Part shown: in pieces, positions 1 to 64,000 of the stretch
Layout: every line of letters begins with the position of its first letter
Position numbering within the stretch: position 1 is the first letter of the stretch
Source of the DNA: an uncultured Nitrospina sp.
GTDB lineage: Bacteria; Nitrospinota; Nitrospinia; Nitrospinales; VA-1
Assembly: GCA_964510965.1 (NCBI GenBank)
Contig: CAZECX010000001.1
Span: forward strand, 13,582-77,581
Reading direction: 5' to 3'
Length of the DNA: 64,000 bases
Position numbers and translations under genes: made by a program
The notes under the pieces: generated by a model
The model's database searches: none
Seen by the model: only the letters and a program-made list of their open reading frames with translations
Told to the model about the DNA's origin: nothing

Positions 1-350
1 AGACCCGAGGCCCCACGCAAACTAAGCTGAGGCTTGACTACCCAGAAGCGCGTACTTCGACGTAGAAATTTTTCTGAACCCTGAATGAAATCCACAGTTA
101 GAATGGTGTGCGAAAAATCGTCACTGAATTCAATTTTCTCAACGACCCCTATATCAACATTCTTGTATTTGACCTTGGTCTTGTCTACTTCAATGCCTTC
201 TGCGGTTTTAAAACTGATCGTCGCACGGGGGCCTTGTTCAGATAAAGTTTTTACGATCAGCCAACCGCCAACAAGAAAGGTGACTAAAGGAATCACCCAG
301 ACGATGGACGGTCCGGATTGTTTGCTGACTTTTGGGCTTGAAATTTCCAA
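1..350 (-). CDS. pqiB: PqiB/MCE-family protein, N-terminal part (gene runs off the left edge)
   Basis: Absent from the ORF track because it is truncated. My minus-strand translation from TTG 350-348 gives (M)EISSPKVSKQSGPSIVWVIPLVTFLVGGWLIVKTLSEQGPRATISFKTAEGIEVDKTKVKYKNVDIGVVEKIEF... This is a TM anchor followed by an MCE/MlaD-like domain, open to position 1. It lies immediately downstream of the pqiA stop (355-357). The start codon is uncertain. Confidence 0.6.
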   Translation of the reverse strand, partial: MEISSPKVSKQSGPSIVWVIPLVTFLVGGWLIVKTLSEQGPRATISFKTAEGIEVDKTKVKYKNVDIGVVEKIEFSDDFSHTILTVDFIQGSEKFLRRSTRFWVVKPQLSLRGASG

Positions 351-354
351 TGGT

Positions 355-1614
355 TTATTCTTTATTGTTGTTTTCTTTTACCTGATCCCATATCAGGCGC
401 GGATCAAAACTATGCGCTGCAAACATGGTGATAACTACTACGGCTGCAAAAAAGATTGCCCCTATTCCAGGACGAATCGTTGACAAAGCATCCAAACTAA
501 CCAAGGATGACAAAAGCCCAACCAGAAAGATATCCACCATGGACCAAGCCCCAACAACCTCCGTCACACGGTAAAGCAGGGTGCGGTCACGGGGACGCCA
601 GATGGATTTTTTTTGTACACTGATCAGTAAAAAAATAAGAATAATCAACTTCATTACCGGCACAACAATGCTGGCTACAAAAACGATCATGGCCAATCCC
701 CACATTCCCGACTCAATCAAATGCAACACCCCACTAAGGATCGTGCTGGGTTCCCCCTGGCCAAACCGGATCACGGTCATCACCGGATAAACATTTGCAG
801 GAATCAACATAACGAAAGCGGCGATCAGCAATGCCCAGGTGACTTCTAAACTATTGTGTTTTCTGTGGTGCAAAGGAGAGTAACACCGAATACAGTTTTG
901 GTTTTCGCCAGTGTGTCGACTTAAAAACCCGCAGGTATGGCAATTCAAAATTTTATGGCTGGCAAAGTCTTCTTTCGTTATCTCTGAGGAACGGTGATCT
1001 AATAATGACCATAGATCATGTGGATTGAAATTGGCCTGAGCAGCGGAATAAACCAAAAGCAATAGGGCCAGCGCAATCAGGCTGGGTCCTGTGACTACAT
1101 TTGCAAGGTCCTGCAACTTAACAATAGAGATCAATGCCCCGAGCATGAATACACCCACCAGGCTCCAGGGAGCTATACAATTTACGACACGGTATACCTG
1201 CGACATAAAGGGTGCAACTGTTCCTAAACGCGCCGGGATAAGCAAATAAAGCTTACCGACAATCACTATGAAGGGAAACAGGATGCTGGTTAAAAAAATG
1301 AGGGCACCCAGTTCACCCATTCCCAGTTCATACATTGCCCAACTGCTGGAAAATAGAATGTTCTCTACAACGCGACCTCCAAGTTCCAAAGACAAAAAAG
1401 GAAAAACATTGGCTATAAAAAAAAGTATCAAGGCCGTTAGATACAAGGCCAAACTGCGATTGATTGAATCTGGGATATGGCGGTAAAGCAAATTCCCACA
1501 ATGGTGACAATTGGCTTTGGCCCCTACGGGGATTACTTCATAAGAATAGAAATGATCGCACTCGTGACAGGCAATAATTTTTCCCGTTAGGCTTTCGGCC
1601 ATCATTTTCTCCAC
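355..1614 (-). CDS. pqiA: Paraquat-inducible protein A family integral membrane protein
   Basis: 419 aa with two homologous halves. Each half opens with paired CxxC motifs (CHECDHF..CHHCGN and CHTCGF..CIRCYS) followed by TM helices, and an MCE gene follows. The ORF-track start is GTG 1614; ATG at 1602 has better spacing to the GGAG. Confidence 0.8.
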   Translation of the reverse strand: MEKMMAESLTGKIIACHECDHFYSYEVIPVGAKANCHHCGNLLYRHIPDSINRSLALYLTALILFFIANVFPFLSLELGGRVVENILFSSSWAMYELGMGELGALIFLTSILFPFIVIVGKLYLLIPARLGTVAPFMSQVYRVVNCIAPWSLVGVFMLGALISIVKLQDLANVVTGPSLIALALLLLVYSAAQANFNPHDLWSLLDHRSSEITKEDFASHKILNCHTCGFLSRHTGENQNCIRCYSPLHHRKHNSLEVTWALLIAAFVMLIPANVYPVMTVIRFGQGEPSTILSGVLHLIESGMWGLAMIVFVASIVVPVMKLIILIFLLISVQKKSIWRPRDRTLLYRVTEVVGAWSMVDIFLVGLLSSLVSLDALSTIRPGIGAIFFAAVVVITMFAAHSFDPRLIWDQVKENNNKE

Positions 1615-1895
1615 TTCCAGAATTTTAGTCAGAAACCGTAATTTTTCTGGAAGTTACAATTTTTCAAGTTGTTAAAAAAAGGGACTTTAGGAATGCTAGA
1701 CAGAAACGGCACTTAAGTCAATACAGTAAATGATATTAGGTGGATGAAAGATAGGGAGAAATAAAATATTTTTTTACATGGATATCCACTAAATGGAATC
1801 AGTTTCATGGAGGAGGGATAGGTCATTTATTGAACAAGTTGCCGCTAGCAGTAGGGTTAGCCCTTATTTTGTTTGGTTAGTTGGAAAATCGCGAT

Positions 1896-2753
1896 TCAGG
1901 GTTCGAACAGACAGTCAAAAGCCAAGAGCCCTATCTTGGCCTGGTCAATAAAAAAAGCTAATTCATCATCAGTAATTCCGGTTTTTTTAATAAAGTCTTC
2001 ACTTGAAGCCTCTTGATACTGGCTCGTTATTGGACGTGAGATGCCATGTTCATTCGCAAGGTTATTTGCAGCACCGAGAATTTCATTTAACGTGACCTCC
2101 TTACCTTCATATTCCTTATGGTGACTTGCAACCGCTCCTAAAATAATAGGTGGCAATTTCCACCATTTTTCTAAAAACATTGAGCCTAATTCCTGGTGCT
2201 CAATTCCAAATGTTGCCCGTTCCAAAGTCTCCACAGGCTGATCTGAATTACTGATATCTTTAGCATGCAAAAATTCATTGTATTCTTCTGGAACCAGGGT
2301 ATCAAAAACCAGGATTCCAACATCATGCATCAATCCTGCTAAAAAACTTGCATCCAGAGAGTTTTGATCATTCAACAGTTTATTTGTCAACATGCGGGTA
2401 AGGTAACCAACAGCTAAACAATGTCTCCAGAATTGATTTTGGTCGAACGATTTTGTTTTGTGAAACGCTTTGGGAATTTGGACACTATAACAAAGATCAA
2501 GAACCATCTTTATTCCCAACCGTACGATTGCATCTTCGATCCCATCGGCTTTTTCGCGTCCTCCGCCAAAATAAACATTATTCGACAGAGTGATTAGTTT
2601 TCCCGTTAAAACCATATCGGCTTTAATCAATCTATGGATATCATCTACATTGCAGTCCGGATCATTGATTAACCTTTGTAGCTCCAGAAGAACTTTCGGC
2701 AGAGGAGGGAGATCGCCTTTCTGCTGCAATAAGTCCAAGATTTTATCTCTCAT
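1896..2753 (-). CDS. HDOD domain signalling protein
   Basis: 285 aa. The N-terminal LPPLPKVLLELQRLINDP..., the GIKMVLDL segment and GLMHDVGILVF are typical of HDOD (a degenerate HD fold). Confidence 0.7.
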   Translation of the reverse strand: MRDKILDLLQQKGDLPPLPKVLLELQRLINDPDCNVDDIHRLIKADMVLTGKLITLSNNVYFGGGREKADGIEDAIVRLGIKMVLDLCYSVQIPKAFHKTKSFDQNQFWRHCLAVGYLTRMLTNKLLNDQNSLDASFLAGLMHDVGILVFDTLVPEEYNEFLHAKDISNSDQPVETLERATFGIEHQELGSMFLEKWWKLPPIILGAVASHHKEYEGKEVTLNEILGAANNLANEHGISRPITSQYQEASSEDFIKKTGITDDELAFFIDQAKIGLLAFDCLFEP

Positions 2754-3048
2754 AATTTAAACCTTCCGCAGGTTTTCAGTTCAATTGGAGACTTTCAATA
2801 GTATTTCAGTGGCCCGATATTGTCAAATTAGGGGGTATCAAAGAACTAAAGGTAATCACAAAACTGCTAAATGCGGCACATCAGCAAACACCCTTGATAA
2901 AAACGTTTTTTATGTAATTTGAAAAATTCTACTACTGGTAAATGGAATATTTATTAATGGATTTTCAAAAATTGAGAGAAATGGTATATTGAACCTATAT
3001 AGCGCAAACATTGAAAGGCTATCTGCAACCTTTTTGAGGATGACGACT

Positions 3049-3405
3049 ATGAAAAAACTACTTGTTATTATCAGCGTGTTGGCTCTCATTTGGGTTCCCT
3101 TGACCGCAATTGCGGGAGAAGGCCCCATGAAACTGCCTGCCGGATCGAACAAATCAGCGGATATGCACAATAATGCAGGAATAGGCAATTGGAATGAGAA
3201 AAACTATGAGGGAGCACTCGGACATTTCCAGGAAGCTTCCCAAGCCGATTCCTCCATCGCCGAAACCCACTTTAACGAGGCAGTCACTTTGGACAAACTA
3301 GGTCGGCACGGCGAGGCCACAATGCATTTTAAAGCGGCCAAAAAACACGCCAAGGGAAACGATAAGATTTTGAAATCACCGATTTTAAACGGACACATAA
3401 ATTAG
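3049..3405 (+). CDS. Small secreted TPR-like protein (paralog 1)
   Basis: ATG 3049 lies 8 nt after GAGGA. The signal peptide MKKLLVIISVLALIWVPLTAIA is followed by one TPR-like helical hairpin (YEGALGHFQEASQADSSIAETHFNEAVTLDKLGRHGEA). It is a paralog of 3713-4087. Confidence 0.6.
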   Translation: MKKLLVIISVLALIWVPLTAIAGEGPMKLPAGSNKSADMHNNAGIGNWNEKNYEGALGHFQEASQADSSIAETHFNEAVTLDKLGRHGEATMHFKAAKKHAKGNDKILKSPILNGHIN

Positions 3406-3712
3406 CGTCGGCTTTCAATTTACGATGATGATATCTTGATCTGACATATCCTTGCTCCTCAAGGCTCGGACTATTAAATCAGCAAAGGCTTCCATATCTT
3501 TCAGCTAGTTGAGCATCAAATATTGTAAGGATTTCGCCAATTAAACGACAGCCATATTATATTTTTTAGGTTTAAATCAGGTGATTTATTGATGTACTAT
3601 TTAACCACGAATAAGCAACTACAGCGGAGATTCGCTTTATCACTTAATTGGGGAAGGTTTTTGAATAATAGTTCGAGTTAAATTTTTTATCTATACTTTG
3701 AAGGAGTTAGCG

Positions 3713-4087
3713 ATGAAAAGATTATCTTTTGTTTTAGCTTTATTCTTTATTGCATCGATGTCTTCGTTGGCGTTTGCTGCAGATCCTGCATTAAAATTCC
3801 CTAGTGGTGCAAATGCAGAAGCAAACAAACATAATGAAGAAGGCATTTCTCATTACAATCAAGGACATTTTGATGTTGCTTTAAAACACTTTCAAGTGGC
3901 TTCCAAAATTGATTCAAGTATCGGAGAATCACATTACAACGAAGCCCTTTGCCTGGATGCCCTAGACCGCCACGGAGATGCAACCAATCATTTCTATGCA
4001 GCAAGGAAGCATGCCAATGGAAATGCAGCAATTCTAAAATCTGGGATTCTTAACGCTCATGCTCCAATGAAAAGGGAAGGTTCTTAA
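3713..4087 (+). CDS. Small secreted TPR-like protein (paralog 2)
   Basis: ATG 3713 lies 6 nt after AAGGAG. Signal peptide MKRLSFVLALFFIASMSSLAFA. It aligns gap-free with the upstream paralog, with roughly half the positions identical by eye. Confidence 0.6.
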   Translation: MKRLSFVLALFFIASMSSLAFAADPALKFPSGANAEANKHNEEGISHYNQGHFDVALKHFQVASKIDSSIGESHYNEALCLDALDRHGDATNHFYAARKHANGNAAILKSGILNAHAPMKREGS

Positions 4088-4110
4088 TAACAGGGAAATA
4101 GCGTAAACAG

Positions 4111-4146
4111 AAAAACCCGGATCCCTTTAAGGGATCCGGGTTTTTT
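4111..4146. terminator. Bidirectional rho-independent terminator
   Basis: aaaaa-CCCGGATCCC-tttaa-GGGATCCGGG-tttttt: a perfect 10-bp GC-rich stem flanked by an A-run and a T-run. It lies between the convergent genes 3713-4087(+) and 4172-4342(-). Confidence 0.75.
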
Positions 4147-4171
4147 ATTTCCATAAATATTAAGGACCGCT

Positions 4172-4342
4172 CTAATTAGAACCCTTGGTTTCTTCGACCC
4201 CCATTTTTTTCAACTGTTCCTTGGTCAAACCTTTACCTGCGTCAGAACTTCCGCCACTGGAAGCACCGCCAGTCGGAGCACCTGCACAACTAGTTAAAAC
4301 AAACATTATTACCAACGCATAAAACAACATTTTTGTTTTCAT
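4172..4342 (-). CDS. Small Gly/Ser-rich lipoprotein
   Basis: ATG 4342 lies 5 nt after GGAGGA. MKTKMLFYALVIMFVLTSC carries a lipobox (L-T-S-C) and is followed by a GGASSGGSS linker. Confidence 0.5.
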   Translation of the reverse strand: MKTKMLFYALVIMFVLTSCAGAPTGGASSGGSSDAGKGLTKEQLKKMGVEETKGSN

Positions 4343-4556
4343 CCCCATCCTCCAAGTTTTTGCCAATTAATATCTATTGCTTAAAGTTTACCTCATATAA
4401 TTAATTTTTTACCATTTTTTTGTTTTTCTGGAATATCCCACGTTTCCATTCAAATGAGATAACATTAGAGGCCTAATCCAAGAGGATACGCCTTTTTCCA
4501 TACTATTATGCTATCCTTACATCTATAAAATCACTTGAATCCAGAGGTTATATGCT

Positions 4557-5081
4557 ATGAAAAATTGGTTCATGCTTGCATTAGTGGGGCCAGATCAACC
4601 CAGCATTGTCGCGAAATTGAGCGCGGGGCTTTGCAAAAACGGCTGCAACCTTGGCGAATCCTCTATGGGGCGTCTTGGAAATTATTTTACCATTATGTTG
4701 ATGATCGAGCATGAAGGTGATAAAAATTCACTCCAAACAATCATTTCATCTGTTTGTGAACCCCTGAACCTCGATTCTCACCTTGTAGAACTTAAAGATG
4801 GCCATCAGCAGCACTTTGAGCCGGATGTTCGAATCAGCTTATTTGCGGAAGACCGAATGGGAGTGGTAGAGGATGCCACGGTTTCCCTGGCAAATGCAGG
4901 ACTAAATATTCTACATCTTGAATCCAACCTTGGCGAAGACTGTAAAGCGGGAACCTATTATATTCATCTGGAGGGTACGCTGTCACAGGGGTTAACTTCA
5001 ATTTATCAGGTTTTAGAAAGACTGGAAGAAGAGAAGGGAATAAAATCCCATCTCATCCCGATAAACGCACAAGTTTCTTAA
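4557..5081 (+). CDS. Tandem ACT-domain protein (GcvR-like)
   Basis: 174 aa. Two ACT-like units (LALVGPDQPSIVAKLSAGLCKNGCNL... and ISLFAEDRMGVVEDATVSLANAGLNIL...) arranged as in the glycine-cleavage regulator GcvR family. Confidence 0.55.
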   Translation: MKNWFMLALVGPDQPSIVAKLSAGLCKNGCNLGESSMGRLGNYFTIMLMIEHEGDKNSLQTIISSVCEPLNLDSHLVELKDGHQQHFEPDVRISLFAEDRMGVVEDATVSLANAGLNILHLESNLGEDCKAGTYYIHLEGTLSQGLTSIYQVLERLEEEKGIKSHLIPINAQVS

Positions 5082-5120
5082 AAGTAGGGTTTACTAAAAA
5101 ATAAAGGCAGGAATAAAAAC

Positions 5121-6128
5121 TTAAACGAGGGTATCGGCCCCACCACCAATAATAAGTTTGCCGTCTTCTTCCAGTTTCTTACATACTGCAATAATTTTCT
5201 GCTGGGCTTTTTCAACTTCACTTATTTTTGTCGGCCCCAAAGACTCCAAGTCTTCTTTAAGCATCAATGCGGCACGTTCAGACATATTGGTGAACAACTT
5301 TTCTTTTAGGTCATCGGTAGCGGTTTTCAAAGCGATCAGGAGATCTTCCTGATTGATTTCTTTCATAATCATCTGAATACCGTTATCGTCAATTTTGAGT
5401 ATATCCTCAAAAGTAAATCGCAGGTTTCGGATTTCATTTGCGAGATCAGGGTCCACTTCATCCATAGAAGTGAGAATGGATGTTTCTGTGGTACGGTCTA
5501 AAGAACCCATTACAGCAGCTGCAACTTCAACACCTCCAAGTTTATTGCCTGAAACCGCACCAGATGTCCTGAATTCAGCCTGCAAGGCTTCATCCAAATC
5601 ACGAATAACCGCGGGCGCTACTCGTTCAAGAGTGGCGAGTCGATGAACAATTTCCATTCGGTTTTCTTCAGGAAGCTCACGGATGGTCAAGCTCGCCACA
5701 GGAGGATCAAGGTGTGCCAGAATGATCGCCGCAGTTTGCGGATGTTCATTTTCCACAAATGTAGAAATGATTTTAGGATCGAGCATACGAACGGTTTCCA
5801 AACCACCGCCCATTTCTTCTCCGGGAGTTGTAATATTATTTAAAATTTCTGTTGCCTTGGCAGGGTCCATCGCTTGCATTAGTGCCGTTTTTAGAAATTC
5901 AACTCCCCCAACACCCAAACCTCCTCCACCGGACTCAACCAATTCATAAAATTCTTTGTTTACCATGTCCATAACCTGCGTATCCACATCCCCGAGTGCA
6001 GACATATAATTTCCCACGCTCTGAATTTCACGTTCATCAAGGTTGGCTAAAACCTGTGCCGCCGTTTCTTCACCCAGAGTCATTAATAGAATTGCTGCTT
6101 TTTCGGGTCCTGTGTATTTTCTTGCCAT
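5121..6128 (-). CDS. fliG: Flagellar motor switch protein FliG
   Basis: 335 aa. GPEKAAILLMTLGEE N-terminus, EHPQTAAIILAHL motif, and a C-terminal torque-helix region MSERAALMLKEDLESLGP with conserved charges. Confidence 0.85.
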   Translation of the reverse strand: MARKYTGPEKAAILLMTLGEETAAQVLANLDEREIQSVGNYMSALGDVDTQVMDMVNKEFYELVESGGGGLGVGGVEFLKTALMQAMDPAKATEILNNITTPGEEMGGGLETVRMLDPKIISTFVENEHPQTAAIILAHLDPPVASLTIRELPEENRMEIVHRLATLERVAPAVIRDLDEALQAEFRTSGAVSGNKLGGVEVAAAVMGSLDRTTETSILTSMDEVDPDLANEIRNLRFTFEDILKIDDNGIQMIMKEINQEDLLIALKTATDDLKEKLFTNMSERAALMLKEDLESLGPTKISEVEKAQQKIIAVCKKLEEDGKLIIGGGADTLV

Positions 6129-6286
6129 GGTCTTTTAATTCTTTTCCGTGAATTATTATTACAATATTACTCTCAGCCTTCCGAGTGTCAATATCAAACC
6201 GCGATCAAACTCATCTTAGAGCAAAATTGTGTTTCCCGGCATCTTCCCGACACCTTGAAAACTTTTAAATAAAACAGTTTATGCGG

Positions 6287-6314
6287 TTGCCGCATCTCCA
6301 CAAAATTGTATAAT
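6287..6314 (+). promoter_or_regulatory. Candidate sigma70-type promoter with extended -10
   Basis: TTGCCG (6287-6292), 16-nt spacer, TG-n-TATAAT (-10 hexamer at 6309-6314), about 58 nt upstream of the 6373 ATG. Sequence pattern only. Confidence 0.35.
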
Positions 6315-6372
6315 CGCAAATAAATGCTTGGCTTATGCGACTTATCGTCCAATTATCTAAATAATTTAGCCC

Positions 6373-6726
6373 ATGAATTTAAAAACTGCAGATTTCTTTA
6401 TTGGGACCTTTTCAGGTGCTGTAATGGCATTTTGTACTCACCTGGTTGTTTCCCCAGAATTAAATATGTTCCTTGGAATGGTTTTAGGTGGTTTTACAGG
6501 AATGGGTTTGATGCTGTTTCTAATGCTTATATTAATGCCCTTCGTTGGCGCCTTCGAAGTAATGATTCCCCTCCATATAAATGGAATGTTTGTAGGAATG
6601 TCCGCAGGAATGTTAGCCACCCTCCCCTCGATACTGTCCTATGAAATTACCTTGGGTGGAGCAGGGATCGGTTTATTCGTATCCATATACATATATTTTT
6701 CCAACAAGTTCCTAACTCAATCATGA
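6373..6726 (+). CDS. Small Met-rich integral membrane protein
   Basis: 117 aa, about 4 hydrophobic helices, 12 Met by my count. Its stop overlaps the next start (ATGA at 6723-6726). Confidence 0.5.
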   Translation: MNLKTADFFIGTFSGAVMAFCTHLVVSPELNMFLGMVLGGFTGMGLMLFLMLILMPFVGAFEVMIPLHINGMFVGMSAGMLATLPSILSYEITLGGAGIGLFVSIYIYFSNKFLTQS

Positions 6727-7331
6727 AATCCAAAAAGCAGTCCTATGATCGAGTCGCAAAAGTATTCGACTTTTTAAGAGCCGGTGATATGCGACGTTGG
6801 GAAATCCATCAGAAATCGTTATTCGAACATCTGGCAGGAAAAGTACTCTATGTTGGAACAGGAACGGGACAGGAGACCGTTAACTTTCCTCCAGACCTGG
6901 ATATCACTGCCATCGACCTCAGCTATGCAATGCTCGAACGATCCAAAGTAAGAGTTAAAAACTATCCGGGGAATATAAACCTATGCCAAATGGATGCGGA
7001 AACTTCTGCTTTTCGGGAGAACACTTTTGATACTGTGGTGACCGTCTGCGTTCTTTGCACAGTGAAACACCCTATCGTTTACCTGGAAGAAATAAAAAGA
7101 GTTCTAAAACCCGAAGGCAAACTGATTATGTTCGAACATGTGCTAAGCAAAAATCCGCTTTATGCCCTTGCCCTGAAAACAATGTCTAATTTTACGGAAC
7201 GATTGGAAGGAACTTATCTTGACCGAAATACCGTAAACAATGCCGAGAAAGCGGGATTCGAAATCCTTTCCCATAAAAACGTATATCTGGACATCGTTAA
7301 AGCACTGGTTGCAAAACCAGTGCAGCAGTGA
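6723..7331 (+). CDS. Class I SAM-dependent methyltransferase
   Basis: 202 aa. SAM motif I VLYVGTGTGQE, followed by DLSYAML, and post-I/II spacing typical of Methyltransf_11-type enzymes. Confidence 0.75.
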   Translation: MKSKKQSYDRVAKVFDFLRAGDMRRWEIHQKSLFEHLAGKVLYVGTGTGQETVNFPPDLDITAIDLSYAMLERSKVRVKNYPGNINLCQMDAETSAFRENTFDTVVTVCVLCTVKHPIVYLEEIKRVLKPEGKLIMFEHVLSKNPLYALALKTMSNFTERLEGTYLDRNTVNNAEKAGFEILSHKNVYLDIVKALVAKPVQQ

Positions 7332-7401
7332 GGAAACCCGATAGGTAAGATTGCGAGGAATAAAGCGTAGTAAGCCCGAGAAGTTTTTTTCTCTTAATGA
7401 C

Positions 7402-8754
7402 CTAATCTTTTTTTGGTTCTTCTTTATAAAATTCAAACTCGCAGCTGGAATAAATAAAATTCATAGTCTTTTGCCCCAACAATTTGGTAGTCGTTTGACT
7501 CAGGGACTCAGGATTCGACATAATTCGTTTTTGAATGTCTTCAATCTTTTGTTTGGTTTGCTCTGCCAACAATTCATACTCGGCTTCCATATCCTGTTGC
7601 GTGATATGAATATTCTCAGCCTGCGCAATCGATTCCAAGGCCATATATCCTTTGGTATTGAAGATGGCTTTTTCTCGCCATTCCTTCTGTGCTTTTTCAG
7701 GCTCAAATCCAGAATCTTCAATCTTCATACCCGATTGCGCGATTTGAAATTTCATCCCTTCAATCATAAATTTCAGTTCACGCTCTATAATTGATTCCGG
7801 CGGCATAGCATCCGTTTCTTTAACAAGCATATTGAAAATATCTTCTTTAACTTTGAGTTCCTCTTGCTGATCTTTATGGCTTTGAAGATCTACTTTAATC
7901 GCGCGGCGCAGATCATCAACCGTATCAAAACCTTCTCTCTTGGCAATTTCAGTCGTCAATTCAGGAAGACTCAGTTGTTTAACTTCTTTGAGTTTAATCT
8001 TAAATGTAGCCCTGTCATCTTCCTGCTCTTCATTTGCACCAGGAATTGGAAAACTCATTCGCCGCGTTTTATTATTCCAGTTGGGCGGAAGTATCACCTT
8101 GATCTCAAACTCTTCCCCCGCCTTATGACCAATCAACTGATCTTCAAAACCGTCCAGCATTTTCTTTTCACCAATTCTAAGCTCAAAGTCATCAGCCTTT
8201 TCATTTTCCATCGGCTGATCATCAACATATCCCTGAAAATCTATCTTTAAAATATCCCCTTTTGCGGCAACATAATCTGTTGGCATTACCTCCAATGAAC
8301 CGTGACGGCTTAGAACTTTTTCAAAAGTCTCTTTTACTTCTTCGTCCGTGACAACAGCTTCCTTCTTTTTGAATTTCAAGCCTTTGTAATTCTTTATTTG
8401 TATCTCAGGCTTTATATCCAAGATCACTGAAAACTTTAAGGGCTCATTCCTCTTAATATCCTGCAATCCTGCATGGTCAATTTCCGGTTGACCCGTGGGA
8501 CGAAGTCCAGTTTTATGAAGAGCTTCTTCATAGTATTCCTGCATTAAATCCTGAAACATTTGCCCAAAAGATTGCATGGGGACCTGTTTTTCAAGAACCT
8601 TTTGTGGAATTTTCCCAGGTCGAAACCCCGGCATCTTCATTTCCCGATTCAACTGCTTATAAGCATCATTGACTCGTTTGGAGACCTCCTCCTCCGGGAT
8701 GGTGATATTTAATTTGCGTTTCAGCTCTTCTAATTCTTCAACATCGTATTCCAT
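7402..8754 (-). CDS. tig: Trigger factor
   Basis: 450 aa. N-terminal ribosome-binding signature GFRPGKIP, a central FKBP-like region and a C-terminal helical arm. Confidence 0.9.
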   Translation of the reverse strand: MEYDVEELEELKRKLNITIPEEEVSKRVNDAYKQLNREMKMPGFRPGKIPQKVLEKQVPMQSFGQMFQDLMQEYYEEALHKTGLRPTGQPEIDHAGLQDIKRNEPLKFSVILDIKPEIQIKNYKGLKFKKKEAVVTDEEVKETFEKVLSRHGSLEVMPTDYVAAKGDILKIDFQGYVDDQPMENEKADDFELRIGEKKMLDGFEDQLIGHKAGEEFEIKVILPPNWNNKTRRMSFPIPGANEEQEDDRATFKIKLKEVKQLSLPELTTEIAKREGFDTVDDLRRAIKVDLQSHKDQQEELKVKEDIFNMLVKETDAMPPESIIERELKFMIEGMKFQIAQSGMKIEDSGFEPEKAQKEWREKAIFNTKGYMALESIAQAENIHITQQDMEAEYELLAEQTKQKIEDIQKRIMSNPESLSQTTTKLLGQKTMNFIYSSCEFEFYKEEPKKD

Positions 8755-8795
8755 TTCAAAACCTTTATATATTTTTGCGAATGCTCAATTAGCTA

Positions 8796-9956
8796 TTACC
8801 CTATTTCCACAGGGAGTGGCCCGGTGCCAAATTTCTCGAGTATCATTTGATCGATTTCTTTTTTTAATTGCCCCAGAATTTCCTCATAGGAAAAAGATCC
8901 CAGAGTTTCCGTACCTTTTTTCAAATTAACATGTGTCGGACCACACCACATTCCCAAATCAGCATCATCCGTTTCCCCCGGCCCATTTACTCTGCAACCC
9001 ATTACAGCAATCGTCAGCTTATATTTTTCCGCATACTCTGTCATTTTGCGAACATCCTGAGCCAAATCGACAAACTTATCGTTTTCAACTCGGGAACAAC
9101 TGGGGCAAGCTATGATATTCAATCCATCCAGAAAATTTTCTGGTACGGAGCGGAACCTACCGTTCGCAATATCGTCCAGAAGCTCTCGACCGACATCTAT
9201 TTCCTGGCCCTTGTCATCGTTTGGCAAAGTTAGAGAGACGCGGATAGTATCGCCAATTCCAGCCGAGATCAACTGCTCAAACGCGATTCTGGTTTTGATG
9301 ATGCCTTCCGGCGGAAGCCCTGCCTCCGTAACACCTAAGTGCAAAGGAACATCGGGCCTTTCTGCGGCAAACCGACGATTGGCATCGATCACTTTGGCAG
9401 AATCAGAATCTTTGAGCGAAACACAATAATTTTCAAATTTCATCTCATCGAGCATCTCGCAATGATCCACAGCACACCGCACCATGGCCTCGGTGGAGTC
9501 GTCTTTGTATCTCTCTTTATAATCCGGGTCGACAGAACCGCAGTTGACTCCAATTCGAAGGGCGCAATCATTTTCCCTTGCTGCCTCAACAATAAATTCA
9601 ACTTTTTCGCGAATGGATTTTGCTTTCTCAAGATGAAAAAGGTGGCCGGGATTATATCGAATCTTATTCACCCAGGGAGCAACAATGGGAGCAAGTTTAT
9701 AATTCTCCTGCAAATCCACAGACCATGTGCTATCGGGAAATTTTTTCCGCAATTCTTTGAGTGCTTCTACATCTTTTTCGCTATCCACTGCGATTCGTAT
9801 GACATCTGCATTGGCTTTTTCCAGTACTTCTATCTGCCTTGCAGTTGCAGTCAAATCCTGAGTTTGCGTCGCTGCCATACTTTGAACGGCTATGGGAGAG
9901 TCTCCTCCAATCACCAATTTGCCAATACGAATTTTTCGTGTTTTTCTTTGATTCAT
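8796..9956 (-). CDS. ispG: 4-hydroxy-3-methylbut-2-enyl diphosphate synthase
   Basis: [21 protein letters not shown]-terminus, C-terminal Fe-S cysteines ([21 protein letters not shown]). I prefer ATG 9956 (MNQRKTRK, preceded by AGGAAAG) to the ORF-track start at 9995. Confidence 0.9.
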
Positions 9957-10054
9957 TGCTTTCCTGTTCTGGATATTTTTGAGAGGGAACGACAATTGGC
10001 TATCAAGATTAACAAATAAGAGATGTCATAACAAGACAGACAATGACCCTATTC

Positions 10055-11062
10055 TCAGGCATTTGAATGATTTCGAGTACGATCCAGTGGAAACGGGCTG
10101 TCCGGGCTGCTGAAATCCGGCAAATTATGCACCTTGGATTCCAGGGATTGCAGGAACAACGACTCAAATCCCAATTCCTTCGCCCAGGCAATCGCCTGTT
10201 CGTATTCTTCCGAGGTGATTCTTCTATTCAAAGTGGATGCTGCTTTATGAACAGGACGATACTGGCTCATCAGACTCAAGGGCACTGAAGACGATAATTC
10301 CAGGGCCACGAAACATAGAGTTTCCCAGGTAGCTTTCATTTGTCCCGGCAAAATAAGATGGCGGACCAAAACACCCTTTTCCGCCAAACCCTGCTCATTT
10401 ATTGAAAGGGGCCCCACTTGTCGAAACATTTCGAGCACTGCCTGTCGCGAATATTCGGGATACGATTTGATATGCGACAATTCTCGGGCCACATCATGAT
10501 CCGCATATTTCAGGTCAGGCAAATAGATATCAACGATTCCATCCAGCAGTTTCAAGGTTTCAATAGCATCATAACTATTACTGTTATATATGATGGGTAA
10601 CCGAAGTCCTTTCTCCCTTGCCAACGCAAGACTTTTTAATAAGCCGGGAACCACATGCGACGGAGAAACCCAACCTATGAAATGAACCCCCTGTTCCTGC
10701 AGACCAAGCATTGCCTCAGCGACCCGATCATAAGAGGCCTGCGAATTATTTTTTTGCTCTCCCCTCCCTTTGGACCACTCTTGAGAAATTTGATAATTCT
10801 GACAATAATCACATCGCATATTGCAAGCAGTCACAAAAAGATTACCCACTCCACGAGTGCCAACCAAGGGTGGCTCTTCACCAAAATGTTGCACGCTGGA
10901 TGAAATATGCAGGTCATCTATCTGACCACAAAACCCGGTATCACCTTCAATGCGATTGACCTCGCAGGCGTGTGGGCAAACCCGACAGCTCCTATAAATT
11001 TCATAGGCCTCATCGGCACGCTGTTGTACTTCCTTTTGCGACAATTCTAAATAAGCAGTCAT
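10055..11062 (-). CDS. Radical SAM enzyme, PflX/COG1313-like
   Basis: 335 aa. CNMRCDYCQN radical-SAM cluster motif preceded by CPHACEVNRIEGDTGFCG. Substrate unknown. Confidence 0.7.
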   Translation of the reverse strand: MTAYLELSQKEVQQRADEAYEIYRSCRVCPHACEVNRIEGDTGFCGQIDDLHISSSVQHFGEEPPLVGTRGVGNLFVTACNMRCDYCQNYQISQEWSKGRGEQKNNSQASYDRVAEAMLGLQEQGVHFIGWVSPSHVVPGLLKSLALAREKGLRLPIIYNSNSYDAIETLKLLDGIVDIYLPDLKYADHDVARELSHIKSYPEYSRQAVLEMFRQVGPLSINEQGLAEKGVLVRHLILPGQMKATWETLCFVALELSSSVPLSLMSQYRPVHKAASTLNRRITSEEYEQAIAWAKELGFESLFLQSLESKVHNLPDFSSPDSPFPLDRTRNHSNA

Positions 11063-11168
11063 TTAATAAATTTAAATTCAAAACAAACCGGTTGACCCAC
11101 AAGCAAGCAGGAGTGTTAATATATTAAAAGTAAATCGAATCTACTCACCCGATCGAGTTTAACCAACT

Positions 11169-13031
11169 ATGAAAAAAATTTTTATTACTATTTTTGGGTT
11201 ATTGCTGCTAACGCAACCCGTAACGGCTACCCCAAAACATGGACTCTCATTATATGGTCCGCAGGACCTTAAATACAATCCCGGCCAACCTTATGATTAT
11301 GCCAACCCCAAAGCACCCAAAGGTGGAAACCTGGTTCTGGCAGACTTTGGTGCTTTCACCAAGTTAAATCCAGCTTCTTTAAAAGGGGTAACCGCTCCAG
11401 TTATCGGGCAATTGATTTTCCAAAATGCAATGGATAGTTCTGCCGATGACAATGAAGCCTTTTCTCAATACGGCAATCTGGTGGAAAAAGCAGAGGTATC
11501 GGATGATCATCTCTCCCTAACCTATTATCTTTATAAGCAGGCCAAATTTTCAGATGGTCACCCTTTGACAGCAGATGATTTTGTATTTTCTTTCGATTTG
11601 ATAAAGGACCCTCAATATCACCCCATATTTAAAGAGTATTTCAAAGATATAAAATCCATCGAAAAAATTGATGACCATACCGTTCGATACCATTTCGCAA
11701 TTCACAATCAAGAATTGCCGTTGATCACAGGACAAATGTTTATCTTCCCCAAACATATTTATGGTGCAGATGGAAAATCGTTTGGTTCCGATTTTGATGA
11801 TATGGCTGTAGGAAGTGGACCCTACACCGTCGAAAAATACGAATACGGGAAATACATCACCTACAAGCGCAATCCAAATTGGTGGGGAAAAGATATAGCC
11901 ATCAATAAAGGGCGATATAATTTTGATCGCGTCACATTTAAAATTTACCTTGACCCGGTGGCGCAACGCGAAGCGTTCAAAGGCGGTGAATTTGATATGC
12001 AATTGGTTAACAGTTCTCGTGACTGGGCATTGGACTACAAAGGCGATTTCGTTAAAAAAGGTTATTACGTTCGGAAGGAGTTTCCACACACACGTATTGC
12101 CGGTATGCAGGGCTTCGCCATGAATATGCGTAGCGAAATATTCAAATCGCGTAAAGTTCGCGCGGCTTTGGCTATGGTTTTTGATTTCGAATGGAGCAAT
12201 AAAAATCTCTTTTATGGACAATACACTCGAAACGATTGCTATTTTGACAATAACCCGGAAGTAAAACCTCAAGGAATACCCACAGGAGAAGTAAAAACTT
12301 TACTCGAATCTTTACGCGCAAAATATAAAAAATTTGTACCCAAAACCGCGCTCACCAAACCTGTCGGTGCACCGGGACAGGGGTTACCAGCAGAAAGAAA
12401 CCTCAAAGTAGCAAACTCCTTGCTCGACTCTGCCGGCTGGAAAATCGGCAGCGATGGCGTTCGCAGTAAAGGCCATCACCGAATGGAATTCGAACTTCTG
12501 TTAGCGGGGCCGGGTTTCCAACGCATTGCCGAACCTTATAAGAATAACTTGAAAAAAATAGGCGTGCATATGGACATCAAGGTCGTCCAGATTGCCGAAT
12601 ATGAAGAACGTTTGCGTAATTTCAAATTTGGGATGATTGTTGCCGGCTTCCCTCAAAGTCGTTCACCAGGTAATGAACAACGATACATGTGGGGCAGTGA
12701 AGCGGCTGATACACCAGGGACTCGAAATTATATGGGAATTAAGAATCCCGCACTCGATGAACTGGTCGAACAAATTGTTTCAGCAAAAACCCGTAAAGAC
12801 CTTGTCGTGAATGTTCAGGCCCTGGACCGAATTCTCACGCATCAGTATTTTGTAGTTCCCCATTGGTACATTGCATACGACAGAGCCGTTTATTGGAACA
12901 AGTTTGGCAGACCCAAAAAGAATGCTTCGCAAGCTGCAATAAGTAACAATCTTCTGGAATGGTGGTGGTGGGATAAAGACAAGGCCGACAAACTTAAAAA
13001 AGCCCGCGCCGCCGGAACACCTGTAAATTAA
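11169..13031 (+). CDS. yejA: ABC transporter substrate-binding protein, family 5 (YejA-like)
   Basis: 620 aa with a signal peptide and the length and organisation of YejA-type peptide binding proteins. It is the first gene of a yejABEF-ordered operon. Confidence 0.8.
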   Translation: MKKIFITIFGLLLLTQPVTATPKHGLSLYGPQDLKYNPGQPYDYANPKAPKGGNLVLADFGAFTKLNPASLKGVTAPVIGQLIFQNAMDSSADDNEAFSQYGNLVEKAEVSDDHLSLTYYLYKQAKFSDGHPLTADDFVFSFDLIKDPQYHPIFKEYFKDIKSIEKIDDHTVRYHFAIHNQELPLITGQMFIFPKHIYGADGKSFGSDFDDMAVGSGPYTVEKYEYGKYITYKRNPNWWGKDIAINKGRYNFDRVTFKIYLDPVAQREAFKGGEFDMQLVNSSRDWALDYKGDFVKKGYYVRKEFPHTRIAGMQGFAMNMRSEIFKSRKVRAALAMVFDFEWSNKNLFYGQYTRNDCYFDNNPEVKPQGIPTGEVKTLLESLRAKYKKFVPKTALTKPVGAPGQGLPAERNLKVANSLLDSAGWKIGSDGVRSKGHHRMEFELLLAGPGFQRIAEPYKNNLKKIGVHMDIKVVQIAEYEERLRNFKFGMIVAGFPQSRSPGNEQRYMWGSEAADTPGTRNYMGIKNPALDELVEQIVSAKTRKDLVVNVQALDRILTHQYFVVPHWYIAYDRAVYWNKFGRPKKNASQAAISNNLLEWWWWDKDKADKLKKARAAGTPVN

Positions 13032-13037
13032 ACATCC

Positions 13038-14177
13038 ATGACCGCTTACATTATCCGCCGTATTTTACTGATGTTTCCGACTTTGATCGGGATTGTCACC
13101 ATCACCTTCATTGCGACCCAATTCGTTCCCGGCGGTCCCATCGATCAAATGAAATCTCTTTTAAAGGGGCATGGCAGCACCCTCACCGAAGCTGGCGGTG
13201 GAGCAATGACCGGTCCTGGCAGCAAGCAACGAGAGTTAGACCCAAAGCACTATGAAGAACTGAAAAAAATCTACCATTTGGATAGACCTCTCTGGGAAAG
13301 ATATCTGAGAACATTTCTATGGTACTCACCGCAAAAAAAAGACGAACCCCTACTTGATTCCATCTTCAATTATGACAACTGGGAAGGCTTTCTGGTTTTC
13401 AAATTCGGCAACTCCTTTTATAGAAATAAATCTGTTTTATCTTTGATAAAAGAAAAACTTCCTGTTTCCGCTTCGTTAGGCGTCACCAGTTTTTTTCTAA
13501 CCTATACCATTTGCATTTTTCTGGGCATTGCCAAGGCCGTAAAGAATGGCAGCCGGTTTGACACCTGGACGAGTTTGATCGTATTGATCGGCTACAGCGT
13601 TCCCGGCTTTGTGCTCGCCATTTTTCTCATTGTGCTTTTGGGTCCCGGCGATGGAGCGATAACACATCTCATACCCATTGCCGGATTGACTTCAGCAGGG
13701 ACCCCCGGCTATGAAAGCTGGACCTTCTGGGAAAAGTTCACCGACTACCTGCATCATCTTGCCGCCCCCCTATTCTGTTATGTCCTCGGAGGATTCGCCA
13801 CATTGACTCTGCTGACCAAAAATGCCTTTTTGGAGGAAATGCGCAAACAATATGTTTTGACGGCGCGCGCCAAGGGACTGCCGGAAAAAACCGTGTTTTT
13901 CAAACATGTACTGAAAAATTCACTCATCCCCCTGGTGACCGGATTCCCAATCGCTTTCCTTGCCATGTTCTTTACCGGCTCGTTATTGCTCGAACAAATT
14001 TTCACGCTGGATGGACTCGGCCTGCTTTCTTATCAGGCGGTGATTCAGCGGGACTATCCTATTGTTCTGGGAACCCTTTTCATTTTTTCTCTTATGGCTC
14101 TGATAGGTCAGTTATTGACCGACCTTTCATATGTTTTGATCGATCCTAGAATTTCTTTTGACGAGTCACAGGGATAA
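13038..14177 (+). CDS. yejB: ABC transporter permease YejB
   Basis: Collinear with E. coli YejB as I recall it (YIIRRILLMFPTL..., FGNSFYRNKSVLSLIKEKLPVS, RKQYVLTARAKGLPEK, LIDPRISF). Confidence 0.85.
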   Translation: MTAYIIRRILLMFPTLIGIVTITFIATQFVPGGPIDQMKSLLKGHGSTLTEAGGGAMTGPGSKQRELDPKHYEELKKIYHLDRPLWERYLRTFLWYSPQKKDEPLLDSIFNYDNWEGFLVFKFGNSFYRNKSVLSLIKEKLPVSASLGVTSFFLTYTICIFLGIAKAVKNGSRFDTWTSLIVLIGYSVPGFVLAIFLIVLLGPGDGAITHLIPIAGLTSAGTPGYESWTFWEKFTDYLHHLAAPLFCYVLGGFATLTLLTKNAFLEEMRKQYVLTARAKGLPEKTVFFKHVLKNSLIPLVTGFPIAFLAMFFTGSLLLEQIFTLDGLGLLSYQAVIQRDYPIVLGTLFIFSLMALIGQLLTDLSYVLIDPRISFDESQG

Positions 14178-14178
14178 T

Positions 14179-15381
14179 ATGTTTCGATTGAACAAAGAAT
14201 GGAAAGTAAGGCTGGGAGTATTCCGAAACGACCGCAGGTCGTATCTTAGTTTTTTGATGCTGGTATCGCTTTTCCTTTTAACCCTGCCAGCAGAGATGAT
14301 TTGTAATGTCCGTCCTTTAGTTATTGTTGTGGATGGGAAACCCCATTTCCCTATATTGGTTACATACAGTGAAAAAGACTTTGGCGGCAGTTTGCCAAGC
14401 GAGCCTGATTATAAGTCCAAAAGTTTTTCTGAGCTTTTAAGTGGCGTGTCGGCGACAACCGATTCGGAAGGCACTGGTCTGGGTTTAGACTTGGGGGACT
14501 TTGAAGACGAGGAAGATAACAACGCTATACCTGAACCTTTGAATGACATCCTCCAAAATTCTCCAAGGGATTTCTGGATGGTTTGGCCACCGGTTCGCTA
14601 TGACTACAAATATATTCCTACCGAATCCAATACCGGGAATGTTGTGCTTGCGGCTCCTTACCAGACGGAGTCACCTATTGGCAAAGGGTCCATTGAATCT
14701 TCCTGGGCCGATGGTCATTATTTAGGCACCGATGATCGAGGGCGCGATGTGTTAGCCCGGCTGATTTATGGGTTCAGGATATCCATGATCTTTGGGATAT
14801 CGTTGGCAATAACCGGAACGATAATAGGTTGCTTAATTGGCGGCACGCAAGGGTTCTTTGGTGGTTGGGTGGACCTTTCGGGACAAAGACTGACGGAAAT
14901 ATGGGGTTCCATACCGCGTCTTTATATTTTAATCATCCTCAGTTCTTTTCTTGTGCCCTCGGCTTTGTTACTCTTTCTGATTTTAAATCTAACTGCATGG
15001 ATGGGAATTGCCGCATATATACGGGCTGAATTTTTGAAGATAAGGAACTACGAGTTTGTCAAGGCGGCCAAAAGCCTGGGAGTTTCAAATTTCAAAATCA
15101 TGCGCCGACACATTCTTCCCAATGCTCTGACTCCTGTCGTCACCTTTTTTCCTTTCGAAGTAACTGCGGGAATACTTGCGTTGGTGAGCCTCGATTTTCT
15201 AAATTTAGGAGTTCCCAGTCCCGCTCCAAGCCTCGGCGAACTTTTGGCACAGGGGAAAAACAATCTTCATGCCATATGGATACTGTTACCTACATTTGTA
15301 ACCTTAAGCTTGACGATCACCTTGCTGACTTTTGTAGGTGAAGGTGTTCGAAATGCTTTTGATCCAAGAAAAACTCTATAA
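14179..15381 (+). CDS. yejE: ABC transporter permease YejE
   Basis: ATG 14179 lies 1 nt after the yejB stop. Matches YejE (FRNDRRSYLSF, LGTDDRGRDVLARLIYG, SLGELLAQGKNNL). It carries an extra acidic insertion of about 50 aa (GLGLDLGDFEDEEDNN) in the first periplasmic loop. Confidence 0.85.
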   Translation: MFRLNKEWKVRLGVFRNDRRSYLSFLMLVSLFLLTLPAEMICNVRPLVIVVDGKPHFPILVTYSEKDFGGSLPSEPDYKSKSFSELLSGVSATTDSEGTGLGLDLGDFEDEEDNNAIPEPLNDILQNSPRDFWMVWPPVRYDYKYIPTESNTGNVVLAAPYQTESPIGKGSIESSWADGHYLGTDDRGRDVLARLIYGFRISMIFGISLAITGTIIGCLIGGTQGFFGGWVDLSGQRLTEIWGSIPRLYILIILSSFLVPSALLLFLILNLTAWMGIAAYIRAEFLKIRNYEFVKAAKSLGVSNFKIMRRHILPNALTPVVTFFPFEVTAGILALVSLDFLNLGVPSPAPSLGELLAQGKNNLHAIWILLPTFVTLSLTITLLTFVGEGVRNAFDPRKTL

Positions 15382-15382
15382 A

Positions 15383-17389
15383 ATGCTGCTCTCCGTAAAA
15401 AATCTCTCCACTCATTTCCATGCCGGTCCAGGAAAAATTGCCCGTGCTGTCGATGGTGTTTCTTTTGATTTACAGCAAGGCAAAACTCTAGCACTGGTGG
15501 GGGAATCCGGTTGCGGGAAAACTCAAACTGCTTTTTCCATCATAAAATTGATTGCTGAAAATGGCTATCATCCTTCGGGAGAAATAATTTTCGAAGGCCG
15601 TAATCTTTCCAAATCAACCCAGGAAGATATGCGGCATCTGCGTGGAAATGACATCGCCATGATATTTCAAGAGCCAATGACCTCTCTCAATCCCCTATTT
15701 CGTATTGGCGATCAATTGCAGGAACCCTTAAAGCAACACCTGAAAATTTCACAGGGAGCTTCACGCATTCGTGCCATCGAATTATTAGAGCGAGTTGGCA
15801 TACCCGACCCTCACAAACGAGTCGATGATTTTCCACATCAATTGTCGGGGGGTATGAAGCAGAGGGTCATGATTGCCATGGCTTTGGCCTGTGAGCCCAA
15901 ACTACTGATTGCAGATGAACCCACCACGGCATTGGATGTAACGATTCAGGCGCAAGTTTTGCGATTAATGAGTGATCTACAAAAACAAACGGGCATGGCT
16001 ATTTTACTCATCACTCATGATATGGGAATCGTAAACCAAATGGCGGATGATCTATGCATCATGTACGGAGGCCGGGTTGCGGAATATGGCAGCCGGGAAC
16101 AGATCTTCAATAACATGTCCCACCCCTACACCAAGCTTCTTTTCAGTTCGATTCCTAAATTGGAAAAGCCATCGTTTCTTTTAGAAACCGTACCGGGCCT
16201 TGTCCCTTCGGCAACCGATTATGAGGAAGGATGCCGATTTGCAAATCGTTGCCCGGCGGTAATGGATGTCTGCCAAAAAGAAAGTACTGTCCATACCCCC
16301 TCACCAGGCCATCAAGTTACATGTCATTTATTAGATAGGGGAATTAAATCTAAATGGGATTTAAAAGATCAGAAAAAGCCTCTTAGTAAACGCCCTCTTA
16401 ATGATCAACCCCTAATTTCCATAAAAAATCTTAATACATTTTTTCCGGTACGGAAGGGAGTTTTTTTACGTACGGTGGCTCACGTTCGTGCGGTTGATAA
16501 TATCGACCTGAAAATACCCAAAGGATCAACGGTTGCATTGGTGGGAGAATCAGGTTGCGGGAAAACCACCTTGGGAGAATCCCTTTTAAAACTGAACACA
16601 TATGCAAAAGGAGAAGTGATTTTTTCCGGCCAAAATGTAATGCAATTAACCGGGAAGGACTTGAAGCAATTTCGCAAACATATGCAAATGGTGTTTCAGG
16701 ATCCCTTTGGCTCTTTACAACCCAGGATGACTATTGAAGGGATCATTGGAGAGGGACTCGAAGTTCACTATCCTGACTTATCGCAGGAGGAAAAGACAGA
16801 GAAAATTGCAGGAGCCATGCATGAAGTCGGATTGAATAATTCTGTGCTGGAACGTTACCCGCATGAATTTTCAGGAGGACAACGCCAACGCATAGCTATT
16901 GCACGTGCTTTAATTCTGGAACCTGAGTTTCTTGTTTTGGATGAACCCACCAGTGCCTTGGATGTTTCGGTACAAGCGCAAGTATTGAATTTGCTCAAAG
17001 ACCTGCAGACTAAAAGAAATCTTACCTATCTTTTCATCAGCCATAATTTAAGCGTAGTCAGATATCTCGCAGATATCGTTGCTATCATGTATCTTGGAAA
17101 AATCGTCGAGCAAGCTGCCGTTGAAGATTTATTTAGCAATCCGAAACACCCCTACACTCTATCTCTCCTTAATTCCGTTCCCGATCTAGGAGAACGCAAG
17201 CCCTTCGAACCCTTGATCGGAGATGTGCCTTCGCCTCTCCATCCTCCCACTGCCTGTCACTTTCACCCTCGTTGCCCTATTTACTTGAACGAAGAGCCAG
17301 GTTCCGCATTAGCAAAAAAATGCACTACCGAATATCCTGAGATTTCAGGAGATAAAAATAGCTTTGTACGGTGCCATGCTCACAAATAA
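15383..17389 (+). CDS. yejF: ABC transporter ATP-binding protein YejF (duplicated ATPase)
   Basis: ATG 15383 lies 1 nt after the yejE stop. Two Walker A motifs (GESGCGKT twice), two signature motifs (LSGGMKQR, FSGGQRQR) and oligopeptide-type C-terminal Cys motifs. Confidence 0.9.
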   Translation: MLLSVKNLSTHFHAGPGKIARAVDGVSFDLQQGKTLALVGESGCGKTQTAFSIIKLIAENGYHPSGEIIFEGRNLSKSTQEDMRHLRGNDIAMIFQEPMTSLNPLFRIGDQLQEPLKQHLKISQGASRIRAIELLERVGIPDPHKRVDDFPHQLSGGMKQRVMIAMALACEPKLLIADEPTTALDVTIQAQVLRLMSDLQKQTGMAILLITHDMGIVNQMADDLCIMYGGRVAEYGSREQIFNNMSHPYTKLLFSSIPKLEKPSFLLETVPGLVPSATDYEEGCRFANRCPAVMDVCQKESTVHTPSPGHQVTCHLLDRGIKSKWDLKDQKKPLSKRPLNDQPLISIKNLNTFFPVRKGVFLRTVAHVRAVDNIDLKIPKGSTVALVGESGCGKTTLGESLLKLNTYAKGEVIFSGQNVMQLTGKDLKQFRKHMQMVFQDPFGSLQPRMTIEGIIGEGLEVHYPDLSQEEKTEKIAGAMHEVGLNNSVLERYPHEFSGGQRQRIAIARALILEPEFLVLDEPTSALDVSVQAQVLNLLKDLQTKRNLTYLFISHNLSVVRYLADIVAIMYLGKIVEQAAVEDLFSNPKHPYTLSLLNSVPDLGERKPFEPLIGDVPSPLHPPTACHFHPRCPIYLNEEPGSALAKKCTTEYPEISGDKNSFVRCHAHK

Positions 17390-17594
17390 AAACATAAAAC
17401 AAACTCCTAACTGATTGGATTTTCAATAGTAACTATTTCATTGAAATTTGAGATATTGAGACTTTTAAAACTCCATCTTCAATAGTCTTGAATCATTGAG
17501 TCTTAAACATTCCAGCTTTACAGTCGCATTATAAAGGGATATATTTTTCGTCCATTCTTCGGGGAAATGGCTTCCAATTATTAGGAAACCCAAA

Positions 17595-18287
17595 ATGAAA
17601 AATACCCTTGCTCTGTTTCTAAGCCTGGCATTTCTATGCATCGTTTCTTCTGCTTTTTCTCAAGAAGCAAAAGAAGAAAAAACATTAAACACTATACAAT
17701 TGGTTCTGGAAAAAGATCCAGACAACCCTAAATTACTGTCTGAGTTAGGTTTGACTTTTCTGAAAGACAAACAATATCAACAAGCCATTGAACCACTTGA
17801 GAAATCTTTGAAAATCCGGGAAAACGATTCAAAGACACACTTCCACCTTGCTCTTGCTTACGGAGCTGTTGGTCGACATCCCGAAAAGCTTAGAGAATTG
17901 CAGGCAGCGGTTCGACTGGCCCCAGACATGGCTGAAGCCAATCTCAAACTCGCTCTGGCATACGCCGCTAACAAACGACATCAAGAAGCCAGTGAATTTT
18001 ACAAAAAAGCCATCAAGCTGGATCCCGATTATCAGGAAGCGCATTACTTTCTTGCTTTATCTTACTTTTTGACCAATCGCTACAAAGAAGCATTAACCTC
18101 GATTAAAGAATCCATCCGGCTCGCCCCCAGTAATGCAGAAGCACATTACGCCTTGGGTCAAATATATATGAAGCTTGGGCGATTCAATAAAGCCATCCCC
18201 CCCTTGCAAACCGCAATGCGCATAAAACCTGAGCTGCCAAACAGCAAATCTAAGAATTCAGACTCCCGAAATAGGCCACAAAATTAG
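17595..18287 (+). CDS. Secreted TPR-repeat protein
   Basis: Signal peptide MKNTLALFLSLAFLCIVSSAFSQ followed by about 5 canonical TPRs (..AIEPLEKSLKIRENDSKTHFHLALAY..). Confidence 0.7.
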   Translation: MKNTLALFLSLAFLCIVSSAFSQEAKEEKTLNTIQLVLEKDPDNPKLLSELGLTFLKDKQYQQAIEPLEKSLKIRENDSKTHFHLALAYGAVGRHPEKLRELQAAVRLAPDMAEANLKLALAYAANKRHQEASEFYKKAIKLDPDYQEAHYFLALSYFLTNRYKEALTSIKESIRLAPSNAEAHYALGQIYMKLGRFNKAIPPLQTAMRIKPELPNSKSKNSDSRNRPQN

Positions 18288-18433
18288 TAGGTTTTTCCTC
18301 CTGTTTTAAAATATCAGCAATAAGTTTGTAAGCCTTAATAGCTCAAAGCGACTTAGATGCAGGTATTTTAAAGTTCTGCTATCATTACAGAACGTTCATT
18401 TTTTGCAGGAGCAATCTGAATAGGACTAAAACA

Positions 18434-19576
18434 ATGAATAAACTCTACGCAGTATTTATATTTTTTATAAGCGCTTTTCTGCTTGCTAAATTTCTCCCTG
18501 AAAACGCAAATACCGTTGCATACAAAAATGCAGAAGTTGCCTATACAAAAAGTTCAGTTGGAAATGAAGAAATAGCCATTCTTGCCGGTGGATGTTTCTG
18601 GTGTATGGAGCACCCTTTTGAAGATCTTCCAGGCGTATCCCAGTCAATCTCTGGCTATACGGGTGGCAAAAAGAAAAATGCTACCTATAAAAAAGTCGCC
18701 TCAGGCCAAACTCAACATCTTGAAGCCGTTGAGATCCATTTTAATCCGGAGAAAATTTCTTACGCAGACATTCTTGAGGTTTTCTGGCGCAACATTAATC
18801 CCACGGATAAAGGTGGCCAATTTGTTGACCGTGGCAGCCAGTACCGGACGGGAATTTTCTATGGCAGTGAGAAGCAAAAAGAGATCGCAGATAAATCCAA
18901 AGAAAAACTGTTGAAAAGTGGGCGATTCAAAAAGCCCATCGTAACCCCTGTAATTGAGGCTTCTCCCTTTTACAGAGCCGAAGAATATCATCAGGATTTT
19001 TTCAAAAAGAATTTCATCCGTTATAAAATATATCGGGCGGGGTCTGGGCGTGACGAATTTATAGATAAATTCTGGGGAGATGACAAGGAATATAAAATTT
19101 CCAACAGGCATCAATCTTCCCCCAATATAATCAAGGTTGGGGATAAAAGTGAATCTGTTAAAAAACTCAGCAAACTTCAATACTACGTTACCCAGAAAAA
19201 TGGTACAGAACCCCCCTACATGAACAAGTATTGGGACAACAAACGTGCTGGGGTATATGTTGATGTTGTTTCAGGGGAGCCTTTATTCAGTTCAAAGGAC
19301 AAGTTTAAATCAGGTACAGGTTGGCCCTCTTTTACCAGACCCTTGGTCCCTGAAAATGTAGTAAACCTAAGCGACACCTCATTCAATATGACTCGGGTAG
19401 AGGTTAGGTCGTCAAATGCAGACTCTCATCTTGGTCACTTATTTAACGATGGCCCCAAGCCTACTGGAAAAAGGTATTGTATTAACTCCGCATCACTGAG
19501 GTTTGTACCGGTTGAAAAACTGAAAGAGGAAGGCCTGGACGATTTCCTTCCAATGTTCGATCTGGATGGAATTTAA
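18434..19576 (+). CDS. msrAB: Exported bifunctional methionine sulfoxide reductase MsrA-MsrB
   Basis: N-terminal hydrophobic anchor or signal. MsrA motif GGCFWCME, MsrB motifs GTGWPSF and [11 protein letters not shown]. Confidence 0.85.
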
Positions 19577-19584
19577 AAGCTAGC

Positions 19585-19848
19585 ATGTGGCATTTGTATT
19601 TAATACGGACCAAGATGGGGAATCTTTACACAGGTATTACTCAGGATGTGCAAAGAAGATTTAAGGAACATCAGGAAGGTGGAGCTAAAGGTGCAAAATA
19701 TTTAAGAGGGAAAAAACCTCTGAAGCTGGTATTTCATAAGAAAATTGGCAGCCGTTCTCAGGCATTAAAAACTGAGGCAGCAATAAAAAAGTGGTCTAAG
19801 GGAAAAAAAGAATCTTTGATAAAAAAAGAGATTCAGCTAACCTTATAA
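19585..19848 (+). CDS. GIY-YIG domain protein (UPF0213-like)
   Basis: 87 aa. [29 protein letters not shown] is a GIY-YIG core. Confidence 0.7.
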
Positions 19849-20149
19849 AACAGTCCTAAAACTAGTGGACTATATTTTCCTAATCAGCATTCCACTCCGT
19901 TAGAAAATAATAAATGACAGTAACCGCAATCACCCCGCCCAACCCAATCGATAACAAAGTGCTTAAACTCATTTGGCATTTTTCCTTTCATATTAAACGC
20001 TAAAATCGAGTTCTAGAGTTTACCTTTAAACTCATAATATACCAATAGGGCTAATTTTGATCTGTTCTTTCTATATAAGTTATTGACAAATAAGGAGATA
20101 TGTGGATAATAGATCTATATTTCCAAAAACAAAAATTAAGGGTTCTGGG

Positions 20150-20177
20150 CATTTTCTCCCGATTACGGGAGAAAATG
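20150..20177 (+). promoter_or_regulatory. Perfect 12-bp stem / 4-nt loop hairpin
   Basis: CATTTTCTCCCG-atta-CGGGAGAAAATG, about 30 nt upstream of ATG 20209. No clean T-run follows. Confidence 0.5.
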
Positions 20178-20208
20178 GGGATTTTGAGGAACCGAATTGA
20201 GGTCAATT

Positions 20209-20388
20209 ATGTTTGATATCTCAGAAAATGGAAAAGAGGCGGTCGTTGCATATTTAAAAGAAACAGTTGGCAATAAGAAGATTAGGAAGCCTGAGCAGTT
20301 AAAAAATTTGAATGAGTTAGATGGGGTATTTAAGAAAAGCAGATTACAAAACCTTATTTTAACTAAATCTTTAATTGTAAAACTATAA
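20209..20388 (+). CDS. Hypothetical small protein
   Basis: 59 aa from ATG 20209 (GAGG 6 nt upstream), lying just upstream of the glycosyltransferase genes. I recognise no motif. Confidence 0.3.
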   Translation: MFDISENGKEAVVAYLKETVGNKKIRKPEQLKNLNELDGVFKKSRLQNLILTKSLIVKL

Positions 20389-20428
20389 GAAGAGTTAATT
20401 TACCCAGAATTACTGGTATTATTTGACT

Positions 20429-21637
20429 ATGGAACAAAGAGGTCAAATTAATATCAGTTTCCTGAGTACCTCCTTTCCACGGTTTGATGGCGATTTCTCC
20501 GGAAACTTTGTTTATCGCTATGCACAGGAATTATGCAACCAAGGGGTTAAATTAGAAATCATTGCTCCAGATGACCCCGCATCTGTCCCCCTTTCAGAAA
20601 ACTTCAATGTGGTCCGTTTTCCATATTTTTATCCACTATCCTGGCAAAAACTTGCTTATAGATCGGGAATTATTAACAGAACCACTCTGTTAGCCTGGTC
20701 CCAGTTGCCATTCTTATTAATCAACTTCTTCCTCACCGCACTAAAGTCATCGCGCAAAACTCAACTCGTGCATGCTTTCTGGTCTGCTTCCGGATTAATT
20801 GCTATAGCAATCCGATGGTTTAAATCACGGCCCGTTGTTGTCACCTTATGGGGTTCCGATAAGCTTATCGCGCAGATCCCTATCCTCTCAAACCTGATAT
20901 TTTTAATTTTAAAAAAGGCTGACGCCATCATTTGCGAGGATAACAATTTAAAATCACTTTTAGTTTCAAGAGGATTCAATCCGGAAAAAATCTTTTTAAT
21001 TAGCAATGGGATTGATTTAAAGCTTTTCCAACCTCGGGACTCAGCTGAAACCAAAAAAAACCTGGGGTTGGACTCTGAGCAAAACATTATTCTTTCAACA
21101 GGAAGCCTGAATAAAACCAAAAACCACTCTTTACTTATTGATGCTTTTGCAGAATTAACCGCATCCAACGAATCCTGGCATTTATATATCATTGGTGAAG
21201 GAGAGGAGCGTTTGAATTTAGAAAAACAGATTATAGAATCAGAAATTTCCAAAAAAGTTAAGCTGCTGGGAATCAAGAACCACAACTCTCTTTCACAATG
21301 GCTGAATGCCGCAGATATTTTTGTCCTTCCGAGTCAAAATGAAGGGACCCCCAATGCTTTGCTGGAAGCAATGGCATGTGGTCTACCCGTAATTGCTTCG
21401 AAAGTTGGTGGTGTTCCAGAACTCATCCAAAATAATATTGAAGGGTTGCTCTTTGACAGAAATTCTAAAGAAGAATTGGTAGAAAAATTGAATCGTTTGA
21501 TCCAGGATAAGGAATTACAAAATACTCTTGGAATGGCAGCGGCAAAGAAGGTAAACAGTCATTATAACAGTTGGGAAAAACAAGCCGAAAAACTATTATC
21601 TATTTATCAGCGAATCCTTTCCTCACAAACAAATTAA
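20429..21637 (+). CDS. GT4-family glycosyltransferase
   Basis: C-terminal E-x7-E region PSQNEGTPNALLEAMACGLPVIASKVGG. ATG 20429 preferred over TTG 20423. Confidence 0.8.
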   Translation: MEQRGQINISFLSTSFPRFDGDFSGNFVYRYAQELCNQGVKLEIIAPDDPASVPLSENFNVVRFPYFYPLSWQKLAYRSGIINRTTLLAWSQLPFLLINFFLTALKSSRKTQLVHAFWSASGLIAIAIRWFKSRPVVVTLWGSDKLIAQIPILSNLIFLILKKADAIICEDNNLKSLLVSRGFNPEKIFLISNGIDLKLFQPRDSAETKKNLGLDSEQNIILSTGSLNKTKNHSLLIDAFAELTASNESWHLYIIGEGEERLNLEKQIIESEISKKVKLLGIKNHNSLSQWLNAADIFVLPSQNEGTPNALLEAMACGLPVIASKVGGVPELIQNNIEGLLFDRNSKEELVEKLNRLIQDKELQNTLGMAAAKKVNSHYNSWEKQAEKLLSIYQRILSSQTN

Positions 21638-22771
21638 ATGCTTCGAGTATTAACGATTTACTATAAACATAAGCCCGGTGGATTTTGCCGACGGTTACGT
21701 TTCAAAATCGAAGCATTTCTTGATAAAGGCTGGGAAGTTCATTACATAGCCGTTGAGCCCTACCCCTACACTCATCCCAATTTAAAGCCACATATTCTCC
21801 CCACACCCACCTCCAACCATGATTCTTTATTATTCTGGATTTATTTTTTTACTGTATCCCCTGTTGCGCTTGTATGGATAGGTATTAGAAATAAAATTAA
21901 TCTGATTACCACGGGCTCACCCCTTTATGCTTTTTTCTGTGCTCCTACAAAATATTTGCTGCAAATTCCCATGTTGACCTTAATTTTAATCAAACCTAAT
22001 TTCCATACCGAGTGGAAAGCCAGCCTGGGATATTTACGAAGACTTGAAATGTTTTTAGAAAGATTAGGTTTGAGATGGTCAAATATTTCACTCGCCAATT
22101 CACCAGGAAGCGGGGAAGCTTGGAAAAATCTTTATAGGCCAGGCGCGAAAAAAATTGAAATCCTTCCCAACCATGTCGATGCACCCATATTTGACAAATC
22201 CAGTCAAAGGCAAAAGATACTTGATGAATTCTCGTTAAACTCAGATTCTTTCATAATTACAAATACAGGACTACTGCAAAAGCGAAAAAACCTTGAGTGT
22301 TTAATTCATGCTTTAGAAGGAGTACATAATAAAAAAGTCATACTGCTACTGGTCGGCGAGGGAGAAGAAAAAGAATCGCTAATGAATTTAGCTGAGGCCA
22401 CTGGAACAACTGATAGAGTTATCTTTACAGGATGGAGAAAAGATGCCAGAGAATTGGTTCAGGGGGCTGATTTGTTTGTTTTCCCCTCTTTTAGAGAGGG
22501 TATGGCCGAATCCCTCTTAGAAGCCACAACCTGCGAACTACCCTGCCTGGTAAGTTCCATTTCAGAAAACATAGACGTTATTCAAAATACTGAACAACAT
22601 TTTCCGCCGGACTCCCCGAAAATTCTTTCGGATAAAATCACTCGGCTGATCGAAGATAAGGAATATTATCGGAAACTTTGCGAGTCAACAAACAAAGATA
22701 AAAATCGATTTGTTTTTAACTGGCAAGAAAAATTTATTGAGTATGTGGAAAAAATATTGGTAAAGAGTTAA
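21638..22771 (+). CDS. GT4-family glycosyltransferase
   Basis: ATG directly abuts the previous stop. PSFREGMAESLLEATTCELPCLVSS is a GT4 E-x7-E region. Confidence 0.75.
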   Translation: MLRVLTIYYKHKPGGFCRRLRFKIEAFLDKGWEVHYIAVEPYPYTHPNLKPHILPTPTSNHDSLLFWIYFFTVSPVALVWIGIRNKINLITTGSPLYAFFCAPTKYLLQIPMLTLILIKPNFHTEWKASLGYLRRLEMFLERLGLRWSNISLANSPGSGEAWKNLYRPGAKKIEILPNHVDAPIFDKSSQRQKILDEFSLNSDSFIITNTGLLQKRKNLECLIHALEGVHNKKVILLLVGEGEEKESLMNLAEATGTTDRVIFTGWRKDARELVQGADLFVFPSFREGMAESLLEATTCELPCLVSSISENIDVIQNTEQHFPPDSPKILSDKITRLIEDKEYYRKLCESTNKDKNRFVFNWQEKFIEYVEKILVKS

Positions 22772-23547
22772 GCCCGTAAACGATTAACATATCGAATGGT
22801 TTCAGACGAATATTTCCCCGTAACTTGTGGCAAAACCGCTGCAACTTGATCCCATGCCTCTACTTTGCCGACTTTTTCCATAGCCTTGCCAATATTACCC
22901 ATTCCTGCATTATAAGCACCAGCGGCAAAATTCCAGGCTTCATCTTGTGAAATTCCTTCTCCGGTATATTTATCAAAAAGTTTTCTCAGGTACCTTGCGG
23001 AAGCATCCAGATTAGATTCCGGATGCAAGACCGACCCAATAGAACGGTCTTCTTTTAAATTGAGGCCCAGTTCTTTTGCGGTGGCCGGCATCAATTGACC
23101 GAGACCCATCGCGCCTCTAGGACTTTTGGCTTCAGTATCAAAGGAAGACTCCGTTTGAATTAATTTTTGAAACAATGATTCGGGAACATTATTTTTATTA
23201 GCAACTCGATTTGCAAGCTCAGTGAGTGAATCTTTATTCGACGAAGTTGAATTGAACTCAGAGATACTTGCCCTCTTATAGCTTTGCAGCATCTGTTGCT
23301 TATTCAAATTTGCCCCGGGTGTTGGTACATTATGAGCATTATTTAAATTTAATAAAGTTTCAGTGAAGTTGGGACTGTTTAGGCCTGTGGAAGAAGCTGA
23401 TTTCGAGGGATTCCAAGCTTGGATCATATTTAATTGGTGTTTTATGAGAAGAGAATAAAACCTGTTTTTAGACAGTTTTTCTTTTGGAGATGTTGGCGAA
23501 GAACTAATTACCGACTGCATTCGTTCTATTAGATTGAAATCAATCAT
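22768..23547 (-). CDS. Lytic transglycosylase (SLT domain)
   Basis: C-terminal IQTESSFDTEAKSPRGAMGLGQLMPATA...AGAYNAG is an SLT catalytic core. The N-terminal half is low-complexity. Confidence 0.75.
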   Translation of the reverse strand: MIDFNLIERMQSVISSSPTSPKEKLSKNRFYSLLIKHQLNMIQAWNPSKSASSTGLNSPNFTETLLNLNNAHNVPTPGANLNKQQMLQSYKRASISEFNSTSSNKDSLTELANRVANKNNVPESLFQKLIQTESSFDTEAKSPRGAMGLGQLMPATAKELGLNLKEDRSIGSVLHPESNLDASARYLRKLFDKYTGEGISQDEAWNFAAGAYNAGMGNIGKAMEKVGKVEAWDQVAAVLPQVTGKYSSETIRYVNRLRA

Positions 23548-23733
23548 TATCTTCCCTATGGCAATTTTTTGACATATAGATCTTTAAAAGCAAACCGCGT
23601 GCCAATAAGTACTTAAAACCCTTCTAACCTTGCAATTTATGCCATTTCAACGATTAGTATAGAAAAATCCTCCTAATCTATAGCAAAATATTCCAAATTT
23701 TAGCGTTAGGGTAGATAATCAGGAACGGGGAGC

Positions 23734-24618
23734 TTAAAGTCCCACTAAACCCACAGCTTGGGCCTGTTGATCAGCCAAATATGAACTACGCACTAAAGGA
23801 CCTGCCTCTACATGCGCCAACCCCAAAGACTCACCAATGTTTTTGTAGATTAAGAATTGATCTGGATGGATGAATTCAACAACTTCAAGATGCTGAGGGG
23901 ATGGACGAAGATATTGGCCTAGAGAAAGAATTTGGCAACCCACATCCACAAGGTTCTTCATAGAACGAATTACCTCTTCTTCTTTTTCCCCCAGTCCTAA
24001 CATAAGGCTACTTTTTACTATTAGATTGTTTTTACTAGCAGCTATTCTTAGGGTATCCAAAGACCAGGCATATCGGCATTGGGGACGAATCCTGTTTTGC
24101 AACGATTCTACGGTTTCAAGGTTATGTGCAAGAACATCAGGTTCAGCCTCGCAAATTTTTTCAACCAAACTCATCTTCCCCTGAAAATCAGGAATTAAAG
24201 TTTCAATTTTCATTTGCGGACATTGCTTGCGAATGAGCTGAATGGTTTTAACCCAATGCTCTGCCCCGCCATCTGTCAAGTCATCTCTATCTACTGAGGT
24301 AATAACCGCATATCGGAGGTTTAATTTTGCGAGAGTCTCAGCAATTTGTTTTGGTTCGTTAGGATTAGGAGCCGCCAGATTTCCAGTAGGCACATCACAG
24401 AATCTGCAAGCGCGGCTACAGGTATCTCCAAGAATCATAAAGGTAAGCGTACCCGCGTCCCAACATTCACCAATGTTTGGACATGATGCAGACTCACATA
24501 CTGTATTCAAATTATGCTTTTGAACCAGTGATTTTAGCTGAAAAAAATTTTTGTTCTTTGGAAGTGAAGATTTTAACCATTCTGGCAATCGCCGTGACTT
24601 TTTTAATTTTTCAGTCAT
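23734..24618 (-). CDS. lipA: Lipoyl synthase
   Basis: CESASCPNIGECW auxiliary cluster and CSRACRFC radical-SAM cluster. Confidence 0.9.
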   Translation of the reverse strand: MTEKLKKSRRLPEWLKSSLPKNKNFFQLKSLVQKHNLNTVCESASCPNIGECWDAGTLTFMILGDTCSRACRFCDVPTGNLAAPNPNEPKQIAETLAKLNLRYAVITSVDRDDLTDGGAEHWVKTIQLIRKQCPQMKIETLIPDFQGKMSLVEKICEAEPDVLAHNLETVESLQNRIRPQCRYAWSLDTLRIAASKNNLIVKSSLMLGLGEKEEEVIRSMKNLVDVGCQILSLGQYLRPSPQHLEVVEFIHPDQFLIYKNIGESLGLAHVEAGPLVRSSYLADQQAQAVGLVGL

Positions 24619-24751
24619 GATTTTTTAGAATAATGGGGAAACGAAAACATTTAAAGATTGTAGTATAATAAGAGTATTGAGCTTAAGGAAGGCCCCCTTC
24701 CCTACCTTAACTTACCAAATAATTTGTTTTTCAAAAGGATTCTCTTACCGC

Positions 24752-26044
24752 ATGTTTTTCAAAACTATCGACAGATATATCTTAAAAGAGCTATTTAAGC
24801 TTTTCGTCATTAGTGCAGGTGCATTGACAACCATTTTATACCTAGATAAATTTCTATTCATGGCAGAGATGATTGTGAATCGTGGCGTCACATTTATGGA
24901 AATGGTAATGATGATGACTTATATTTCACCTGCATTCCTTGCCTTGACCATACCGATAGGTGTTTTGTTGGCATCTGTGGTTACTTTCAATCAGTTTTCA
25001 GCAAATAATGAATGGATAGCCATGAAAGCATGCAACTGGAGTTTTCTGGAGTTGATGAAACCGGTCGCCTGCTTTGCCTTCATAGCCTATATTTTAGCTA
25101 ATATTATAATGTTTTGGGCAATACCCTGGGGAAACCAATCCTACAAAATATTAATATACGATATAATTAAAAACCGGGCAAATGTGGATATTAAGCCGAA
25201 TGTTTTTAACAAAGATTTTAAAGACCTGATTCTTATGGTCAAAGAACGCAATCAGAATTCTTTGTTAAAAGGGGTATTCATTGCTGATACAAGTCATGAT
25301 GAATCACCTCAAATCATTACCTCGGATGAAGGCGTAATTTACTCCAATCCCAAAACACTCAAGATCCAATTAAAACTAAATAAGGGAACCATCCATGAAT
25401 TGAGCAAGGAACGTGGAAATTATCAGACCTTGAATTTTGATCGATATGACATCACATTGAGCCTGCCAGGGGCAGAGAAAGTAGAACACACAAAAATTGG
25501 ACAAAAAGCTTTAGTAGGGAATAAGGAACTTTCTCTCGATAAAATAAGAGAAAGAATACTAGATCTTAAAAAAAAGGGACTCCCTACAGCAGGTGCAGAG
25601 GTTGAAATCAGCAAAAAATTCTCCCTACCCTTTACCTGCCTATTGTTCGCCTTTTTTGGTGCGCCTCTAGGTGTTAAATCGAGTCGTTCGGGAAAATCTG
25701 GGAGCTTTGGAATTACCGTATTGGTAATTTTGCTCTATTATATCGCATTGATAATGACACAAAATTTAGGCCGTATTGGAGAAATCCATGCATACACATC
25801 GGTGTGGATCCCCAATATGATTCTTTTGATTCTTGTGGTTTATACAAGTTATAAAATGCAAAAAGAAGTACCCTTTAAAGCATTGGATAAAATAAATGAC
25901 CTATTTATGACTACATATGAATTTTTCAAGGGCCTCTTTAAAAAGAATACCAGGTCGAAAATTTCTATTAAAAAAGTCCAATCAAAACCGGCGTCGCTTG
26001 ATGCAATATCTGAATTGCGAAAAGAAGCAATTGATAAAAAATAA
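24752..26044 (+). CDS. LptF/LptG-family (YjgP/YjgQ) LPS export permease
   Basis: MFFKTIDRYILKELFKLF N-terminus, 3 TM helices, a periplasmic beta-jellyroll, then 3 TM helices. ATG 24752 preferred. Only one copy is present in the window. Confidence 0.75.
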   Translation: MFFKTIDRYILKELFKLFVISAGALTTILYLDKFLFMAEMIVNRGVTFMEMVMMMTYISPAFLALTIPIGVLLASVVTFNQFSANNEWIAMKACNWSFLELMKPVACFAFIAYILANIIMFWAIPWGNQSYKILIYDIIKNRANVDIKPNVFNKDFKDLILMVKERNQNSLLKGVFIADTSHDESPQIITSDEGVIYSNPKTLKIQLKLNKGTIHELSKERGNYQTLNFDRYDITLSLPGAEKVEHTKIGQKALVGNKELSLDKIRERILDLKKKGLPTAGAEVEISKKFSLPFTCLLFAFFGAPLGVKSSRSGKSGSFGITVLVILLYYIALIMTQNLGRIGEIHAYTSVWIPNMILLILVVYTSYKMQKEVPFKALDKINDLFMTTYEFFKGLFKKNTRSKISIKKVQSKPASLDAISELRKEAIDKK

Positions 26045-26083
26045 CTCACTATATAAACAAATTATCCAGACTGGAGAATTAAA

Positions 26084-26530
26084 GTGAAAATCGCAGAAGA
26101 GATAATGACCCGAGCGGTAGTAACCGTAAACAAAAATTTAGCCATAAAAGAATTATCCAAGCTTTTCATTGAAAATCGTTTCAACGGTGTTCCTGTTGTG
26201 GATGACGATGATAACGTTATTGGAGTGGTTACTCAGGGGGATTTAATCGAGCAGAACAAAAATCTGCATATCCCCACTGTCATCACTTTGTTCGATGCGG
26301 TTTTATTTCTCGACAGTGAAAAGAAATTTGAATCCGATGTAAAAAAACTAACAGGAACCACAGTGGAAGATATTTATCACAAACATGCAATATCCGTTGG
26401 CCCGACAACCAGCATCAGTGAAATCACAACCCTGATGGCAGAAAAGGATATCCATACCCTCCCTGTCCTGGATGACGATAAACTTGTAGGCGTTATCGGA
26501 AAACGAGATGTCATTCGCGCTCTGGCATAA
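26084..26530 (+). CDS. CBS-pair domain protein
   Basis: 148 aa. GTG start 7 nt after GGAGAA. Two CBS motifs (GVPVVDDDDNVIGVVTQGDL and TLPVLDDDKLVGVIGKRDV). Confidence 0.7.
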   Translation: MKIAEEIMTRAVVTVNKNLAIKELSKLFIENRFNGVPVVDDDDNVIGVVTQGDLIEQNKNLHIPTVITLFDAVLFLDSEKKFESDVKKLTGTTVEDIYHKHAISVGPTTSISEITTLMAEKDIHTLPVLDDDKLVGVIGKRDVIRALA

Positions 26531-26544
26531 ATCGACCAAATGCA

Positions 26545-28179
<1,635 letters not shown>

Positions 28180-28196
28180 TTACGTTCCTCGACGGC

Positions 28197-28976
28197 TCAA
28201 ATTTCAGGAGAAAGGGCTAACTGTTTTTCTATTATTTTAATATCTGCTTGCGAGTCTACACCGATTGAATCTAATTGGGTTTCGACAACTTTAATTAGAA
28301 ATCCGTTTTCCAGAATTCTTAACTGCTCCAATTTTTCAATCTTTTCTAGAGGGGATGTAGGCAATGAAGAATATTCCAACAGAAATTGTTTTCGGTAGGC
28401 ATAAAGCCCAATATGTTTAAACCACTTTGATGAAGATAAGCTTGAAAAGTTATCCATACCTTCTGACCATGAATCGCGATCCCAGGGTATGGGAGCTTTT
28501 GAAAAATATAATGCTGAGTCAAACCTATCAACCACTACTTTGGTAATATTTTTATTCAACAAATCATTCGTATCTTGAATCAATATTCTTAAGCTTGTTA
28601 CAGATATTGATGAATCCTCTATTAACGGTTTGACCACCTGGTCAATGTTCTGGGGAGGAATTAAAGGCTCATCACCCTGAACATTTACTACAATATCACA
28701 GTCTCTTTCACGAGCCACTTCTGCGACTCTATCTGTTCCTGATTCGTGACCAGCAGAAGTCATGATTGCCGTGCCGCCATTTTCTTCAACCAAGTTTAGA
28801 ATACGGGAATCATCTGTAGCCACAATTACTTCGGAAACACTTTTTGCTTTTTTAGCCTGCTCAACCACTCTTTGAACCATAGGCACACCGGAAATATTTG
28901 CGAGCGGTTTTCCAGGGAACCGGGATGAAGCCCAACGCGCCGGAATAATAACTAATACCCTAGGCTCAGTAAGCAT
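28197..28976 (-). CDS. kdsB: 3-deoxy-manno-octulosonate cytidylyltransferase
   Basis: VIIPARWASSRFPGKPL and VNVQGDEP motifs. Confidence 0.9.
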   Translation of the reverse strand: MLTEPRVLVIIPARWASSRFPGKPLANISGVPMVQRVVEQAKKAKSVSEVIVATDDSRILNLVEENGGTAIMTSAGHESGTDRVAEVARERDCDIVVNVQGDEPLIPPQNIDQVVKPLIEDSSISVTSLRILIQDTNDLLNKNITKVVVDRFDSALYFSKAPIPWDRDSWSEGMDNFSSLSSSKWFKHIGLYAYRKQFLLEYSSLPTSPLEKIEKLEQLRILENGFLIKVVETQLDSIGVDSQADIKIIEKQLALSPEI

Positions 28977-30378
28977 GCCGATTTATCAAACCCTTCCAAA
29001 TGGTTAAAAAAAGAATTTTAATATCAAATATTAATGACCAGTTTTTAATATAATATAGATCGAATTCTATCCGCTTTTCCAAAGACGTATTTCCACGCCA
29101 GCCATTTACCTGTGCCCATCCAGTTAAGCCTGCCTTCATTTTTAATCGGAGCATGTAGAATGGTATGGATTTTTTAAATTCGTCCACAAATACAGGCCTC
29201 TCAGGTCGCGGTCCGACTAAACTCATCTGCCCCATAAACACATTAAATAATTGAGGTAGCTCATCCAGGCTGGTCCTTCGTAAAAAAGATCCTACAGGAG
29301 TTTTTCTATCATCATCTTCCTTCGCCCAAACAGGTCCCGTTTTATTTTCCGCACCTATTTTCATCGACCGAAACTTGTGCATCATAAAAACATCTCTATC
29401 CAATCCCATTCTTTCCTGTTTATACAGCAAGGGTCCACGGGATCCAAGTTTGACGGCTATCGCTATTAAAATCATCAACGGAAAGGTTATTAGAATTGCC
29501 AATCCAGAAAGCACAATATCAGAAACACGCTTCAAAACGGTATTCCAACCGTAAAGAGGAGACTCTGTCAGGTTAATCACCGGCATTCCATCCAGGTCTT
29601 CAATCCCAGATTGCAAATCTATATAGCGTAGTAAATCGGGAACAAGTTTAATGTCCACAGTTTCTTCTTCTAAACTTGCTAAAATTTTCTGCAATCGATC
29701 ATGAGCGTTTAAAGGTAGCGCAATAAAAAGCTGATCCACCTCATTTTCTTTTATAATTCGATTCAAATCTTCATAGAGCCCAAGTACCTTATATCCTTCT
29801 AATTCTGAACCCACTTTTTCCATTTCGTGAGTTAAATAACCGACCACGGAGAACCCAATTTCGGGGTACAGATTGAGTTTTTGCACAACTTTTTGTCCTA
29901 ACTCTCCTGCCCCAACCACGAGAACATTCCTCAGGTTCATTCCACGACCATGCATTTCCTTTACCAGGAACCGCGTAAATCGGTGCGATACAAATAAAAA
30001 AATATTGGCAAAAACCCAAAAATAAACAGCCATAATCCGCGAAAAAGAAAGCTCGCGGTAAAAGAAGGTCCCGGCGGTTAATAGAAGAACGGAAAGAGAA
30101 GTTAACTTTAAGATAGAAAAATATTCACTGGTAGGAGAATTCCTGCTTATAGGCTTATCATGATCCAAAATCCTGCTGTTTACATGAAAAACCAACCAAA
30201 TGGGTAGAAGCGCATAAAGATACATATTCTCAACGGGAGGGCTACCTGCTGCTGAAAAAAGCTCTAACTCAAACCTGACTAAATAAGCAAACAACCAAGC
30301 AAGGGCAACAGCAAAACTGTTGAAAAAAAATATTGCCGTTGAATAAACCTGACTATGTTTTCTTATCAATGCCATCAC
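28966..30378 (-). CDS. Polyprenyl-phosphate hexose-1-phosphate transferase (WbaP/WcaJ type)
   Basis: 470 aa. N-terminal TM block, a central Rossmann-like region, and a C-terminal bacterial sugar transferase domain (LDELPQLFNV, LVGPRPERP). Overlaps kdsB by 11 nt. Confidence 0.85.
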   Translation of the reverse strand: MMALIRKHSQVYSTAIFFFNSFAVALAWLFAYLVRFELELFSAAGSPPVENMYLYALLPIWLVFHVNSRILDHDKPISRNSPTSEYFSILKLTSLSVLLLTAGTFFYRELSFSRIMAVYFWVFANIFLFVSHRFTRFLVKEMHGRGMNLRNVLVVGAGELGQKVVQKLNLYPEIGFSVVGYLTHEMEKVGSELEGYKVLGLYEDLNRIIKENEVDQLFIALPLNAHDRLQKILASLEEETVDIKLVPDLLRYIDLQSGIEDLDGMPVINLTESPLYGWNTVLKRVSDIVLSGLAILITFPLMILIAIAVKLGSRGPLLYKQERMGLDRDVFMMHKFRSMKIGAENKTGPVWAKEDDDRKTPVGSFLRRTSLDELPQLFNVFMGQMSLVGPRPERPVFVDEFKKSIPFYMLRLKMKAGLTGWAQVNGWRGNTSLEKRIEFDLYYIKNWSLIFDIKILFLTIWKGLINRHAY

Positions 30379-30503
30379 TAAATTTATATTTGAAATTTAC
30401 CAGCAATCAAAAGCTACGGGGAAATGACTAAGAACGAGTTGCTCAGAAACTTCTGGAGCTCTCTAAAGAAGAAACGGGATATTAAAGCCAAGGGACAAGT
30501 AAC

Positions 30504-30529
30504 AAAAAAACAGACGCAAACCAGTCTGT
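30504..30529 (-). terminator. Weak candidate rho-independent terminator
   Basis: Minus strand reads ACAGAC-tggtttgc-GTCTGT-TTTTTT, 86 nt downstream of the stop at 30615. The stem is only 6 bp. Confidence 0.3.
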
Positions 30530-30614
30530 CTACCACAGCTTTAATGGATGGAGGATAACCTAATTCGGGGTTTGCTTCAACCGCTAAGATGGATCGAAAT
30601 TTACAAAAAAATGC

Positions 30615-31619
30615 CTATTGAATACGGTTCAATTGAGCCAGAATCTTGCCCCGTACCTCGGCTGTGGGATTTCTTTTTAAAGCACCTTCCAGTACTTCAA
30701 TAGCTCTACTGGTTTCCCCTTTCTTGGAGTAGCTCACTCCAAGCATATAGCGAGAATCATGCACCTTGTTGCCACGCGGATATTTGTTTAAAACGGTTTC
30801 AAATTGCAGGATAGCATCGTCAAACATTTCCAGCGCCAAATAGTTGCTGCCTATCCAAAATGCAATATTATCTTTTAGCTGATTTGGGGGATTGCTAAGC
30901 GCAAGATTTTGAAATAACAAAATAGACTCATCATAATTTCTACTGCGATATGCAGATAGTGCCCGGTCATATTCTGCGGGGGTTTTCATTTTAGAACGAC
31001 GCCTTTTTGATCGATTCATTTTCGGCGAGTGCGATTTTTGCATTTTAATCCGCGAAATTTCTTCGTTCAATCTTGCCATCTGCGCTTTTAGATCTTCCAC
31101 TTCTGGCTCAAGAAAATCGGTCGAGTCGGAAGCAGAGGAAACGCCCCCTTCTATGCGTTCGGTCGCAGCATCAATTTTGGGTTCTAATGTGCTAAGAATT
31201 TCTTCTAATTCTCTCACTTTACTGATTAGAGCCTCTTGCTGATTTTGCAGACTTTCTACATCTCCTTTGAGTTCGCCTTTATCCGTCCTCTGGTCCACGC
31301 TTGCGAAACCATCGGAGTCATCATCTGCAAATCCCTCATCGTCCTCCATCCCATCGGATTCAGAAAATGAATCATCTTCTGCAAAAAAGTCATCCTCGAT
31401 GCTGCTTTCGCGACTGGCTCTTTTTCCCCGCCCACGTTTTGGTCTTTCATCCGCGAATTCCTCATCTTCAAAAGGGAAATCCTCTTCAAACGCAAGATCG
31501 TCCTCTTCATCTCCTACCCAGGGCAAATAACTACAACCGCCCAAAAACAGAGGAAACGATAAAAAGATTACCAGTGCGAGGCGTGCTAAAAAGGTGACCG
31601 GTGGCATGTTTTTCTCCAT
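30615..31619 (-). CDS. YbgF/CpoB-like lipoprotein with acidic low-complexity region
   Basis: Possible lipobox FLGGC. An Asp/Glu/Phe-rich segment, then a coiled coil (LQNQQEALISKVRELEEIL, VEDLKAQMARLNEEISRIK), then C-terminal YbgF-type TPRs (YDRALSAYRSRNYDESILLFQNL...KYPRGNKVHDSRYMLG). Confidence 0.6.
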   Translation of the reverse strand: MEKNMPPVTFLARLALVIFLSFPLFLGGCSYLPWVGDEEDDLAFEEDFPFEDEEFADERPKRGRGKRASRESSIEDDFFAEDDSFSESDGMEDDEGFADDDSDGFASVDQRTDKGELKGDVESLQNQQEALISKVRELEEILSTLEPKIDAATERIEGGVSSASDSTDFLEPEVEDLKAQMARLNEEISRIKMQKSHSPKMNRSKRRRSKMKTPAEYDRALSAYRSRNYDESILLFQNLALSNPPNQLKDNIAFWIGSNYLALEMFDDAILQFETVLNKYPRGNKVHDSRYMLGVSYSKKGETSRAIEVLEGALKRNPTAEVRGKILAQLNRIQ

Positions 31620-31767
31620 ACAAATTCGGTTGGGACAGTGTTATCCCTTAATAATCAATGAATTATATTGGGTTGTCAGATTTTTGTCAATACAATAATC
31701 CAAGCCACAATATTCTATAATTTCTATTATTTATCGAATAACTGGCCGTTTTCCATTAGCTTTCTCA

Positions 31768-32907
31768 TCACAAAACCACTGTTTTATTGAGTCCAACGGA
31801 TTTAACCAAGGTTTCTATCACGAAATCCAACTCTAATTTAGAGGTATTGCAACCCAAACTGAAGCGAATGGAACTGTTGATTTTTTCATCCGGTATTCCC
31901 ATGGCCCGAAGGACAGGGGATGGCAAACCCGTACCGGAGCTGCAGGCAGATCCCGTTGAAACAGCAATCCCTTCCATATCCAAAGCAATTAACAGGGTAT
32001 CCCCTTCAACCCCATCAAAACCCAGATTCAATGTATTTGGCAACCGGTTTTCCCTGTCACCAAATAACTCAGTATCTGGAATCATTTCACAGACCCTTTT
32101 GTAGAAATAATCTCTCAATTCTGAAATCTGTGATGTTTCACCCTTTTTCTTTGCAGCCAGTTCACTAGCTTTGCCAAATCCTATAATTCCGGCGACATTT
32201 TCTGTCCCCCCTCTTCTTTTCTTCTCCTGACTTCCACCACACACAGGTGAAAAAAGGGCAGGCGTGCCTTTTCTAAGGTACAACGCCCCCACCCCTTTAG
32301 GACCATTAAATTTATGCGCAGAAATAGACAACATATCCACAGGGTAATCCTGCAAGTGGAATGGAATCTTTGCAACACTTTGGACTGCGTCTGTGTGGAA
32401 TAGAACTCCTCTATTCCGGGCAATTTCACTGACACGTTTTATATCCTGCAAAACCCCTGTTTCACTATTGGCATGTTGAAGCGATATTAAAACAGTCGAA
32501 TCTGTTATTTGAGATTCCAAATCGTCTATATCTATCCGCCCAAACCGGTCAACATCAAGATAGTGAACCTCTACCCCCTGCTCTTCCAATTGTCGGCAGG
32601 GATTAATTACTGAAGGATGCTCCGTTTTACTGGTTATTATTTTTCCCTTATCCCTAAACGCTACTCCTAAGAGGGCAAGGTTATTGGCCTCGGTCCCACC
32701 ACTTGTGAAAATAATCTCGGAAGAATTAGCGCCAAGAAGATGAGCAACCTTCTCCCGCGCTTCATCCAGTTGAACTCTCGCCGTACGACCGAACGAATGG
32801 ACGCTGGAAGGGTTCCCGAAATTATCCCGAAGAGCAGGCAACATCGCATCCAAAACTTCAGGATGCAAAGGGGTGGTTGCATTATGATCTAAATAAATAT
32901 TTTCCAT
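31768..32907 (-). CDS. Cysteine desulfurase (NifS/IscS class I)
   Basis: 379 aa. IYLDHNATTP N-terminus, PLP lysine context SISAHKFNGPKG, active-site loop STGSACSSG. Confidence 0.9.
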   Translation of the reverse strand: MENIYLDHNATTPLHPEVLDAMLPALRDNFGNPSSVHSFGRTARVQLDEAREKVAHLLGANSSEIIFTSGGTEANNLALLGVAFRDKGKIITSKTEHPSVINPCRQLEEQGVEVHYLDVDRFGRIDIDDLESQITDSTVLISLQHANSETGVLQDIKRVSEIARNRGVLFHTDAVQSVAKIPFHLQDYPVDMLSISAHKFNGPKGVGALYLRKGTPALFSPVCGGSQEKKRRGGTENVAGIIGFGKASELAAKKKGETSQISELRDYFYKRVCEMIPDTELFGDRENRLPNTLNLGFDGVEGDTLLIALDMEGIAVSTGSACSSGTGLPSPVLRAMGIPDEKINSSIRFSLGCNTSKLELDFVIETLVKSVGLNKTVVL

Positions 32908-32991
32908 GCGAAGACAAAAGTCAAAAGTAGATAGAGTAATTATCCTTTAGGGTAAAACAAAAGGGAGAAAAAAATAAACGCTTAACTGATG

Positions 32992-33714
32992 CTAACCGGA
33001 AATTTTTTTTCTGGGAGCTTCATCAATGGGGGGTGAATCCGGCAAGACAATTCCATTTTCATTTAACGTTTCTTTCAGTTGGCGGATTTCTTTTTCCATT
33101 TCCGGCAGTCGGTCCAACATACATTCTATAGCGCGCGCAACGGGATCGGGAAAGGACTCGGGCCCCTCCTCGTCTTCCATTTCAGAAGATATACCAGAGA
33201 ATACCACCCTGCCCGGCACACCGATCACCGTAGAATATTCCGGCACATCCTGCAAAACCACAGAGCCTGAACCAATCTTGGTATTACAACCAACTTTTAT
33301 GGGGCCTAACACTTTAGCTCCTGCACCGATAACGACGTCATCTGAAACGGTGGGATGGCGCTTTCCCTTTTTGGTAGCCAAACCTCCCAAAGTCACCGCC
33401 TGATAAACAAACACATTGTCACCTATTTCAGATGTCTCACCAATGACAACACCCATACCGTGATCAATAAAAAATCGCTTCCCGATAATAGCTGCCGGGT
33501 GAATTTCAATGCCGGTAACCCAGCGGGCAAACTGCGACAAAGCTCTGGCAATAAACTTAAATCCTATTCCCCAAAGCCAATGCGTGACCCGATACGCGAT
33601 CAAGGCATGGACTCCTGGATAAAGAATCAAAACTTCCAGAGCATTTCTAGCCGCTGGATCCTTTTCCAGAGCAACTGCAATATCTTCTTTTATTTGCCGA
33701 AGCATCATAGTCAA
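32992..33714 (-). CDS. cysE: Serine O-acetyltransferase
   Basis: [18 protein letters not shown]-terminus and hexapeptide repeats ([31 protein letters not shown]...). Confidence 0.9.
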
Positions 33715-33837
33715 AAACTTTTAACCTGTTGTTAAACTTTATATTATAGCGCAGAACAGCCCAGACGCAATGCCCGGGACCTATTAATTAAAAGGATTCG
33801 ATTTAACGGAAAAACGGTTAAAACTAAATTGGGGGAG

Positions 33838-34512
33838 TTATTTGTACATGAGGGAAACTAGTTGGACACGGGCATGCACCCGGAACTTGGAGTAAATCCT
33901 TTTTAAATGATCTTTTACGGTGTGTGGACTCAAATGTATCTTCTTGGCGATTTCTTTATCACTCAAACCCTCGCAAATTAATCGGGCCACATCGGCTTCC
34001 CTTTGAGTCAAGCCCGCTTCCTGCATTAAAAAGGTCATTTGTTTTTCAAGCTTATTATCGCCACTTACCAAAATTTCATTTTCCGCTTCAACCTTTTCAA
34101 ACATTTTCAGGTTTTCGCGTGCCCGTTTGGAAAGAGTTTTCATGATGGCCATCAAAGTATCCGGATAAGAAGACAATTCGGAATGAAACAAATCATGAGT
34201 GATTTCCAAGAGATGAGTGACACCCGAAGAAACTACCTTTGCAGACCGAGGCTTGGATTCAATCAAAGCCATTTCTCCAATATATTCCCCCATACCTCGG
34301 ACGGCGATCTCGGTTTCGTGTTTGTTAACAGTCACCCCACCAGAGAGAATGACGAACATGGAGTTACCATCATCACCATCTTCAAACAACGTCTCCCCAT
34401 CTTCTAAACTTTTATACAAGCATTCATTCGCAACTGATTCTAAAACATCTTGAGGAAGTTTTTTCAGAAAATCGATTTTAGATAGAAAGTCTATATTTGT
34501 TAACTCAGACAC
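33838..34512 (-). CDS. cNMP-binding domain / LuxR-type HTH transcription regulator
   Basis: GTG start 4 nt after AAGGTG. N-terminal CAP-type cNMP domain with phosphate-binding cassette GEYIGEMALIESKPRSA. C-terminal GerE/LuxR HTH LTQREADVARLICEGLSDKEIAKKIHLSPHTVKDHLKRIYSKF. Confidence 0.8.
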   Translation of the reverse strand: MSELTNIDFLSKIDFLKKLPQDVLESVANECLYKSLEDGETLFEDGDDGNSMFVILSGGVTVNKHETEIAVRGMGEYIGEMALIESKPRSAKVVSSGVTHLLEITHDLFHSELSSYPDTLMAIMKTLSKRARENLKMFEKVEAENEILVSGDNKLEKQMTFLMQEAGLTQREADVARLICEGLSDKEIAKKIHLSPHTVKDHLKRIYSKFRVHARVQLVSLMYK

Positions 34513-34534
34513 TCGGCACCTTAAATAAATTTTA

Positions 34535-34549
34535 CAATTTTGAAAATTG
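34535..34549. promoter_or_regulatory. 7-1-7 perfect palindrome CAATTTT-G-AAAATTG upstream of the cNMP-LuxR gene
   Basis: Read directly from the sequence. It lies 23-37 nt upstream of the GTG at 34512, and the outer TTT/AAA extends the symmetry with one mismatch. Candidate operator. Confidence 0.35.
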
Positions 34550-34638
34550 CAAACGACCCTATAATTTCAGAATTATAACATTTTTGAAAAAATTAATTTG
34601 AGGCAGGAAAACACGAATAGTTTCTCTTCGGGAAATAA

Positions 34639-36108
34639 TTATAATTGGAAATTTAATCCTGCTAAAAACACATTTTGATTAAAATCCACGGAAACTAAAT
34701 TTGAATTGCTCATGACTCGGGTATAGCTAATATCAAAGTCTATATGATCTTTTATGATAGGTAGATTAAACAAAAGGTTAAGAGTGTGCTTGGAATCAAA
34801 ACGCGGCACACCGATAGATGAATTAATATTCTCAAAATTCTTAAGATAATAGTTATATGTAAATTGGGTTGATATTTCGAAGGGTCCGGGAATTTTTATT
34901 CCGCCCGTTGCTGAATGTCCCAAATAGTCCAACTCGAAATCCTCGGTATCATCCATGTCAAAAGCATAACTGGCAAACAAGTAGGCTTTCGCATCCATAA
35001 AAAACCAGAACTGCGTCAAACTCCATACATGAGATGTTCCATCCCGGGCATTACCCACAAAATAATCGTTAATATTATAGGTGTAAGATAGATTTGTGTA
35101 GAAGTTGGGATCGGGTGCATAACCCAGACGCGGGGTGATGCTGTGAGTTGCATTTAAATCAGCTCGATCCAGGAAACTGTAATTATAATTAAAACTTATA
35201 TCACCATCCCAATCACCGGAACCATAACCCACAGAGGAATAAAAGTCATGCGATGTGCTGTCGAACTGCGGCAGTTTGTCCCATCTCTGTTGTGAAAAGT
35301 CATAGCCGATTTCAATTTCCGAGTTTTCGAAAGGTTCGAATTGGGTTCCTACGCTGAGCAGATAACCTATAGATCTATCCTGCTCGTTGGAAACAATGTC
35401 CTGATTTGATACGATGACATTATCATCGTATTGAGAATTAATTTCAGCCTTGATCCACCAGTTTTTTTCACCCTCCGACTCAACCCCCAACAGCTTTAGC
35501 ATATCTTTGGCTTGCCCTGCTGTGGAAGTATCCGGGCCTTCTTCTACAGCCAATTGAAAAGCCAGTTTTGCCTCTTCTTCTTTTTTACTTTCCAAATATC
35601 CCACACCAATTTGAAAATAGGAAATCTGGTTTAAGGAAGGATCCAGACCCATTGCGGATTGAAAAAATATTAAGGACTCCTCATATTTTTCCATCTGCTG
35701 CAGGGTGAACCCCATGAACAAATTCGCAGTGGCATTTTGGCGATTATTCTCCAACACCTTTTCAAATTTTTGAATGGCCTCAGAGTTGGATTTGAGCTTA
35801 AAAAGCACTATTCCCAATTGTAAGTGCGCGCCTTTGTATTTGGGGTCTTTTTGCAAAACATTTTCAAAAGTCTGCCTGGCCTGTTCCAGCTTTTTTGCTT
35901 TTGCTAAGGTGAGGCCCTTGTAATAGAGAGCTTCGAGATTGGAAGGATCTTTATCTAGGATTTTTGAGAATTCGCTTAGAGCCTGATTATATTTCCCTTC
36001 ATTGTAAAATTGAAGGCCCAGAACCAAAGGAGAGGAAGATGTTTCTTGTGCCTGAGTGGACGCAACGTACAGAGTCAAATATAGAAATAGGTACAAAAAA
36101 AATTTCAC
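34639..36108 (-). CDS. Outer-membrane protein: N-terminal TPR domain plus C-terminal beta-barrel
   Basis: Signal peptide MKFFLYLFLYLTLYVASTQAQE, about 5 TPRs up to roughly aa 200, then about 280 aa of alternating amphipathic strands rich in Y/D/N/S/F, ending GLNFQL. Confidence 0.6.
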   Translation of the reverse strand: MKFFLYLFLYLTLYVASTQAQETSSSPLVLGLQFYNEGKYNQALSEFSKILDKDPSNLEALYYKGLTLAKAKKLEQARQTFENVLQKDPKYKGAHLQLGIVLFKLKSNSEAIQKFEKVLENNRQNATANLFMGFTLQQMEKYEESLIFFQSAMGLDPSLNQISYFQIGVGYLESKKEEEAKLAFQLAVEEGPDTSTAGQAKDMLKLLGVESEGEKNWWIKAEINSQYDDNVIVSNQDIVSNEQDRSIGYLLSVGTQFEPFENSEIEIGYDFSQQRWDKLPQFDSTSHDFYSSVGYGSGDWDGDISFNYNYSFLDRADLNATHSITPRLGYAPDPNFYTNLSYTYNINDYFVGNARDGTSHVWSLTQFWFFMDAKAYLFASYAFDMDDTEDFELDYLGHSATGGIKIPGPFEISTQFTYNYYLKNFENINSSIGVPRFDSKHTLNLLFNLPIIKDHIDFDISYTRVMSNSNLVSVDFNQNVFLAGLNFQL

Positions 36109-36235
36109 AACAAAAAGCCAATTTTTAAAATAAAGACTTTAAGAGTAACCTATTTCTAAAAATTTTCCAGTTTAATTCAACGGGTTAGCTTATTCGGACA
36201 ACCAAACATTTAGCTGGTAGTAATGGACAGCTAAA

Positions 36236-37549
36236 TTAGCAAGCCTTCTTTCCTTTACCTTTGCATTGTCCAGATTTTCCTGGCGATCCCCCTTTATTTT
36301 CTTTATCCTGCCCAACTCTCTTGGTTGCACCTTTAGCTTCCCTTTTAGCAACTTCCTTTCGAAATTTTTTCGCAATTTTTCCAGGATTAGAAGATTTGAA
36401 AGAAGGTTTGAATTTGGTGTTTTTAGGTACGACATCGCCCCCGCCTAATGAAGCGAGTTTGGTATCAGTTTTTCTACCTCGTTTTTCAACCTCATCTTTT
36501 TTCAAAAATTTGGATTTTGCGGTTCTAACACCTTTACCTCTTTTTACACCTTTTCCCTTAAACTTACCTTTGCCCTTGTTTTTAAACTTACCAAGACCTT
36601 TACCTTTGCCGGCCTTTACTACTGCTTTGGCTGCACCCCTGGCAATTTCCTGAATCTGGCCTTTCGCAACAATGGATTTTTTTCCGAGCTGTCCATTGGC
36701 AAGGATAGGAGCGGTTTCAATAGAGCCTGAGATACCTATAAAGGAGGTCTTGCCGGCTTTATCAACTGCCACTACAAATTCCGTCCCGCGCACCCCTGCA
36801 ACTGCAGTTGGGGTCACTACTTTAAAACTGGAACCCTTTGCCTTACCTTTGGTCACCACAAACCTTACGGTTCCCTCGGCGACATTGACCACGGTTTGCC
36901 GCAAGTCTTTTTCTGGATCATAGATATGCTTTTTAATTCTGATATTGGAATTTTCTCCAATGGTCAAAGAACTTTTATCATCGAAGGTGAAAGAAGCTTC
37001 CGAATCCTTTTTAGTTTTGATTTTGTCATTCATAAAAACGGGAGAAGCCAACTGAACACTTTCCCCTTTTTTCTCGCCCTTATGAAACTGCAGGATTTTT
37101 CCATCCGCAGCTGTTGCAATGCCAACATCAGCGGATTTGACAACGCCTTTATCTTTTAGAAACAGTTTTTGTTCGAACAAGTTTCTGCCGGGAGGCTCTC
37201 CCGAAAGAGCATAGGCAACACGCACGAATTCCTGCTCTGTCATCCTTTCTTTAGGATCTTTTTCGGACAGGACTTTAAACCCGCGAATTTTTAAAATATT
37301 TGCAGTTTTGGAATACAACTCTTCCTGCGATAATTTAGCGTGGTTTTTGGGAAGAAAAGGATGATCCGGCTGATTTTCAGCTATCGTTGCAACAAACTCA
37401 CCCCGAGTCAGTTCAGAGTTATCCGTGCTTGCAGAGATGAGCACCAAAGTACAGGTGGCAAATAATAGGAATTGAAAAAGAGGGTTTAAAAAACCTTTTC
37501 TACTTTTCTTAAAAAATTCTTTATCAAAAACTCTATTAAAATTTCCCAT
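36236..37549 (-). CDS. FecR-domain envelope protein with Lys/Gly-rich C-terminal tail
   Basis: N-terminal hydrophobic anchor (LFQFLLFATCTLVLISA). Central FecR fold (SFTFDDKSSLTIGENSNIRI...VVTPTAVAGVRGTEFVV). Last 124 aa contain 36 Lys by my count (GKGKGLGKFKNKGKGKFKGKG...). Confidence 0.7.
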   Translation of the reverse strand: MGNFNRVFDKEFFKKSRKGFLNPLFQFLLFATCTLVLISASTDNSELTRGEFVATIAENQPDHPFLPKNHAKLSQEELYSKTANILKIRGFKVLSEKDPKERMTEQEFVRVAYALSGEPPGRNLFEQKLFLKDKGVVKSADVGIATAADGKILQFHKGEKKGESVQLASPVFMNDKIKTKKDSEASFTFDDKSSLTIGENSNIRIKKHIYDPEKDLRQTVVNVAEGTVRFVVTKGKAKGSSFKVVTPTAVAGVRGTEFVVAVDKAGKTSFIGISGSIETAPILANGQLGKKSIVAKGQIQEIARGAAKAVVKAGKGKGLGKFKNKGKGKFKGKGVKRGKGVRTAKSKFLKKDEVEKRGRKTDTKLASLGGGDVVPKNTKFKPSFKSSNPGKIAKKFRKEVAKREAKGATKRVGQDKENKGGSPGKSGQCKGKGKKAC

Positions 37550-37747
37550 ACTCCTCTGAGGCTCCCTTAAATACTACCGTTTTCGTATTTGCTTCAAAAA
37601 ACATTTCGGCTCTATTATTATGGTCAATGAAAACTACCTCTAAAACAATCCCACAAATGGGGTATTTTATTAAGATTTACCAACCTTGTAATCAAGGCAG
37701 CATGTCTTAATCCTATGCTATCTGCCTGATATTTGGTTTCACACAAT

Positions 37748-39886
37748 TCAAATTTCTAAACGGGGTTTAACCAGTATATGAGCAAGGCTTTCCGGTAGCA
37801 ACGGTTTTTCAACAATATTCCCTTGAATTACATCACAACGGTATTTGCGTAGTAGTTCTTTCTGCTCTTTGGTTTCCACTCCTTGGGCAGCAGTCCTTAA
37901 ATCAAGGCTTTTGCCGACAGTAATAATAGTGTTGGTAATAGCGTCATTGGCTCCTGTGAATAATCCATTCACCAATCCTCGATCGATATTCAATCCGCTC
38001 AAAGGTAAGGTAGCCAAGGTGTTTAGGGAAGATAACCCCATACTGAAATTATCAATGATAATTTTAGCCCCCATTTCATTGACTTCATTCAATTGCTTTT
38101 TATGTTCAGCCGAAGTTTTTACTAAATTGATTTCTGGAATTTCTATTTCAACAAATCCACTGGGAAGCCCCGATTTACTAATAAAATTATCCAGGGTTTG
38201 AGAAAATTTGGGGTTCATCAGTTGACTATCAGAAATATTTAATGCCAGAGGCAAGGGTGTTAATCCGTCTTTTTTCCAAATCGCGATTTGTTTTTGAATA
38301 TTTTCAAATACCCATTCACCGATGGGCAGCATCAATCCTTTTTCTTCTGCAAAGGGCAGAAAGTTATCGGGTAAAATAATGCCTTTCTCGGGGTGATTCC
38401 ATCGAAGTAATACTTCAAGTCCAGTACATACACCTGTTTTGGAATCCACCTTGGGTTGGTAATTTAAAATAAAGGCATCGTCTTCCAAGGCTCTGTGTAA
38501 ATCATTTTTGAGGTCAAATCGTTTTTGAGCCACTGAAAGCAATTCAGGGTCATGCATAAAATAAGTATTTTTCCCCTGAGCCTTGGCCCGATACATCGCC
38601 GCATCTGCATTTTTATAAAGCGTTTCCACATCATTGCCGTCATTGGGGTAAACCGCGATGCCAATGCTGAAACTGGAAAAGATTTCGTGTGATTCAATTT
38701 GAAAAGCGGGCTTGAGAGATTCAACTATCCTTTCCGCAAGCACAGTAGAATAATTGCTGTCCTTCAACCCACTCAAAAGAACAACAAACTCATCACCTCC
38801 AATTCTGGCAACAGTGTCTTCCCCTCTAAGCAATCCGGTCAAACGTCCTGCGACTTGCTTTAATAATTCATCACCCACAGAATGGCCCAGGGTGTCATTC
38901 ACGGTTTTAAAGTCATCCATATCGAGAAACAACAATGCGAACTTTTGCTTGTTACGATCCGAATGAGCAAGAGCCAGCTGAATTCTATCGTTGATCATAT
39001 TGCGGTTGGGTAAATTAGTCAGAGGATCAAAAAAAGCCATTCGCTTCATTTTGTATTCCATCTGTCGAAACTCGGTGAGATCTCTTACAATTACAACAAG
39101 GGCGCTGGTATCCCGGAGGACCATCAATTTCATTTTTACTTTTATAGGATAGACCGTGCCATCCTTTCTCTTTTGAAAAGCTTCAAAAACCTGAATAATT
39201 TTGCTTCCACTTTTAAGTGTTTCAGCGTATTCATCAAATTCGAGTCGTGATTGATCTTCCCAGAATTCATAAAGAGCCCTGCCCTTAAGTTGACTCTTGG
39301 AATAACCCATGTTCTTTGTAGCCACAGAATTGGTTTGGGTAATTTTGTAATCTTTGTCATCAATGACAAAAATTTCGTTGCTGGTATCGTCCAGCACCTG
39401 TGATAATTTTTCAGCGTTGTCTTTCGTCAGAACCAACTCGGCTTTCATGTCGTCCATGACATCTAAATCAGTACGAGCTCTTTGTGAAAGAGTCTTTAGC
39501 AGAGCAAACAGGGATTGGGAGTGGTCAGAAAATTCTTTTTGAAATTTTTCATCGGTAATTTCAAGCAATTGCGATTGCACTTCTGCACGAATGGTTGCAG
39601 ATCGGGGTTCAGATCCAATCAAACCCATTTCACCGATGTATTCACTGGTCTTTCTTCTGGCAATCACCTTGTTCTTTTTATAAACCAGCAATTCTCCAGA
39701 AAGGATGATGTACATGGCATTAGAAACATCTCCTTCTTCAAATAATACTTCAAGGGCTTCCAAAGTAACTATTCGGGAAGAGCGCGCCAATTTTGCAAGC
39801 GTTTCTTCAGAAAAAAAGCTTAAAAAATCAACATTCCTAAGCTGCTCTAAGTTTTCGACTTCATCCATTGTAAAATTTTCTGCCAT
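37748..39886 (-). CDS. cNMP-binding / PAS / GGDEF / degenerate-EAL protein (predicted diguanylate cyclase)
   Basis: 712 aa. cNMP cassette SEYIGEMGLIGSEPRSA, a PAS domain, then GGDEF (aa 363-367, nt 38786-38800) with RGED I-site. The EAL half reads EVLLR...DNFSMGLSS...NID...QGVE. Confidence 0.85.
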   Translation of the reverse strand: MAENFTMDEVENLEQLRNVDFLSFFSEETLAKLARSSRIVTLEALEVLFEEGDVSNAMYIILSGELLVYKKNKVIARRKTSEYIGEMGLIGSEPRSATIRAEVQSQLLEITDEKFQKEFSDHSQSLFALLKTLSQRARTDLDVMDDMKAELVLTKDNAEKLSQVLDDTSNEIFVIDDKDYKITQTNSVATKNMGYSKSQLKGRALYEFWEDQSRLEFDEYAETLKSGSKIIQVFEAFQKRKDGTVYPIKVKMKLMVLRDTSALVVIVRDLTEFRQMEYKMKRMAFFDPLTNLPNRNMINDRIQLALAHSDRNKQKFALLFLDMDDFKTVNDTLGHSVGDELLKQVAGRLTGLLRGEDTVARIGGDEFVVLLSGLKDSNYSTVLAERIVESLKPAFQIESHEIFSSFSIGIAVYPNDGNDVETLYKNADAAMYRAKAQGKNTYFMHDPELLSVAQKRFDLKNDLHRALEDDAFILNYQPKVDSKTGVCTGLEVLLRWNHPEKGIILPDNFLPFAEEKGLMLPIGEWVFENIQKQIAIWKKDGLTPLPLALNISDSQLMNPKFSQTLDNFISKSGLPSGFVEIEIPEINLVKTSAEHKKQLNEVNEMGAKIIIDNFSMGLSSLNTLATLPLSGLNIDRGLVNGLFTGANDAITNTIITVGKSLDLRTAAQGVETKEQKELLRKYRCDVIQGNIVEKPLLPESLAHILVKPRLEI

Positions 39887-40101
39887 TAAATCTGACCTGG
39901 AGCTATTATAGATAAAAAACCTGAATCAATTATAGTTTCTATAAACAAAAACAAAATCCCCCCCGTTTAAGGGATAAGCAAAAAACTATTGTTTTTAAAT
40001 GATTTAACTAATTATTTGTTACACAATATTGACATTATTTTTAATTTCAGTCAGTGATGCGTAAAATTACAATCATTGGAATTAATGGAACAGACAAGTA
40101 A

Positions 40102-42363
40102 TTGATAAATAATAAAAAAAAATATTCCATCTATTTTTCTGGGTTGGTAATTACTTTAGCAGTTTTGTGTGCCTATGTGGTTTTTCCAAATGCATTAACA
40201 CGTCTGGATTATCTATTTCAAAATTTTCATTTCCAACTACGCGGACCCATTAAACCTACGTCCAATATTGTTATCGGAAGAATTGATGAAAAAAGTATAG
40301 ATACTTTGGGAAGATGGCCCTGGCCGCGATCGACTTTTGCAAAAATCACTGAAAACCTTTCAAGCTTGAATGCCAAGGTAATTGCTTATGATGTTATTTT
40401 TTCATCTCCTGAAAAATTTCCATCGGAAGAGAATTTGATTGAGCTGGATAAACTGATCTCGGAAAATTCTTCCGCCAAAAATTATTTAAAGAATCTAATA
40501 AACCAAAACAACCCCGACGAAGTTTTTTCAAAAACTCTTTCAGATGGAAGCCCAACGGTTCTGGGTTATTTTTTCCATTTTTCTCCTGATGGTCTTGACC
40601 ATCTTTCTGAGGAGCAACGTCATCAATTTTTTAAAGACATAAAAAAATCACAGTTCAGAGGATTTTTAAAATCCAACGCGGATTTGGATATTTCCCATCT
40701 CCCCTTTCCAAAAGCTTTTGCAATTGAATCTAACCTGGCTATTTTTTCTGATTCCGCATCCGGTTCCGGTTACTTGACTTTTAATGTGGACCTCGATGGC
40801 ATGATCCGACGTTTGCCCTTAATGGTGCGCTATCACGACAGCATCTCTAAAAAGGATTTTTACTTTCCTCCTCTCTCTTTACGAATTCTCGAAACTTATT
40901 TGGATGGGAATTTACTTTTCAGGGTGGGCGAAGGGGGAATGGAAGAAGTCATAATGGATGCGGATGAATCGGTAATCATACCCACAAACTCCAAAGGCGA
41001 ACTGGAAATAAATCATCTTGGGCCTAGAGGGACATTCTCCAGTTTTTCTATCAGCGATCTTTTAAAACCCGAAAAACTATCGGAGCTCAAAGACAAAATA
41101 CAAGGGAATATTGTGTTGATCGGTGCAACTGCGACAGCACTGGAAGATTTAAGGTCAACCCCTTTTGACCCCATCCTGCCGGGGGTGGAAATTCACGCAA
41201 CAATATTGGATAATTTTTTCAATAAATCGTTCCTCTCCCAAGCTTCTCCACTTTACGATTTACTTTTAATAATTATTACGGGGATTTTATGCACCCTTAT
41301 CTACTCCCAAATCAAACCCGTCTCAGGCCTCATCTTTTGGGTATTGAGCAGTGGGCTATTATTTCTTTTAAGTCATTGGACTTTTGTTGAAAAAGGTTTC
41401 TGGTTAACCGATATTTATCCGTTTTTCACCAATACTGGAATAGCAGCTTTAATAATGATTGATCATTTTATGCGTGAAGAAAAACAAACAAAATTTATTA
41501 AAGAGGTTTTTGGACAATATCTATCTCCCCGGGTTGTAAAAGATTTATTAGCAGATCCATCAAGGTTAAAACTGGGGGGTGAGCAAAAAATACTCACCGC
41601 ATTTTTTACTGACCTGGCCAACTTCACCACATTTTCAGAAAAACTATCAGCCGAAGAGCTGGTATCGCTGCTAAACAGCTATTTCACTGAAATGACAGAC
41701 ATCTTGATTGAAAATGATGGAACGCTGGATCGTTATGATGGTGATGCAATCAAAGCCTTCTTTGGAGCCCCCTTATACTTTGAAGATCATGCCAAACGTG
41801 CCTGCTGGACCTGCATTGAAATGCAGGAAAGACTCAGTGAATTGAGAAAAGAATATAAGGAACAGGGAAAACCAGAACTGGTAATGCGGGTAGGTATCAA
41901 CACCGGAGAAATGGTTGTAGGTAATATGGGTTCAAGCACTCGCATGAATTACGGTATGAACGGAGATTCCGTAAACCTGGCCGCCCGTCTTGAAGGAGCC
42001 AACAAACAATACGGGACCTGCACCCTTATAAGTGAATTTACTTACCAGGAAGCGAAAGATTTTATTGAGGTGAGAGAACTCGATACCCTTCGCGTTGTCG
42101 GTCGTTCCACGCCTATAAAAATTTATGAGTTGCTGGGGAAAAAAGGCAGTCAAAATTTTCCAATCGGCTTACCGGATTATTTGGAAGGCCTGAAAAACTA
42201 CAAAGCCCAGAAATGGCAGGCCGCTATTGAGAGCTTTAAAAGAGCCTTAAAAGCTAATCCTGAAGATGGCCCATCACAAACTTATTTGGAGCGCTGCAAA
42301 ATATTCATGGAAGCTTCCCCAGGAGAAGGTTGGGATGGAGTTTTTAACTTGACCAAAAAGTAA
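40102..42363 (+). CDS. CHASE2-sensor class III adenylate/guanylate cyclase
   Basis: 753 aa. TM1, a periplasmic region of about 340 aa (GRWPWPRS is a CHASE2 hallmark), 3 TM helices, then the cyclase domain (FFTDLANFT, YDGDAIKAFFGAP, GDSVNLAARLEG) and a TPR-like tail. TTG start as in the ORF track. Confidence 0.85.
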   Translation: MINNKKKYSIYFSGLVITLAVLCAYVVFPNALTRLDYLFQNFHFQLRGPIKPTSNIVIGRIDEKSIDTLGRWPWPRSTFAKITENLSSLNAKVIAYDVIFSSPEKFPSEENLIELDKLISENSSAKNYLKNLINQNNPDEVFSKTLSDGSPTVLGYFFHFSPDGLDHLSEEQRHQFFKDIKKSQFRGFLKSNADLDISHLPFPKAFAIESNLAIFSDSASGSGYLTFNVDLDGMIRRLPLMVRYHDSISKKDFYFPPLSLRILETYLDGNLLFRVGEGGMEEVIMDADESVIIPTNSKGELEINHLGPRGTFSSFSISDLLKPEKLSELKDKIQGNIVLIGATATALEDLRSTPFDPILPGVEIHATILDNFFNKSFLSQASPLYDLLLIIITGILCTLIYSQIKPVSGLIFWVLSSGLLFLLSHWTFVEKGFWLTDIYPFFTNTGIAALIMIDHFMREEKQTKFIKEVFGQYLSPRVVKDLLADPSRLKLGGEQKILTAFFTDLANFTTFSEKLSAEELVSLLNSYFTEMTDILIENDGTLDRYDGDAIKAFFGAPLYFEDHAKRACWTCIEMQERLSELRKEYKEQGKPELVMRVGINTGEMVVGNMGSSTRMNYGMNGDSVNLAARLEGANKQYGTCTLISEFTYQEAKDFIEVRELDTLRVVGRSTPIKIYELLGKKGSQNFPIGLPDYLEGLKNYKAQKWQAAIESFKRALKANPEDGPSQTYLERCKIFMEASPGEGWDGVFNLTKK

Positions 42364-42419
42364 TTAATAATTAATGTAACGCATACTGCAGCTGTTTTTA
42401 CTTTGAAGAGATTCTATTA

Positions 42420-44522
42420 ATGAATGCAAGGACAACATTAGATGTCTTTAATGAAATAGATTTTCTAAGAGACCTGCCCGGGTTAAATTTTCTCCACGAA
42501 AATGCAAATATTGGAAGATACCAAAAAGGAGATTTCCTGTTTAGAGAAGGGGAAACCGGAGATACCATGTACGTGATTACCGATGGGTGTCTGGAGGTAT
42601 TCAAAGAAAACCGCATCATAGCCAAAAGAACCAAGGGGGAATACCTCGGTGAAATGGCCCTTTTGGGAAATAAAATTCGATCCGCTTCTGTTAAAGCCAC
42701 AACCGATGTTCAAACAATTGAAATCCATGAAAAACATTTTTTAGAATTTTTATCCCTTAATCCTCAGGCCTTTTTACCCCTATTCCAAACTCTTGCCCAT
42801 CGATGGAAAGAGGACTTGGAAAAAATTGATTCTGACAATCTTGAGTTAAAAAAACAAATTCAGTTAAACAGTAGGTATTCTCGCCTCTTAGACGACACCT
42901 TCAACGAAATTTATATTCTTGAAAAAGAAACATATCGAATTCTTCAAGCAAATTCCAAAGCTATTCAAAATCTTGGCTTCACCCACGAAGAATTGAATAA
43001 AACAGTCTTTAGCGATGTATTTGAAAATTTGAAATTGAATGAATTAAAAGAATTATTCGCAACCCTGATTGATAAAAAACAAGTTCAAGTTTCCTTTGAA
43101 AGTGAGAGTAAAAGAAAGGATGGCACAACCTATCCTGTCGAAATACGCATTCAATATTTTGAACTCGAAGATCCCCCGCTGATCTATGCCATTGTCGAAG
43201 ATATCTCAGACAAAAAAGCAATGGAACTGCACATTAAGAAGCTGGCCTTTTACGACACTTTAACCCAATTACCTAATCGAAACTTAATCCGAGATCGTTT
43301 GGAAATCATGCTACCCCGCGCGCAAAGATCAAATTCCAAGGTGGCTGTTTTATCCATGGATTTAGACAACTTTAAATCAATAAATGATTCCCTTGGACAT
43401 GAAGCGGGAGATCAGTTTTTAATCCAAGTGGCGAATCGCTTTGAAGGGATCCTGCGTAAAGAGGATACATTCGGACGTTTGGGTGGTGATGATTTTGTTA
43501 TTCTTCTCCCCAATCTAGAAGATGAATACTTTCCAGCAAAAATGGCGCAACGTGTCCTTGAAATTATGGAGCGGCCCTTCGAATTACAGGAAAAACTATT
43601 TCACTGCAACTTTAGTATTGGAATTGCAATGTTCCCGGATAATGGCAAGGATGTTGAAACAATTTTTAAGAATTCAAACATTGCAATGTATCAGGCCAAA
43701 AAAAATGGTGGCCATACTTACCATATATATGAATCTTCTATGCATGACAAAATCATATCGCGATTGGCTATGGAGCAGAATTTGTGGAATGCAATTAAAA
43801 ATAAAGAATTTAAAATGCATTATCAACCCAAGGTCAACCTGAAAACCGGATTGATTGAAGGATTAGAAGCTCTTATTCGCTGGCCGCAACCAAGTGGTAA
43901 AAATATCTCCCCAGCAGTATTCATTCCCCTTGCCGAGGAAAGCCGACTCATTCATAAAATATGGGATTGGACCCTAGAAACCACATGCGGTCAAATCCAG
44001 GAGTGGTGCCACTTATACGGGAAAGGCATAAAAGTAGGAGTTAACCTGTCGGGCAGACAGTTTGAGCAACCGGACTTAGTTGAAAAAATTAAAAATGTTG
44101 TAATAGCGGAGGGAATCCATCCCAAGTTCCTGGAAATTGAAGTTACTGAAACCGCAGTTATGGCAAATATAAAGGCGGCCATCGATGTATTGGATCAACT
44201 CCGAGATTTCGGGGTCCAAATATCTCTTGACGATTTCGGTTCCGGATATACCTCTCTGGGCTATTTGAAAAAACTCCCCATTAACACCTTGAAAATTGAT
44301 CAATCTTTTATTCGCGATTGTACGGACACCAGCAATTTGGCGATTATTCAGGGCATCATTACCATTTCAAAAAAAATGGGATTTAAAACAATTGCTGAGG
44401 GAGTAGAAATGCAAGATCAGCACGATTTATTAAAGAGTCTTGAGTGCGATCAGTTCCAAGGTTATCTGTGCAGTAAGGCACTCCCGCCTGAAGAAATCGC
44501 TCGTTTAATTTGGCTCGATTGA
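42420..44522 (+). CDS. cNMP-binding / PAS / GGDDF / EAL protein (predicted c-di-GMP phosphodiesterase)
   Basis: 700 aa. cNMP cassette GEYLGEMALLGNKIRSA, a PAS domain, then GGDDF (aa 355-359, nt 43482-43496) with RKED I-site. The EAL set is fully canonical (EALIR, NLS, EVTE, DDFGSGYTSL, KIDQSF, EGVE, QGY). Confidence 0.85.
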   Translation: MNARTTLDVFNEIDFLRDLPGLNFLHENANIGRYQKGDFLFREGETGDTMYVITDGCLEVFKENRIIAKRTKGEYLGEMALLGNKIRSASVKATTDVQTIEIHEKHFLEFLSLNPQAFLPLFQTLAHRWKEDLEKIDSDNLELKKQIQLNSRYSRLLDDTFNEIYILEKETYRILQANSKAIQNLGFTHEELNKTVFSDVFENLKLNELKELFATLIDKKQVQVSFESESKRKDGTTYPVEIRIQYFELEDPPLIYAIVEDISDKKAMELHIKKLAFYDTLTQLPNRNLIRDRLEIMLPRAQRSNSKVAVLSMDLDNFKSINDSLGHEAGDQFLIQVANRFEGILRKEDTFGRLGGDDFVILLPNLEDEYFPAKMAQRVLEIMERPFELQEKLFHCNFSIGIAMFPDNGKDVETIFKNSNIAMYQAKKNGGHTYHIYESSMHDKIISRLAMEQNLWNAIKNKEFKMHYQPKVNLKTGLIEGLEALIRWPQPSGKNISPAVFIPLAEESRLIHKIWDWTLETTCGQIQEWCHLYGKGIKVGVNLSGRQFEQPDLVEKIKNVVIAEGIHPKFLEIEVTETAVMANIKAAIDVLDQLRDFGVQISLDDFGSGYTSLGYLKKLPINTLKIDQSFIRDCTDTSNLAIIQGIITISKKMGFKTIAEGVEMQDQHDLLKSLECDQFQGYLCSKALPPEEIARLIWLD

Positions 44523-45314
44523 TCAGGAAGATTCAGGAGATTCCTCATCGAGGGTGCGGTGGTATTCCTGTAGAATTGCATCCTGTGTTTTTTGATCGGC
44601 TGATTTGTAAATTCGAATGGTTTCAAAATGTTGACTCTGCTGCACTCTCAACAGCTTAAGTCGCATCAATTCAAGAATGGCAAGAAAGGTCACTATAATT
44701 TCCTGTTTGCTATTTAAAACAGTAAAAAATGATTCAAAGGTAACGCTATCTGATGAATTCAATATATCTAAAATATATTGCATTCGATCGGTGACCGACA
44801 TTTCAGTAATTTCAATTTCGTAATCTTTTTCAAAAGATTTCGTATCTAAAATTTTCTGGTACGCCTGGAAAAGATCGAACACAGTCGCATCTACCAACTC
44901 GCGATTTTCAGAGCTTTCTTCTATTTCTATTTCACCACCACGGGAGAATACCTGCTGGCGGTCGTGTTCTTTCATTCGCAACTCAAATGCAGCATCGCGA
45001 TAACGCTGATATTCGCGAAGGCGACGCATCAGTTCCGCGCGAGGGTCTTCCCCTCCTCCCAAATCAGCTTCCTCATCGGTTTCAGGAGCTGGCAATAATA
45101 CTTTCGACTTGATCCGAGTCAGCTCTGCGGCCATGACCAAATACTCTCCCACCAGTTCCAAATTCATCTCCTGCATCATTTCAAGATAATCCATATACTG
45201 CCGGGTGATCTCTGCGATGGGGATATCGTAAATATCCATCTTTTGTTCTTTTAAAAGATGGAGCAAAAGGTCCAATGGACCTTCAAAGATTTTAAGTTTA
45301 CATTGATAAGTCAT
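44523..45314 (-). CDS. scpA: Segregation and condensation protein A
   Basis: FEGPLDLLLHLLKEQKMDIYDIPIAEITRQY is the ScpA/kleisin N-terminus. 263 aa. Confidence 0.8.
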   Translation of the reverse strand: MTYQCKLKIFEGPLDLLLHLLKEQKMDIYDIPIAEITRQYMDYLEMMQEMNLELVGEYLVMAAELTRIKSKVLLPAPETDEEADLGGGEDPRAELMRRLREYQRYRDAAFELRMKEHDRQQVFSRGGEIEIEESSENRELVDATVFDLFQAYQKILDTKSFEKDYEIEITEMSVTDRMQYILDILNSSDSVTFESFFTVLNSKQEIIVTFLAILELMRLKLLRVQQSQHFETIRIYKSADQKTQDAILQEYHRTLDEESPESS

Positions 45315-45405
45315 TTAATTAACCAACGGTTTGTAAATTGCGATGCATTATAGGATGGTTTGTTTTTGAAAACACTTAAATTCAGGAAACACTTTTTATA
45401 TCTTT

Positions 45406-46137
45406 TTATTTAATATCACCCCATTTGGATTGCAGCAGTGACAAAACCACCAGAGGCGCAGTTTCTGCCCGAAATATTCTGGGCCCCAATCCCAATGCAT
45501 GAAAACCATAGCTGCGGGCTGTTTCAACCTCTTCTAGTGTGAAACCCCCTTCCGGGCCTATCAAGACACTCGCAGAGCTGGGCGCTGTTTCAGGATTAAT
45601 ATCCTTCAAACCTTTTTCCTTTTCCAGCTCCCAGAATATCAACTTCAAATCCGAATCGCTTGCCTGCTGACAAAATGTTTCCAGTTTGACAGCGCTTTCT
45701 GAAATTTTAGGAATGGAACTAAGACCACATTGCTTTGAACTTTCTTCCGCAATTTTTTTCCAACGAACAATCTTTTTACTACTATCGCTTTTTGTCACCG
45801 TGCGTTCTGTTATTAGGGGGCTTAAGGTATGCACACCCAACTCTACCGACTTCCTTACGATGACATCAAACCCGTTTCCTTTAATTATGGATTGCCCAAG
45901 ATGAATCTTTAAAGGGGACTCCGTATCAATTTTTTCAGACAATAAGATTTCCCCTTTTATCGATTTGCTTTTCAAATCTGCAATCCTAACTAAATGGACA
46001 GATCCCTCCCCATCTAAAACCTGGATTTTATCTCCCGCTTTTAGCCGGAGAACTGTGCGAATGTGGCTGGCATCTGAACCTTGAAGGGTTACCAAGTTAT
46101 TTGAAAAGTTTTCTTTTTCTGCAAAAAAACGATGCAT
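45406..46137 (-). CDS. rsmE: 16S rRNA (uracil1498-N3)-methyltransferase
   Basis: MHRFF N-terminus, PUA-like region, C-terminal IGPEGGFTLEEVE SPOUT knot motif. Confidence 0.8.
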   Translation of the reverse strand: MHRFFAEKENFSNNLVTLQGSDASHIRTVLRLKAGDKIQVLDGEGSVHLVRIADLKSKSIKGEILLSEKIDTESPLKIHLGQSIIKGNGFDVIVRKSVELGVHTLSPLITERTVTKSDSSKKIVRWKKIAEESSKQCGLSSIPKISESAVKLETFCQQASDSDLKLIFWELEKEKGLKDINPETAPSSASVLIGPEGGFTLEEVETARSYGFHALGLGPRIFRAETAPLVVLSLLQSKWGDIK

Positions 46138-46866
46138 TTATATAGCGGGTGAGCCCAATTGCAATAAATCTTCCAGCGAATGCAACTCAAAATCAGGTTC
46201 ACTATCTATAGAAATATTTTTCCGCTCTCTGTTTACCCATGCACTTTTCATTCCCACATTTTGTGCTCCGATAACATCCAAGGATAAACTATCACCTACA
46301 AAAAGGATTTCTTCAGGCTCCAAGCTGAATCTCTCTATTGCCAATTCAAAAATTGAAGGATGGGGTTTCCTATAGGGAGTGTCAGAGGAATATATTGCGA
46401 AATCAAAGAAAGGTTTTAATCCCGTCACCTGCATTTCATTCTCTTTCATAAATCCTGGGTTAGTGGTATTAGATACCACTCCCATTCGCACGCCTATTTT
46501 TTTTAAAGAGTGGAGCACAGACATCACTTCTGGATATAATTTTCTTTCCGAATAAACTTCCAAATAATAGATCTCGAGAAGTTTTTTCAAAGTGATCTCC
46601 TGATTTAATGGGATATCAAATTGGCCTATTAATTTTTGAAGGACGGTTTCAAAGCGAGCTTCCTGATTTGTCGTGCGTGAATTTTCAATCATGGGATGGA
46701 AAATTTTTCTCGAACTGTCGAGAAACTCCTCAAAATCAGGCAAAGAAAAATTTTTGCTGCTTAGATATGTAAATACTTTTTGCAATGGTTTGCGATCATC
46801 TTCTTCACCCAAGTCAACCAATGTATAAGCCCAATCAAAGCCAATTCCTTTAAAGGGAAAATTCAT
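46138..46866 (-). CDS. HAD-superfamily hydrolase
   Basis: Motif I IGFDWAYTLVD (lacks the second Asp, as in 2-haloacid-dehalogenase-like members), motif II VVSNT, motif IV FVGDSLSLD. Confidence 0.7.
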   Translation of the reverse strand: MNFPFKGIGFDWAYTLVDLGEEDDRKPLQKVFTYLSSKNFSLPDFEEFLDSSRKIFHPMIENSRTTNQEARFETVLQKLIGQFDIPLNQEITLKKLLEIYYLEVYSERKLYPEVMSVLHSLKKIGVRMGVVSNTTNPGFMKENEMQVTGLKPFFDFAIYSSDTPYRKPHPSIFELAIERFSLEPEEILFVGDSLSLDVIGAQNVGMKSAWVNRERKNISIDSEPDFELHSLEDLLQLGSPAI

Positions 46867-47116
46867 TTCTTACCTGCTGTTATTGTAAAAAGAGAGGTAG
46901 GGTTTGGGGGAAGCATCGAACGGATTAAAAGGCTATAAACATATATAAATCAATTAGAAAACATGTTAACCAGAGGTCAACCTATGGACTGGTTTGTACC
47001 ATATTAAAAACAATTATAGCGAATAGGAATCTTACCTTGACCTATTGGCTTGCTCACATAATAATACTAACATAATCAGTAAATAAGCTGAAACTAAAGG
47101 ATGACTTGTTAAACCG

Positions 47117-47656
47117 ATGATCCCTGATAATGTAAAAAAGATCCCGAAAAGTATTCGTTCCAATCAGGAGCTTATTCAGGAAGCTCTGGACTTGGGTTGT
47201 GAAAAAGCAAAAGTAGTTTTAACTCAAACCATTTCCTTGGCTCACTGGGCTACGCTTCATTGTCAGTTTGGTTGTTCGCAATATGCAAAACTTCTTACCT
47301 GCCCTCCTTGCACTCCCGATTCAGAAGAAATGGCCGAAATTCTCAATGAATATGAAAAGGCTCTTCTTATTAACGCGAATCCTGATGCTAACGTGCAAGA
47401 AATTGTTGTTCGTTTAGAAAACAGCTTCAAACAAAAGGGATATTATAAAGCCTTCGCTTTAGGTGCTCAACCTTGTGACCTTTGCAATCCTTGCACTGTC
47501 TCGACCCATTGTCAGTATCCAGAAAAGGCCCGCCCCACCCTTCAAGCATGTGGAATCGATGTAAAAACCACCGTAGATAAAAATGGCTGGACAGACCTTG
47601 CTCAGCACAAGCCCTGTTCCGAGTCTCATACCATAGGAATGGTCCTCCTAGGCTAA
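47117..47656 (+). CDS. Cys-rich predicted metal-binding protein (DUF2284-like)
   Basis: 179 aa. CQFGCSQYAKLLTCPPCTP and CDLCNPC...C motifs, which I recall as typical of DUF2284. Confidence 0.5.
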   Translation: MIPDNVKKIPKSIRSNQELIQEALDLGCEKAKVVLTQTISLAHWATLHCQFGCSQYAKLLTCPPCTPDSEEMAEILNEYEKALLINANPDANVQEIVVRLENSFKQKGYYKAFALGAQPCDLCNPCTVSTHCQYPEKARPTLQACGIDVKTTVDKNGWTDLAQHKPCSESHTIGMVLLG

Positions 47657-47784
47657 CTTGTTTTCTAAATCCGGCCCTTTCACATATGAAAAACTTATTG
47701 ATTTTATTGGTTTATCAAATTTTCATTTACACCTAATGAAGCAGGCGGTATAATAAAACACCAATTCAGGAGAGGACATATTTT

Positions 47785-48162
47785 ATGAATTCCATCGAAT
47801 CGTTGATGACCACACCCGTGATAAGTATTTATTCTGAAGCCACAGCTCAAGAAGCAGCCCAACTCATGAAGGAAAAAGGGATAGGCTCGCTTTTAATTAA
47901 GGGCTATGAAGGTTACGTAGGAATTATTGTGGAAAGAGATCTGGTTTACAATGTTGTGGGGGAAGGATTGAACCCAAGCACCACTCCACTATCATCCATA
48001 ATGACCGAGTCTATTTTATCCATTGAAAAAAATGCCTCAAGTTTAGATGCTGGCATTCTGATGCTGGAATACAAAATCAATCACCTTGCAATAACTGAAA
48101 ATGAAGAAATAGTAGGAATTTTATCGGTCAAAGATTTGGTGCAAAAGAAAGAAACTGCATAA
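47785..48162 (+). CDS. CBS-pair domain protein
   Basis: 125 aa. Two CBS motifs (GIGSLLIKGYEGYVGIIVERDL and HLAITENEEIVGILSVKDL). Confidence 0.7.
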   Translation: MNSIESLMTTPVISIYSEATAQEAAQLMKEKGIGSLLIKGYEGYVGIIVERDLVYNVVGEGLNPSTTPLSSIMTESILSIEKNASSLDAGILMLEYKINHLAITENEEIVGILSVKDLVQKKETA

Positions 48163-48174
48163 CAAGATTCCTTA

Positions 48175-49407
48175 TTATTGTTTTGGCCAAGAAAGCGTTG
48201 TCCCCTTCCCCACGACTTTATTTAGTTCCTGAAGGTCCACCCCATTAATTCCTAAGAAATAAAGAATCAATTTTAAATCATGCAGATTGATACTGGCCTG
48301 TGCTTGGCGTTGAACAATAGGCTTTGCATTAAAGGCAATTCCCAAGCCTGCTTTCGCAAGCATTTTTATATCGTTGGCACCATCCCCTACTGCGACCACT
48401 TGCCGAAGCGAAAATCCCTCTTTTTCTGCAAGAGAAACCAATGCATTTTCTTTCGCTTGCGCATCAATGATTTCTCCTTCCAATTCTCCTGTGACCATGC
48501 CATTTTCAATCGTTAGTTGATTTGCAATACCATAATCCAATCCATAGCGATTACAAAGTTTTTCGATAAAAAAGTCGAAGCCGCCACTGACCAAAGCTAT
48601 TTTATATCCCAGATGTTTTAAAATCCTTACCAAATTTTCAGCGCCAGAAGTGAGCGGCAGATTGTCAGAAAGCTCCTCCAAAGCAGTTACGGGTAGGCCT
48701 TTCAAAATACCAACCCGTTCTCTCAGGGCTGTTTTAAAATCTATTTCACCGCTCATCGCCTGACGGGTAATGTTGGCCATTTTTTCACCCTGTCCGGCAA
48801 GTTTACCTAATTCATCTATTACCTCGCATTGCAAGAAAGTCATGTCAGCATCAAAAACAATCAACCTTTTGTTGCGTCGGAAATAGGTTTCCTCTTGCAC
48901 TGCGATATCAACTCGATAATGTTCTTTGAAACGTACCAGAGCATTTAAAACATCTTCTGTTGAATGAGCTTTGCTGGTTCCAATAACGAATTCCAAGACA
49001 TGAATATCCCCCGAGTCCAGCTGCTCAATTCGCAGAATATTTATTTCAAGGTCAGCAAAGGTTTTCGTAATCTCCAAAAATGCTGTGGAAGGAAAGGTTG
49101 CACAAAGTAAGGTAACAACAGATCGATAGGGATAAGGAGCGTCCGTCTGAGACCCTTGCTGCCAGGGATAGATGGCTACCTTAAAATTTCTCTGCTCAGC
49201 ATACTTTGCCAGAGCTTCTTTTAAGGGAGAGATTAAACTTTCATCGTCTTCATCAAGCAGAATAGAAAGATTGAGCATTCCATTAAAAACAAACTGCTTG
49301 ATATCCACCACATTCCAGCCCACATCAACAATAAAGGCTAGAGTTTCAGCCAGGATACCTGGCCGATCTTGGGCTGTGACTTGGATATGTAGGGAGGATC
49401 GGGCCAT
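48175..49407 (-). CDS. serB: Phosphoserine phosphatase with N-terminal ACT domains
   Basis: N-terminal ACT (VTAQDRPGILAETLAFI), then HAD motifs FDADMTF, VSGG and GDGANDIKML. Confidence 0.85.
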   Translation of the reverse strand: MARSSLHIQVTAQDRPGILAETLAFIVDVGWNVVDIKQFVFNGMLNLSILLDEDDESLISPLKEALAKYAEQRNFKVAIYPWQQGSQTDAPYPYRSVVTLLCATFPSTAFLEITKTFADLEINILRIEQLDSGDIHVLEFVIGTSKAHSTEDVLNALVRFKEHYRVDIAVQEETYFRRNKRLIVFDADMTFLQCEVIDELGKLAGQGEKMANITRQAMSGEIDFKTALRERVGILKGLPVTALEELSDNLPLTSGAENLVRILKHLGYKIALVSGGFDFFIEKLCNRYGLDYGIANQLTIENGMVTGELEGEIIDAQAKENALVSLAEKEGFSLRQVVAVGDGANDIKMLAKAGLGIAFNAKPIVQRQAQASINLHDLKLILYFLGINGVDLQELNKVVGKGTTLSWPKQ

Positions 49408-49410
49408 ACA

Positions 49411-49866
49411 TTAAGCTTGCGGTTTGTACCGCCATCCTTCCCTTTTTTTACAGGTCCACCCATCATTGATCTGGAACGTAGAAAGGTTATCCAAAGTTTC
49501 AGAACTAAACAATGCGACTATGCCTTCGCCTTCTATCGGATTATCTTTTAAGTGGAGTCTTTTCAGTTTACTAAGAAATTTTGCCTTCGCCAGATTTTCT
49601 AAACCTCTATCACTGATACCATTTTTGTTTAAATTCAAATACTGTATATTTTCAAGCAAAGGGCAATCCACCAAATCTTGAACCCCCTTATCACCCAGAT
49701 TATTGTCATCCAGATCAAGCCAGCTGACTTCTTTCATTTTTGGTGACTCCCATAACAACTTGGCTTCTTCAGGAGTAAGACCCTTGCCGCTCAACATCAA
49801 TTGGTTGCCACGCAGGCGACCTTCAAAAATCATTTCAACGCTTTCAAATCTTGTTTCCTGAGACAT
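49411..49866 (-). CDS. Cytoplasmic leucine-rich-repeat (RNI-like) protein
   Basis: 151 aa, no signal peptide. Repeats of 28 aa: LDLDDNNLGDKGVQDLVD..., LNLNKNGISDRGLENLAKA..., LHLKDNPIEGEGIVALF. Its stop lies 3 nt from the serB start. Confidence 0.6.
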   Translation of the reverse strand: MSQETRFESVEMIFEGRLRGNQLMLSGKGLTPEEAKLLWESPKMKEVSWLDLDDNNLGDKGVQDLVDCPLLENIQYLNLNKNGISDRGLENLAKAKFLSKLKRLHLKDNPIEGEGIVALFSSETLDNLSTFQINDGWTCKKREGWRYKPQA

Positions 49867-50224
49867 ACAGATCCCTCATGGGTTAACCCTTCAATATCGA
49901 ATGAATTCTATAACATGAAACAATGCTGAACGGCAACCGTCTCTTAATATATGCTATGAGGTTCTTTATAGATTCATATCCCGTATTATTAGCATCTCTA
50001 TCCCCTCATTTGCCTTATATAATATTTGACCTGACAATTCCCCACAAAAAAGTCGGGCATAAGAATAAAAGCAGCCTCTAAAAAATGGGATAAATCCGGG
50101 GATTGTCCAACATACTAATAATCCGTATACTGGCACAGCTAAATTTCTACCTACCAAATTTAACCCAGCTCCGGCAGGTATAAGTACCTTCACTAACATA
50201 AGCACAAAATTTAAAGTTCTAATC

Positions 50225-50620
50225 TTATATGACATAGCAGGAAAGCAAGACAGTAATCCTTTTCCTTTTCAATCCTTCCAATAGGGATTGAATAAACTCA
50301 TCATCGTATTTATCACCAATTTCAAATATCCTTTGAATTTTCTCATCCCAATCAAGATGTTCAATCTGCTTTAGTTCTTGAAGAAACTCATTTGGAAAGG
50401 CCTCTTTGACCAAAGAAATGATTTTATGCATTTTAATCTTTGAGCCATACATTTTGGTCCAGTCGGGACATCCTTCTTTTACATATTTTTCATAAAACTC
50501 TGGCGATAAGGTTACACCTCTCTCATTGCATATATCTAACTCCTCAAGATTTGCTAAACAAATCTCAAGCAGTACGGGCAATCTGTGATCAAGTTTTTCC
50601 TGGTATGCGGGTTTTTCCAT
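50225..50620 (-). CDS. Hypothetical protein
   Basis: 131 aa, helical and acidic. I recognise no motif. Confidence 0.4.
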   Translation of the reverse strand: MEKPAYQEKLDHRLPVLLEICLANLEELDICNERGVTLSPEFYEKYVKEGCPDWTKMYGSKIKMHKIISLVKEAFPNEFLQELKQIEHLDWDEKIQRIFEIGDKYDDEFIQSLLEGLKRKRITVLLSCYVI

Positions 50621-50858
50621 AACTCATCAATAAAGAGGCAAAATATAGACATACCAAACCTATTTTTAAAAGCAATAGTCATTTGGATGATTTTTTCGTA
50701 TAAGAGTATGGGCCGAGCCAAAGGGCTTTGAAAACTGTTACGATTTTGTCACTTATTGCTCTTCTGCCCAATTATTCCCAACTTCAAGTTGACTGTTCAA
50801 ATTTTATCCCTGAGACTATTTGATGATAGAAAATCAATTTTAGTGAGGTTTAGGGTGA

Positions 50859-51230
50859 ATGGATTTAAATAAAAAATTATTGGTTGTTGATGACAGTCAG
50901 ATCCAGTTGGTTGTTTGCGTTAACCAACTCAAGCAATTGGGCTTTGAAAAGATAGCAGTAGCTAAGGATGGGGGAAAAGCCTATTCCATCTTAGAAAAGG
51001 GTTCCATTGATGTGATTATCTCTGATTGGGAGATGCCCGAAATGGATGGGTTAGAGCTTTTAAAAAAGGTCAAAACTAACCCTTCCCTTCAGGGCATACC
51101 CTTTATAATGCTTACTGCCCACAAGGATGAAAAGTTGAATCAGGAAGCAATTCAATTTGGTGCTGCAGATTTCATCGTTAAACCCGGGACCCCTGATTTA
51201 TTTAAAGAAAAGCTGAAGGCGATCATGTGA
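50859..51230 (+). CDS. Single-domain (CheY-like) response regulator
   Basis: 123 aa. LLVVDDS, phospho-acceptor context VIISDWEMPEMDG, MLTA and KP motifs. No output domain. Confidence 0.85.
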   Translation: MDLNKKLLVVDDSQIQLVVCVNQLKQLGFEKIAVAKDGGKAYSILEKGSIDVIISDWEMPEMDGLELLKKVKTNPSLQGIPFIMLTAHKDEKLNQEAIQFGAADFIVKPGTPDLFKEKLKAIM

Positions 51231-51232
51231 CC

Positions 51233-52345
51233 ATGCGATATTATTCCTTGGTCAGGTATGCAATTGTTTTTTCAGGGTTACTTGTTTTTGTCTTGATTTT
51301 ACTGCTTCCAAAATCCTGGGCGCAGGTTGGGGCCAAGGTGGATGTCGATAAAGACCGATGGATCAGTATTGGAGGAGGATTACGCACCAGCTTTGAGTCT
51401 GTTGAAGATGGTGCGCCCAATAAACAAAACCGTTCCAATACTTTTGACTTTGAAAGCTTTCGTCTTTATATAAATTCGCAAGTATATAAGGGAATTCAGT
51501 TTGAATTTAATACCCAAGGTGATGCTGGCGACAATGTTCGTGTTCTTGATGCAATAGCAAAAATTGATTTCACAAACTCCTTTAATATTTGGGCAGGCCG
51601 AATGACTACTCCCACTGGGAGATCCAATCTTAGCGGCCCCTATTTTTTAAATGTTTTTGATTTTCCTTTTGCCGAGGCTTACCCTAACCTGATTGTAGGG
51701 AGGGATGAGGGTGCCGTTTTTTGGGGTGTCGTTGATAAAGGGCGGCTCAAATATCAACTTGGTTTGTTTGAGGGGAAAACAGGAGGTTCGAATCAAGGGG
51801 ACAGCCTTCTGTACTCCGGACGATTAACCTATAACTTTTGGGATCCTGAACCTTCCATTTACTATAACAGCAGCACCTATTACGGAGCTATGGACGTCCT
51901 TGCTGTTGGGCTGGTAGGCATGTTCCAGGAAGACGGTGCTGGTACGTCTGCCAGTCAGGGTGACTTCCTGGGTTGGAATGTTGATTTGCTCATGGAAAAA
52001 AAATTGGGAAATGGTGGAGTTGCTACTTTGGAGGCAGCCTATTATAAATATGACCTTGAAGATACTTCTGATAGCGCTTTGGTTCAGGGAGATAGTTATT
52101 TTGTTACTGTCGCCTATTTATTTTCCAAAAAAACAGGGTGGGGACAATTCCAGCCCTTTTCTCGGCTTCAGAGTTTTGACCGAGCAGAATCTAATATTAC
52201 AGGAAGTCGAGGAACACGTGATCGTTATGATGTAGGTCTCAACTATATTATTTCGGGCCACAATGCGCGGATTTCACTATTTTATGCCAATGAGGACCCT
52301 GGGGTCGATATTTTCAAGATCGGTTTTCAATTACAATTGTTTTAA
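51233..52345 (+). CDS. Outer-membrane porin (beta-barrel)
   Basis: Signal peptide ...LLLPKSWAQ, amphipathic beta-strands throughout, C-terminal FKIGFQLQLF with a terminal Phe. Start is ATG 51233, or GTG 51227 overlapping the receiver stop. Family (OprO/P-like or FmdC-like) not resolvable by eye. Confidence 0.55.
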   Translation: MRYYSLVRYAIVFSGLLVFVLILLLPKSWAQVGAKVDVDKDRWISIGGGLRTSFESVEDGAPNKQNRSNTFDFESFRLYINSQVYKGIQFEFNTQGDAGDNVRVLDAIAKIDFTNSFNIWAGRMTTPTGRSNLSGPYFLNVFDFPFAEAYPNLIVGRDEGAVFWGVVDKGRLKYQLGLFEGKTGGSNQGDSLLYSGRLTYNFWDPEPSIYYNSSTYYGAMDVLAVGLVGMFQEDGAGTSASQGDFLGWNVDLLMEKKLGNGGVATLEAAYYKYDLEDTSDSALVQGDSYFVTVAYLFSKKTGWGQFQPFSRLQSFDRAESNITGSRGTRDRYDVGLNYIISGHNARISLFYANEDPGVDIFKIGFQLQLF

Positions 52346-52380
52346 AAATAATTCTTTTAGAATTTGAGGTTAGATAGCTT

Positions 52381-53694
52381 GTGAAAATCCCGATTGATCG
52401 TCGAACATTTTTAGCCGCTTCATCTGCATTTTTGGCGGAGCTGAGTCGCCCATACAAGATTTTTGCAGCTCAAACTGCGAAGAATTCTCCTTGGATACAT
52501 CCAGGCGGGGTGATTAAAGTTGGATTTCTCTGGTCCTTGACAGGCGGTTTGTCTGTTATTGAAAAACCTTCGCGTGATGTGGGCCTGTTCTGGGCAGACG
52601 AAGTTAATAAAAATGGGGGAATCGCGGGATGCAAGATAGAGCCTGTTGTCTTTGATGCTGAATCTGATATGAAAACATATCGGACTGGAGTCAAAAAACT
52701 AATGCACGAGGATAAGGTATTGGCTGTGTTTGGTGGATTTACTTCAGCCAGTCGACGGTCGGTTATGCCCTTGGTGACGCTGGCAAATCACTTATTCTAT
52801 TATCCTACGGTTTATGAAGGAAAAGAGTGCTGGCAAAACTTGATATGCACGGGTGCCCTGGCCAATCAACACTCATATGACCTTATTCCATATATGGTGA
52901 AGCATTTTGGGCCAAGAGGATACTTCATTGGTTCCAATTATGTTTGGCCTAAAGAGTCAAACCGAAATGCAAGCCGCTGGCTCAAAAATGCCAATGGTGA
53001 AAAGGTTGGCGAACAATATATGCCTTTGGGTCTCGGCAACTTTGAACCCATTTTAGAAGATGTTAAAAAAAAGAAAGCGGATTGGATATTTTTGACAGTG
53101 GTGGGTACCTCAGAGTTGTTTTTCAGGAAAGCTTATAGCAAGGCAGGTTTAACGCCGGACAAATTGCCCACTGCCGCCCTAACAACATCGGAAATGGAAA
53201 TTAAAGCAATGGGCTATGAATATGGAGAAGGACATTATACCTCAGCTCCATACTTTCAAAGTATCAACAGTCCAACAAACCAAAAGTTTGTGGATGGTTT
53301 TCTTTCAAGTCCATATGGAGAAACCGGGGTTACTCATGCCAATATGGAAGCCACATACCTGTCCTTCCTGTTTTTCAAGAAAGCGGTTGAGAAACTGGTT
53401 TTAGAATCGGGGGAGTCATCTATAACACCTAAAAGCATCCGGGACTTTTCTGCAAATTTAAAGTTGTCCTCAATTGAGTCACCGCAGGGTGATATTCGTA
53501 TGGATCCTAATAATTTTCATTGCTGGCTGACCCCTAAAATAGGTCGGTTCGACAGTGGTGGCCAGGTAGAAATAATGCATGAAAGAAAAGAGTTGGTTGA
53601 GCCAAAACCATTAATTTTATATCCCCACAGGGGAAAATGTCGTCCTGATGGTTTGCATTTGCCATCTGGAAAAATTGTTAAAGCGGCTTCTTAA
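52381..53694 (+). CDS. Tat-signal periplasmic binding protein, UrtA/FmdD/AmiC (urea/short-chain amide) type
   Basis: GTG start. Twin-arginine motif IDRRTFLAAS...IFAAQ. Collinear with UrtA-type proteins as I recall them (IKVGFLWSLTGGLS, NKNGGIAGCKIEPVVFD, FGGFTSASRRSV, YYPTVYEGKEC, MEATYLSF). Confidence 0.7.
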   Translation: MKIPIDRRTFLAASSAFLAELSRPYKIFAAQTAKNSPWIHPGGVIKVGFLWSLTGGLSVIEKPSRDVGLFWADEVNKNGGIAGCKIEPVVFDAESDMKTYRTGVKKLMHEDKVLAVFGGFTSASRRSVMPLVTLANHLFYYPTVYEGKECWQNLICTGALANQHSYDLIPYMVKHFGPRGYFIGSNYVWPKESNRNASRWLKNANGEKVGEQYMPLGLGNFEPILEDVKKKKADWIFLTVVGTSELFFRKAYSKAGLTPDKLPTAALTTSEMEIKAMGYEYGEGHYTSAPYFQSINSPTNQKFVDGFLSSPYGETGVTHANMEATYLSFLFFKKAVEKLVLESGESSITPKSIRDFSANLKLSSIESPQGDIRMDPNNFHCWLTPKIGRFDSGGQVEIMHERKELVEPKPLILYPHRGKCRPDGLHLPSGKIVKAAS

Positions 53695-53709
53695 ATCTTT
53701 TATAGTCAA

Positions 53710-56700
53710 ATGAGAAAAATATTAAATTACATAAATCAAATGTCGCTGGGGCAGAAGGTGATGAGTCTGATCATTGTTGAATTCATTTCTTACTCATTCA
53801 TTACCACCAATGCGATCAAGCAAATTGATGTTGTCGGTCAAGAAGTCAGGCAAATGTCCGAATTATACCTGCCCCTGTTTTTAGAAGCCCAGGAACTCCA
53901 TAAACATGTCCAGGATGAACGAATCAGTTTTATAAAAATCCTCAATGTGGGTGAACGGGTGGTTTATGACAAAGATGCTGAAACGACTTTCATTTTATCA
54001 AGGGAAAAGTATTTTGAATTTCAAGCTGAAGTAGAGAAGCATATAGTTGAAGCAAAAGATTTAATTGTGAATGCAGTGAATCATTCATTAAGAAAGGACA
54101 GTTTGATTCAGATACATAGTTCACCTATCCTTGAAGCTTTGAAAGAGATTAATCTGGCTGCAAAAGCCCAAAAAGTTTCAGCTAAACAAGTTTTTACCCA
54201 TGTTGAAGACGGCTCTTTTCTGATGGGACTTGAACTCATGGGCAATGTTAAGAAAGCTGATGATAATCTTGTCGTTAAAATCAACGAACTCCTGCATGAG
54301 CTGAATATTTTAAAAGGTCTATCTGTTGCCTACTCGGAGCAAGTTCAGAATGATGCAGAAAGTTTTACTATTTTAGTGGCAATCATAACAATTGTAATTG
54401 GTATCACTGTTATTTTTCTTGTGGTCAGGCTGAATATAACAAAACCCCTCCACCTTCTTACCGGTACGATTGAGTCTTTTGATGCCTTAAAAAGTACTGA
54501 AAAATCCCCTGAGGAAGAGGAACTAATATCCCGTGGGGATGAATTAGGAATGGTCAGTCGAAGTTTTAACAAATTGAAGAATGAACTAGCCCAAACCACC
54601 AGGGAACTTTTTGAGGAAAAAGAGGGTTTAGAAAGAAAAGTGGAAGAGCGGACTCACAAACTTCAGGAGAGCGAGGAGATGACTCGTTCTGTTATCACTA
54701 CTGCAATGGATGCAGTGATATTGATTGATCATGAAAATAAAATATTGGATTGGAATGCACAGGCCGAGATAATTTATGGTTGGGCCAAGGAAGAAATTTT
54801 GGGTTTAACCATTTCGGATTGTATTATTCCAGAGCAATATAGGGAAGCTCATATAAAAGGCTTTAAGCATTTTCTTGATACCGGGGAAGGGCCTGTACTA
54901 AATACCAGAATTGAAATCACAGCTCTTCGAAAAAGTGGGGAGGAATTTCCAATAGAACTTACAATTACTCCGCTTAAAATAGGTGACAATTACATTTTTA
55001 ACGCATTTTCCCGCGATATTACAGAGCGCAAGCATGCCGAAGAAACTTTGCGGGAAGGGGAACAACGCCTGGTCCTGGCCCTGGAAGGGGGAAACCTGGG
55101 GTCCTGGGACGTAAATGTCGAGACTGAAGAAATGGTGGTGAATGACCGTTGGGCGGAAATGCTGGGGTATTCCTTGGAAGAAATCACACCGATCACGCAG
55201 AAAACTTGGGCTGATACCATCCACGTGGAAGACAGGGAGCGGGTCCTGGAGGTTGGACTGTCTTACAAAACGGGGATGAAGTCAAATTATGATGTGGAAT
55301 ATCGCGCCCTGACCAAAGATGGGGAAATTCGCTGGCTTTATTCACGAGGGTCGATCGTGGAACGCACAGGGGATGGAAAGCCGGTCCGATTAGTTGGAAC
55401 GGTCATGGATATTACAGAGCGCAAACAAGCAGAGGATAAATTGCGCCAGGCCCAACAGGAAGCTGAATCTGCGAACCAGTCCAAAAGCGATTTCCTTGCC
55501 AACATGAGCCACGAGATTCGTACTCCCATGAATGCAATCATTGGCATGAGTGGTTTGGCAATGAAAACCGAATTAACCACCAAGCAGCATAACTATATTA
55601 ATAAGATTCAAATTTCAAGCCATGCTTTGCTGAGTCTCATCAACGATATTCTAGATTTTTCAAAAATCGAGGCTGGCAAACTGGATATGGAAAACCTCAA
55701 TTTTCATCTTGATGAAGTGTTGGATCATTTATCTACACTAACAACTTTGAAGGCGCAGGAAAAAGGATTGGAGGTTTTGTTTCAGGTTGGACGAACGGTG
55801 CCACGTTATCTTATAGGGGACCCACTTCGGTTGGGGCAGATTTTGACAAACCTAACTAATAACGCGGTGAAGTTTACAGAGCATGGGGAGATTGTTGTAA
55901 GAATCCAACTCTTGGAAGAAGAGAAAGACCAGGTTCGACTGGAGTTTTCTGTGAAAGATACCGGGATCGGTTTAACCGAGGAGCAGATAGACAAGTTATT
56001 TAAAGAGTTCAGTCAGGCCGATTCCTCCACCACCCGGAAATATGGCGGAACAGGGCTGGGACTCACCATATCCAAAAAACTTGTTGAGATGATGGATGGC
56101 AAAATCTGGGTGGAAAGTGAACCCGAAAAGGGAAGCCGGTTTATCTTTACGGCTGTTTTCCAAAAGGGAGTGGAGAAAGAGCGTAAGGTTTTGGCTGCTT
56201 CACAAGATCTGGCAGGAAAGCGGGTTCTTATAGTGGACGACAACCAATCGGCACTCGATGTATTAGAACATGCCCTTTTGTCATTCGACTTTGATGTTTC
56301 CTCAGCCTCTTCAGGCGCTGAAAGTATTTCCATGGTTGAAGATGCTGATACAGAGAAGCCTTATGATTTTATCATTATGGATTGGCAGATGCCTGAGATG
56401 AATGGAATCCGGACATCCGAAATAATAAAAACGCACCAAAAATTGAAGCATATCCCGAAGATCATTATGCTGACCGCCTATGGTCGCGAAGAGATTTCCA
56501 GGCAGGCAGAGGAAGTAGGTATAGATTCGTTTTTAGTCAAGCCTATGAACACCTCGGTTTTATTCGAAACCATTTTAGAAGTGTTCGGGGAGGATGTTGA
56601 AAGGAAGCATCGCAAGGAAGCTTTCCAGACATCATCGGCACAGGAAACCGAAGTCCTGGAAAAAATTCGCGGCGCGAGTATTTTGCTTGTGGAAGACAAC

Positions 56701-57681
56701 GAAATCAATCAGGAAATCGCCAATGAAATTTTAGAGCAGGCGGGGTTCAAGGTCACTATTGCCAGCAATGGTTCTGAAGCAGTTGAAATGGTTACTCAAG
56801 CGGATTACGACTGCGTTCTCATGGATTGCCAGATGCCTGTTATGGATGGTTATGAAGCCACCCAAGCCATTCGTAAAGAAGAACGTTTTTCCTCACTCCC
56901 TATAGTTGCTATGACAGCCAACGCCATGCAGGGGGACCGCGAAAAGTGCCTCGATGCAGGGATGAATGATCATGTATCGAAACCAATCAACAATAAAGAA
57001 TTGTTTTCCGCTCTGAAAAAATGGATTGAGCCTGGTGAACGCAGTGTTGATGAAGTTGTTTCGGCGCCACCAAAAATAGTTGAAGCAGAAGTTTCCTTGC
57101 CTGAACTGGAGGGTATCGATACCAAAGCCGGGTTGGCCATCGTTGGCGGCAATGAAAAACTCTATCGCAAACTACTTATCAAATTCCATCAAGATAACCA
57201 AAACTCCGTAGCAGAAATTCGTAAGGCACTGGAAACTGGAAACGCTAAACTGGCTGAGCGATTGACCCACACAGTTAAGGGAGTTGCCGCCAATACAGGA
57301 GCAAAGAATCTTGCCGCCGCTGCGGAGCCTCTTGAGTCAGCAATCCGCAAAGGTCAAGGCGAATTATTTGAACCTCTCCTGGATGACTTTTCAATAAACT
57401 TGGTTCAAGTCATAGGGTCTTTAAACATATTGATGACAGATGAAACTAAGGAACTAAAAGAAGAACTGGATTTGTCAAAAATAAAACTGCCTCAAGCACT
57501 TATCGATTCGATAAAAGCGGATACTAATGGCGGGATGTTAATGGAGCTGGATCAATATTTTTCTCAGATTGAAGCAATTGAACCCGATGGCAAGAAATTG
57601 GCTGAACAATTAAAAGAACTGGCTGATCAGTTTGACGATGAAGGTATATTAAAAATATTGGATGAAATGGAAAAGAATTAA
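53710..57681 (+). CDS. Hybrid sensor histidine kinase (periplasmic helical domain-HAMP-PAS-PAS-HisKA-HATPase-REC-REC-HPt)
   Basis: 1323 aa. Two TM helices bracket a helical periplasmic domain of about 180 aa. H-box [13 protein letters not shown]-boxes DTGIGL and GGTGLGL. Receivers [12 protein letters not shown] and [12 protein letters not shown]. HPt [11 protein letters not shown]. Confidence 0.9.
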
Positions 57682-57895
57682 TTTTCTTAATATCGCAATC
57701 AAATGCAGCATTACTGTCTACACTTTGTCTACAGTTTTTTGTGCTAATAGGTTACTTCCCTGAGTGGACCTACCGCCTAAAACTTTATAATATAGCCTGG
57801 GAACCCTTGCCGTAGAAAATTATTTGGTCTCCCGGCCTCTCTCGCCGTACACAAAAATAAGATTCTTGGGGGCTGCATTTCAGCCAAAAATCCTC

Positions 57896-59191
57896 TTATT
57901 CCTTTTTATCCTGCTCTGAATCATCAATGTATTTTCGATTTTTTAAGGCTTCCGGCAAATAATCCTGTTCCACAAAGTTTCCTGGATAATCATGGGGATA
58001 CTTGTAATCCACACCGTATCCATAAGCGGCCTTGGCGTCGCTGTAATGTGTGTCTTTCAAATGATCGGGAACCGGATAAGAATGTCCCTTTTGCTGGACA
58101 TCATTTATCGCCTTATCAATAGCAGAAATAGCCGTATTGTCTTTTGGGGCTTTTGCAATATAAATGACTGCTTGCGCCAAAGGAATACGCGCCTCTGGAA
58201 GACCCAATCGGTCTATACACTCCGCTGCCGCTAAAGCGAGTAATAAAGCTTGTGGATCAGCATTGCCAACGTCTTCAGCCGCAGTAACCAGCAAACGTCG
58301 GGCAATAAAGCGAGGGTCTTCGCCTCCCGCTATCATTTTTGCCAACCAGTAAATAGCGGCATCTGGGTCCGAACCTCTTAAGCTTTTTTGAAATGCCGAA
58401 GCGTGGTCATAATGCTCTGTGCCCTTTTTATCATAAAGAGTCGCCGTTCTCTGGATAATCCCTTCCACTCGGGACAAAGAAACCTTTAATTCTTTTTTAG
58501 ATAGCGCCACATCGTTTGCCGCTTCAAGAACATTTAAAGCACGGCGTGCATCACCATTAGCATGACTGACAATCAATTCCTGAGCATCTTCTTGAAGAGT
58601 GATCTTCGACTCGCCCAATCCATTTTCCTTGTCGGTTAGAGCGCTTAAAATAATATTTCGAATCGACCCTCTATCCAAAGTTTCGAGACGGAATATCTGA
58701 CAACGTGATCGTAATGCTGGTATTACCTCGAATGAAGGATTTTCAGTAGTACTTCCTATCAATCTAATGGTTCCATTTTATACAAAAGGCAATACAGCAT
58801 CATGCTGTGCTTTATTGAAACGATGAATTTCATCCAGAAATAAAATGGTTCTACTTCCTTTAACCTTCCAGATTTGGGTGGCAGACTGAACAACTTTTCT
58901 GATATCTGCTACCCCTGCATTAACGGCACTGATTTCATGGAACTCACTTTTTGTTAAGTTTGCAGCAATCCTTGCCAATGTTGTTTTTCCCGATCCGGGA
59001 GGCCCCCAAAGTATGAACGAAAGACCCGACTCAGTTTCAACAAGCTCTCTTAATGGCAACCCCTTTCCAATCAAGTGTTCTTGACCAAAATATTTCTCAA
59101 GGGTGCCTGGCCGCATTCGCGCCGCAAGGGGTGGCACAGGCGAGCTTTTCGTCAAATTAGTATATTCAGGAAAAAGTTCCATGTTATTCAA
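57896..59191 (-). pseudogene. rarA: Replication-associated recombination protein A (RarA/MgsA) interrupted by one in-frame TAA
   Basis: ORFs 58778-59191 (Walker [30 protein letters not shown]) and 57896-58762 ([10 protein letters not shown]...GDARRALN...) are in the same frame. The junction reads [21 protein letters not shown], and the stop (58778-58780) sits where E. coli RarA has Glu (LPHIEDGTITFIGATTENP). Confidence 0.8.
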
Positions 59192-60862
59192 CTAGATATC
59201 CCTCTGATTCAAAGAGCGGATACCGGACCTTAAAGGTAAAGAGGTTGTAATCCCCGTTAGAATAATGATCAAAGTATAGCAAATAGGAACATCAATACCG
59301 CCAATGGATTTAAAGAGAAATCTTTCATTTAAATGTACATAAACGGGTCTCGCTCCAAGCATCAAAATCAATCCGATAAAGCTCAATGCAAAAGTCATAT
59401 AAACTACTCCCCCGGCATTAGATGATATTTCTGAAATATTTTCATAATCAAATTTTGGATAAAGACTTCCCAAGCCCAAGCCAAGTCCGGTCAAACCCAA
59501 TGTAAGAAGAAACACCCCTATAATAGAAACATTCATTACATAATCATCCACTTCAAGCAAACGGTTCGATGCCACCACTAGTAATTCAGCGATCACCAAT
59601 AAGGCTGGAAAGAACATCCAAAACTTGCAAGCAATAAACCCACGCATGCTTACGGGTTTGCTATATATCGACCAGAAACTCTTGCCCTCAATACTGGGAG
59701 AAGAATAAACAAACCTGGATATCAGGGCAGCCATAACGAACCCTACCAAACCAACATTGAGCACTGATACAACATCACGTAATACCCGGTTCTCCAAAGG
59801 TAAATGCATAATATTAAAAATATATACACAAACCAAGGCACATAGTATGAATAGCTGCGACCATTGCTCCGGATCTCGAATAAAAACTTTAAAATCTTTT
59901 GCTAAAAGAGTTTTCCAAATTTGAGACAAGGGCAACCAATTCAATAAAGGCTTCCTTTTCGTTTCCCTGGCATTACCTCCTAATGGGGCACTTCGCACTT
60001 CTTGCACTGAGCACCAACTGGAAAAATATATACGAGAACTCAACTTTATAAACAGGAAAAATAATATCAGGGCTGTAGCCCAAATCATAACTGGAATCTC
60101 TCGTTCACCTGCCACCCAACCTGTTATCGATTGGGTTATCCAACTACTGGGTAAAAAAGCATAATCGGGAGCCTTCAAAGTTTCCACAAAAGCGATGATC
60201 ATTTCATCTGACACATCCTGACCAAAAAATTTATCTTGCGACAAGAACCTCAGATAAACCACGGTACCGACCAAAAAGACCAGTCCTAACAATGATAAGA
60301 CTTGATGAATTTTGTGTGTCGGGAAATATTTCATCAAACACATTATCCCCTGGATAGCAATCAGACAGGGAATCGCAATAAAGGGCAGCATATTAAGAAT
60401 AAAATAGGCGTAAAAACTCCACGTAACTTGAAAAAAATTTCCGTAAGCCACAAACATAGGAAAAGAGAATAGCAGCACCATCCATGAACTATGGATAAGG
60501 CATTGACCAAACCGAACTGTAATAAGAGATTTTGAAGAAACTGGCATGGAATGAAGCAATTCCAGATCGCGTGACAAATAAAAAATTGAAAGTGAAACAA
60601 TGAGGCTTGAAAACATCACCATGAAAAACAAGGTGATGAAGACCAGGTTTATAAGTTGAACAATAAGCTCCTCTCCCACCTGAAAAGGAAGATCAACTAG
60701 ATATCGAATGATTCTAAAGAAAAACCAATAGTCGCCAAAAACGAAAAGGCTTGCCAGGAAAATAATCCCTGACCAACGCCAACGTTTTTTCCCATCAAAA
60801 CTTCCATTTTTCACAGCAGCCCATCGATATTTCAGTAAAATTAAAATTTGCTTTAACTTCAT
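59192..60862 (-). CDS. Polytopic membrane protein of unknown function
   Basis: 556 aa with about 12 or more hydrophobic helices. Its start overlaps the upstream hydrolase stop (ATGA), and its stop abuts the rarA TTG start. Possibly related to the putative ABC-exporter permease-like family (uncertain). Confidence 0.5.
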   Translation of the reverse strand: MKLKQILILLKYRWAAVKNGSFDGKKRWRWSGIIFLASLFVFGDYWFFFRIIRYLVDLPFQVGEELIVQLINLVFITLFFMVMFSSLIVSLSIFYLSRDLELLHSMPVSSKSLITVRFGQCLIHSSWMVLLFSFPMFVAYGNFFQVTWSFYAYFILNMLPFIAIPCLIAIQGIMCLMKYFPTHKIHQVLSLLGLVFLVGTVVYLRFLSQDKFFGQDVSDEMIIAFVETLKAPDYAFLPSSWITQSITGWVAGEREIPVMIWATALILFFLFIKLSSRIYFSSWCSVQEVRSAPLGGNARETKRKPLLNWLPLSQIWKTLLAKDFKVFIRDPEQWSQLFILCALVCVYIFNIMHLPLENRVLRDVVSVLNVGLVGFVMAALISRFVYSSPSIEGKSFWSIYSKPVSMRGFIACKFWMFFPALLVIAELLVVASNRLLEVDDYVMNVSIIGVFLLTLGLTGLGLGLGSLYPKFDYENISEISSNAGGVVYMTFALSFIGLILMLGARPVYVHLNERFLFKSIGGIDVPICYTLIIILTGITTSLPLRSGIRSLNQRDI

Positions 60863-61851
60863 CTTGCCATTTCTCTTTTATTCATTTCCTGGACCCACTC
60901 CATAACCACATAGTCCATCCATCGGCGATCCCCATAGGGAGTTATTGTTTTGGAAATATAACCCATATGTCCACCTCCCTGAGGTTGACAAAAATCTACG
61001 TTACTAGAAAGATTGCTGAAAACTTCCGGGGGCACAAAAGGATCGTCTAAAGAGCATAAAATCGATGTGGTTTTCTTGATATTTTTCAGGTAATTTTTAC
61101 CACTGCATTGATCATAATAATCATGCACATCTTTGTATCCTCCGGCGGGCGCGGTATAACTAACATCAAAATCCCAGATCGTGTTCAAGTTTTTGCCGGG
61201 GTCCACCGCCTTTGGAAAATTTTTTTTTAAAGCCTCGGCTTGATTTCCAATCAATTTCATATAGTAACGATTAAACAACCAGCAGGAAGGATGGGTGGAA
61301 AGGATATGGCTGGCAATACGCAAATCAATGGGAGGGTTCACCGCTAACGCGCCTATCAGGCCAGAAGGAATAGTTCGGCCTTCACCCAAATATTTTAGAA
61401 GAATATTCCCACTCAAAGAAAAACCAATTATGAGTAGAGAGGAGTGCTTTCCCAATATAAAAGAAACCATCCTATCCAAGTCATCACTAGAACCTCCATT
61501 CCATAGGCTGGAACTAAGCCCCATACCCTGACCACTGCCTCGATGGTTGATCACGAAAACGCCGTATCCCTGAGACCCTAGTTTTGTAGCTATTCTTTTT
61601 ATATAACCCGATTCAGAACACCCTCCCATTCCGTGGGCAAGCATGACGACTGGCTTATCATTATCTCTAGCTTCTATTTCATACAAAATGGATTTTGCAT
61701 CCACACCAAAGTCGATAGTGTAGGAAATTTTTTCTGGGAAGGCCACGGGTATCCCAGGAAATTGTGATCCGGTTATAGTTTGAATAATGCCTCCTCTTAA
61801 CGCAGGGTGAGGAGTAAAAGGCTCCACCAACTTATCGATCTTCAAAAACAT
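60859..61851 (-). CDS. Alpha/beta-fold hydrolase (YheT/ABHD1-3-like)
   Basis: 330 aa. VVMLAHGMGGCSESGYI, INHRGSG, nucleophile elbow GFSLSGN, and a C-terminal GGHMG. Confidence 0.75.
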   Translation of the reverse strand: MFLKIDKLVEPFTPHPALRGGIIQTITGSQFPGIPVAFPEKISYTIDFGVDAKSILYEIEARDNDKPVVMLAHGMGGCSESGYIKRIATKLGSQGYGVFVINHRGSGQGMGLSSSLWNGGSSDDLDRMVSFILGKHSSLLIIGFSLSGNILLKYLGEGRTIPSGLIGALAVNPPIDLRIASHILSTHPSCWLFNRYYMKLIGNQAEALKKNFPKAVDPGKNLNTIWDFDVSYTAPAGGYKDVHDYYDQCSGKNYLKNIKKTTSILCSLDDPFVPPEVFSNLSSNVDFCQPQGGGHMGYISKTITPYGDRRWMDYVVMEWVQEMNKREMAR

Positions 61852-61948
61852 CTCTCCTGGACTGCATATTGACTGGAATTTTTTATACTCTCAAAGTATC
61901 TATTATTATGGCTTTAAATCCAGGTTTTCCTAACTCTTCATGCACTGG

Positions 61949-61977
61949 TTGACACTTTAACAAGGTATTGATACATT
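61949..61977 (+). promoter_or_regulatory. Candidate sigma70-type promoter
   Basis: TTGACA (61949-61954), 17-nt spacer, TACATT (61972-61977), about 64 nt upstream of ATG 62041. Sequence pattern only. Confidence 0.4.
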
Positions 61978-62040
61978 GCAAAATCCATCAATCAAAGACA
62001 AAAAATTAAATATAAACTACTCATAAATCAAAATATTTCT

Positions 62041-63402
62041 ATGCGTTCCATTTCAATATTTCCATTGATCTTTTTCCTTATAGTTTCTTTTGCAGAAGCT
62101 TCCAATTCCGCCCAGGAAGCCGATCTTCATTACAAGAAAGCGGTGAAGCTTAGTCAGCAAAGGCTATGGAAAGATGCTGTCCCAGAATTCATAAAAGCTG
62201 CAAAGCTTCTGCCCAACAAAGGATTGGTTCATGCAAATCTTGGAGTTGCTTTAAGCCAAACAGGAATGTTCAAGGAAGCTCTGTTTTCATTCGACAAAGC
62301 ACTTCAATTGGGCTATGACTCCTCCGGACTTCGTTACAACCGAGGTGTCTCTTTTGCCCGCTTAGATTTAGTCGATGAAGCAATAAAAGAACTTGAAATG
62401 GCATTGAGCCTTGACCGGAGAATGGTGAAAGCAGAATACGATCTCGGTATTTTATACAACCGCCAGGGCAACAGAAAAAAAGCTCAGAAAAAAGTAAACA
62501 CCCTTTTCAAACGCAACAACAAACTGGCAAAGAAATTATTCGATCAGATCATTCCAGACTACAAAGTAATTACAGTAGATAATGGAGGCAGGCTAAAAGG
62601 CCGCGTTAGCCTTACCGGACCGGTCCCTAAAGCCCGGTCTTTTCACTTAGTACATGCCCCGAACATTGAATTTTGTTCGCGCATTTCAGATGGCAAAGGA
62701 CATCGCCTGCTGTTCGATTTTACAGTGTCTAAAAATCGCGGTTTGAAGGACACTATAATTGTCCTAACGGATATTAAGAAAGGAAAACCCTTTCCACAAA
62801 AAATGCAAACATTTCATATAGATCGCTGTCGTGCTAATAATTACATAATTGGCATCAAGAACAGTGAAAACATCCTTATTGAAAACACGGATCCGATTCA
62901 GCATGAGATCGCAACTTATGAAGTCAGGAATATATACTCCGACCAAATTTCTAATCGCCCGGTCATCCCCAAGTCCAGTCAGGTGCGATCTGCTTTCGTC
63001 CGAGCCGATGCAAGCGAGTTCACAATCAAATGTAACCTCCACCCCTTCCTGCAAACTCACGGATATTTGATTGAAAACCCCTATTATACGATAACCGACT
63101 CAAATGGAGATTTTTCCATTGAGAACATCCCTCCCGGAACTTACGAAGTCGTGGCGTGGCACACCTACATACCGCAGAAAAAAGGCACCGTCACCATCAC
63201 CCCTGAAGGTGAGACACAAATTGACTTTGAGTTCAAGGGTGAAGACGAAAGAAGAAAGTTGTACCACGATGATATTGAGGGCTATAGATTCAACACTTGG
63301 TTTGACAGTAAAGAAAAATTTTATGGCGGCCCAAGAATTGATGACCCGATAGAAGAACTTCAGGCCTTCTGCGACAAAGACCATATATGCTCAGATAAAT
63401 AA
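62041..63402 (+). CDS. Secreted TPR / cupredoxin-like / CarboxypepD_reg-like protein
   Basis: Signal peptide, about 4 TPRs, then NTDPIQHE...KCNLHPFLQTHGYL (a His...Cys-x2-His pattern), followed by NPYYTITDSNGDFSIENIPPGTYEVVAWH (carboxypeptidase-regulatory-like beta-sandwich). Confidence 0.5.
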   Translation: MRSISIFPLIFFLIVSFAEASNSAQEADLHYKKAVKLSQQRLWKDAVPEFIKAAKLLPNKGLVHANLGVALSQTGMFKEALFSFDKALQLGYDSSGLRYNRGVSFARLDLVDEAIKELEMALSLDRRMVKAEYDLGILYNRQGNRKKAQKKVNTLFKRNNKLAKKLFDQIIPDYKVITVDNGGRLKGRVSLTGPVPKARSFHLVHAPNIEFCSRISDGKGHRLLFDFTVSKNRGLKDTIIVLTDIKKGKPFPQKMQTFHIDRCRANNYIIGIKNSENILIENTDPIQHEIATYEVRNIYSDQISNRPVIPKSSQVRSAFVRADASEFTIKCNLHPFLQTHGYLIENPYYTITDSNGDFSIENIPPGTYEVVAWHTYIPQKKGTVTITPEGETQIDFEFKGEDERRKLYHDDIEGYRFNTWFDSKEKFYGGPRIDDPIEELQAFCDKDHICSDK

Positions 63403-63407
63403 CACTC

Positions 63408-64000
63408 TTATCCCAGCGTTTTCCTTACCACAACAGCATTGAGCTTATACTCTTGTCTGGCGCGCTCCGCATCCTTTCGCGCTAACTCTTCATTGCTATA
63501 TTTACCTAAAAAAACCCGATACCATTTACCCCCATGGTTCGGCAATTCTGTTTCCATCAGAAAGGAGTCGAAACCTTTTTCTTGCAATTTAATTTTCAAG
63601 GCACCTGCCATTTTTTCATTGCGAAACGAGCTGACTTGAACAGCAAATCGAGGGGCTGTTGAAGGCAATGCTTTATTTTCTTCCTGAACGTTTGCTTTTA
63701 ATTTTAGGTCTGGTTTGGCAGGTTCAACCACCTGTTTTAAAATATTTTTCCCCTGAGTAGGCAAAACAGGAGGTAAAGAAACAGGAAGCATTTCACCATG
63801 CAACCCTACATACTTGGTCATGGTTTTATCTTCCAGGGTTTCAAAAAAGGTAAATTGATGGGAAACGGGTTTTAAAGCCTCCGCTTTATTAATAAGGGAT
63901 TTAGGTTTTACTGCACTCACTTTTTTGCCTACCGCAGGTTTCTCCCATTCCTCCAATAAACCTGACCACAACCCATCCTTAAAATAAAAGGTCGCAGTAG
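63408..64000 (-). CDS. SPOR-domain protein, C-terminal part (gene runs off the right edge)
   Basis: C-terminal SPOR domain FAVQVSSFRNEKMAGALKIKLQEKGFDSFLMETELPNHGGKWYRVFLGKYSNEELARKDAE. The reading frame stays open upstream of 63971 to position 64000. Confidence 0.7.
   Translation of the reverse strand, partial: TATFYFKDGLWSGLLEEWEKPAVGKKVSAVKPKSLINKAEALKPVSHQFTFFETLEDKTMTKYVGLHGEMLPVSLPPVLPTQGKNILKQVVEPAKPDLKLKANVQEENKALPSTAPRFAVQVSSFRNEKMAGALKIKLQEKGFDSFLMETELPNHGGKWYRVFLGKYSNEELARKDAERARQEYKLNAVVVRKTLG

Follow-up and report, generated by a model that had tools for sequence, protein, structure and literature searches.

A predicted cyclic nucleotide-regulated c-di-GMP phosphodiesterase with a degenerate GGDEF domain, encoded with a mirror-image paralog in Nitrospinota

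We analysed a 64,000-nt stretch of Nitrospinota DNA (the window; all positions refer to it), in which a gene for a tandem GGDEF-EAL protein, here called B, lies next to a nucleotide cyclase gene. B has 700 amino acids (42420..44522, + strand), an ATG start, an intact open reading frame and the Pfam domain order cNMP_binding-PAS-GGDEF-EAL with a degenerate GGDEF motif, and it is most likely a c-di-GMP phosphodiesterase regulated by a cyclic nucleotide (cNMP), as predicted from its sequence. The reading that we prefer, at a probability of about 0.62, is that B is a cNMP-gated phosphodiesterase which has kept its GGDEF domain as a regulatory nucleotide-binding module, with the paralog A acting as the synthase of the same cluster. 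This reading is drawn from two opposite patterns within the B clade: the active site of the GGDEF domain decays, whereas the ten EAL residues, the cNMP cassette, the I-site and the residues that bind guanine are fixed.

B would be a cytoplasmic protein with the EAL domain as its sole catalytic centre, degrading c-di-GMP. Its N-terminal cNMP domain would sense cAMP or cGMP from the adjacent CHASE2 cyclase, which may itself read an extracytoplasmic cue together with FecR and TPR proteins, and the signal would pass through a long C-helix to the PAS domain and from there to the tandem of GGDEF and EAL. For its part, the GGDEF domain would no longer make c-di-GMP and would persist as a regulatory nucleotide-binding module; its ligand may be c-di-GMP at the intact I-site, GTP at what is left of the active site, or the two together, and binding would tune the EAL domain, comparable to RmcA, RbdA, PdeA and FimX. 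Paralog A would be the cNMP-regulated counterpart that synthesizes c-di-GMP.

Domain architecture of B

The cNMP_binding domain of B (aa 33-112, 42516..42755, + strand; Pfam PF00027, E 3e-18) contains the phosphate-binding cassette GEMALLGNKIRSA (aa 77-89, nt 42648-42686, + strand) with invariant G, E, R, S and A; this G-E...R-S-A pattern does not vary in the B clade, the A clade or other clades of the family. The domain thus shows the combination typical of CAP/CRP-type sensors, namely a beta-roll (modelled in B with pLDDT ~81-93) and a cassette of the form G-E-x-A-L...R-[ST]-A, and it matches the cNMP domains of PKG, PKA, CRP and Bd1971 in sequence. Ser at the middle position of this R-[ST]-A stretch is found more often in proteins that bind cAMP, and Thr in those that bind cGMP; B reads RSA, which is a weak hint only. 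A long predicted helix (aa 115-157 in the secondary structure of the model) connects the cNMP domain to the PAS domain (PAS_9, aa 164-264, 42909..43211, + strand; E 3e-10). A separate and dominant input might enter through the PAS domain. The GGDEF domain (aa 276-431, 43245..43712, + strand; E 1e-47, covering 159/161 profile positions) and the EAL domain (aa 454-686, 43779..44477, + strand; E 2e-68) complete the protein.

All four domains are folded in the AlphaFold model of B (pLDDT 87.8). The top structural matches were the GGDEF-EAL tandems of RmcA/PA0575, MorA, RbdA and DosP, and the modelled EAL domain superimposed on those of MucR, MorA and PdeA with TM 0.89-0.95 (normalised to the target). 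Among the NCBIfam equivalogs compared (DibA, PdeR/PRK10060, DosP, GepA, HmsP and LapD), B stayed under every curated cut-off, the best match being DibA with 449 bits against a cut-off of 980, and only domain-level models passed.

Lesions and conservation of the GGDEF domain

The signature motif of B reads GGDDF (aa 355-359, nt 43482-43496, + strand; codons GGT GGT GAT GAT TTT), with Asp358 encoded by GAT at 43491-43493, and is preceded at a distance of five residues by an RKED I-site (aa 346-349, nt 43455-43466); both features had been named in a preliminary description of this DNA and were found as described. R346-K-E-D349 together with Arg378 makes up a predicted complete I-site (RxxD plus a secondary Arg, R390 in PleD). 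GGDDF is neither a chance variant nor a sequencing error, because an identical B protein is on record in public assemblies, the motif recurs in relatives (11 cluster representatives with 69-78% identity, with GGNDF and GSDDF in one more each), and the ortholog in locus L082 encodes the same Asp by the synonymous codon GAC. Among 144 unrelated PAS-GGDEF-EAL homologs from the same searches, GGDEF occurred in 124 and GGDDF in a single one.

Active cyclases carry the signature [G/A/S]G[D/E]E[F/Y], the fourth residue of which, Glu, is the catalytic base acting across the dimer (PMC8835794), and B departs from it with Asp358. In PleD numbering, the binding residues are K442 and R446 for the beta and gamma phosphates of GTP and D327 and E370 for Mg (PMC3509222, PMC12943098). 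In B the basic pair is broken: K442 is kept as Lys427, but the position of R446, Arg or Lys in active cyclases, is occupied by Gly431 (nt 43710-43712). The Mg-binding Asp and the acidic third motif residue are present as Asp314 and Asp357, the guanine-binding N335 and D344 as Asn322 and Asp331, and K332 and R366 as Lys319 and Arg353. A Ser in place of PleD D344 (Ser348 of GacA) characterizes Hypr GGDEF domains (PMC8835794), which are cGAMP synthases and include GSU1937, the one GGDDF enzyme with documented activity; B has Asp331 there.

The Glu-to-Asp exchange had been taken as the loss that made B a non-cyclase, a view that did not survive comparison across the clade. The R446 equivalent is Gly in 23/23 members of the B clade, including those that still read GGDEF, versus Lys or Arg in the A clade (41/41 scored) and in other relatives (21/21), and the D327 equivalent is lost in 16/23 (N9, D7, G6, S1). 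At the position of PleD E371 the B clade has D13 and E10; G368A, G369S, E370N and D344N occur sporadically, and the signature appears as GGDDF, GGNDF, GSDDF or AGDEF. GGDDF is limited to the nearer relatives of the window within the clade and is, on this distribution, probably a late, secondary lesion that would have come after the loss of the R446 equivalent common to all B-clade members. Its derivation among these near relatives is suggested by gene order (cyclase-B versus B-cyclase) and by cyclase similarity; since the GGDDF-bearing sequences were not recovered as one group in neighbour-joining trees (0-1% bootstrap), we do not claim a single origin from the trees. The I-site residues R359, D362 and R390 and the guanine-binding N335 are each kept in 23/23 B-clade members, and identity of the GGDEF domain between matched genomes (0.69) equals that of the sensor domains of B. 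The conservation pattern thus indicates that the domain is still constrained.

Integrity of the EAL domain

The EAL domain of B has all ten catalytic, metal-binding and substrate-binding residues, E483, R487, N542, E574, E577, D604, D605, K625, E660 and Q680 (in RocR numbering E175 of EAL, R179, N233, E265, E268, D295, D296, K316, E352 and Q372), and these are invariant in 22-23 of the 23 B-clade members. The canonical motifs attributed to B earlier were all recovered (EALIR 483-487, NLS, EIEVTE 572-577, DDFGSGYTSL 604-613, KIDQSF 625-630, EGVE 660-663 and QGY 680-682). Loop 6, for which the form DFG(T/A/S)GYSS is required in dimerisation and activity, corresponds to the DDFGSGYTSL stretch, with D604, D605, F606, G607, G609, Y610 and S612 invariant in the alignment of B. 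At the residue level, B is predicted to be a catalytically competent EAL phosphodiesterase.

Paralog A and the mirror pattern

Paralog A (712 aa, 37748..39886, - strand) is transcribed divergently from the cyclase gene. Pfam confirmed that A and B have the four-domain architecture in common and that the gene separating the two encodes a CHASE2 class III cyclase. In A, the GGDEF domain is canonical (RGED, GGDEF) and the EAL domain degenerate (EVLLR, DNFSMG, NIDRG, AQGVE), and A is probably a cNMP-regulated diguanylate cyclase. The GGDEF sites are intact throughout the A clade (42/42; the single exception among the 42 sequences is one K332E), and the EAL sites are lost in about 39 of 40. Identities over the same genome pairs follow the same pattern, with 0.83 in A versus 0.69 in B for GGDEF and 0.59 in A versus 0.73 in B for EAL. 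Overall, A and B are 35% identical (36% in the cNMP domain, 32% in the PAS domain); they align from end to end with one 8-residue gap at the N-terminus, and the interdomain linkers are all equal in length.

Neighbour-joining trees (100 bootstraps) were computed for the full-length proteins and for each domain separately. The A and B clades each received 100% bootstrap support; an exclusive grouping of A and B reached at most 3% and a grouping of A, P0171 and B-broad 3-44%, and the two clades are interspersed with relatives that are canonical in both domains or carry other lesions in GGDEF. The preliminary description had interpreted the reciprocal degeneration as duplication followed by subfunctionalisation and expected a phylogeny to date the event. 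The reciprocity is real and turned out to be a property of two whole clades; a sister duplication is not claimed, because the deep branching order has so little support. A and B appear to belong to one family as old paralogs and to have diverged together within the cluster. Their catalytic losses are stable and opposite, their linkers have the same geometry, and they lie beside the enzyme presumed to make their ligand. They offer a natural experiment in the division of synthesis and hydrolysis among tandem GGDEF-EAL proteins, and they bear on the purpose of keeping a 'dead' GGDEF domain, the I-site being frozen while the active site decays.

The cyclase and its neighbourhood

The gene between A and B encodes a CHASE2 protein with a class III nucleotide cyclase domain (753 aa, 40102..42363, + strand; Pfam). 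It is followed by B on this strand after 56 nt and is the presumed source of the cNMP that B would sense. Alignment to Cya2, CyaB and CyaC identified Arg544/Gly618 as the specificity pair (nt 41731-41733 and 41953-41955, + strand). The product of the cyclase is uncertain because an Arg/Gly pair is unusual; this clade-specific pair might indicate a nucleotide other than plain cAMP. The pair was also considered as a marker of a separate nucleotide for GGDEF-EAL receptors, an idea weakened by locus L001, where a B-like gene is linked to a Lys/Gly cyclase, and by the conservative nature of a K-to-R exchange. The cyclase and B are probably co-transcribed; we infer this from their spacing, because counts from promoter and terminator scans were not above the shuffled expectation, and no terminator-like site was seen between the two genes. 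An Rfam search of the cluster for riboswitches and other known RNAs gave nothing above noise.

Three further genes on the - strand belong to the cluster: those for a FecR-domain protein (36236..37549; Pfam) and a TPR-repeat protein (34639..36108; Pfam, synteny), both conserved components of the CHASE2 cyclase module, and that for a transcription factor combining cNMP_binding with GerE (LuxR-type HTH; 33838..34512; Pfam), the third cNMP receptor of the cluster. Synteny, derived from exact-protein look-ups of relatives, is conserved across Nitrospinota for the cNMP-LuxR regulator, TPR, FecR, A, cyclase and B, with the A-cyclase-B neighbourhood kept in relatives. The FecR gene lies beside the cyclase in L082, L083, L087, L088 and L001, and the cNMP-LuxR regulator occupies the same position in L082 and L083. 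B adjoins the cyclase in the window, L082, L083 and L089, although the gene order is swapped, and the B-like gene of L001 is linked to the cyclase module. Co-location and co-divergence of A, cyclase and B hold across genomes with cyclases merely 62-63% identical. The partners of the cyclase in L087 are just one phosphodiesterase-type protein (GGDGF) and a cNMP-histidine kinase.

A profile of the B clade searched against genome contigs found 3 Nitrospinota among the 80 loci listed, the rest being mostly generic GGDEF-EAL proteins. In Nitrospinota the cNMP-PAS family is expanded, with many fusions to kinases and to GGDEF-EAL, and the findings point to an extensive, unstudied network leading from cNMP to c-di-GMP. 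Nitrospinota are the main marine nitrite oxidisers and, to our knowledge, the regulation of surface attachment and lifestyle in this group is essentially unknown.

Alternative explanations

A and B might have specialised independently after an ancient separation and been brought, or kept, beside the cyclase, with inputs that differ in the nucleotide or in the PAS ligand. We consider this possible, if doubtful: the unresolved deep branching with canonical and otherwise degenerate relatives interleaved with both clades, the expansion and many fusions of the family in Nitrospinota and the low identity of the two sensor modules (32-36%) are what such a history would leave behind, but the co-location and co-divergence with the cyclase among so divergent genomes, and the identical cassette residues of A and B, are not.

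The earlier proposal of a push-pull switch, with A and B gated by the same cNMP with opposite sign, is plausible as such. In its full form, which we judge to be unlikely, A and B would share a bifunctional cNMP-gated ancestor, and a single cNMP would activate A and shut down B, or do the opposite. The clade-wide reciprocity of the catalytic patterns, the cassette kept in both proteins, the linkers of equal length and the co-divergence within the cluster agree with it, family members with both domains canonical exist (e.g., in Nitrospina gracilis), and the H-NOX partner in Shewanella woodyi is one bifunctional GGDEF-EAL enzyme with both activities under reciprocal control (PMC8846402). However, the sign of regulation is not readable from sequence, A and B have diverged strongly in their cNMP and PAS domains, the exclusive sisterhood of A and B fails in the trees, and the pair is not obligatory, because the cyclase of L087 manages with its one phosphodiesterase-type protein and the histidine kinase. 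Rather unlikely, too, is the more specific version in which A and B each represent one half of an ancestral bifunctional enzyme with its geometry kept, and the nucleotide made by the cyclase simultaneously activates the synthase and stops the hydrolase. If a push-pull switch did exist, one extracellular cue would drive c-di-GMP sharply up or down, and marine nitrite oxidisers would possess a hard-wired ultrasensitive converter of such a cue into c-di-GMP.

It is quite improbable that B is bifunctional, switching between synthase and hydrolase with a GGDDF domain that still makes c-di-GMP. An inactive domain does not follow from GGDDF alone, as GSU1937, a GGDDF protein, showed synthase activity in vivo (PMC8835794); by analogy, B may have residual cyclase activity, as Asp314, Lys319, Asn322, Asp331, Arg353 and Lys427 are kept, both motif positions are acidic, and Asp358 has been preserved despite a synonymous codon difference between the window and L082. 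Yet the phosphate-binding Arg is replaced by Gly in every clade member, and close relatives show GGNDF, GSDDF or a change of D327 to N, G or S, so that synthesis does not seem to be under selection in the B lineage. Moreover, the Hypr serine of GSU1937 is absent from B, and no cyclase phenotype was seen for PA3258 (GGDDF/EAL), according to work cited in PMC8835794.

Finally, it is scarcely credible that B is a c-di-GMP receptor without catalytic activity, like LapD or FimX. The tandem GGDEF-EAL, the degenerate GGDEF motif, the intact I-site and weak profile matches of B to LapD might point that way, but all EAL catalytic residues and loop 6 are intact and clade-invariant in B and are missing from LapD and FimX.

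Comparison with known systems

For a cNMP-gated phosphodiesterase with a regulatory GGDEF domain, precedents exist singly (cNMP-gated EAL, cNMP-gated GGDEF and degenerate regulatory GGDEF); B alone would not surprise a specialist, and the wiring of the cluster is tidy and assembled from already known parts. Bd1971 of Bdellovibrio bacteriovorus is a cNMP-activated EAL enzyme (PMC6717892; PDB 6HQ4, 6HQ5, 6HQ7) in which, as proposed for B, an N-terminal CRP-type sensor and a C-terminal EAL domain make cAMP/cGMP and c-di-GMP signalling converge. The sensor and EAL domains of B each match Bd1971 in sequence and fold (overall identity ~18%), but Bd1971 has neither PAS nor GGDEF in between and has not been reported beside its cyclase or with a mirror-image synthase. 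In Xanthomonas campestris, the guanylate cyclase XC_0250 is encoded beside the cNMP-GGDEF protein XC_0249, a diguanylate cyclase activated by the cyclase product (PMC3770947), which resembles the linkage of the class III cyclase with paralog A. XC_0249, however, is a synthase only, without PAS or EAL, its locus has no phosphodiesterase partner, and XC_0250 differs from the cyclase of the window in being TPR-linked and cytoplasmic, in lacking CHASE2 and in its specificity residues.

The closest solved relatives of B are RmcA (PA0575) and RbdA (PA0861) of Pseudomonas aeruginosa (42% identity over GGDEF-EAL, E 1.8e-103; PDB 5M3C, 5XGB), in which GGDEF senses GTP and stimulates the EAL domain allosterically (PMC10874727), the role that we propose for the GGDEF domain of B. 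Because these relatives are active or GTP-stimulated phosphodiesterases (PMC10874727), they support EAL activity in B. Unlike B, they have a canonical GGDEF and an R446-type residue, and their sensors are periplasmic or of the PAS/LOV type instead of cNMP domains; B has the architecture of the GTP-stimulated type and its closest homology, but the missing R446 equivalent makes GTP binding doubtful. In PdeA (CC3396, GEDEF-EAL) and FimX (GDSIF), as cited in PMC8835794 and PMC8846402, a degenerate GGDEF domain binds GTP and stimulates hydrolysis. As far as these citing papers describe them, both resemble B in having a degenerate GGDEF motif before EAL and differ from it in the motif lesions and input domains, and FimX has a degenerate EAL domain, whereas that of B is intact.

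GSU1937, PA3258 and DdpB of Bordetella (GGDDF + ESL) share with B the Glu-to-Asp change at the fourth motif position (PMC8835794, PMC12805831). GSU1937 differs in having the Hypr serine and no EAL domain (PMC8835794), and PA3258 and DdpB in having CBS domains and no cNMP sensor (PMC8835794, PMC12805831). None of the three is paired with a mirror-image paralog.

A pairing of antagonistic enzymes is known from Escherichia coli. There, the oxygen-sensing pair of the synthase DosC and the phosphodiesterase DosP, the latter with a degenerate GGDEF domain, is encoded together; both enzymes answer to one class of signal and exert opposite control over c-di-GMP. Unlike A and B, they have unrelated sensors (globin and haem-PAS) and are not paralogs, and their signal is a gas, with no linked cyclase.

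Active-site drift in the GGDEF domain of paralog B

The gene at 42420..44522 (+), paralog B, is an intact ORF of 700 aa with four Pfam domains, cNMP_binding (aa 33-112), PAS_9 (aa 164-264), GGDEF (aa 276-431, E 1e-47) and EAL (aa 454-686, E 2e-68), and an identical protein is on record in public assemblies. The preliminary description of B, of paralog A and of the cyclase gene between them was correct in all observed details: the signature of B at aa 355-359 reads GGDDF (codons GGT GGT GAT GAT TTT, with GAT at 43491-43493), RKED precedes it by five residues, and all the EAL motifs listed were found. Paralog A (37748..39886, -; 712 aa) shares this four-domain make-up and carries RGED/GGDEF. Relatives carry the source names Nitrospina, Nitrospinae or Nitrospinales; about 30 proteins (45-78% identity) form a B clade and about 40 (55-83%) an A clade, several contigs containing one member of each.

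Catalytic positions were tabulated in PleD numbering across four groups, including the tight clade of B (n=23) and the clade of A (n=42). In GGDEF domains Mg is bound by D327 and E370, guanine by N335 and D344, and the beta and gamma phosphates by K442 and R446 (PMC3509222, PMC12943098), the fourth-position Glu of the motif being the cross-dimer catalytic base (PMC8835794). In the tight clade of B the GTP-phosphate-binding R446 is replaced by Gly in all 23 sequences, the Mg-binding D327 position is N in nine, D in seven, G in six and S in one, and the fourth motif residue is D in 13 and E in 10; G368A, G369S and E370N occur once each and D344N twice, giving the motifs GGDDF, GGNDF, GSDDF, AGDEF and GGDEF, to which the wider clade adds SGDEF and GGDKF. 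The same positions do not vary in the 42 sequences of the A clade, bar one K332E. Such clade-wide variation, with R446 replaced throughout and D327 mostly lost, points to a long-standing drift of the active site in the lineage of B, of which GGDDF appears to be one late step; the B of the window keeps D327, its lesions being E371D and R446G. The Asp358 codon is GAT here and GAC in L082, a stretch of a relative's DNA, and GGDDF was seen in just 1 of 144 unrelated PAS-GGDEF-EAL homologs. The domain as a whole, judged by its conservation, shows no decay despite this drift: R359, D362 and R390 of the I-site are retained in 23/23, as is the guanine-binding Asn, and between matched genomes the GGDEF domain of B is 69% identical, equal to its cNMP (68%) and PAS (68%) domains. 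Degeneration of GGDEF recurs independently in the cNMP-PAS-GGDEF-EAL family, where GGDGF, GEDEF, GEEEF, DGDIF, GGDKF and SGDEF were seen.

GGDDF alone need not mean a dead enzyme, because the Hypr GGDEF enzyme GSU1937, expressed in vivo as a fusion, acted as a synthase of cGAMP and c-di-GMP and is described as the first GGDDF enzyme with activity (PMC8835794); the Hypr serine of GSU1937-type enzymes is absent from B. PA3258 (GGDDF/EAL) is cited as being without any cyclase phenotype (PMC8835794), and Bordetella DdpB (GGDDF and ESL) is a further bearer of the variant (PMC12805831). It is the combination of GGDDF with R446G and the clade-wide relaxation, rather than a single codon, that argues for inactivity, and we put the probability that the GGDEF domain of B is inactive as a cyclase at roughly four in five.

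An AlphaFold model of B, built from a 27-sequence alignment, has a mean pLDDT of 87.8, with all four domains folded and long interdomain helices at 115-157, 263-277 and 439-460. Among the nearest CHARACTERISED relatives the best sequence and fold matches were GTP-bound PA0575/RmcA over its GGDEF-EAL tandem (5M3C; 42% identity, E 1.8e-103), MorA, RbdA and DosP, together with Bd1971 for the sensor and EAL parts. In RmcA and RbdA phosphodiesterase activity is raised allosterically by GTP at the GGDEF domain (PMC10874727), and PdeA and FimX are likewise stimulated by GTP, with degenerate motifs (PMC8835794, PMC8846402). Nucleotide regulation of this type would be the best model for why the GGDEF domain of B persists. 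With R446 missing from B and its I-site frozen, GTP would be no likelier a ligand than c-di-GMP bound at the I-site.

Reciprocal degeneration and the origin of the two paralogs

In the clade of B, none of the ten catalytic residues of the EAL domain (RocR numbering) varies. The EAL domain of A has the degenerate motifs EVLLR, DNFSMG, NIDRG and AQGVE; in the clade of A, Asn replaces D296 in 39/40 and K316 in 39/40, and E352 has changed to K, Q, P or I in 40/40. In the same genome pairs GGDEF identity is 83% for A vs 69% for B, and EAL identity 59% vs 73%. The proposed reciprocal degeneration is thus borne out by residue counts and domain identities as both quantitative and ancient. Within the EAL domain of A (37874-38053), E175, R179, N233, E265, D295 and Q372 are kept clade-wide and only D296, K316 and E352 are lost, a pattern compatible with binding of c-di-GMP without hydrolysis; the domain may be a feedback sensor.

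To the preliminary description this pattern looked like duplication followed by subfunctionalisation. A and B are indeed paralogs of one family: they are 35% identical over their full length with one 8-residue N-terminal gap, and the cNMP-PAS-GGDEF-EAL proteins group together, separate from other PAS-GGDEF-EAL proteins. They have co-diverged in the cluster, the same genome groupings recurring in both proteins. Over 100 bootstraps the clade of A and the tight clade of B each had full support (100%); B joined with the SGDEF group had 91-100%, an exclusive A+B grouping at most 3%, and one of A, B and P0171, a canonical family member, 3-44%. The trees do not establish that one local duplication was followed by reciprocal losses. 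Each may instead have specialised independently from a canonical ancestor.

The cNMP sensor, the cyclase and a proposed signalling route

The phosphate-binding cassette of B (GEMALLGNKIRSA, aa 77-89) is canonical, and the residues at its G, E, R, S and A positions do not vary among A, B and the rest of the family. The CHASE2 and class III cyclase gene between them (40102..42363, +; 753 aa) has both metal-binding Asp and the transition-state Asn and Arg. Aligned with the guanylate cyclase Cya2 (E/G) and the adenylate cyclases CyaB and CyaC (K/T), it has Arg544/Gly618 (41731-41733, 41953-41955) as its substrate-specifying pair. This pair matches neither the Lys/Thr or Lys/Asp of adenylate cyclases nor the Glu/Gly of Cya2, and the product is uncertain. 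Among the 120 homologs listed, Arg/Gly occurs in 35, covering every cyclase ortholog down to 54% identity. Lys/Gly characterises a paralogous clade (68 sequences) and Lys/Thr more distant relatives (19). cAMP is our working guess, given that K-to-R is a mild substitution and that RSA is what the receptors carry. c-di-GMP enzymes under cNMP control are known already: Bd1971 is an EAL enzyme activated by cAMP/cGMP (PMC6717892, PMC8846402), and XC_0249 is a cGMP-activated GGDEF protein whose gene adjoins that of the guanylate cyclase XC_0250 (PMC3770947).

The cluster runs from a cNMP-GerE regulator at its end (33838-34512, -; 224 aa, cNMP_binding and LuxR-type GerE) through TPR (34639-36108, -), FecR (36236-37549, -), A (-), the cyclase (+) and B (+) to ScpA (-). 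The regulator, found in the same place in L082 and in another relative's stretch (L083), would be a third receptor for the presumed shared nucleotide, giving the module a transcriptional output. An extracytoplasmic cue would be read by CHASE2, FecR and TPR, and the cNMP made by the cyclase would bind B, A and the LuxR-type regulator at their cNMP domains. In B the signal, passed on by the C-helix and PAS domain, would govern EAL activity, and the GGDEF domain would add nucleotide-dependent tuning; in A the same relay would set cyclase activity, the degenerate EAL domain perhaps sensing c-di-GMP. The push-pull arrangement suggested earlier, with A and B responding with opposite sign, is made plausible by their equal linker lengths and by the reciprocal control documented in a bifunctional GGDEF-EAL enzyme (PMC8846402), and we consider it unlikely. 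Characterised precedents exist for every component. In the literature searched, no description was found of the four-domain architecture or of the conserved pair of oppositely degenerate paralogs that flanks the cyclase.

Conservation and rewiring of the cluster

L082 has the gene order of the window and a B that is 75% identical, with GGDDF. In L083 and L089 B precedes the cyclase (10001-14592 and 778-5224, respectively, vs 40102-44522 in the window), its identity being 67% and 72%, with GGDEF, and that of the cyclase 62-63%. Order and motif covary, so that one sublineage, the nearer relatives of the window, seems to be distinguished by both the swap and the E-to-D change.

Other stretches combine the cyclase with different receptors. 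In L001 two FecR genes, a TPR gene, a gene for a small cNMP protein and one for a Lys/Gly cyclase follow a wider-clade B-like gene (SGDEF). L087, from a more distant Nitrospinota genome, has an Arg/Gly cyclase with FecR and TPR, flanked in the position of A by a different family member (7630-9765, -) with GGDGF and a fully canonical, phosphodiesterase-type EAL domain, and on the other side by a cNMP-PAS histidine kinase/receiver. The same 3.25-Mb genome also has a Lys/Gly cyclase with FecR and TPR beside a Crp-type regulator (L088, 12654-18481). No cyclase lies near the fully canonical family member of Nitrospina gracilis. These varying receptors mark FecR/TPR/CHASE2-cyclase as a recurring sensor module with different cNMP receptors wired to it, the A and B pair being one conserved form of the wiring; the FecR-CHASE2 pairing is found in a Burkholderia operon too (PMC5192318). 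The Lys/Gly unit of L088 lies near CsgG and curlin-repeat genes, which hints that cNMP signalling is tied to the formation of curli or biofilm.

It is the spacing, 56 nt from the cyclase stop to the B start on the same strand, that suggests co-transcription of the two genes; no terminator-like site was found between them, promoter and terminator scans being no better than chance. The divergent A-cyclase intergenic region (39956-40040), which had no Rfam match, contains a minus-strand hairpin followed by a T-run (39975-39956) that is also conserved in L082, with a different stem sequence there (ACCCCCAC...GGGGGT). A block of about 50 nt including GTTACACAATATTGACA is likewise conserved and might serve both divergent promoters as a regulatory site.

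At least three cNMP_binding-PAS-histidine kinase genes stand in arrays adjoining B-like genes (L084 1805-9558, L001 3430-8264, L085 12213-14822), which points to a large, unstudied expansion of putative cNMP sensors in Nitrospinota. Downstream of P0013, a GGDDF ortholog of B, short cNMP_binding and cNMP-PAS fragments and an rve-family transposase (L090 2866-5959) were found, and the cluster in this contig appears to have been disrupted by a mobile element.

Follow-up and report, generated by a model that had tools for sequence, protein, structure and literature searches.

Analysis of the window (the whole 64-kb stretch of DNA studied here, probably from a marine member of the Nitrospinota) revealed a block of four co-directional plus-strand genes encoding a single-domain receiver, a porin, a substrate-binding protein (SBP) of the UrtA/AmiC family, and a hybrid histidine kinase. 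This block probably specifies a pathway that senses a small urea- or amide-type solute outside the cytoplasm and would lead from the porin through the SBP to the kinase phosphorelay. The predicted role of the SBP as the ligand sensor of the kinase is well supported: all 11 independent contexts studied have an ortholog of the SBP (53 to 90% identity) with a histidine kinase encoded immediately after it. No description of this pairing was found in the literature searched, and the recurring SBP/kinase pair in distant bacteria looks like an undescribed example of SBP-based nutrient sensors.

Layout of the four-gene block

The tight packing of the four genes, noted earlier in a sequence-only reading, was confirmed from the sequence together with the coordinates (Table 1) and spacings. 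The stop codon of the receiver gene (TGA) occupies positions 51228 to 51230, and the porin start gives either a 2-nt gap (ATG at 51233) or a 4-nt overlap (GTG at 51227). The porin and SBP genes are separated by 35 nt and the SBP and kinase genes by 15 nt. Because both flanking genes (50225 to 50620 upstream and RarA/MgsA, 57896 to 59191, downstream) lie on the opposite strand, the block constitutes a discrete unit; the GC skew is positive precisely across it. All four open reading frames are real genes and not chance ORFs, since close homologs of each are present in public data. A sigma-70-like match upstream of the receiver gene (50746 to 50775) did not rise above chance in a promoter scan against shuffled sequence, and promoter and terminator scans of the block as a whole performed no better than shuffled sequence. 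Cotranscription is thus predicted solely from the spacing and the conserved gene order.

No homologs of urtB/C, urea transporter, amidase, or dimethylformamidase (DMFase) genes were detected in the 64-kb window by tblastn with queries for these genes; the ABC-type match obtained, at 15.4 to 17.1 kb, reflects generic ABC ATPase similarity only. An AmiR homolog was likewise not found in the window. As had been noted before, no DNA-binding regulator is encoded in the four-gene block.

Table 1 Coordinates of the four-gene block and of the features within its kinase
Feature	Position	Strand	Remarks
Intergenic region, presumed promoter region of the block	50621-50858	+	sole upstream-side gap >35 nt; upstream gene divergent
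Receiver ORF	50859-51230	+	123 aa
Porin ORF	51227-52345	+	372 aa from GTG; alternative ATG at 51233 (370-372 aa)
SBP ORF	52381-53694	+	437 aa, GTG start
Hybrid sensor histidine kinase ORF	53710-57681	+	1323 aa; TM1, periplasmic 4-helix bundle, TM2, HAMP, PAS, PAS, HisKA-HATPase, REC, REC, HPt
Conserved sensor module, aa 1-300 (TM1, periplasmic bundle, TM2, HAMP)	53710-54609	+	travels with SBP
Periplasmic four-helix bundle, aa 37-218	53818-54363	+	AF2 model, fold matches
Membrane-distal loop 1, aa 81-92	53950-53985	+	candidate docking surface; mean column conservation 0.81
Membrane-distal loop 2, aa 162-176	54193-54237	+	candidate docking surface; mean column conservation 0.84
Two cytoplasmic PAS, aa 324-447 and 475-565	54679-55404	+	Pfam; exchangeable input module
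HisKA (591-656) and HATPase_c (703-814) core, H601	55480-56151	+	Pfam
Two receivers, aa ~838-955 and 991-1102, D891/D1039	56221-57015	+	Pfam; acidic pair, phospho-Asp, and Lys kept in both
HPt, aa 1155-1235, H1187	57172-57414	+	Pfam Hpt, 41.8 bits

The binding protein, the adjacent kinases, and the porin

The 11 contexts (the window and the loci L001, L012, L006/7/8, L009, L010 [Aminobacter], L011, L013, L014, L019, and L020) were chosen among the top matches of one search, with a bias to long contigs, and are not a random sample. They represent at least three lineages (Nitrospinota-like, Gammaproteobacteria, and Aminobacter), and the SBP-kinase junction ranges among them from a 4-nt overlap to a gap of about 76 nt. 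The paired kinases have in common only an N-terminal sensor module of about 300 aa, with 34 to 91% identity over the nine kinases compared and about 41% identity in L019 and L020. Their periplasmic domain measures 177 to 179 aa and is essentially without indels. The cytoplasmic parts vary: PAS-PAS, GAF, or no such domain is present, with or without an HPt. The L006 kinase combines a 46% identical sensor module with a different cytoplasmic part, and in the L012 kinase the PAS segment is swapped for GAF while residues 1 to 337 and 562 to 1323 are 84 to 87% identical. Since the cytoplasmic parts differ and the sensor module is shared, it is with the extracytoplasmic module that the SBP co-occurs. 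Across 36 pairs, SBP identity and sensor-module identity are correlated (r = 0.95), a value that is confounded by phylogeny and for which shared ancestry alone could suffice.

Conserved SBP-kinase adjacency independent of transporter genes, one of the marks of SBP-dependent sensor kinases (TorT/TorS, LuxP/LuxQ, ChvE/VirA, and others), was found in all 11 contexts. Together with the homologous sensor module in each of them and a window in which no urt-type permease was detected, it supports the earlier claim that an orphan SBP is tied to the kinase. The proteobacterial loci encode another SBP, a paralog of the t clade, together with urtBCDE-like permease/ATPase genes; as this paralog serves the transporter, transport in these loci does not require the kinase-adjacent SBP. 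Conservation of the complete four-gene order, which had been suggested as a check, was found in part. The SBP-kinase order holds throughout, a porin gene also precedes the SBP gene in L001 and L012, and the CheY-like gene occurs only in the closest relative, L012.

The SBP, of type I (cluster B), matched the Pfam families Peripla_BP_5 (PF13433; 361.7 bits) and Peripla_BP_6 (PF13458; 210.7 bits), both above the gathering score. The closest Protein Data Bank entries were 8tg1, UrtA (7s6e/7s6f/8hic), and AmiC (1pea, 172 bits). The earlier assignment to the UrtA/AmiC family stands with respect to these domains and an apparently AmiC-like pocket, and it fails with respect to UrtA orthology: a true UrtA was rejected because TIGR03407 gave 297.3 bits against a cutoff of 492.75 and identity to urease-linked UrtAs is about 30%. 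Source annotations label the family "urea transport system substrate-binding protein"; no urtBCDE permease/ATPase genes accompany the SBP gene within the 64-kb window. The protein groups with the kinase-adjacent SBPs (53 to 90% identity), and this sensor clade is sister to transporter-linked SBPs (49 to 55% identity to the SBP), with the true UrtAs outside (about 30%). Members of the sister clade serve ABC transporters beside DMFase-like genes. Across the sensor clade, the mature SBP comprises 406 aa, essentially without indels. The signal peptide is of the twin-arginine type (motif RRTFL), and the conserved C-terminal tail reads ...GLHLPSGKIVKAAS. An invariant tail, GKIVKAAS, is specific to the sensor-clade SBPs and lacking in the transport clade.

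AmiC reportedly binds acetamide through S85, Y104, and Y150, which we take, with T106, to be its ligand-contact residues; this list is treated as a lead. Residues S122, Y141, and Y187 of the SBP align with AmiC S85, Y104, and Y150, and T143 aligns with T106. Judged from this alignment, the SBP pocket appears AmiC-like. The UrtA pocket motif VQ is replaced by TV in the SBP, and Val or Cys stands at the site of the UrtA Gln. The ligand is predicted to be urea or a short amide, and the clues to it diverge: the porin points to urea loci and the SBP clade to DMFase/amide loci. Genes for AmiC/AmiR, for a CN_hydrolase of the aliphatic amidase type, and for a urea transporter are among the neighbors in L006.

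The porin carries a signal peptide, ends in ...FQLQLF, and matched Pfam Porin_O_P with 33.1 bits (cutoff, 20.9) in an alignment limited to residues 290 to 355; an ExtI model gave 93 bits, under its cutoff of 150. In three of three genomes checked (L015, L016, and L017), homologs with 49 to 56% identity lie immediately upstream of urtA(BCDE). In L016 and L017, the porin homolog and urtA have ureDABCEFG next to them; in L015, their neighbors are ureD and a gene for urease gamma. No source name mentioned FmdC, the short-chain amide/urea porin of Methylophilus. The place of the family at urt/urease loci fits a predicted pore for urea or small amides, in line with the inlet function proposed from the first inspection of the sequence.

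Sensor domain and phosphorelay

Pfam analysis confirmed the expected kinase layout of HAMP, two PAS, HisKA/HATPase, two receivers, and HPt, although the HAMP match is weak (17 bits, below cutoff). The helical periplasmic domain of about 180 aa between two TM helices was found at residues 37 to 218. TM1 (aa 17 to 36) is weakly hydrophobic (Kyte-Doolittle, about 1.44), and TM2 (aa 219 to 239) is strong. The AF2 model of the sensor contains four long helices (13 to 84, 88 to 125, 132 to 166, and 170 to 240), with pLDDT values of 77 to 94 over residues 41 to 210. The best fold matches obtained with Foldseek, all with E values above 0.01, were the 4HB chemoreceptor domains of Vc1313, PcaY, and Tar as well as NarQ; the ligand-binding domain of Vc1313 ranked top, with a TM-score of 0.78 normalized to the target. 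No match to the Pfam 4HB models (4HB_MCP_1 and TarH) was obtained for residues 1 to 239 and no PDB sequence match for residues 1 to 300; distant sequence relatives of the bundle carry TarH/4HB_MCP_1. According to the model, one antiparallel four-helix bundle of the Tar/NarQ type forms the kinase sensor, with a TM helix on either side and HAMP after TM2.

The family of this sensor module is small, with 47 representatives at an E value of ≤1e-3 among 1.84 billion. Comparison of 18 non-redundant sensor modules revealed conservation of 0.81 and 0.84 in the loops at the bundle tip versus 0.25 to 0.62 elsewhere in the bundle. In loop 1, G81 and VVYD (84 to 87) are invariant or nearly so, and the loop 2 columns are invariant across nine paired systems. 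MBP docks on Tar at the membrane-distal tip, the part of a 4HB receptor that an SBP contacts, and the conserved tip is read by this analogy as a candidate docking site.

The receiver gene product matched Pfam Response_reg alone (98 bits) and retains the catalytic residues D11/D12, D56, and K108. A chemotaxis CheY was rejected (95 bits against an equivalog cutoff of 189 for PRK10610), and the protein is a generic single-domain receiver. In L012, the receiver is 90% identical and occupies the same position, and a REC-cyclase gene lies directly 3' of the kinase gene. The receiver gene is absent from the L001 locus, the L014 receiver is divergent (27% identity only) and not orthologous, and NarL-type regulators take its place in the proteobacterial loci. 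The terminal phospho-acceptor is uncertain because of the missing gene in L001, the non-orthologous gene in L014, and the REC-cyclase after the L012 kinase. The absence in L001 and the replacement in proteobacteria leave the proposal that the relay ends on this receiver weakly supported.

In the pathway that we propose, the solute would cross the outer membrane via the urea-locus-type porin and be captured by the Tat-exported UrtA/AmiC-family SBP, which has no transporter partner in the window. The SBP, liganded or unliganded, would dock on the membrane-distal tip of the periplasmic bundle, and docking would change the signal that TM2 and HAMP pass on to the kinase core. The mechanism would thus resemble those of MBP-Tar and TorT-TorS, in which a separate SBP perceives the ligand. 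The predicted phospho-sites of the kinase are H601, D891, D1039, and H1187, and the phosphoryl group may pass from H601 to D891 or D1039, to H1187 in the HPt, and on to an external receiver. The candidate terminal acceptor, and the most obvious one, is the presumably cotranscribed 123-aa receiver with D56. We infer the docking and its site, the identity of the ligand, the direction of regulation, the final acceptor, and the output.

Alternative explanations and comparison with known systems

The adjacency seen in each of the 11 contexts from distant lineages, the extracytoplasmic sensor module conserved along with it, the separate transporter SBP of the proteobacterial loci, the distinct clade and distinctive tail of the sensor SBPs, and a 64-kb window with no permease all argue against the improbable explanation that the SBP is an ordinary transport protein handing urea or amide to an ABC permease encoded elsewhere. 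The kinase would then sense something else, through its bundle or PAS domains, and merely coregulate the porin and SBP genes. This explanation draws on the commonness of orphan SBP genes, on the transport label given to the family in the sources, on the 50 to 55% identity of the SBP to genuine transporter-linked SBPs, and on a view confined to 64 kb of the genome. Four-helix bundles such as those of NarX/NarQ and of Tar (for aspartate) can also bind small ligands directly, so the conserved tip could itself be a ligand site, with the SBP acting only as a periplasmic buffer or scavenger or as a ligand-competing negative regulator. The closest folds are indeed direct-binding 4HB domains (Vc1313, PcaY, NarQ, and Tar), and the invariant acidic and aromatic tip motif could line such a site. 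Nevertheless, the ligand sites of NarX and Tar lie close to the helix 1/helix 1' dimer interface and not in the loop tips, and SBP and bundle occur strictly together and are conserved at equal length, which is hard to explain in this way; we give direct binding little credence.

The same architecture might instead serve another small nitrogen compound, e.g., a methylated urea or formamide, a guanidine-like compound, or cyanate. Here, the score below the UrtA equivalog cutoff, the roughly 30% identity to urease-linked UrtAs, the Val or Cys at the UrtA Gln position, and the marine DMFase-like enzymes without known substrate have to be set against the conserved AmiC Ser/Tyr/Tyr triad and small-pocket Thr, the tie of the porin family to urea loci, and the amidase- and urea-related neighbors in L006. 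On balance, another ligand appears fairly unlikely, and sensing of urea or a short amide through the SBP is the reading we prefer.

The TorT-TorS system (TMAO sensing in E. coli and Vibrio) resembles the present one in that a type I periplasmic SBP without a transport role adjoins a hybrid kinase ending in REC and HPt and in that the ligand is perceived through the SBP. The initial classification as a TorS-type kinase was nevertheless not supported. TorS models gave 442 bits against 676.5 (TIGR02956), with a match limited to residues 579 to 965, and 258 against 982 (PRK11466), the best stretch being the kinase core and receiver; a BarA model likewise matched only the kinase core, below its cutoff. 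The TorS sensor is reported to be a stacked double four-helix bundle, whereas a single bundle is predicted here, and no TorS was among the top 50 Foldseek PDB matches. In addition, the SBP is a member of the Peripla_BP_5/6 urea/amide family, not of the TorT family, and the kinase contains PAS domains and a second receiver beyond the TorS layout. MBP-Tar and other SBP-4HB pairs share the Tar-type bundle, and the tip conservation matches the docking place of MBP. In contrast, the output here is a histidine kinase phosphorelay and not a chemoreceptor array, and the SBP is a dedicated one with its gene adjoining that of the kinase; the main role of MBP is in transport.

AmiC-AmiR, which regulates the amidase of Pseudomonas aeruginosa, offers the same SBP fold family, counterparts of the Ser/Tyr/Tyr residues and Thr106, and an SBP-like protein acting as a sensor and not as a transporter component. 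However, AmiC works in the cytoplasm, where it sequesters an ANTAR antiterminator, whereas the SBP studied here carries an RR export signal and is encoded with a membrane kinase. Yet another arrangement was observed on pAMI5 of Paracoccus aminophilus, in which an SBP lacking a signal peptide is combined with a PAS kinase located in the cytoplasm and with a NarL regulator. The porin-then-SBP order corresponds to that of the UrtABCDE loci with an upstream porin in L015 to L017, except that a kinase replaces the permease/ATPase genes and that identity between the SBP and the UrtAs of these loci is only about 30%. Further parallels are the uncharacterized DMFase-linked SBP-HK-NarL modules of marine Gammaproteobacteria and Aminobacter detected here, with an orthologous SBP (56 to 65%), a sensor module of 39 to 46% identity, the same order, and tight spacing. 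Their kinases differ in being about 690 aa long (HisKA-HATPase-REC), without PAS and HPt. These modules lie beside transporter and amidase-like genes, some with a divergent NarL/GerE regulator, and include neither a porin nor a CheY-like gene.

A more far-reaching reading, which we consider speculative and rather unlikely, is that, to Nitrospinota, urea or a small amide would be a cue about the surroundings rather than a nutrient for uptake. The dedicated pore, the transporter-less Tat-exported SBP, and the four-helix-bundle kinase would form a self-contained outside-to-inside line with a non-transcriptional output, which would pass via the single-domain receiver (in relatives, a REC-nucleotide cyclase) into second-messenger or behavioral control. 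The invariant C-terminal KAAS tail of the SBP and the invariant bundle tip (including VVYD) would represent a docking mode unseen in SBP-kinase pairs. If true, such cue sensing might serve, for example, in finding or staying near ammonia-oxidizing partners in reciprocal urea feeding.

Organization of the gene block and its phosphorelay

Inspection of the window confirmed the four ORFs that the sequence-only reading had placed in this block, and their sequences match its description. Public collections hold exact copies of the SBP, kinase, and receiver sequences on a 104.6-kb contig. The spacings it claimed also agree with the junctions: the receiver and porin genes are separated by a 2-nt gap or share a 4-nt overlap, and 35 nt and 15 nt separate the binding protein gene from the porin and kinase genes, respectively. 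Searches of Pfam and NCBIfam assigned a receiver domain alone to ORF 1, a Porin_O_P-type porin to ORF 2, and a Peripla_BP_5/6 binding protein (SBP) to ORF 3. ORF 4 contains a weak HAMP match, two PAS regions, HisKA, HATPase_c, two receivers, and an HPt domain. The genes flanking the block on each side lie on the opposite strand, and the GC skew flips across it. A promoter and terminator scan of the block gave no signal above shuffled background.

No evidence was found that the divergent genes upstream (one encoding a small protein with leucine-rich repeats, and two ORFs without Pfam match) belong to the operon. On the other side, a gene for the recombination ATPase RarA/MgsA is broken into a pair of ORFs by a single in-frame stop, which takes the place of a residue within ...[18 protein letters not shown], presumably a conserved Glu. 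The stop reflects a nonsense mutation or an error during sequencing or assembly, or else marks a pseudogene.

Features of the window and of related loci (nucleotide positions unless marked aa)
Feature	Position	Strand	Length	Remarks
Single-domain receiver gene	50859-51230	+	123 aa	
Porin gene	51227-52345	+	372 aa	length from GTG; ATG at 51233
SBP gene	52381-53694	+	437 aa	GTG start
SBP twin-arginine signal	52381-52470			
Hybrid kinase gene	53710-57681	+	1323 aa	
Mature SBP	aa ~32-437			
Kinase periplasmic domain	aa 37-218			
Kinase membrane-distal loop 1	aa 81-92			G81, VVYD; mean conservation 0.81
Kinase membrane-distal loop 2	aa 162-176			F[13 protein letters not shown]; mean conservation 0.84
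Leucine-rich-repeat protein and two ORFs without Pfam match	49411-49866, 49966-50620	-		divergently upstream
RarA/MgsA gene	57896-59191	-		in-frame stop
cNMP-binding-PAS-GGDEF-EAL protein	37748-39886	-		
CHASE2-adenylate/guanylate cyclase	40102-42363	+		
cNMP-binding-PAS-GGDEF-EAL protein	42420-44522	+		paralog of 37748-39886
L012 kinase	11341-15072			kinase of the closest relative
Genes without Pfam match, L009	4276-7833			
Genes without Pfam match, L010	5613-7877			
Genes without Pfam match, L019	3325-6832			
Genes without Pfam match, L020	3214-6884			
pAMI5 SBP-kinase-regulator locus (L018)	62418-68953			

The kinase, whose predicted phospho-sites are H601, D891, D1039, and H1187, is fully equipped for a His-Asp-His relay. 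All catalytic residues are intact in the presumably co-transcribed single-domain receiver (predicted phospho-site D56), and it is tentatively put forward as the most economical phospho-acceptor in the window. It is retained in the same position in the related locus L012 (90% identity). Since the gene is absent from L001, the L014 receiver is divergent (only 27% identical), and proteobacterial kinases lacking an HPt have NarL-type regulators as partners, conservation of the system does not extend to the small receiver. In L012, a REC-adenylate/guanylate cyclase gene directly follows the kinase gene. A link of the phosphorelay to cyclic-nucleotide or c-di-GMP signaling is conceivable. In the window, two paralogous cNMP-binding-PAS-GGDEF-EAL proteins are encoded around a CHASE2-cyclase, 6 to 13 kb upstream of the operon.

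Conservation of the SBP-kinase pair

The genomic neighborhoods of SBP homologs (90% down to 56% identity) (639 hits at E<=1e-20 in the SBP search) were compared on contexts selected among the top matches on long contigs: L001 and L012 (Nitrospinota-like), L006/L007/L008, L009, L011, L013, L019, and L020 (mostly Gammaproteobacteria MAGs), L010 (Aminobacter anthyllidis), and L014. In every context examined, the next downstream gene encodes a histidine kinase, at a distance ranging from a 4-nt overlap to approximately 76 nt. L001, a MAG labeled Nitrospinota, encodes an 83%-identical SBP and was the one true relative revealed by a scan of genome contigs with the SBP; the other matches, L002 to L005, were distant and LivJ-like and were excluded.

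The SBP-adjacent kinases vary from 680 to 1323 aa, and their cytoplasmic domains differ widely. Common to all are the first ~300 residues, the sensor module, with 34 to 91% identity to the window kinase (approximately 41% in L019 and L020). This indicates that the extracytoplasmic module is the unit co-occurring with the SBP and that the cytoplasmic parts, for input as well as output, can be exchanged. In L012, the closest relative, the kinase is 84 to 87% identical to the window kinase over aa 1-337 and 562-1323 and carries a GAF domain in place of the two PAS domains; the gene is otherwise conserved, and its cytoplasmic input module was swapped recently. Indels are practically absent from the conserved parts (periplasmic part of 177 to 179 aa and mature SBP of 406 aa in 9/9 pairs compared). 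Between SBPs and sensor modules, pairwise identities show a correlation of r=0.95, which is suggestive, although confounded by common descent. A word-indexed search with the sensor module returned 8 proteins only, and the family size therefore rests on an exhaustive search with kinase aa 1-240. At E<=1e-3, this search revealed 47 cluster representatives among 1.84 billion, of which 23 reached E<=1e-10. The sensor module is specific and fairly rare. In L001 and L012, the porin-SBP-kinase block sits within a series of very large hybrid kinases (1100 to 1600 aa; HBM/GAF/PAS plus HPt), suggesting a multi-kinase signaling island; such neighbors are missing around the window block.

Proteobacterial loci contain a second SBP and urtBCDE-like permease/ATPase genes beside the SBP-kinase pair, as well as genes matching both N,N-dimethylformamidase (DMFase) subunits (DMF_alpha and DMFA2_C). 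A NarL/GerE response regulator gene adjoins the pair in L006, L011, and L013, and the L006 neighborhood additionally includes AmiC/AmiR, CN_hydrolase, and a urea transporter. Several of these loci harbor 3 to 4 conserved genes without Pfam match between the DMFase-like genes and the pair (~357-401, 228-231, 101-105, and 446-454 aa; L010 shows the first three only).

In a neighbor-joining tree, the kinase-adjacent SBPs form one clade, sister to the transporter-adjacent SBPs (49 to 55% identity). All SBPs of the kinase-adjacent clade end in the invariant tail ...GLHLPxGKIVKAAS, and the transport clade ends differently. Twin-arginine (RRxFL-like) signals occur in SBPs of both clades (window; N termini in L006 and L009 to L014), unlike the ordinary Sec-type signal peptides of the UrtAs of the urease loci L016 and L017. 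No match was obtained in the 64-kb window when permease, urea transporter, amidase, and DMFase sequences served as tblastn queries, so the window SBP is transporter-less within 64 kb. Elsewhere, its orthologs are redundant for transport because a second SBP sits with the permease/ATPase genes. Such a pattern is characteristic of an SBP dedicated to sensing.

Sensor domain, ligand class, and porin

The kinase layout had been described in the sequence-only reading as TorS-like. The sensor domain does not bear this out: a PDB search with kinase residues 1 to 300 gave no match by sequence, and the TorS and BarA models match the kinase core only, below their own cutoffs. An AF2 model of the sensor (pLDDT 74.6 overall, 77 to 94 over aa 41-210) revealed four long helices, predicted to form a single four-helix bundle. 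The best Foldseek matches, none significant, were four-helix-bundle (4HB) ligand-binding domains of chemoreceptors (Vc1313, PcaY, and Tar) and NarQ; the TorS structure was absent from the top 50. Homology of the sensor domain to TorS was ruled out on these grounds. Its remote sequence relatives (20 to 25% identity) are chemoreceptors with TarH/4HB_MCP_1 domains, among them the methyl-accepting chemotaxis proteins P0157, P0161, P0165, P0169, and P0176, two of which carry a C-terminal PilZ domain.

A conservation profile of 18 non-redundant sensor modules peaks in the two membrane-distal loops; means elsewhere in the bundle are 0.25 to 0.62. By analogy with the established docking of MBP on Tar, the membrane-distal tip is likely the SBP docking surface.

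The closest PDB relatives of the SBP are 8tg1, cyanobacterial UrtAs, and AmiC. A true UrtA identity was ruled out (297 bits versus 492.75 for the UrtA equivalog), and the urease-linked UrtAs, with ~30% identity, fall far outside both SBP clades in the tree. The UrtA motif YP(V/I)Q reads YPTV in the window SBP and YPTC in the proteobacterial sensor and transport clades. In AmiC, acetamide is reportedly contacted by S85, Y104, and Y150, and T106 limits the pocket. Conserved SBP residues S122, Y141, Y187, and T143 align with these four positions. The pocket thus seems to favor a small amide-like ligand, with urea, formamide, and acetamide-type compounds not separated. The porin points to urea: in three genomes unrelated to one another, its homologs (49 to 56% identity) directly precede urtA, with a full ureDABCEFG cluster adjacent in L016 and L017 and with ureD and the start of a urease gamma gene visible in L015. 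The Nitrospinota block follows the porin-urtA order of urea uptake loci, with the kinase replacing the permease genes and a sensor-clade SBP replacing UrtA.

Relation to known systems and significance

TorS, UrtA, AmiC, and CheY identities each fail their defining tests for the proteins of the block. Functionally, the block would belong with the SBP-dependent sensor kinases (TorT/TorS, LuxP/LuxQ, ChvE/VirA, and others), its receptor geometry being nearer to that of MBP-Tar. AmiC-AmiR is the classic case of this SBP family in signaling. On Paracoccus aminophilus pAMI5, an SBP with 49% identity to the window SBP, lacking a signal peptide, is encoded ahead of a cytoplasmic PAS-PAS-HisKA_3 kinase and then a regulator of the NarL type; these genes are divergent from DMFase-like subunit genes, and an AmiS/UreI channel gene lies nearby. 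This pair was ruled out as the same system because the PAS-HisKA_3 kinase is cytoplasmic and shows no similarity to the sensor module. It looks like a parallel solution, a cytoplasmic counterpart in a culturable, genetically studied methylotroph, and its existence shows that the SBP family was recruited to signaling several times. DmfR of Paracoccus pAMI2 has been described solely as a LuxR-family activator.

Targeted literature searches found no description of amide/urea SBP and histidine kinase pairs, and the text of a 2021 review on the signaling roles of SBPs does not mention urea, amide, UrtA, or AmiC. The SBP-kinase system is real and conserved, yet mechanistically expected, and apparently undescribed so far; its ligand identity, docking site, and output are what we infer.

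Characterized SBP-dependent kinases are few in number, and this family is kept from Nitrospinota to Alpha- and Gammaproteobacteria. Its fixed SBP and 4HB cassette, exchangeable PAS/GAF domains, and variable output are useful for the study of transmembrane signaling and for urea/amide biosensors. Since uptake and DMFase-like amidase genes adjoin the pair in proteobacteria, the family probably controls how small organic nitrogen compounds are used in ocean and soil. Among marine nitrite oxidizers, Nitrospinota are a major group and are reported to use urea and cyanate, and their version of the system would offer a concrete, testable handle on the perception of urea/cyanate-type compounds.
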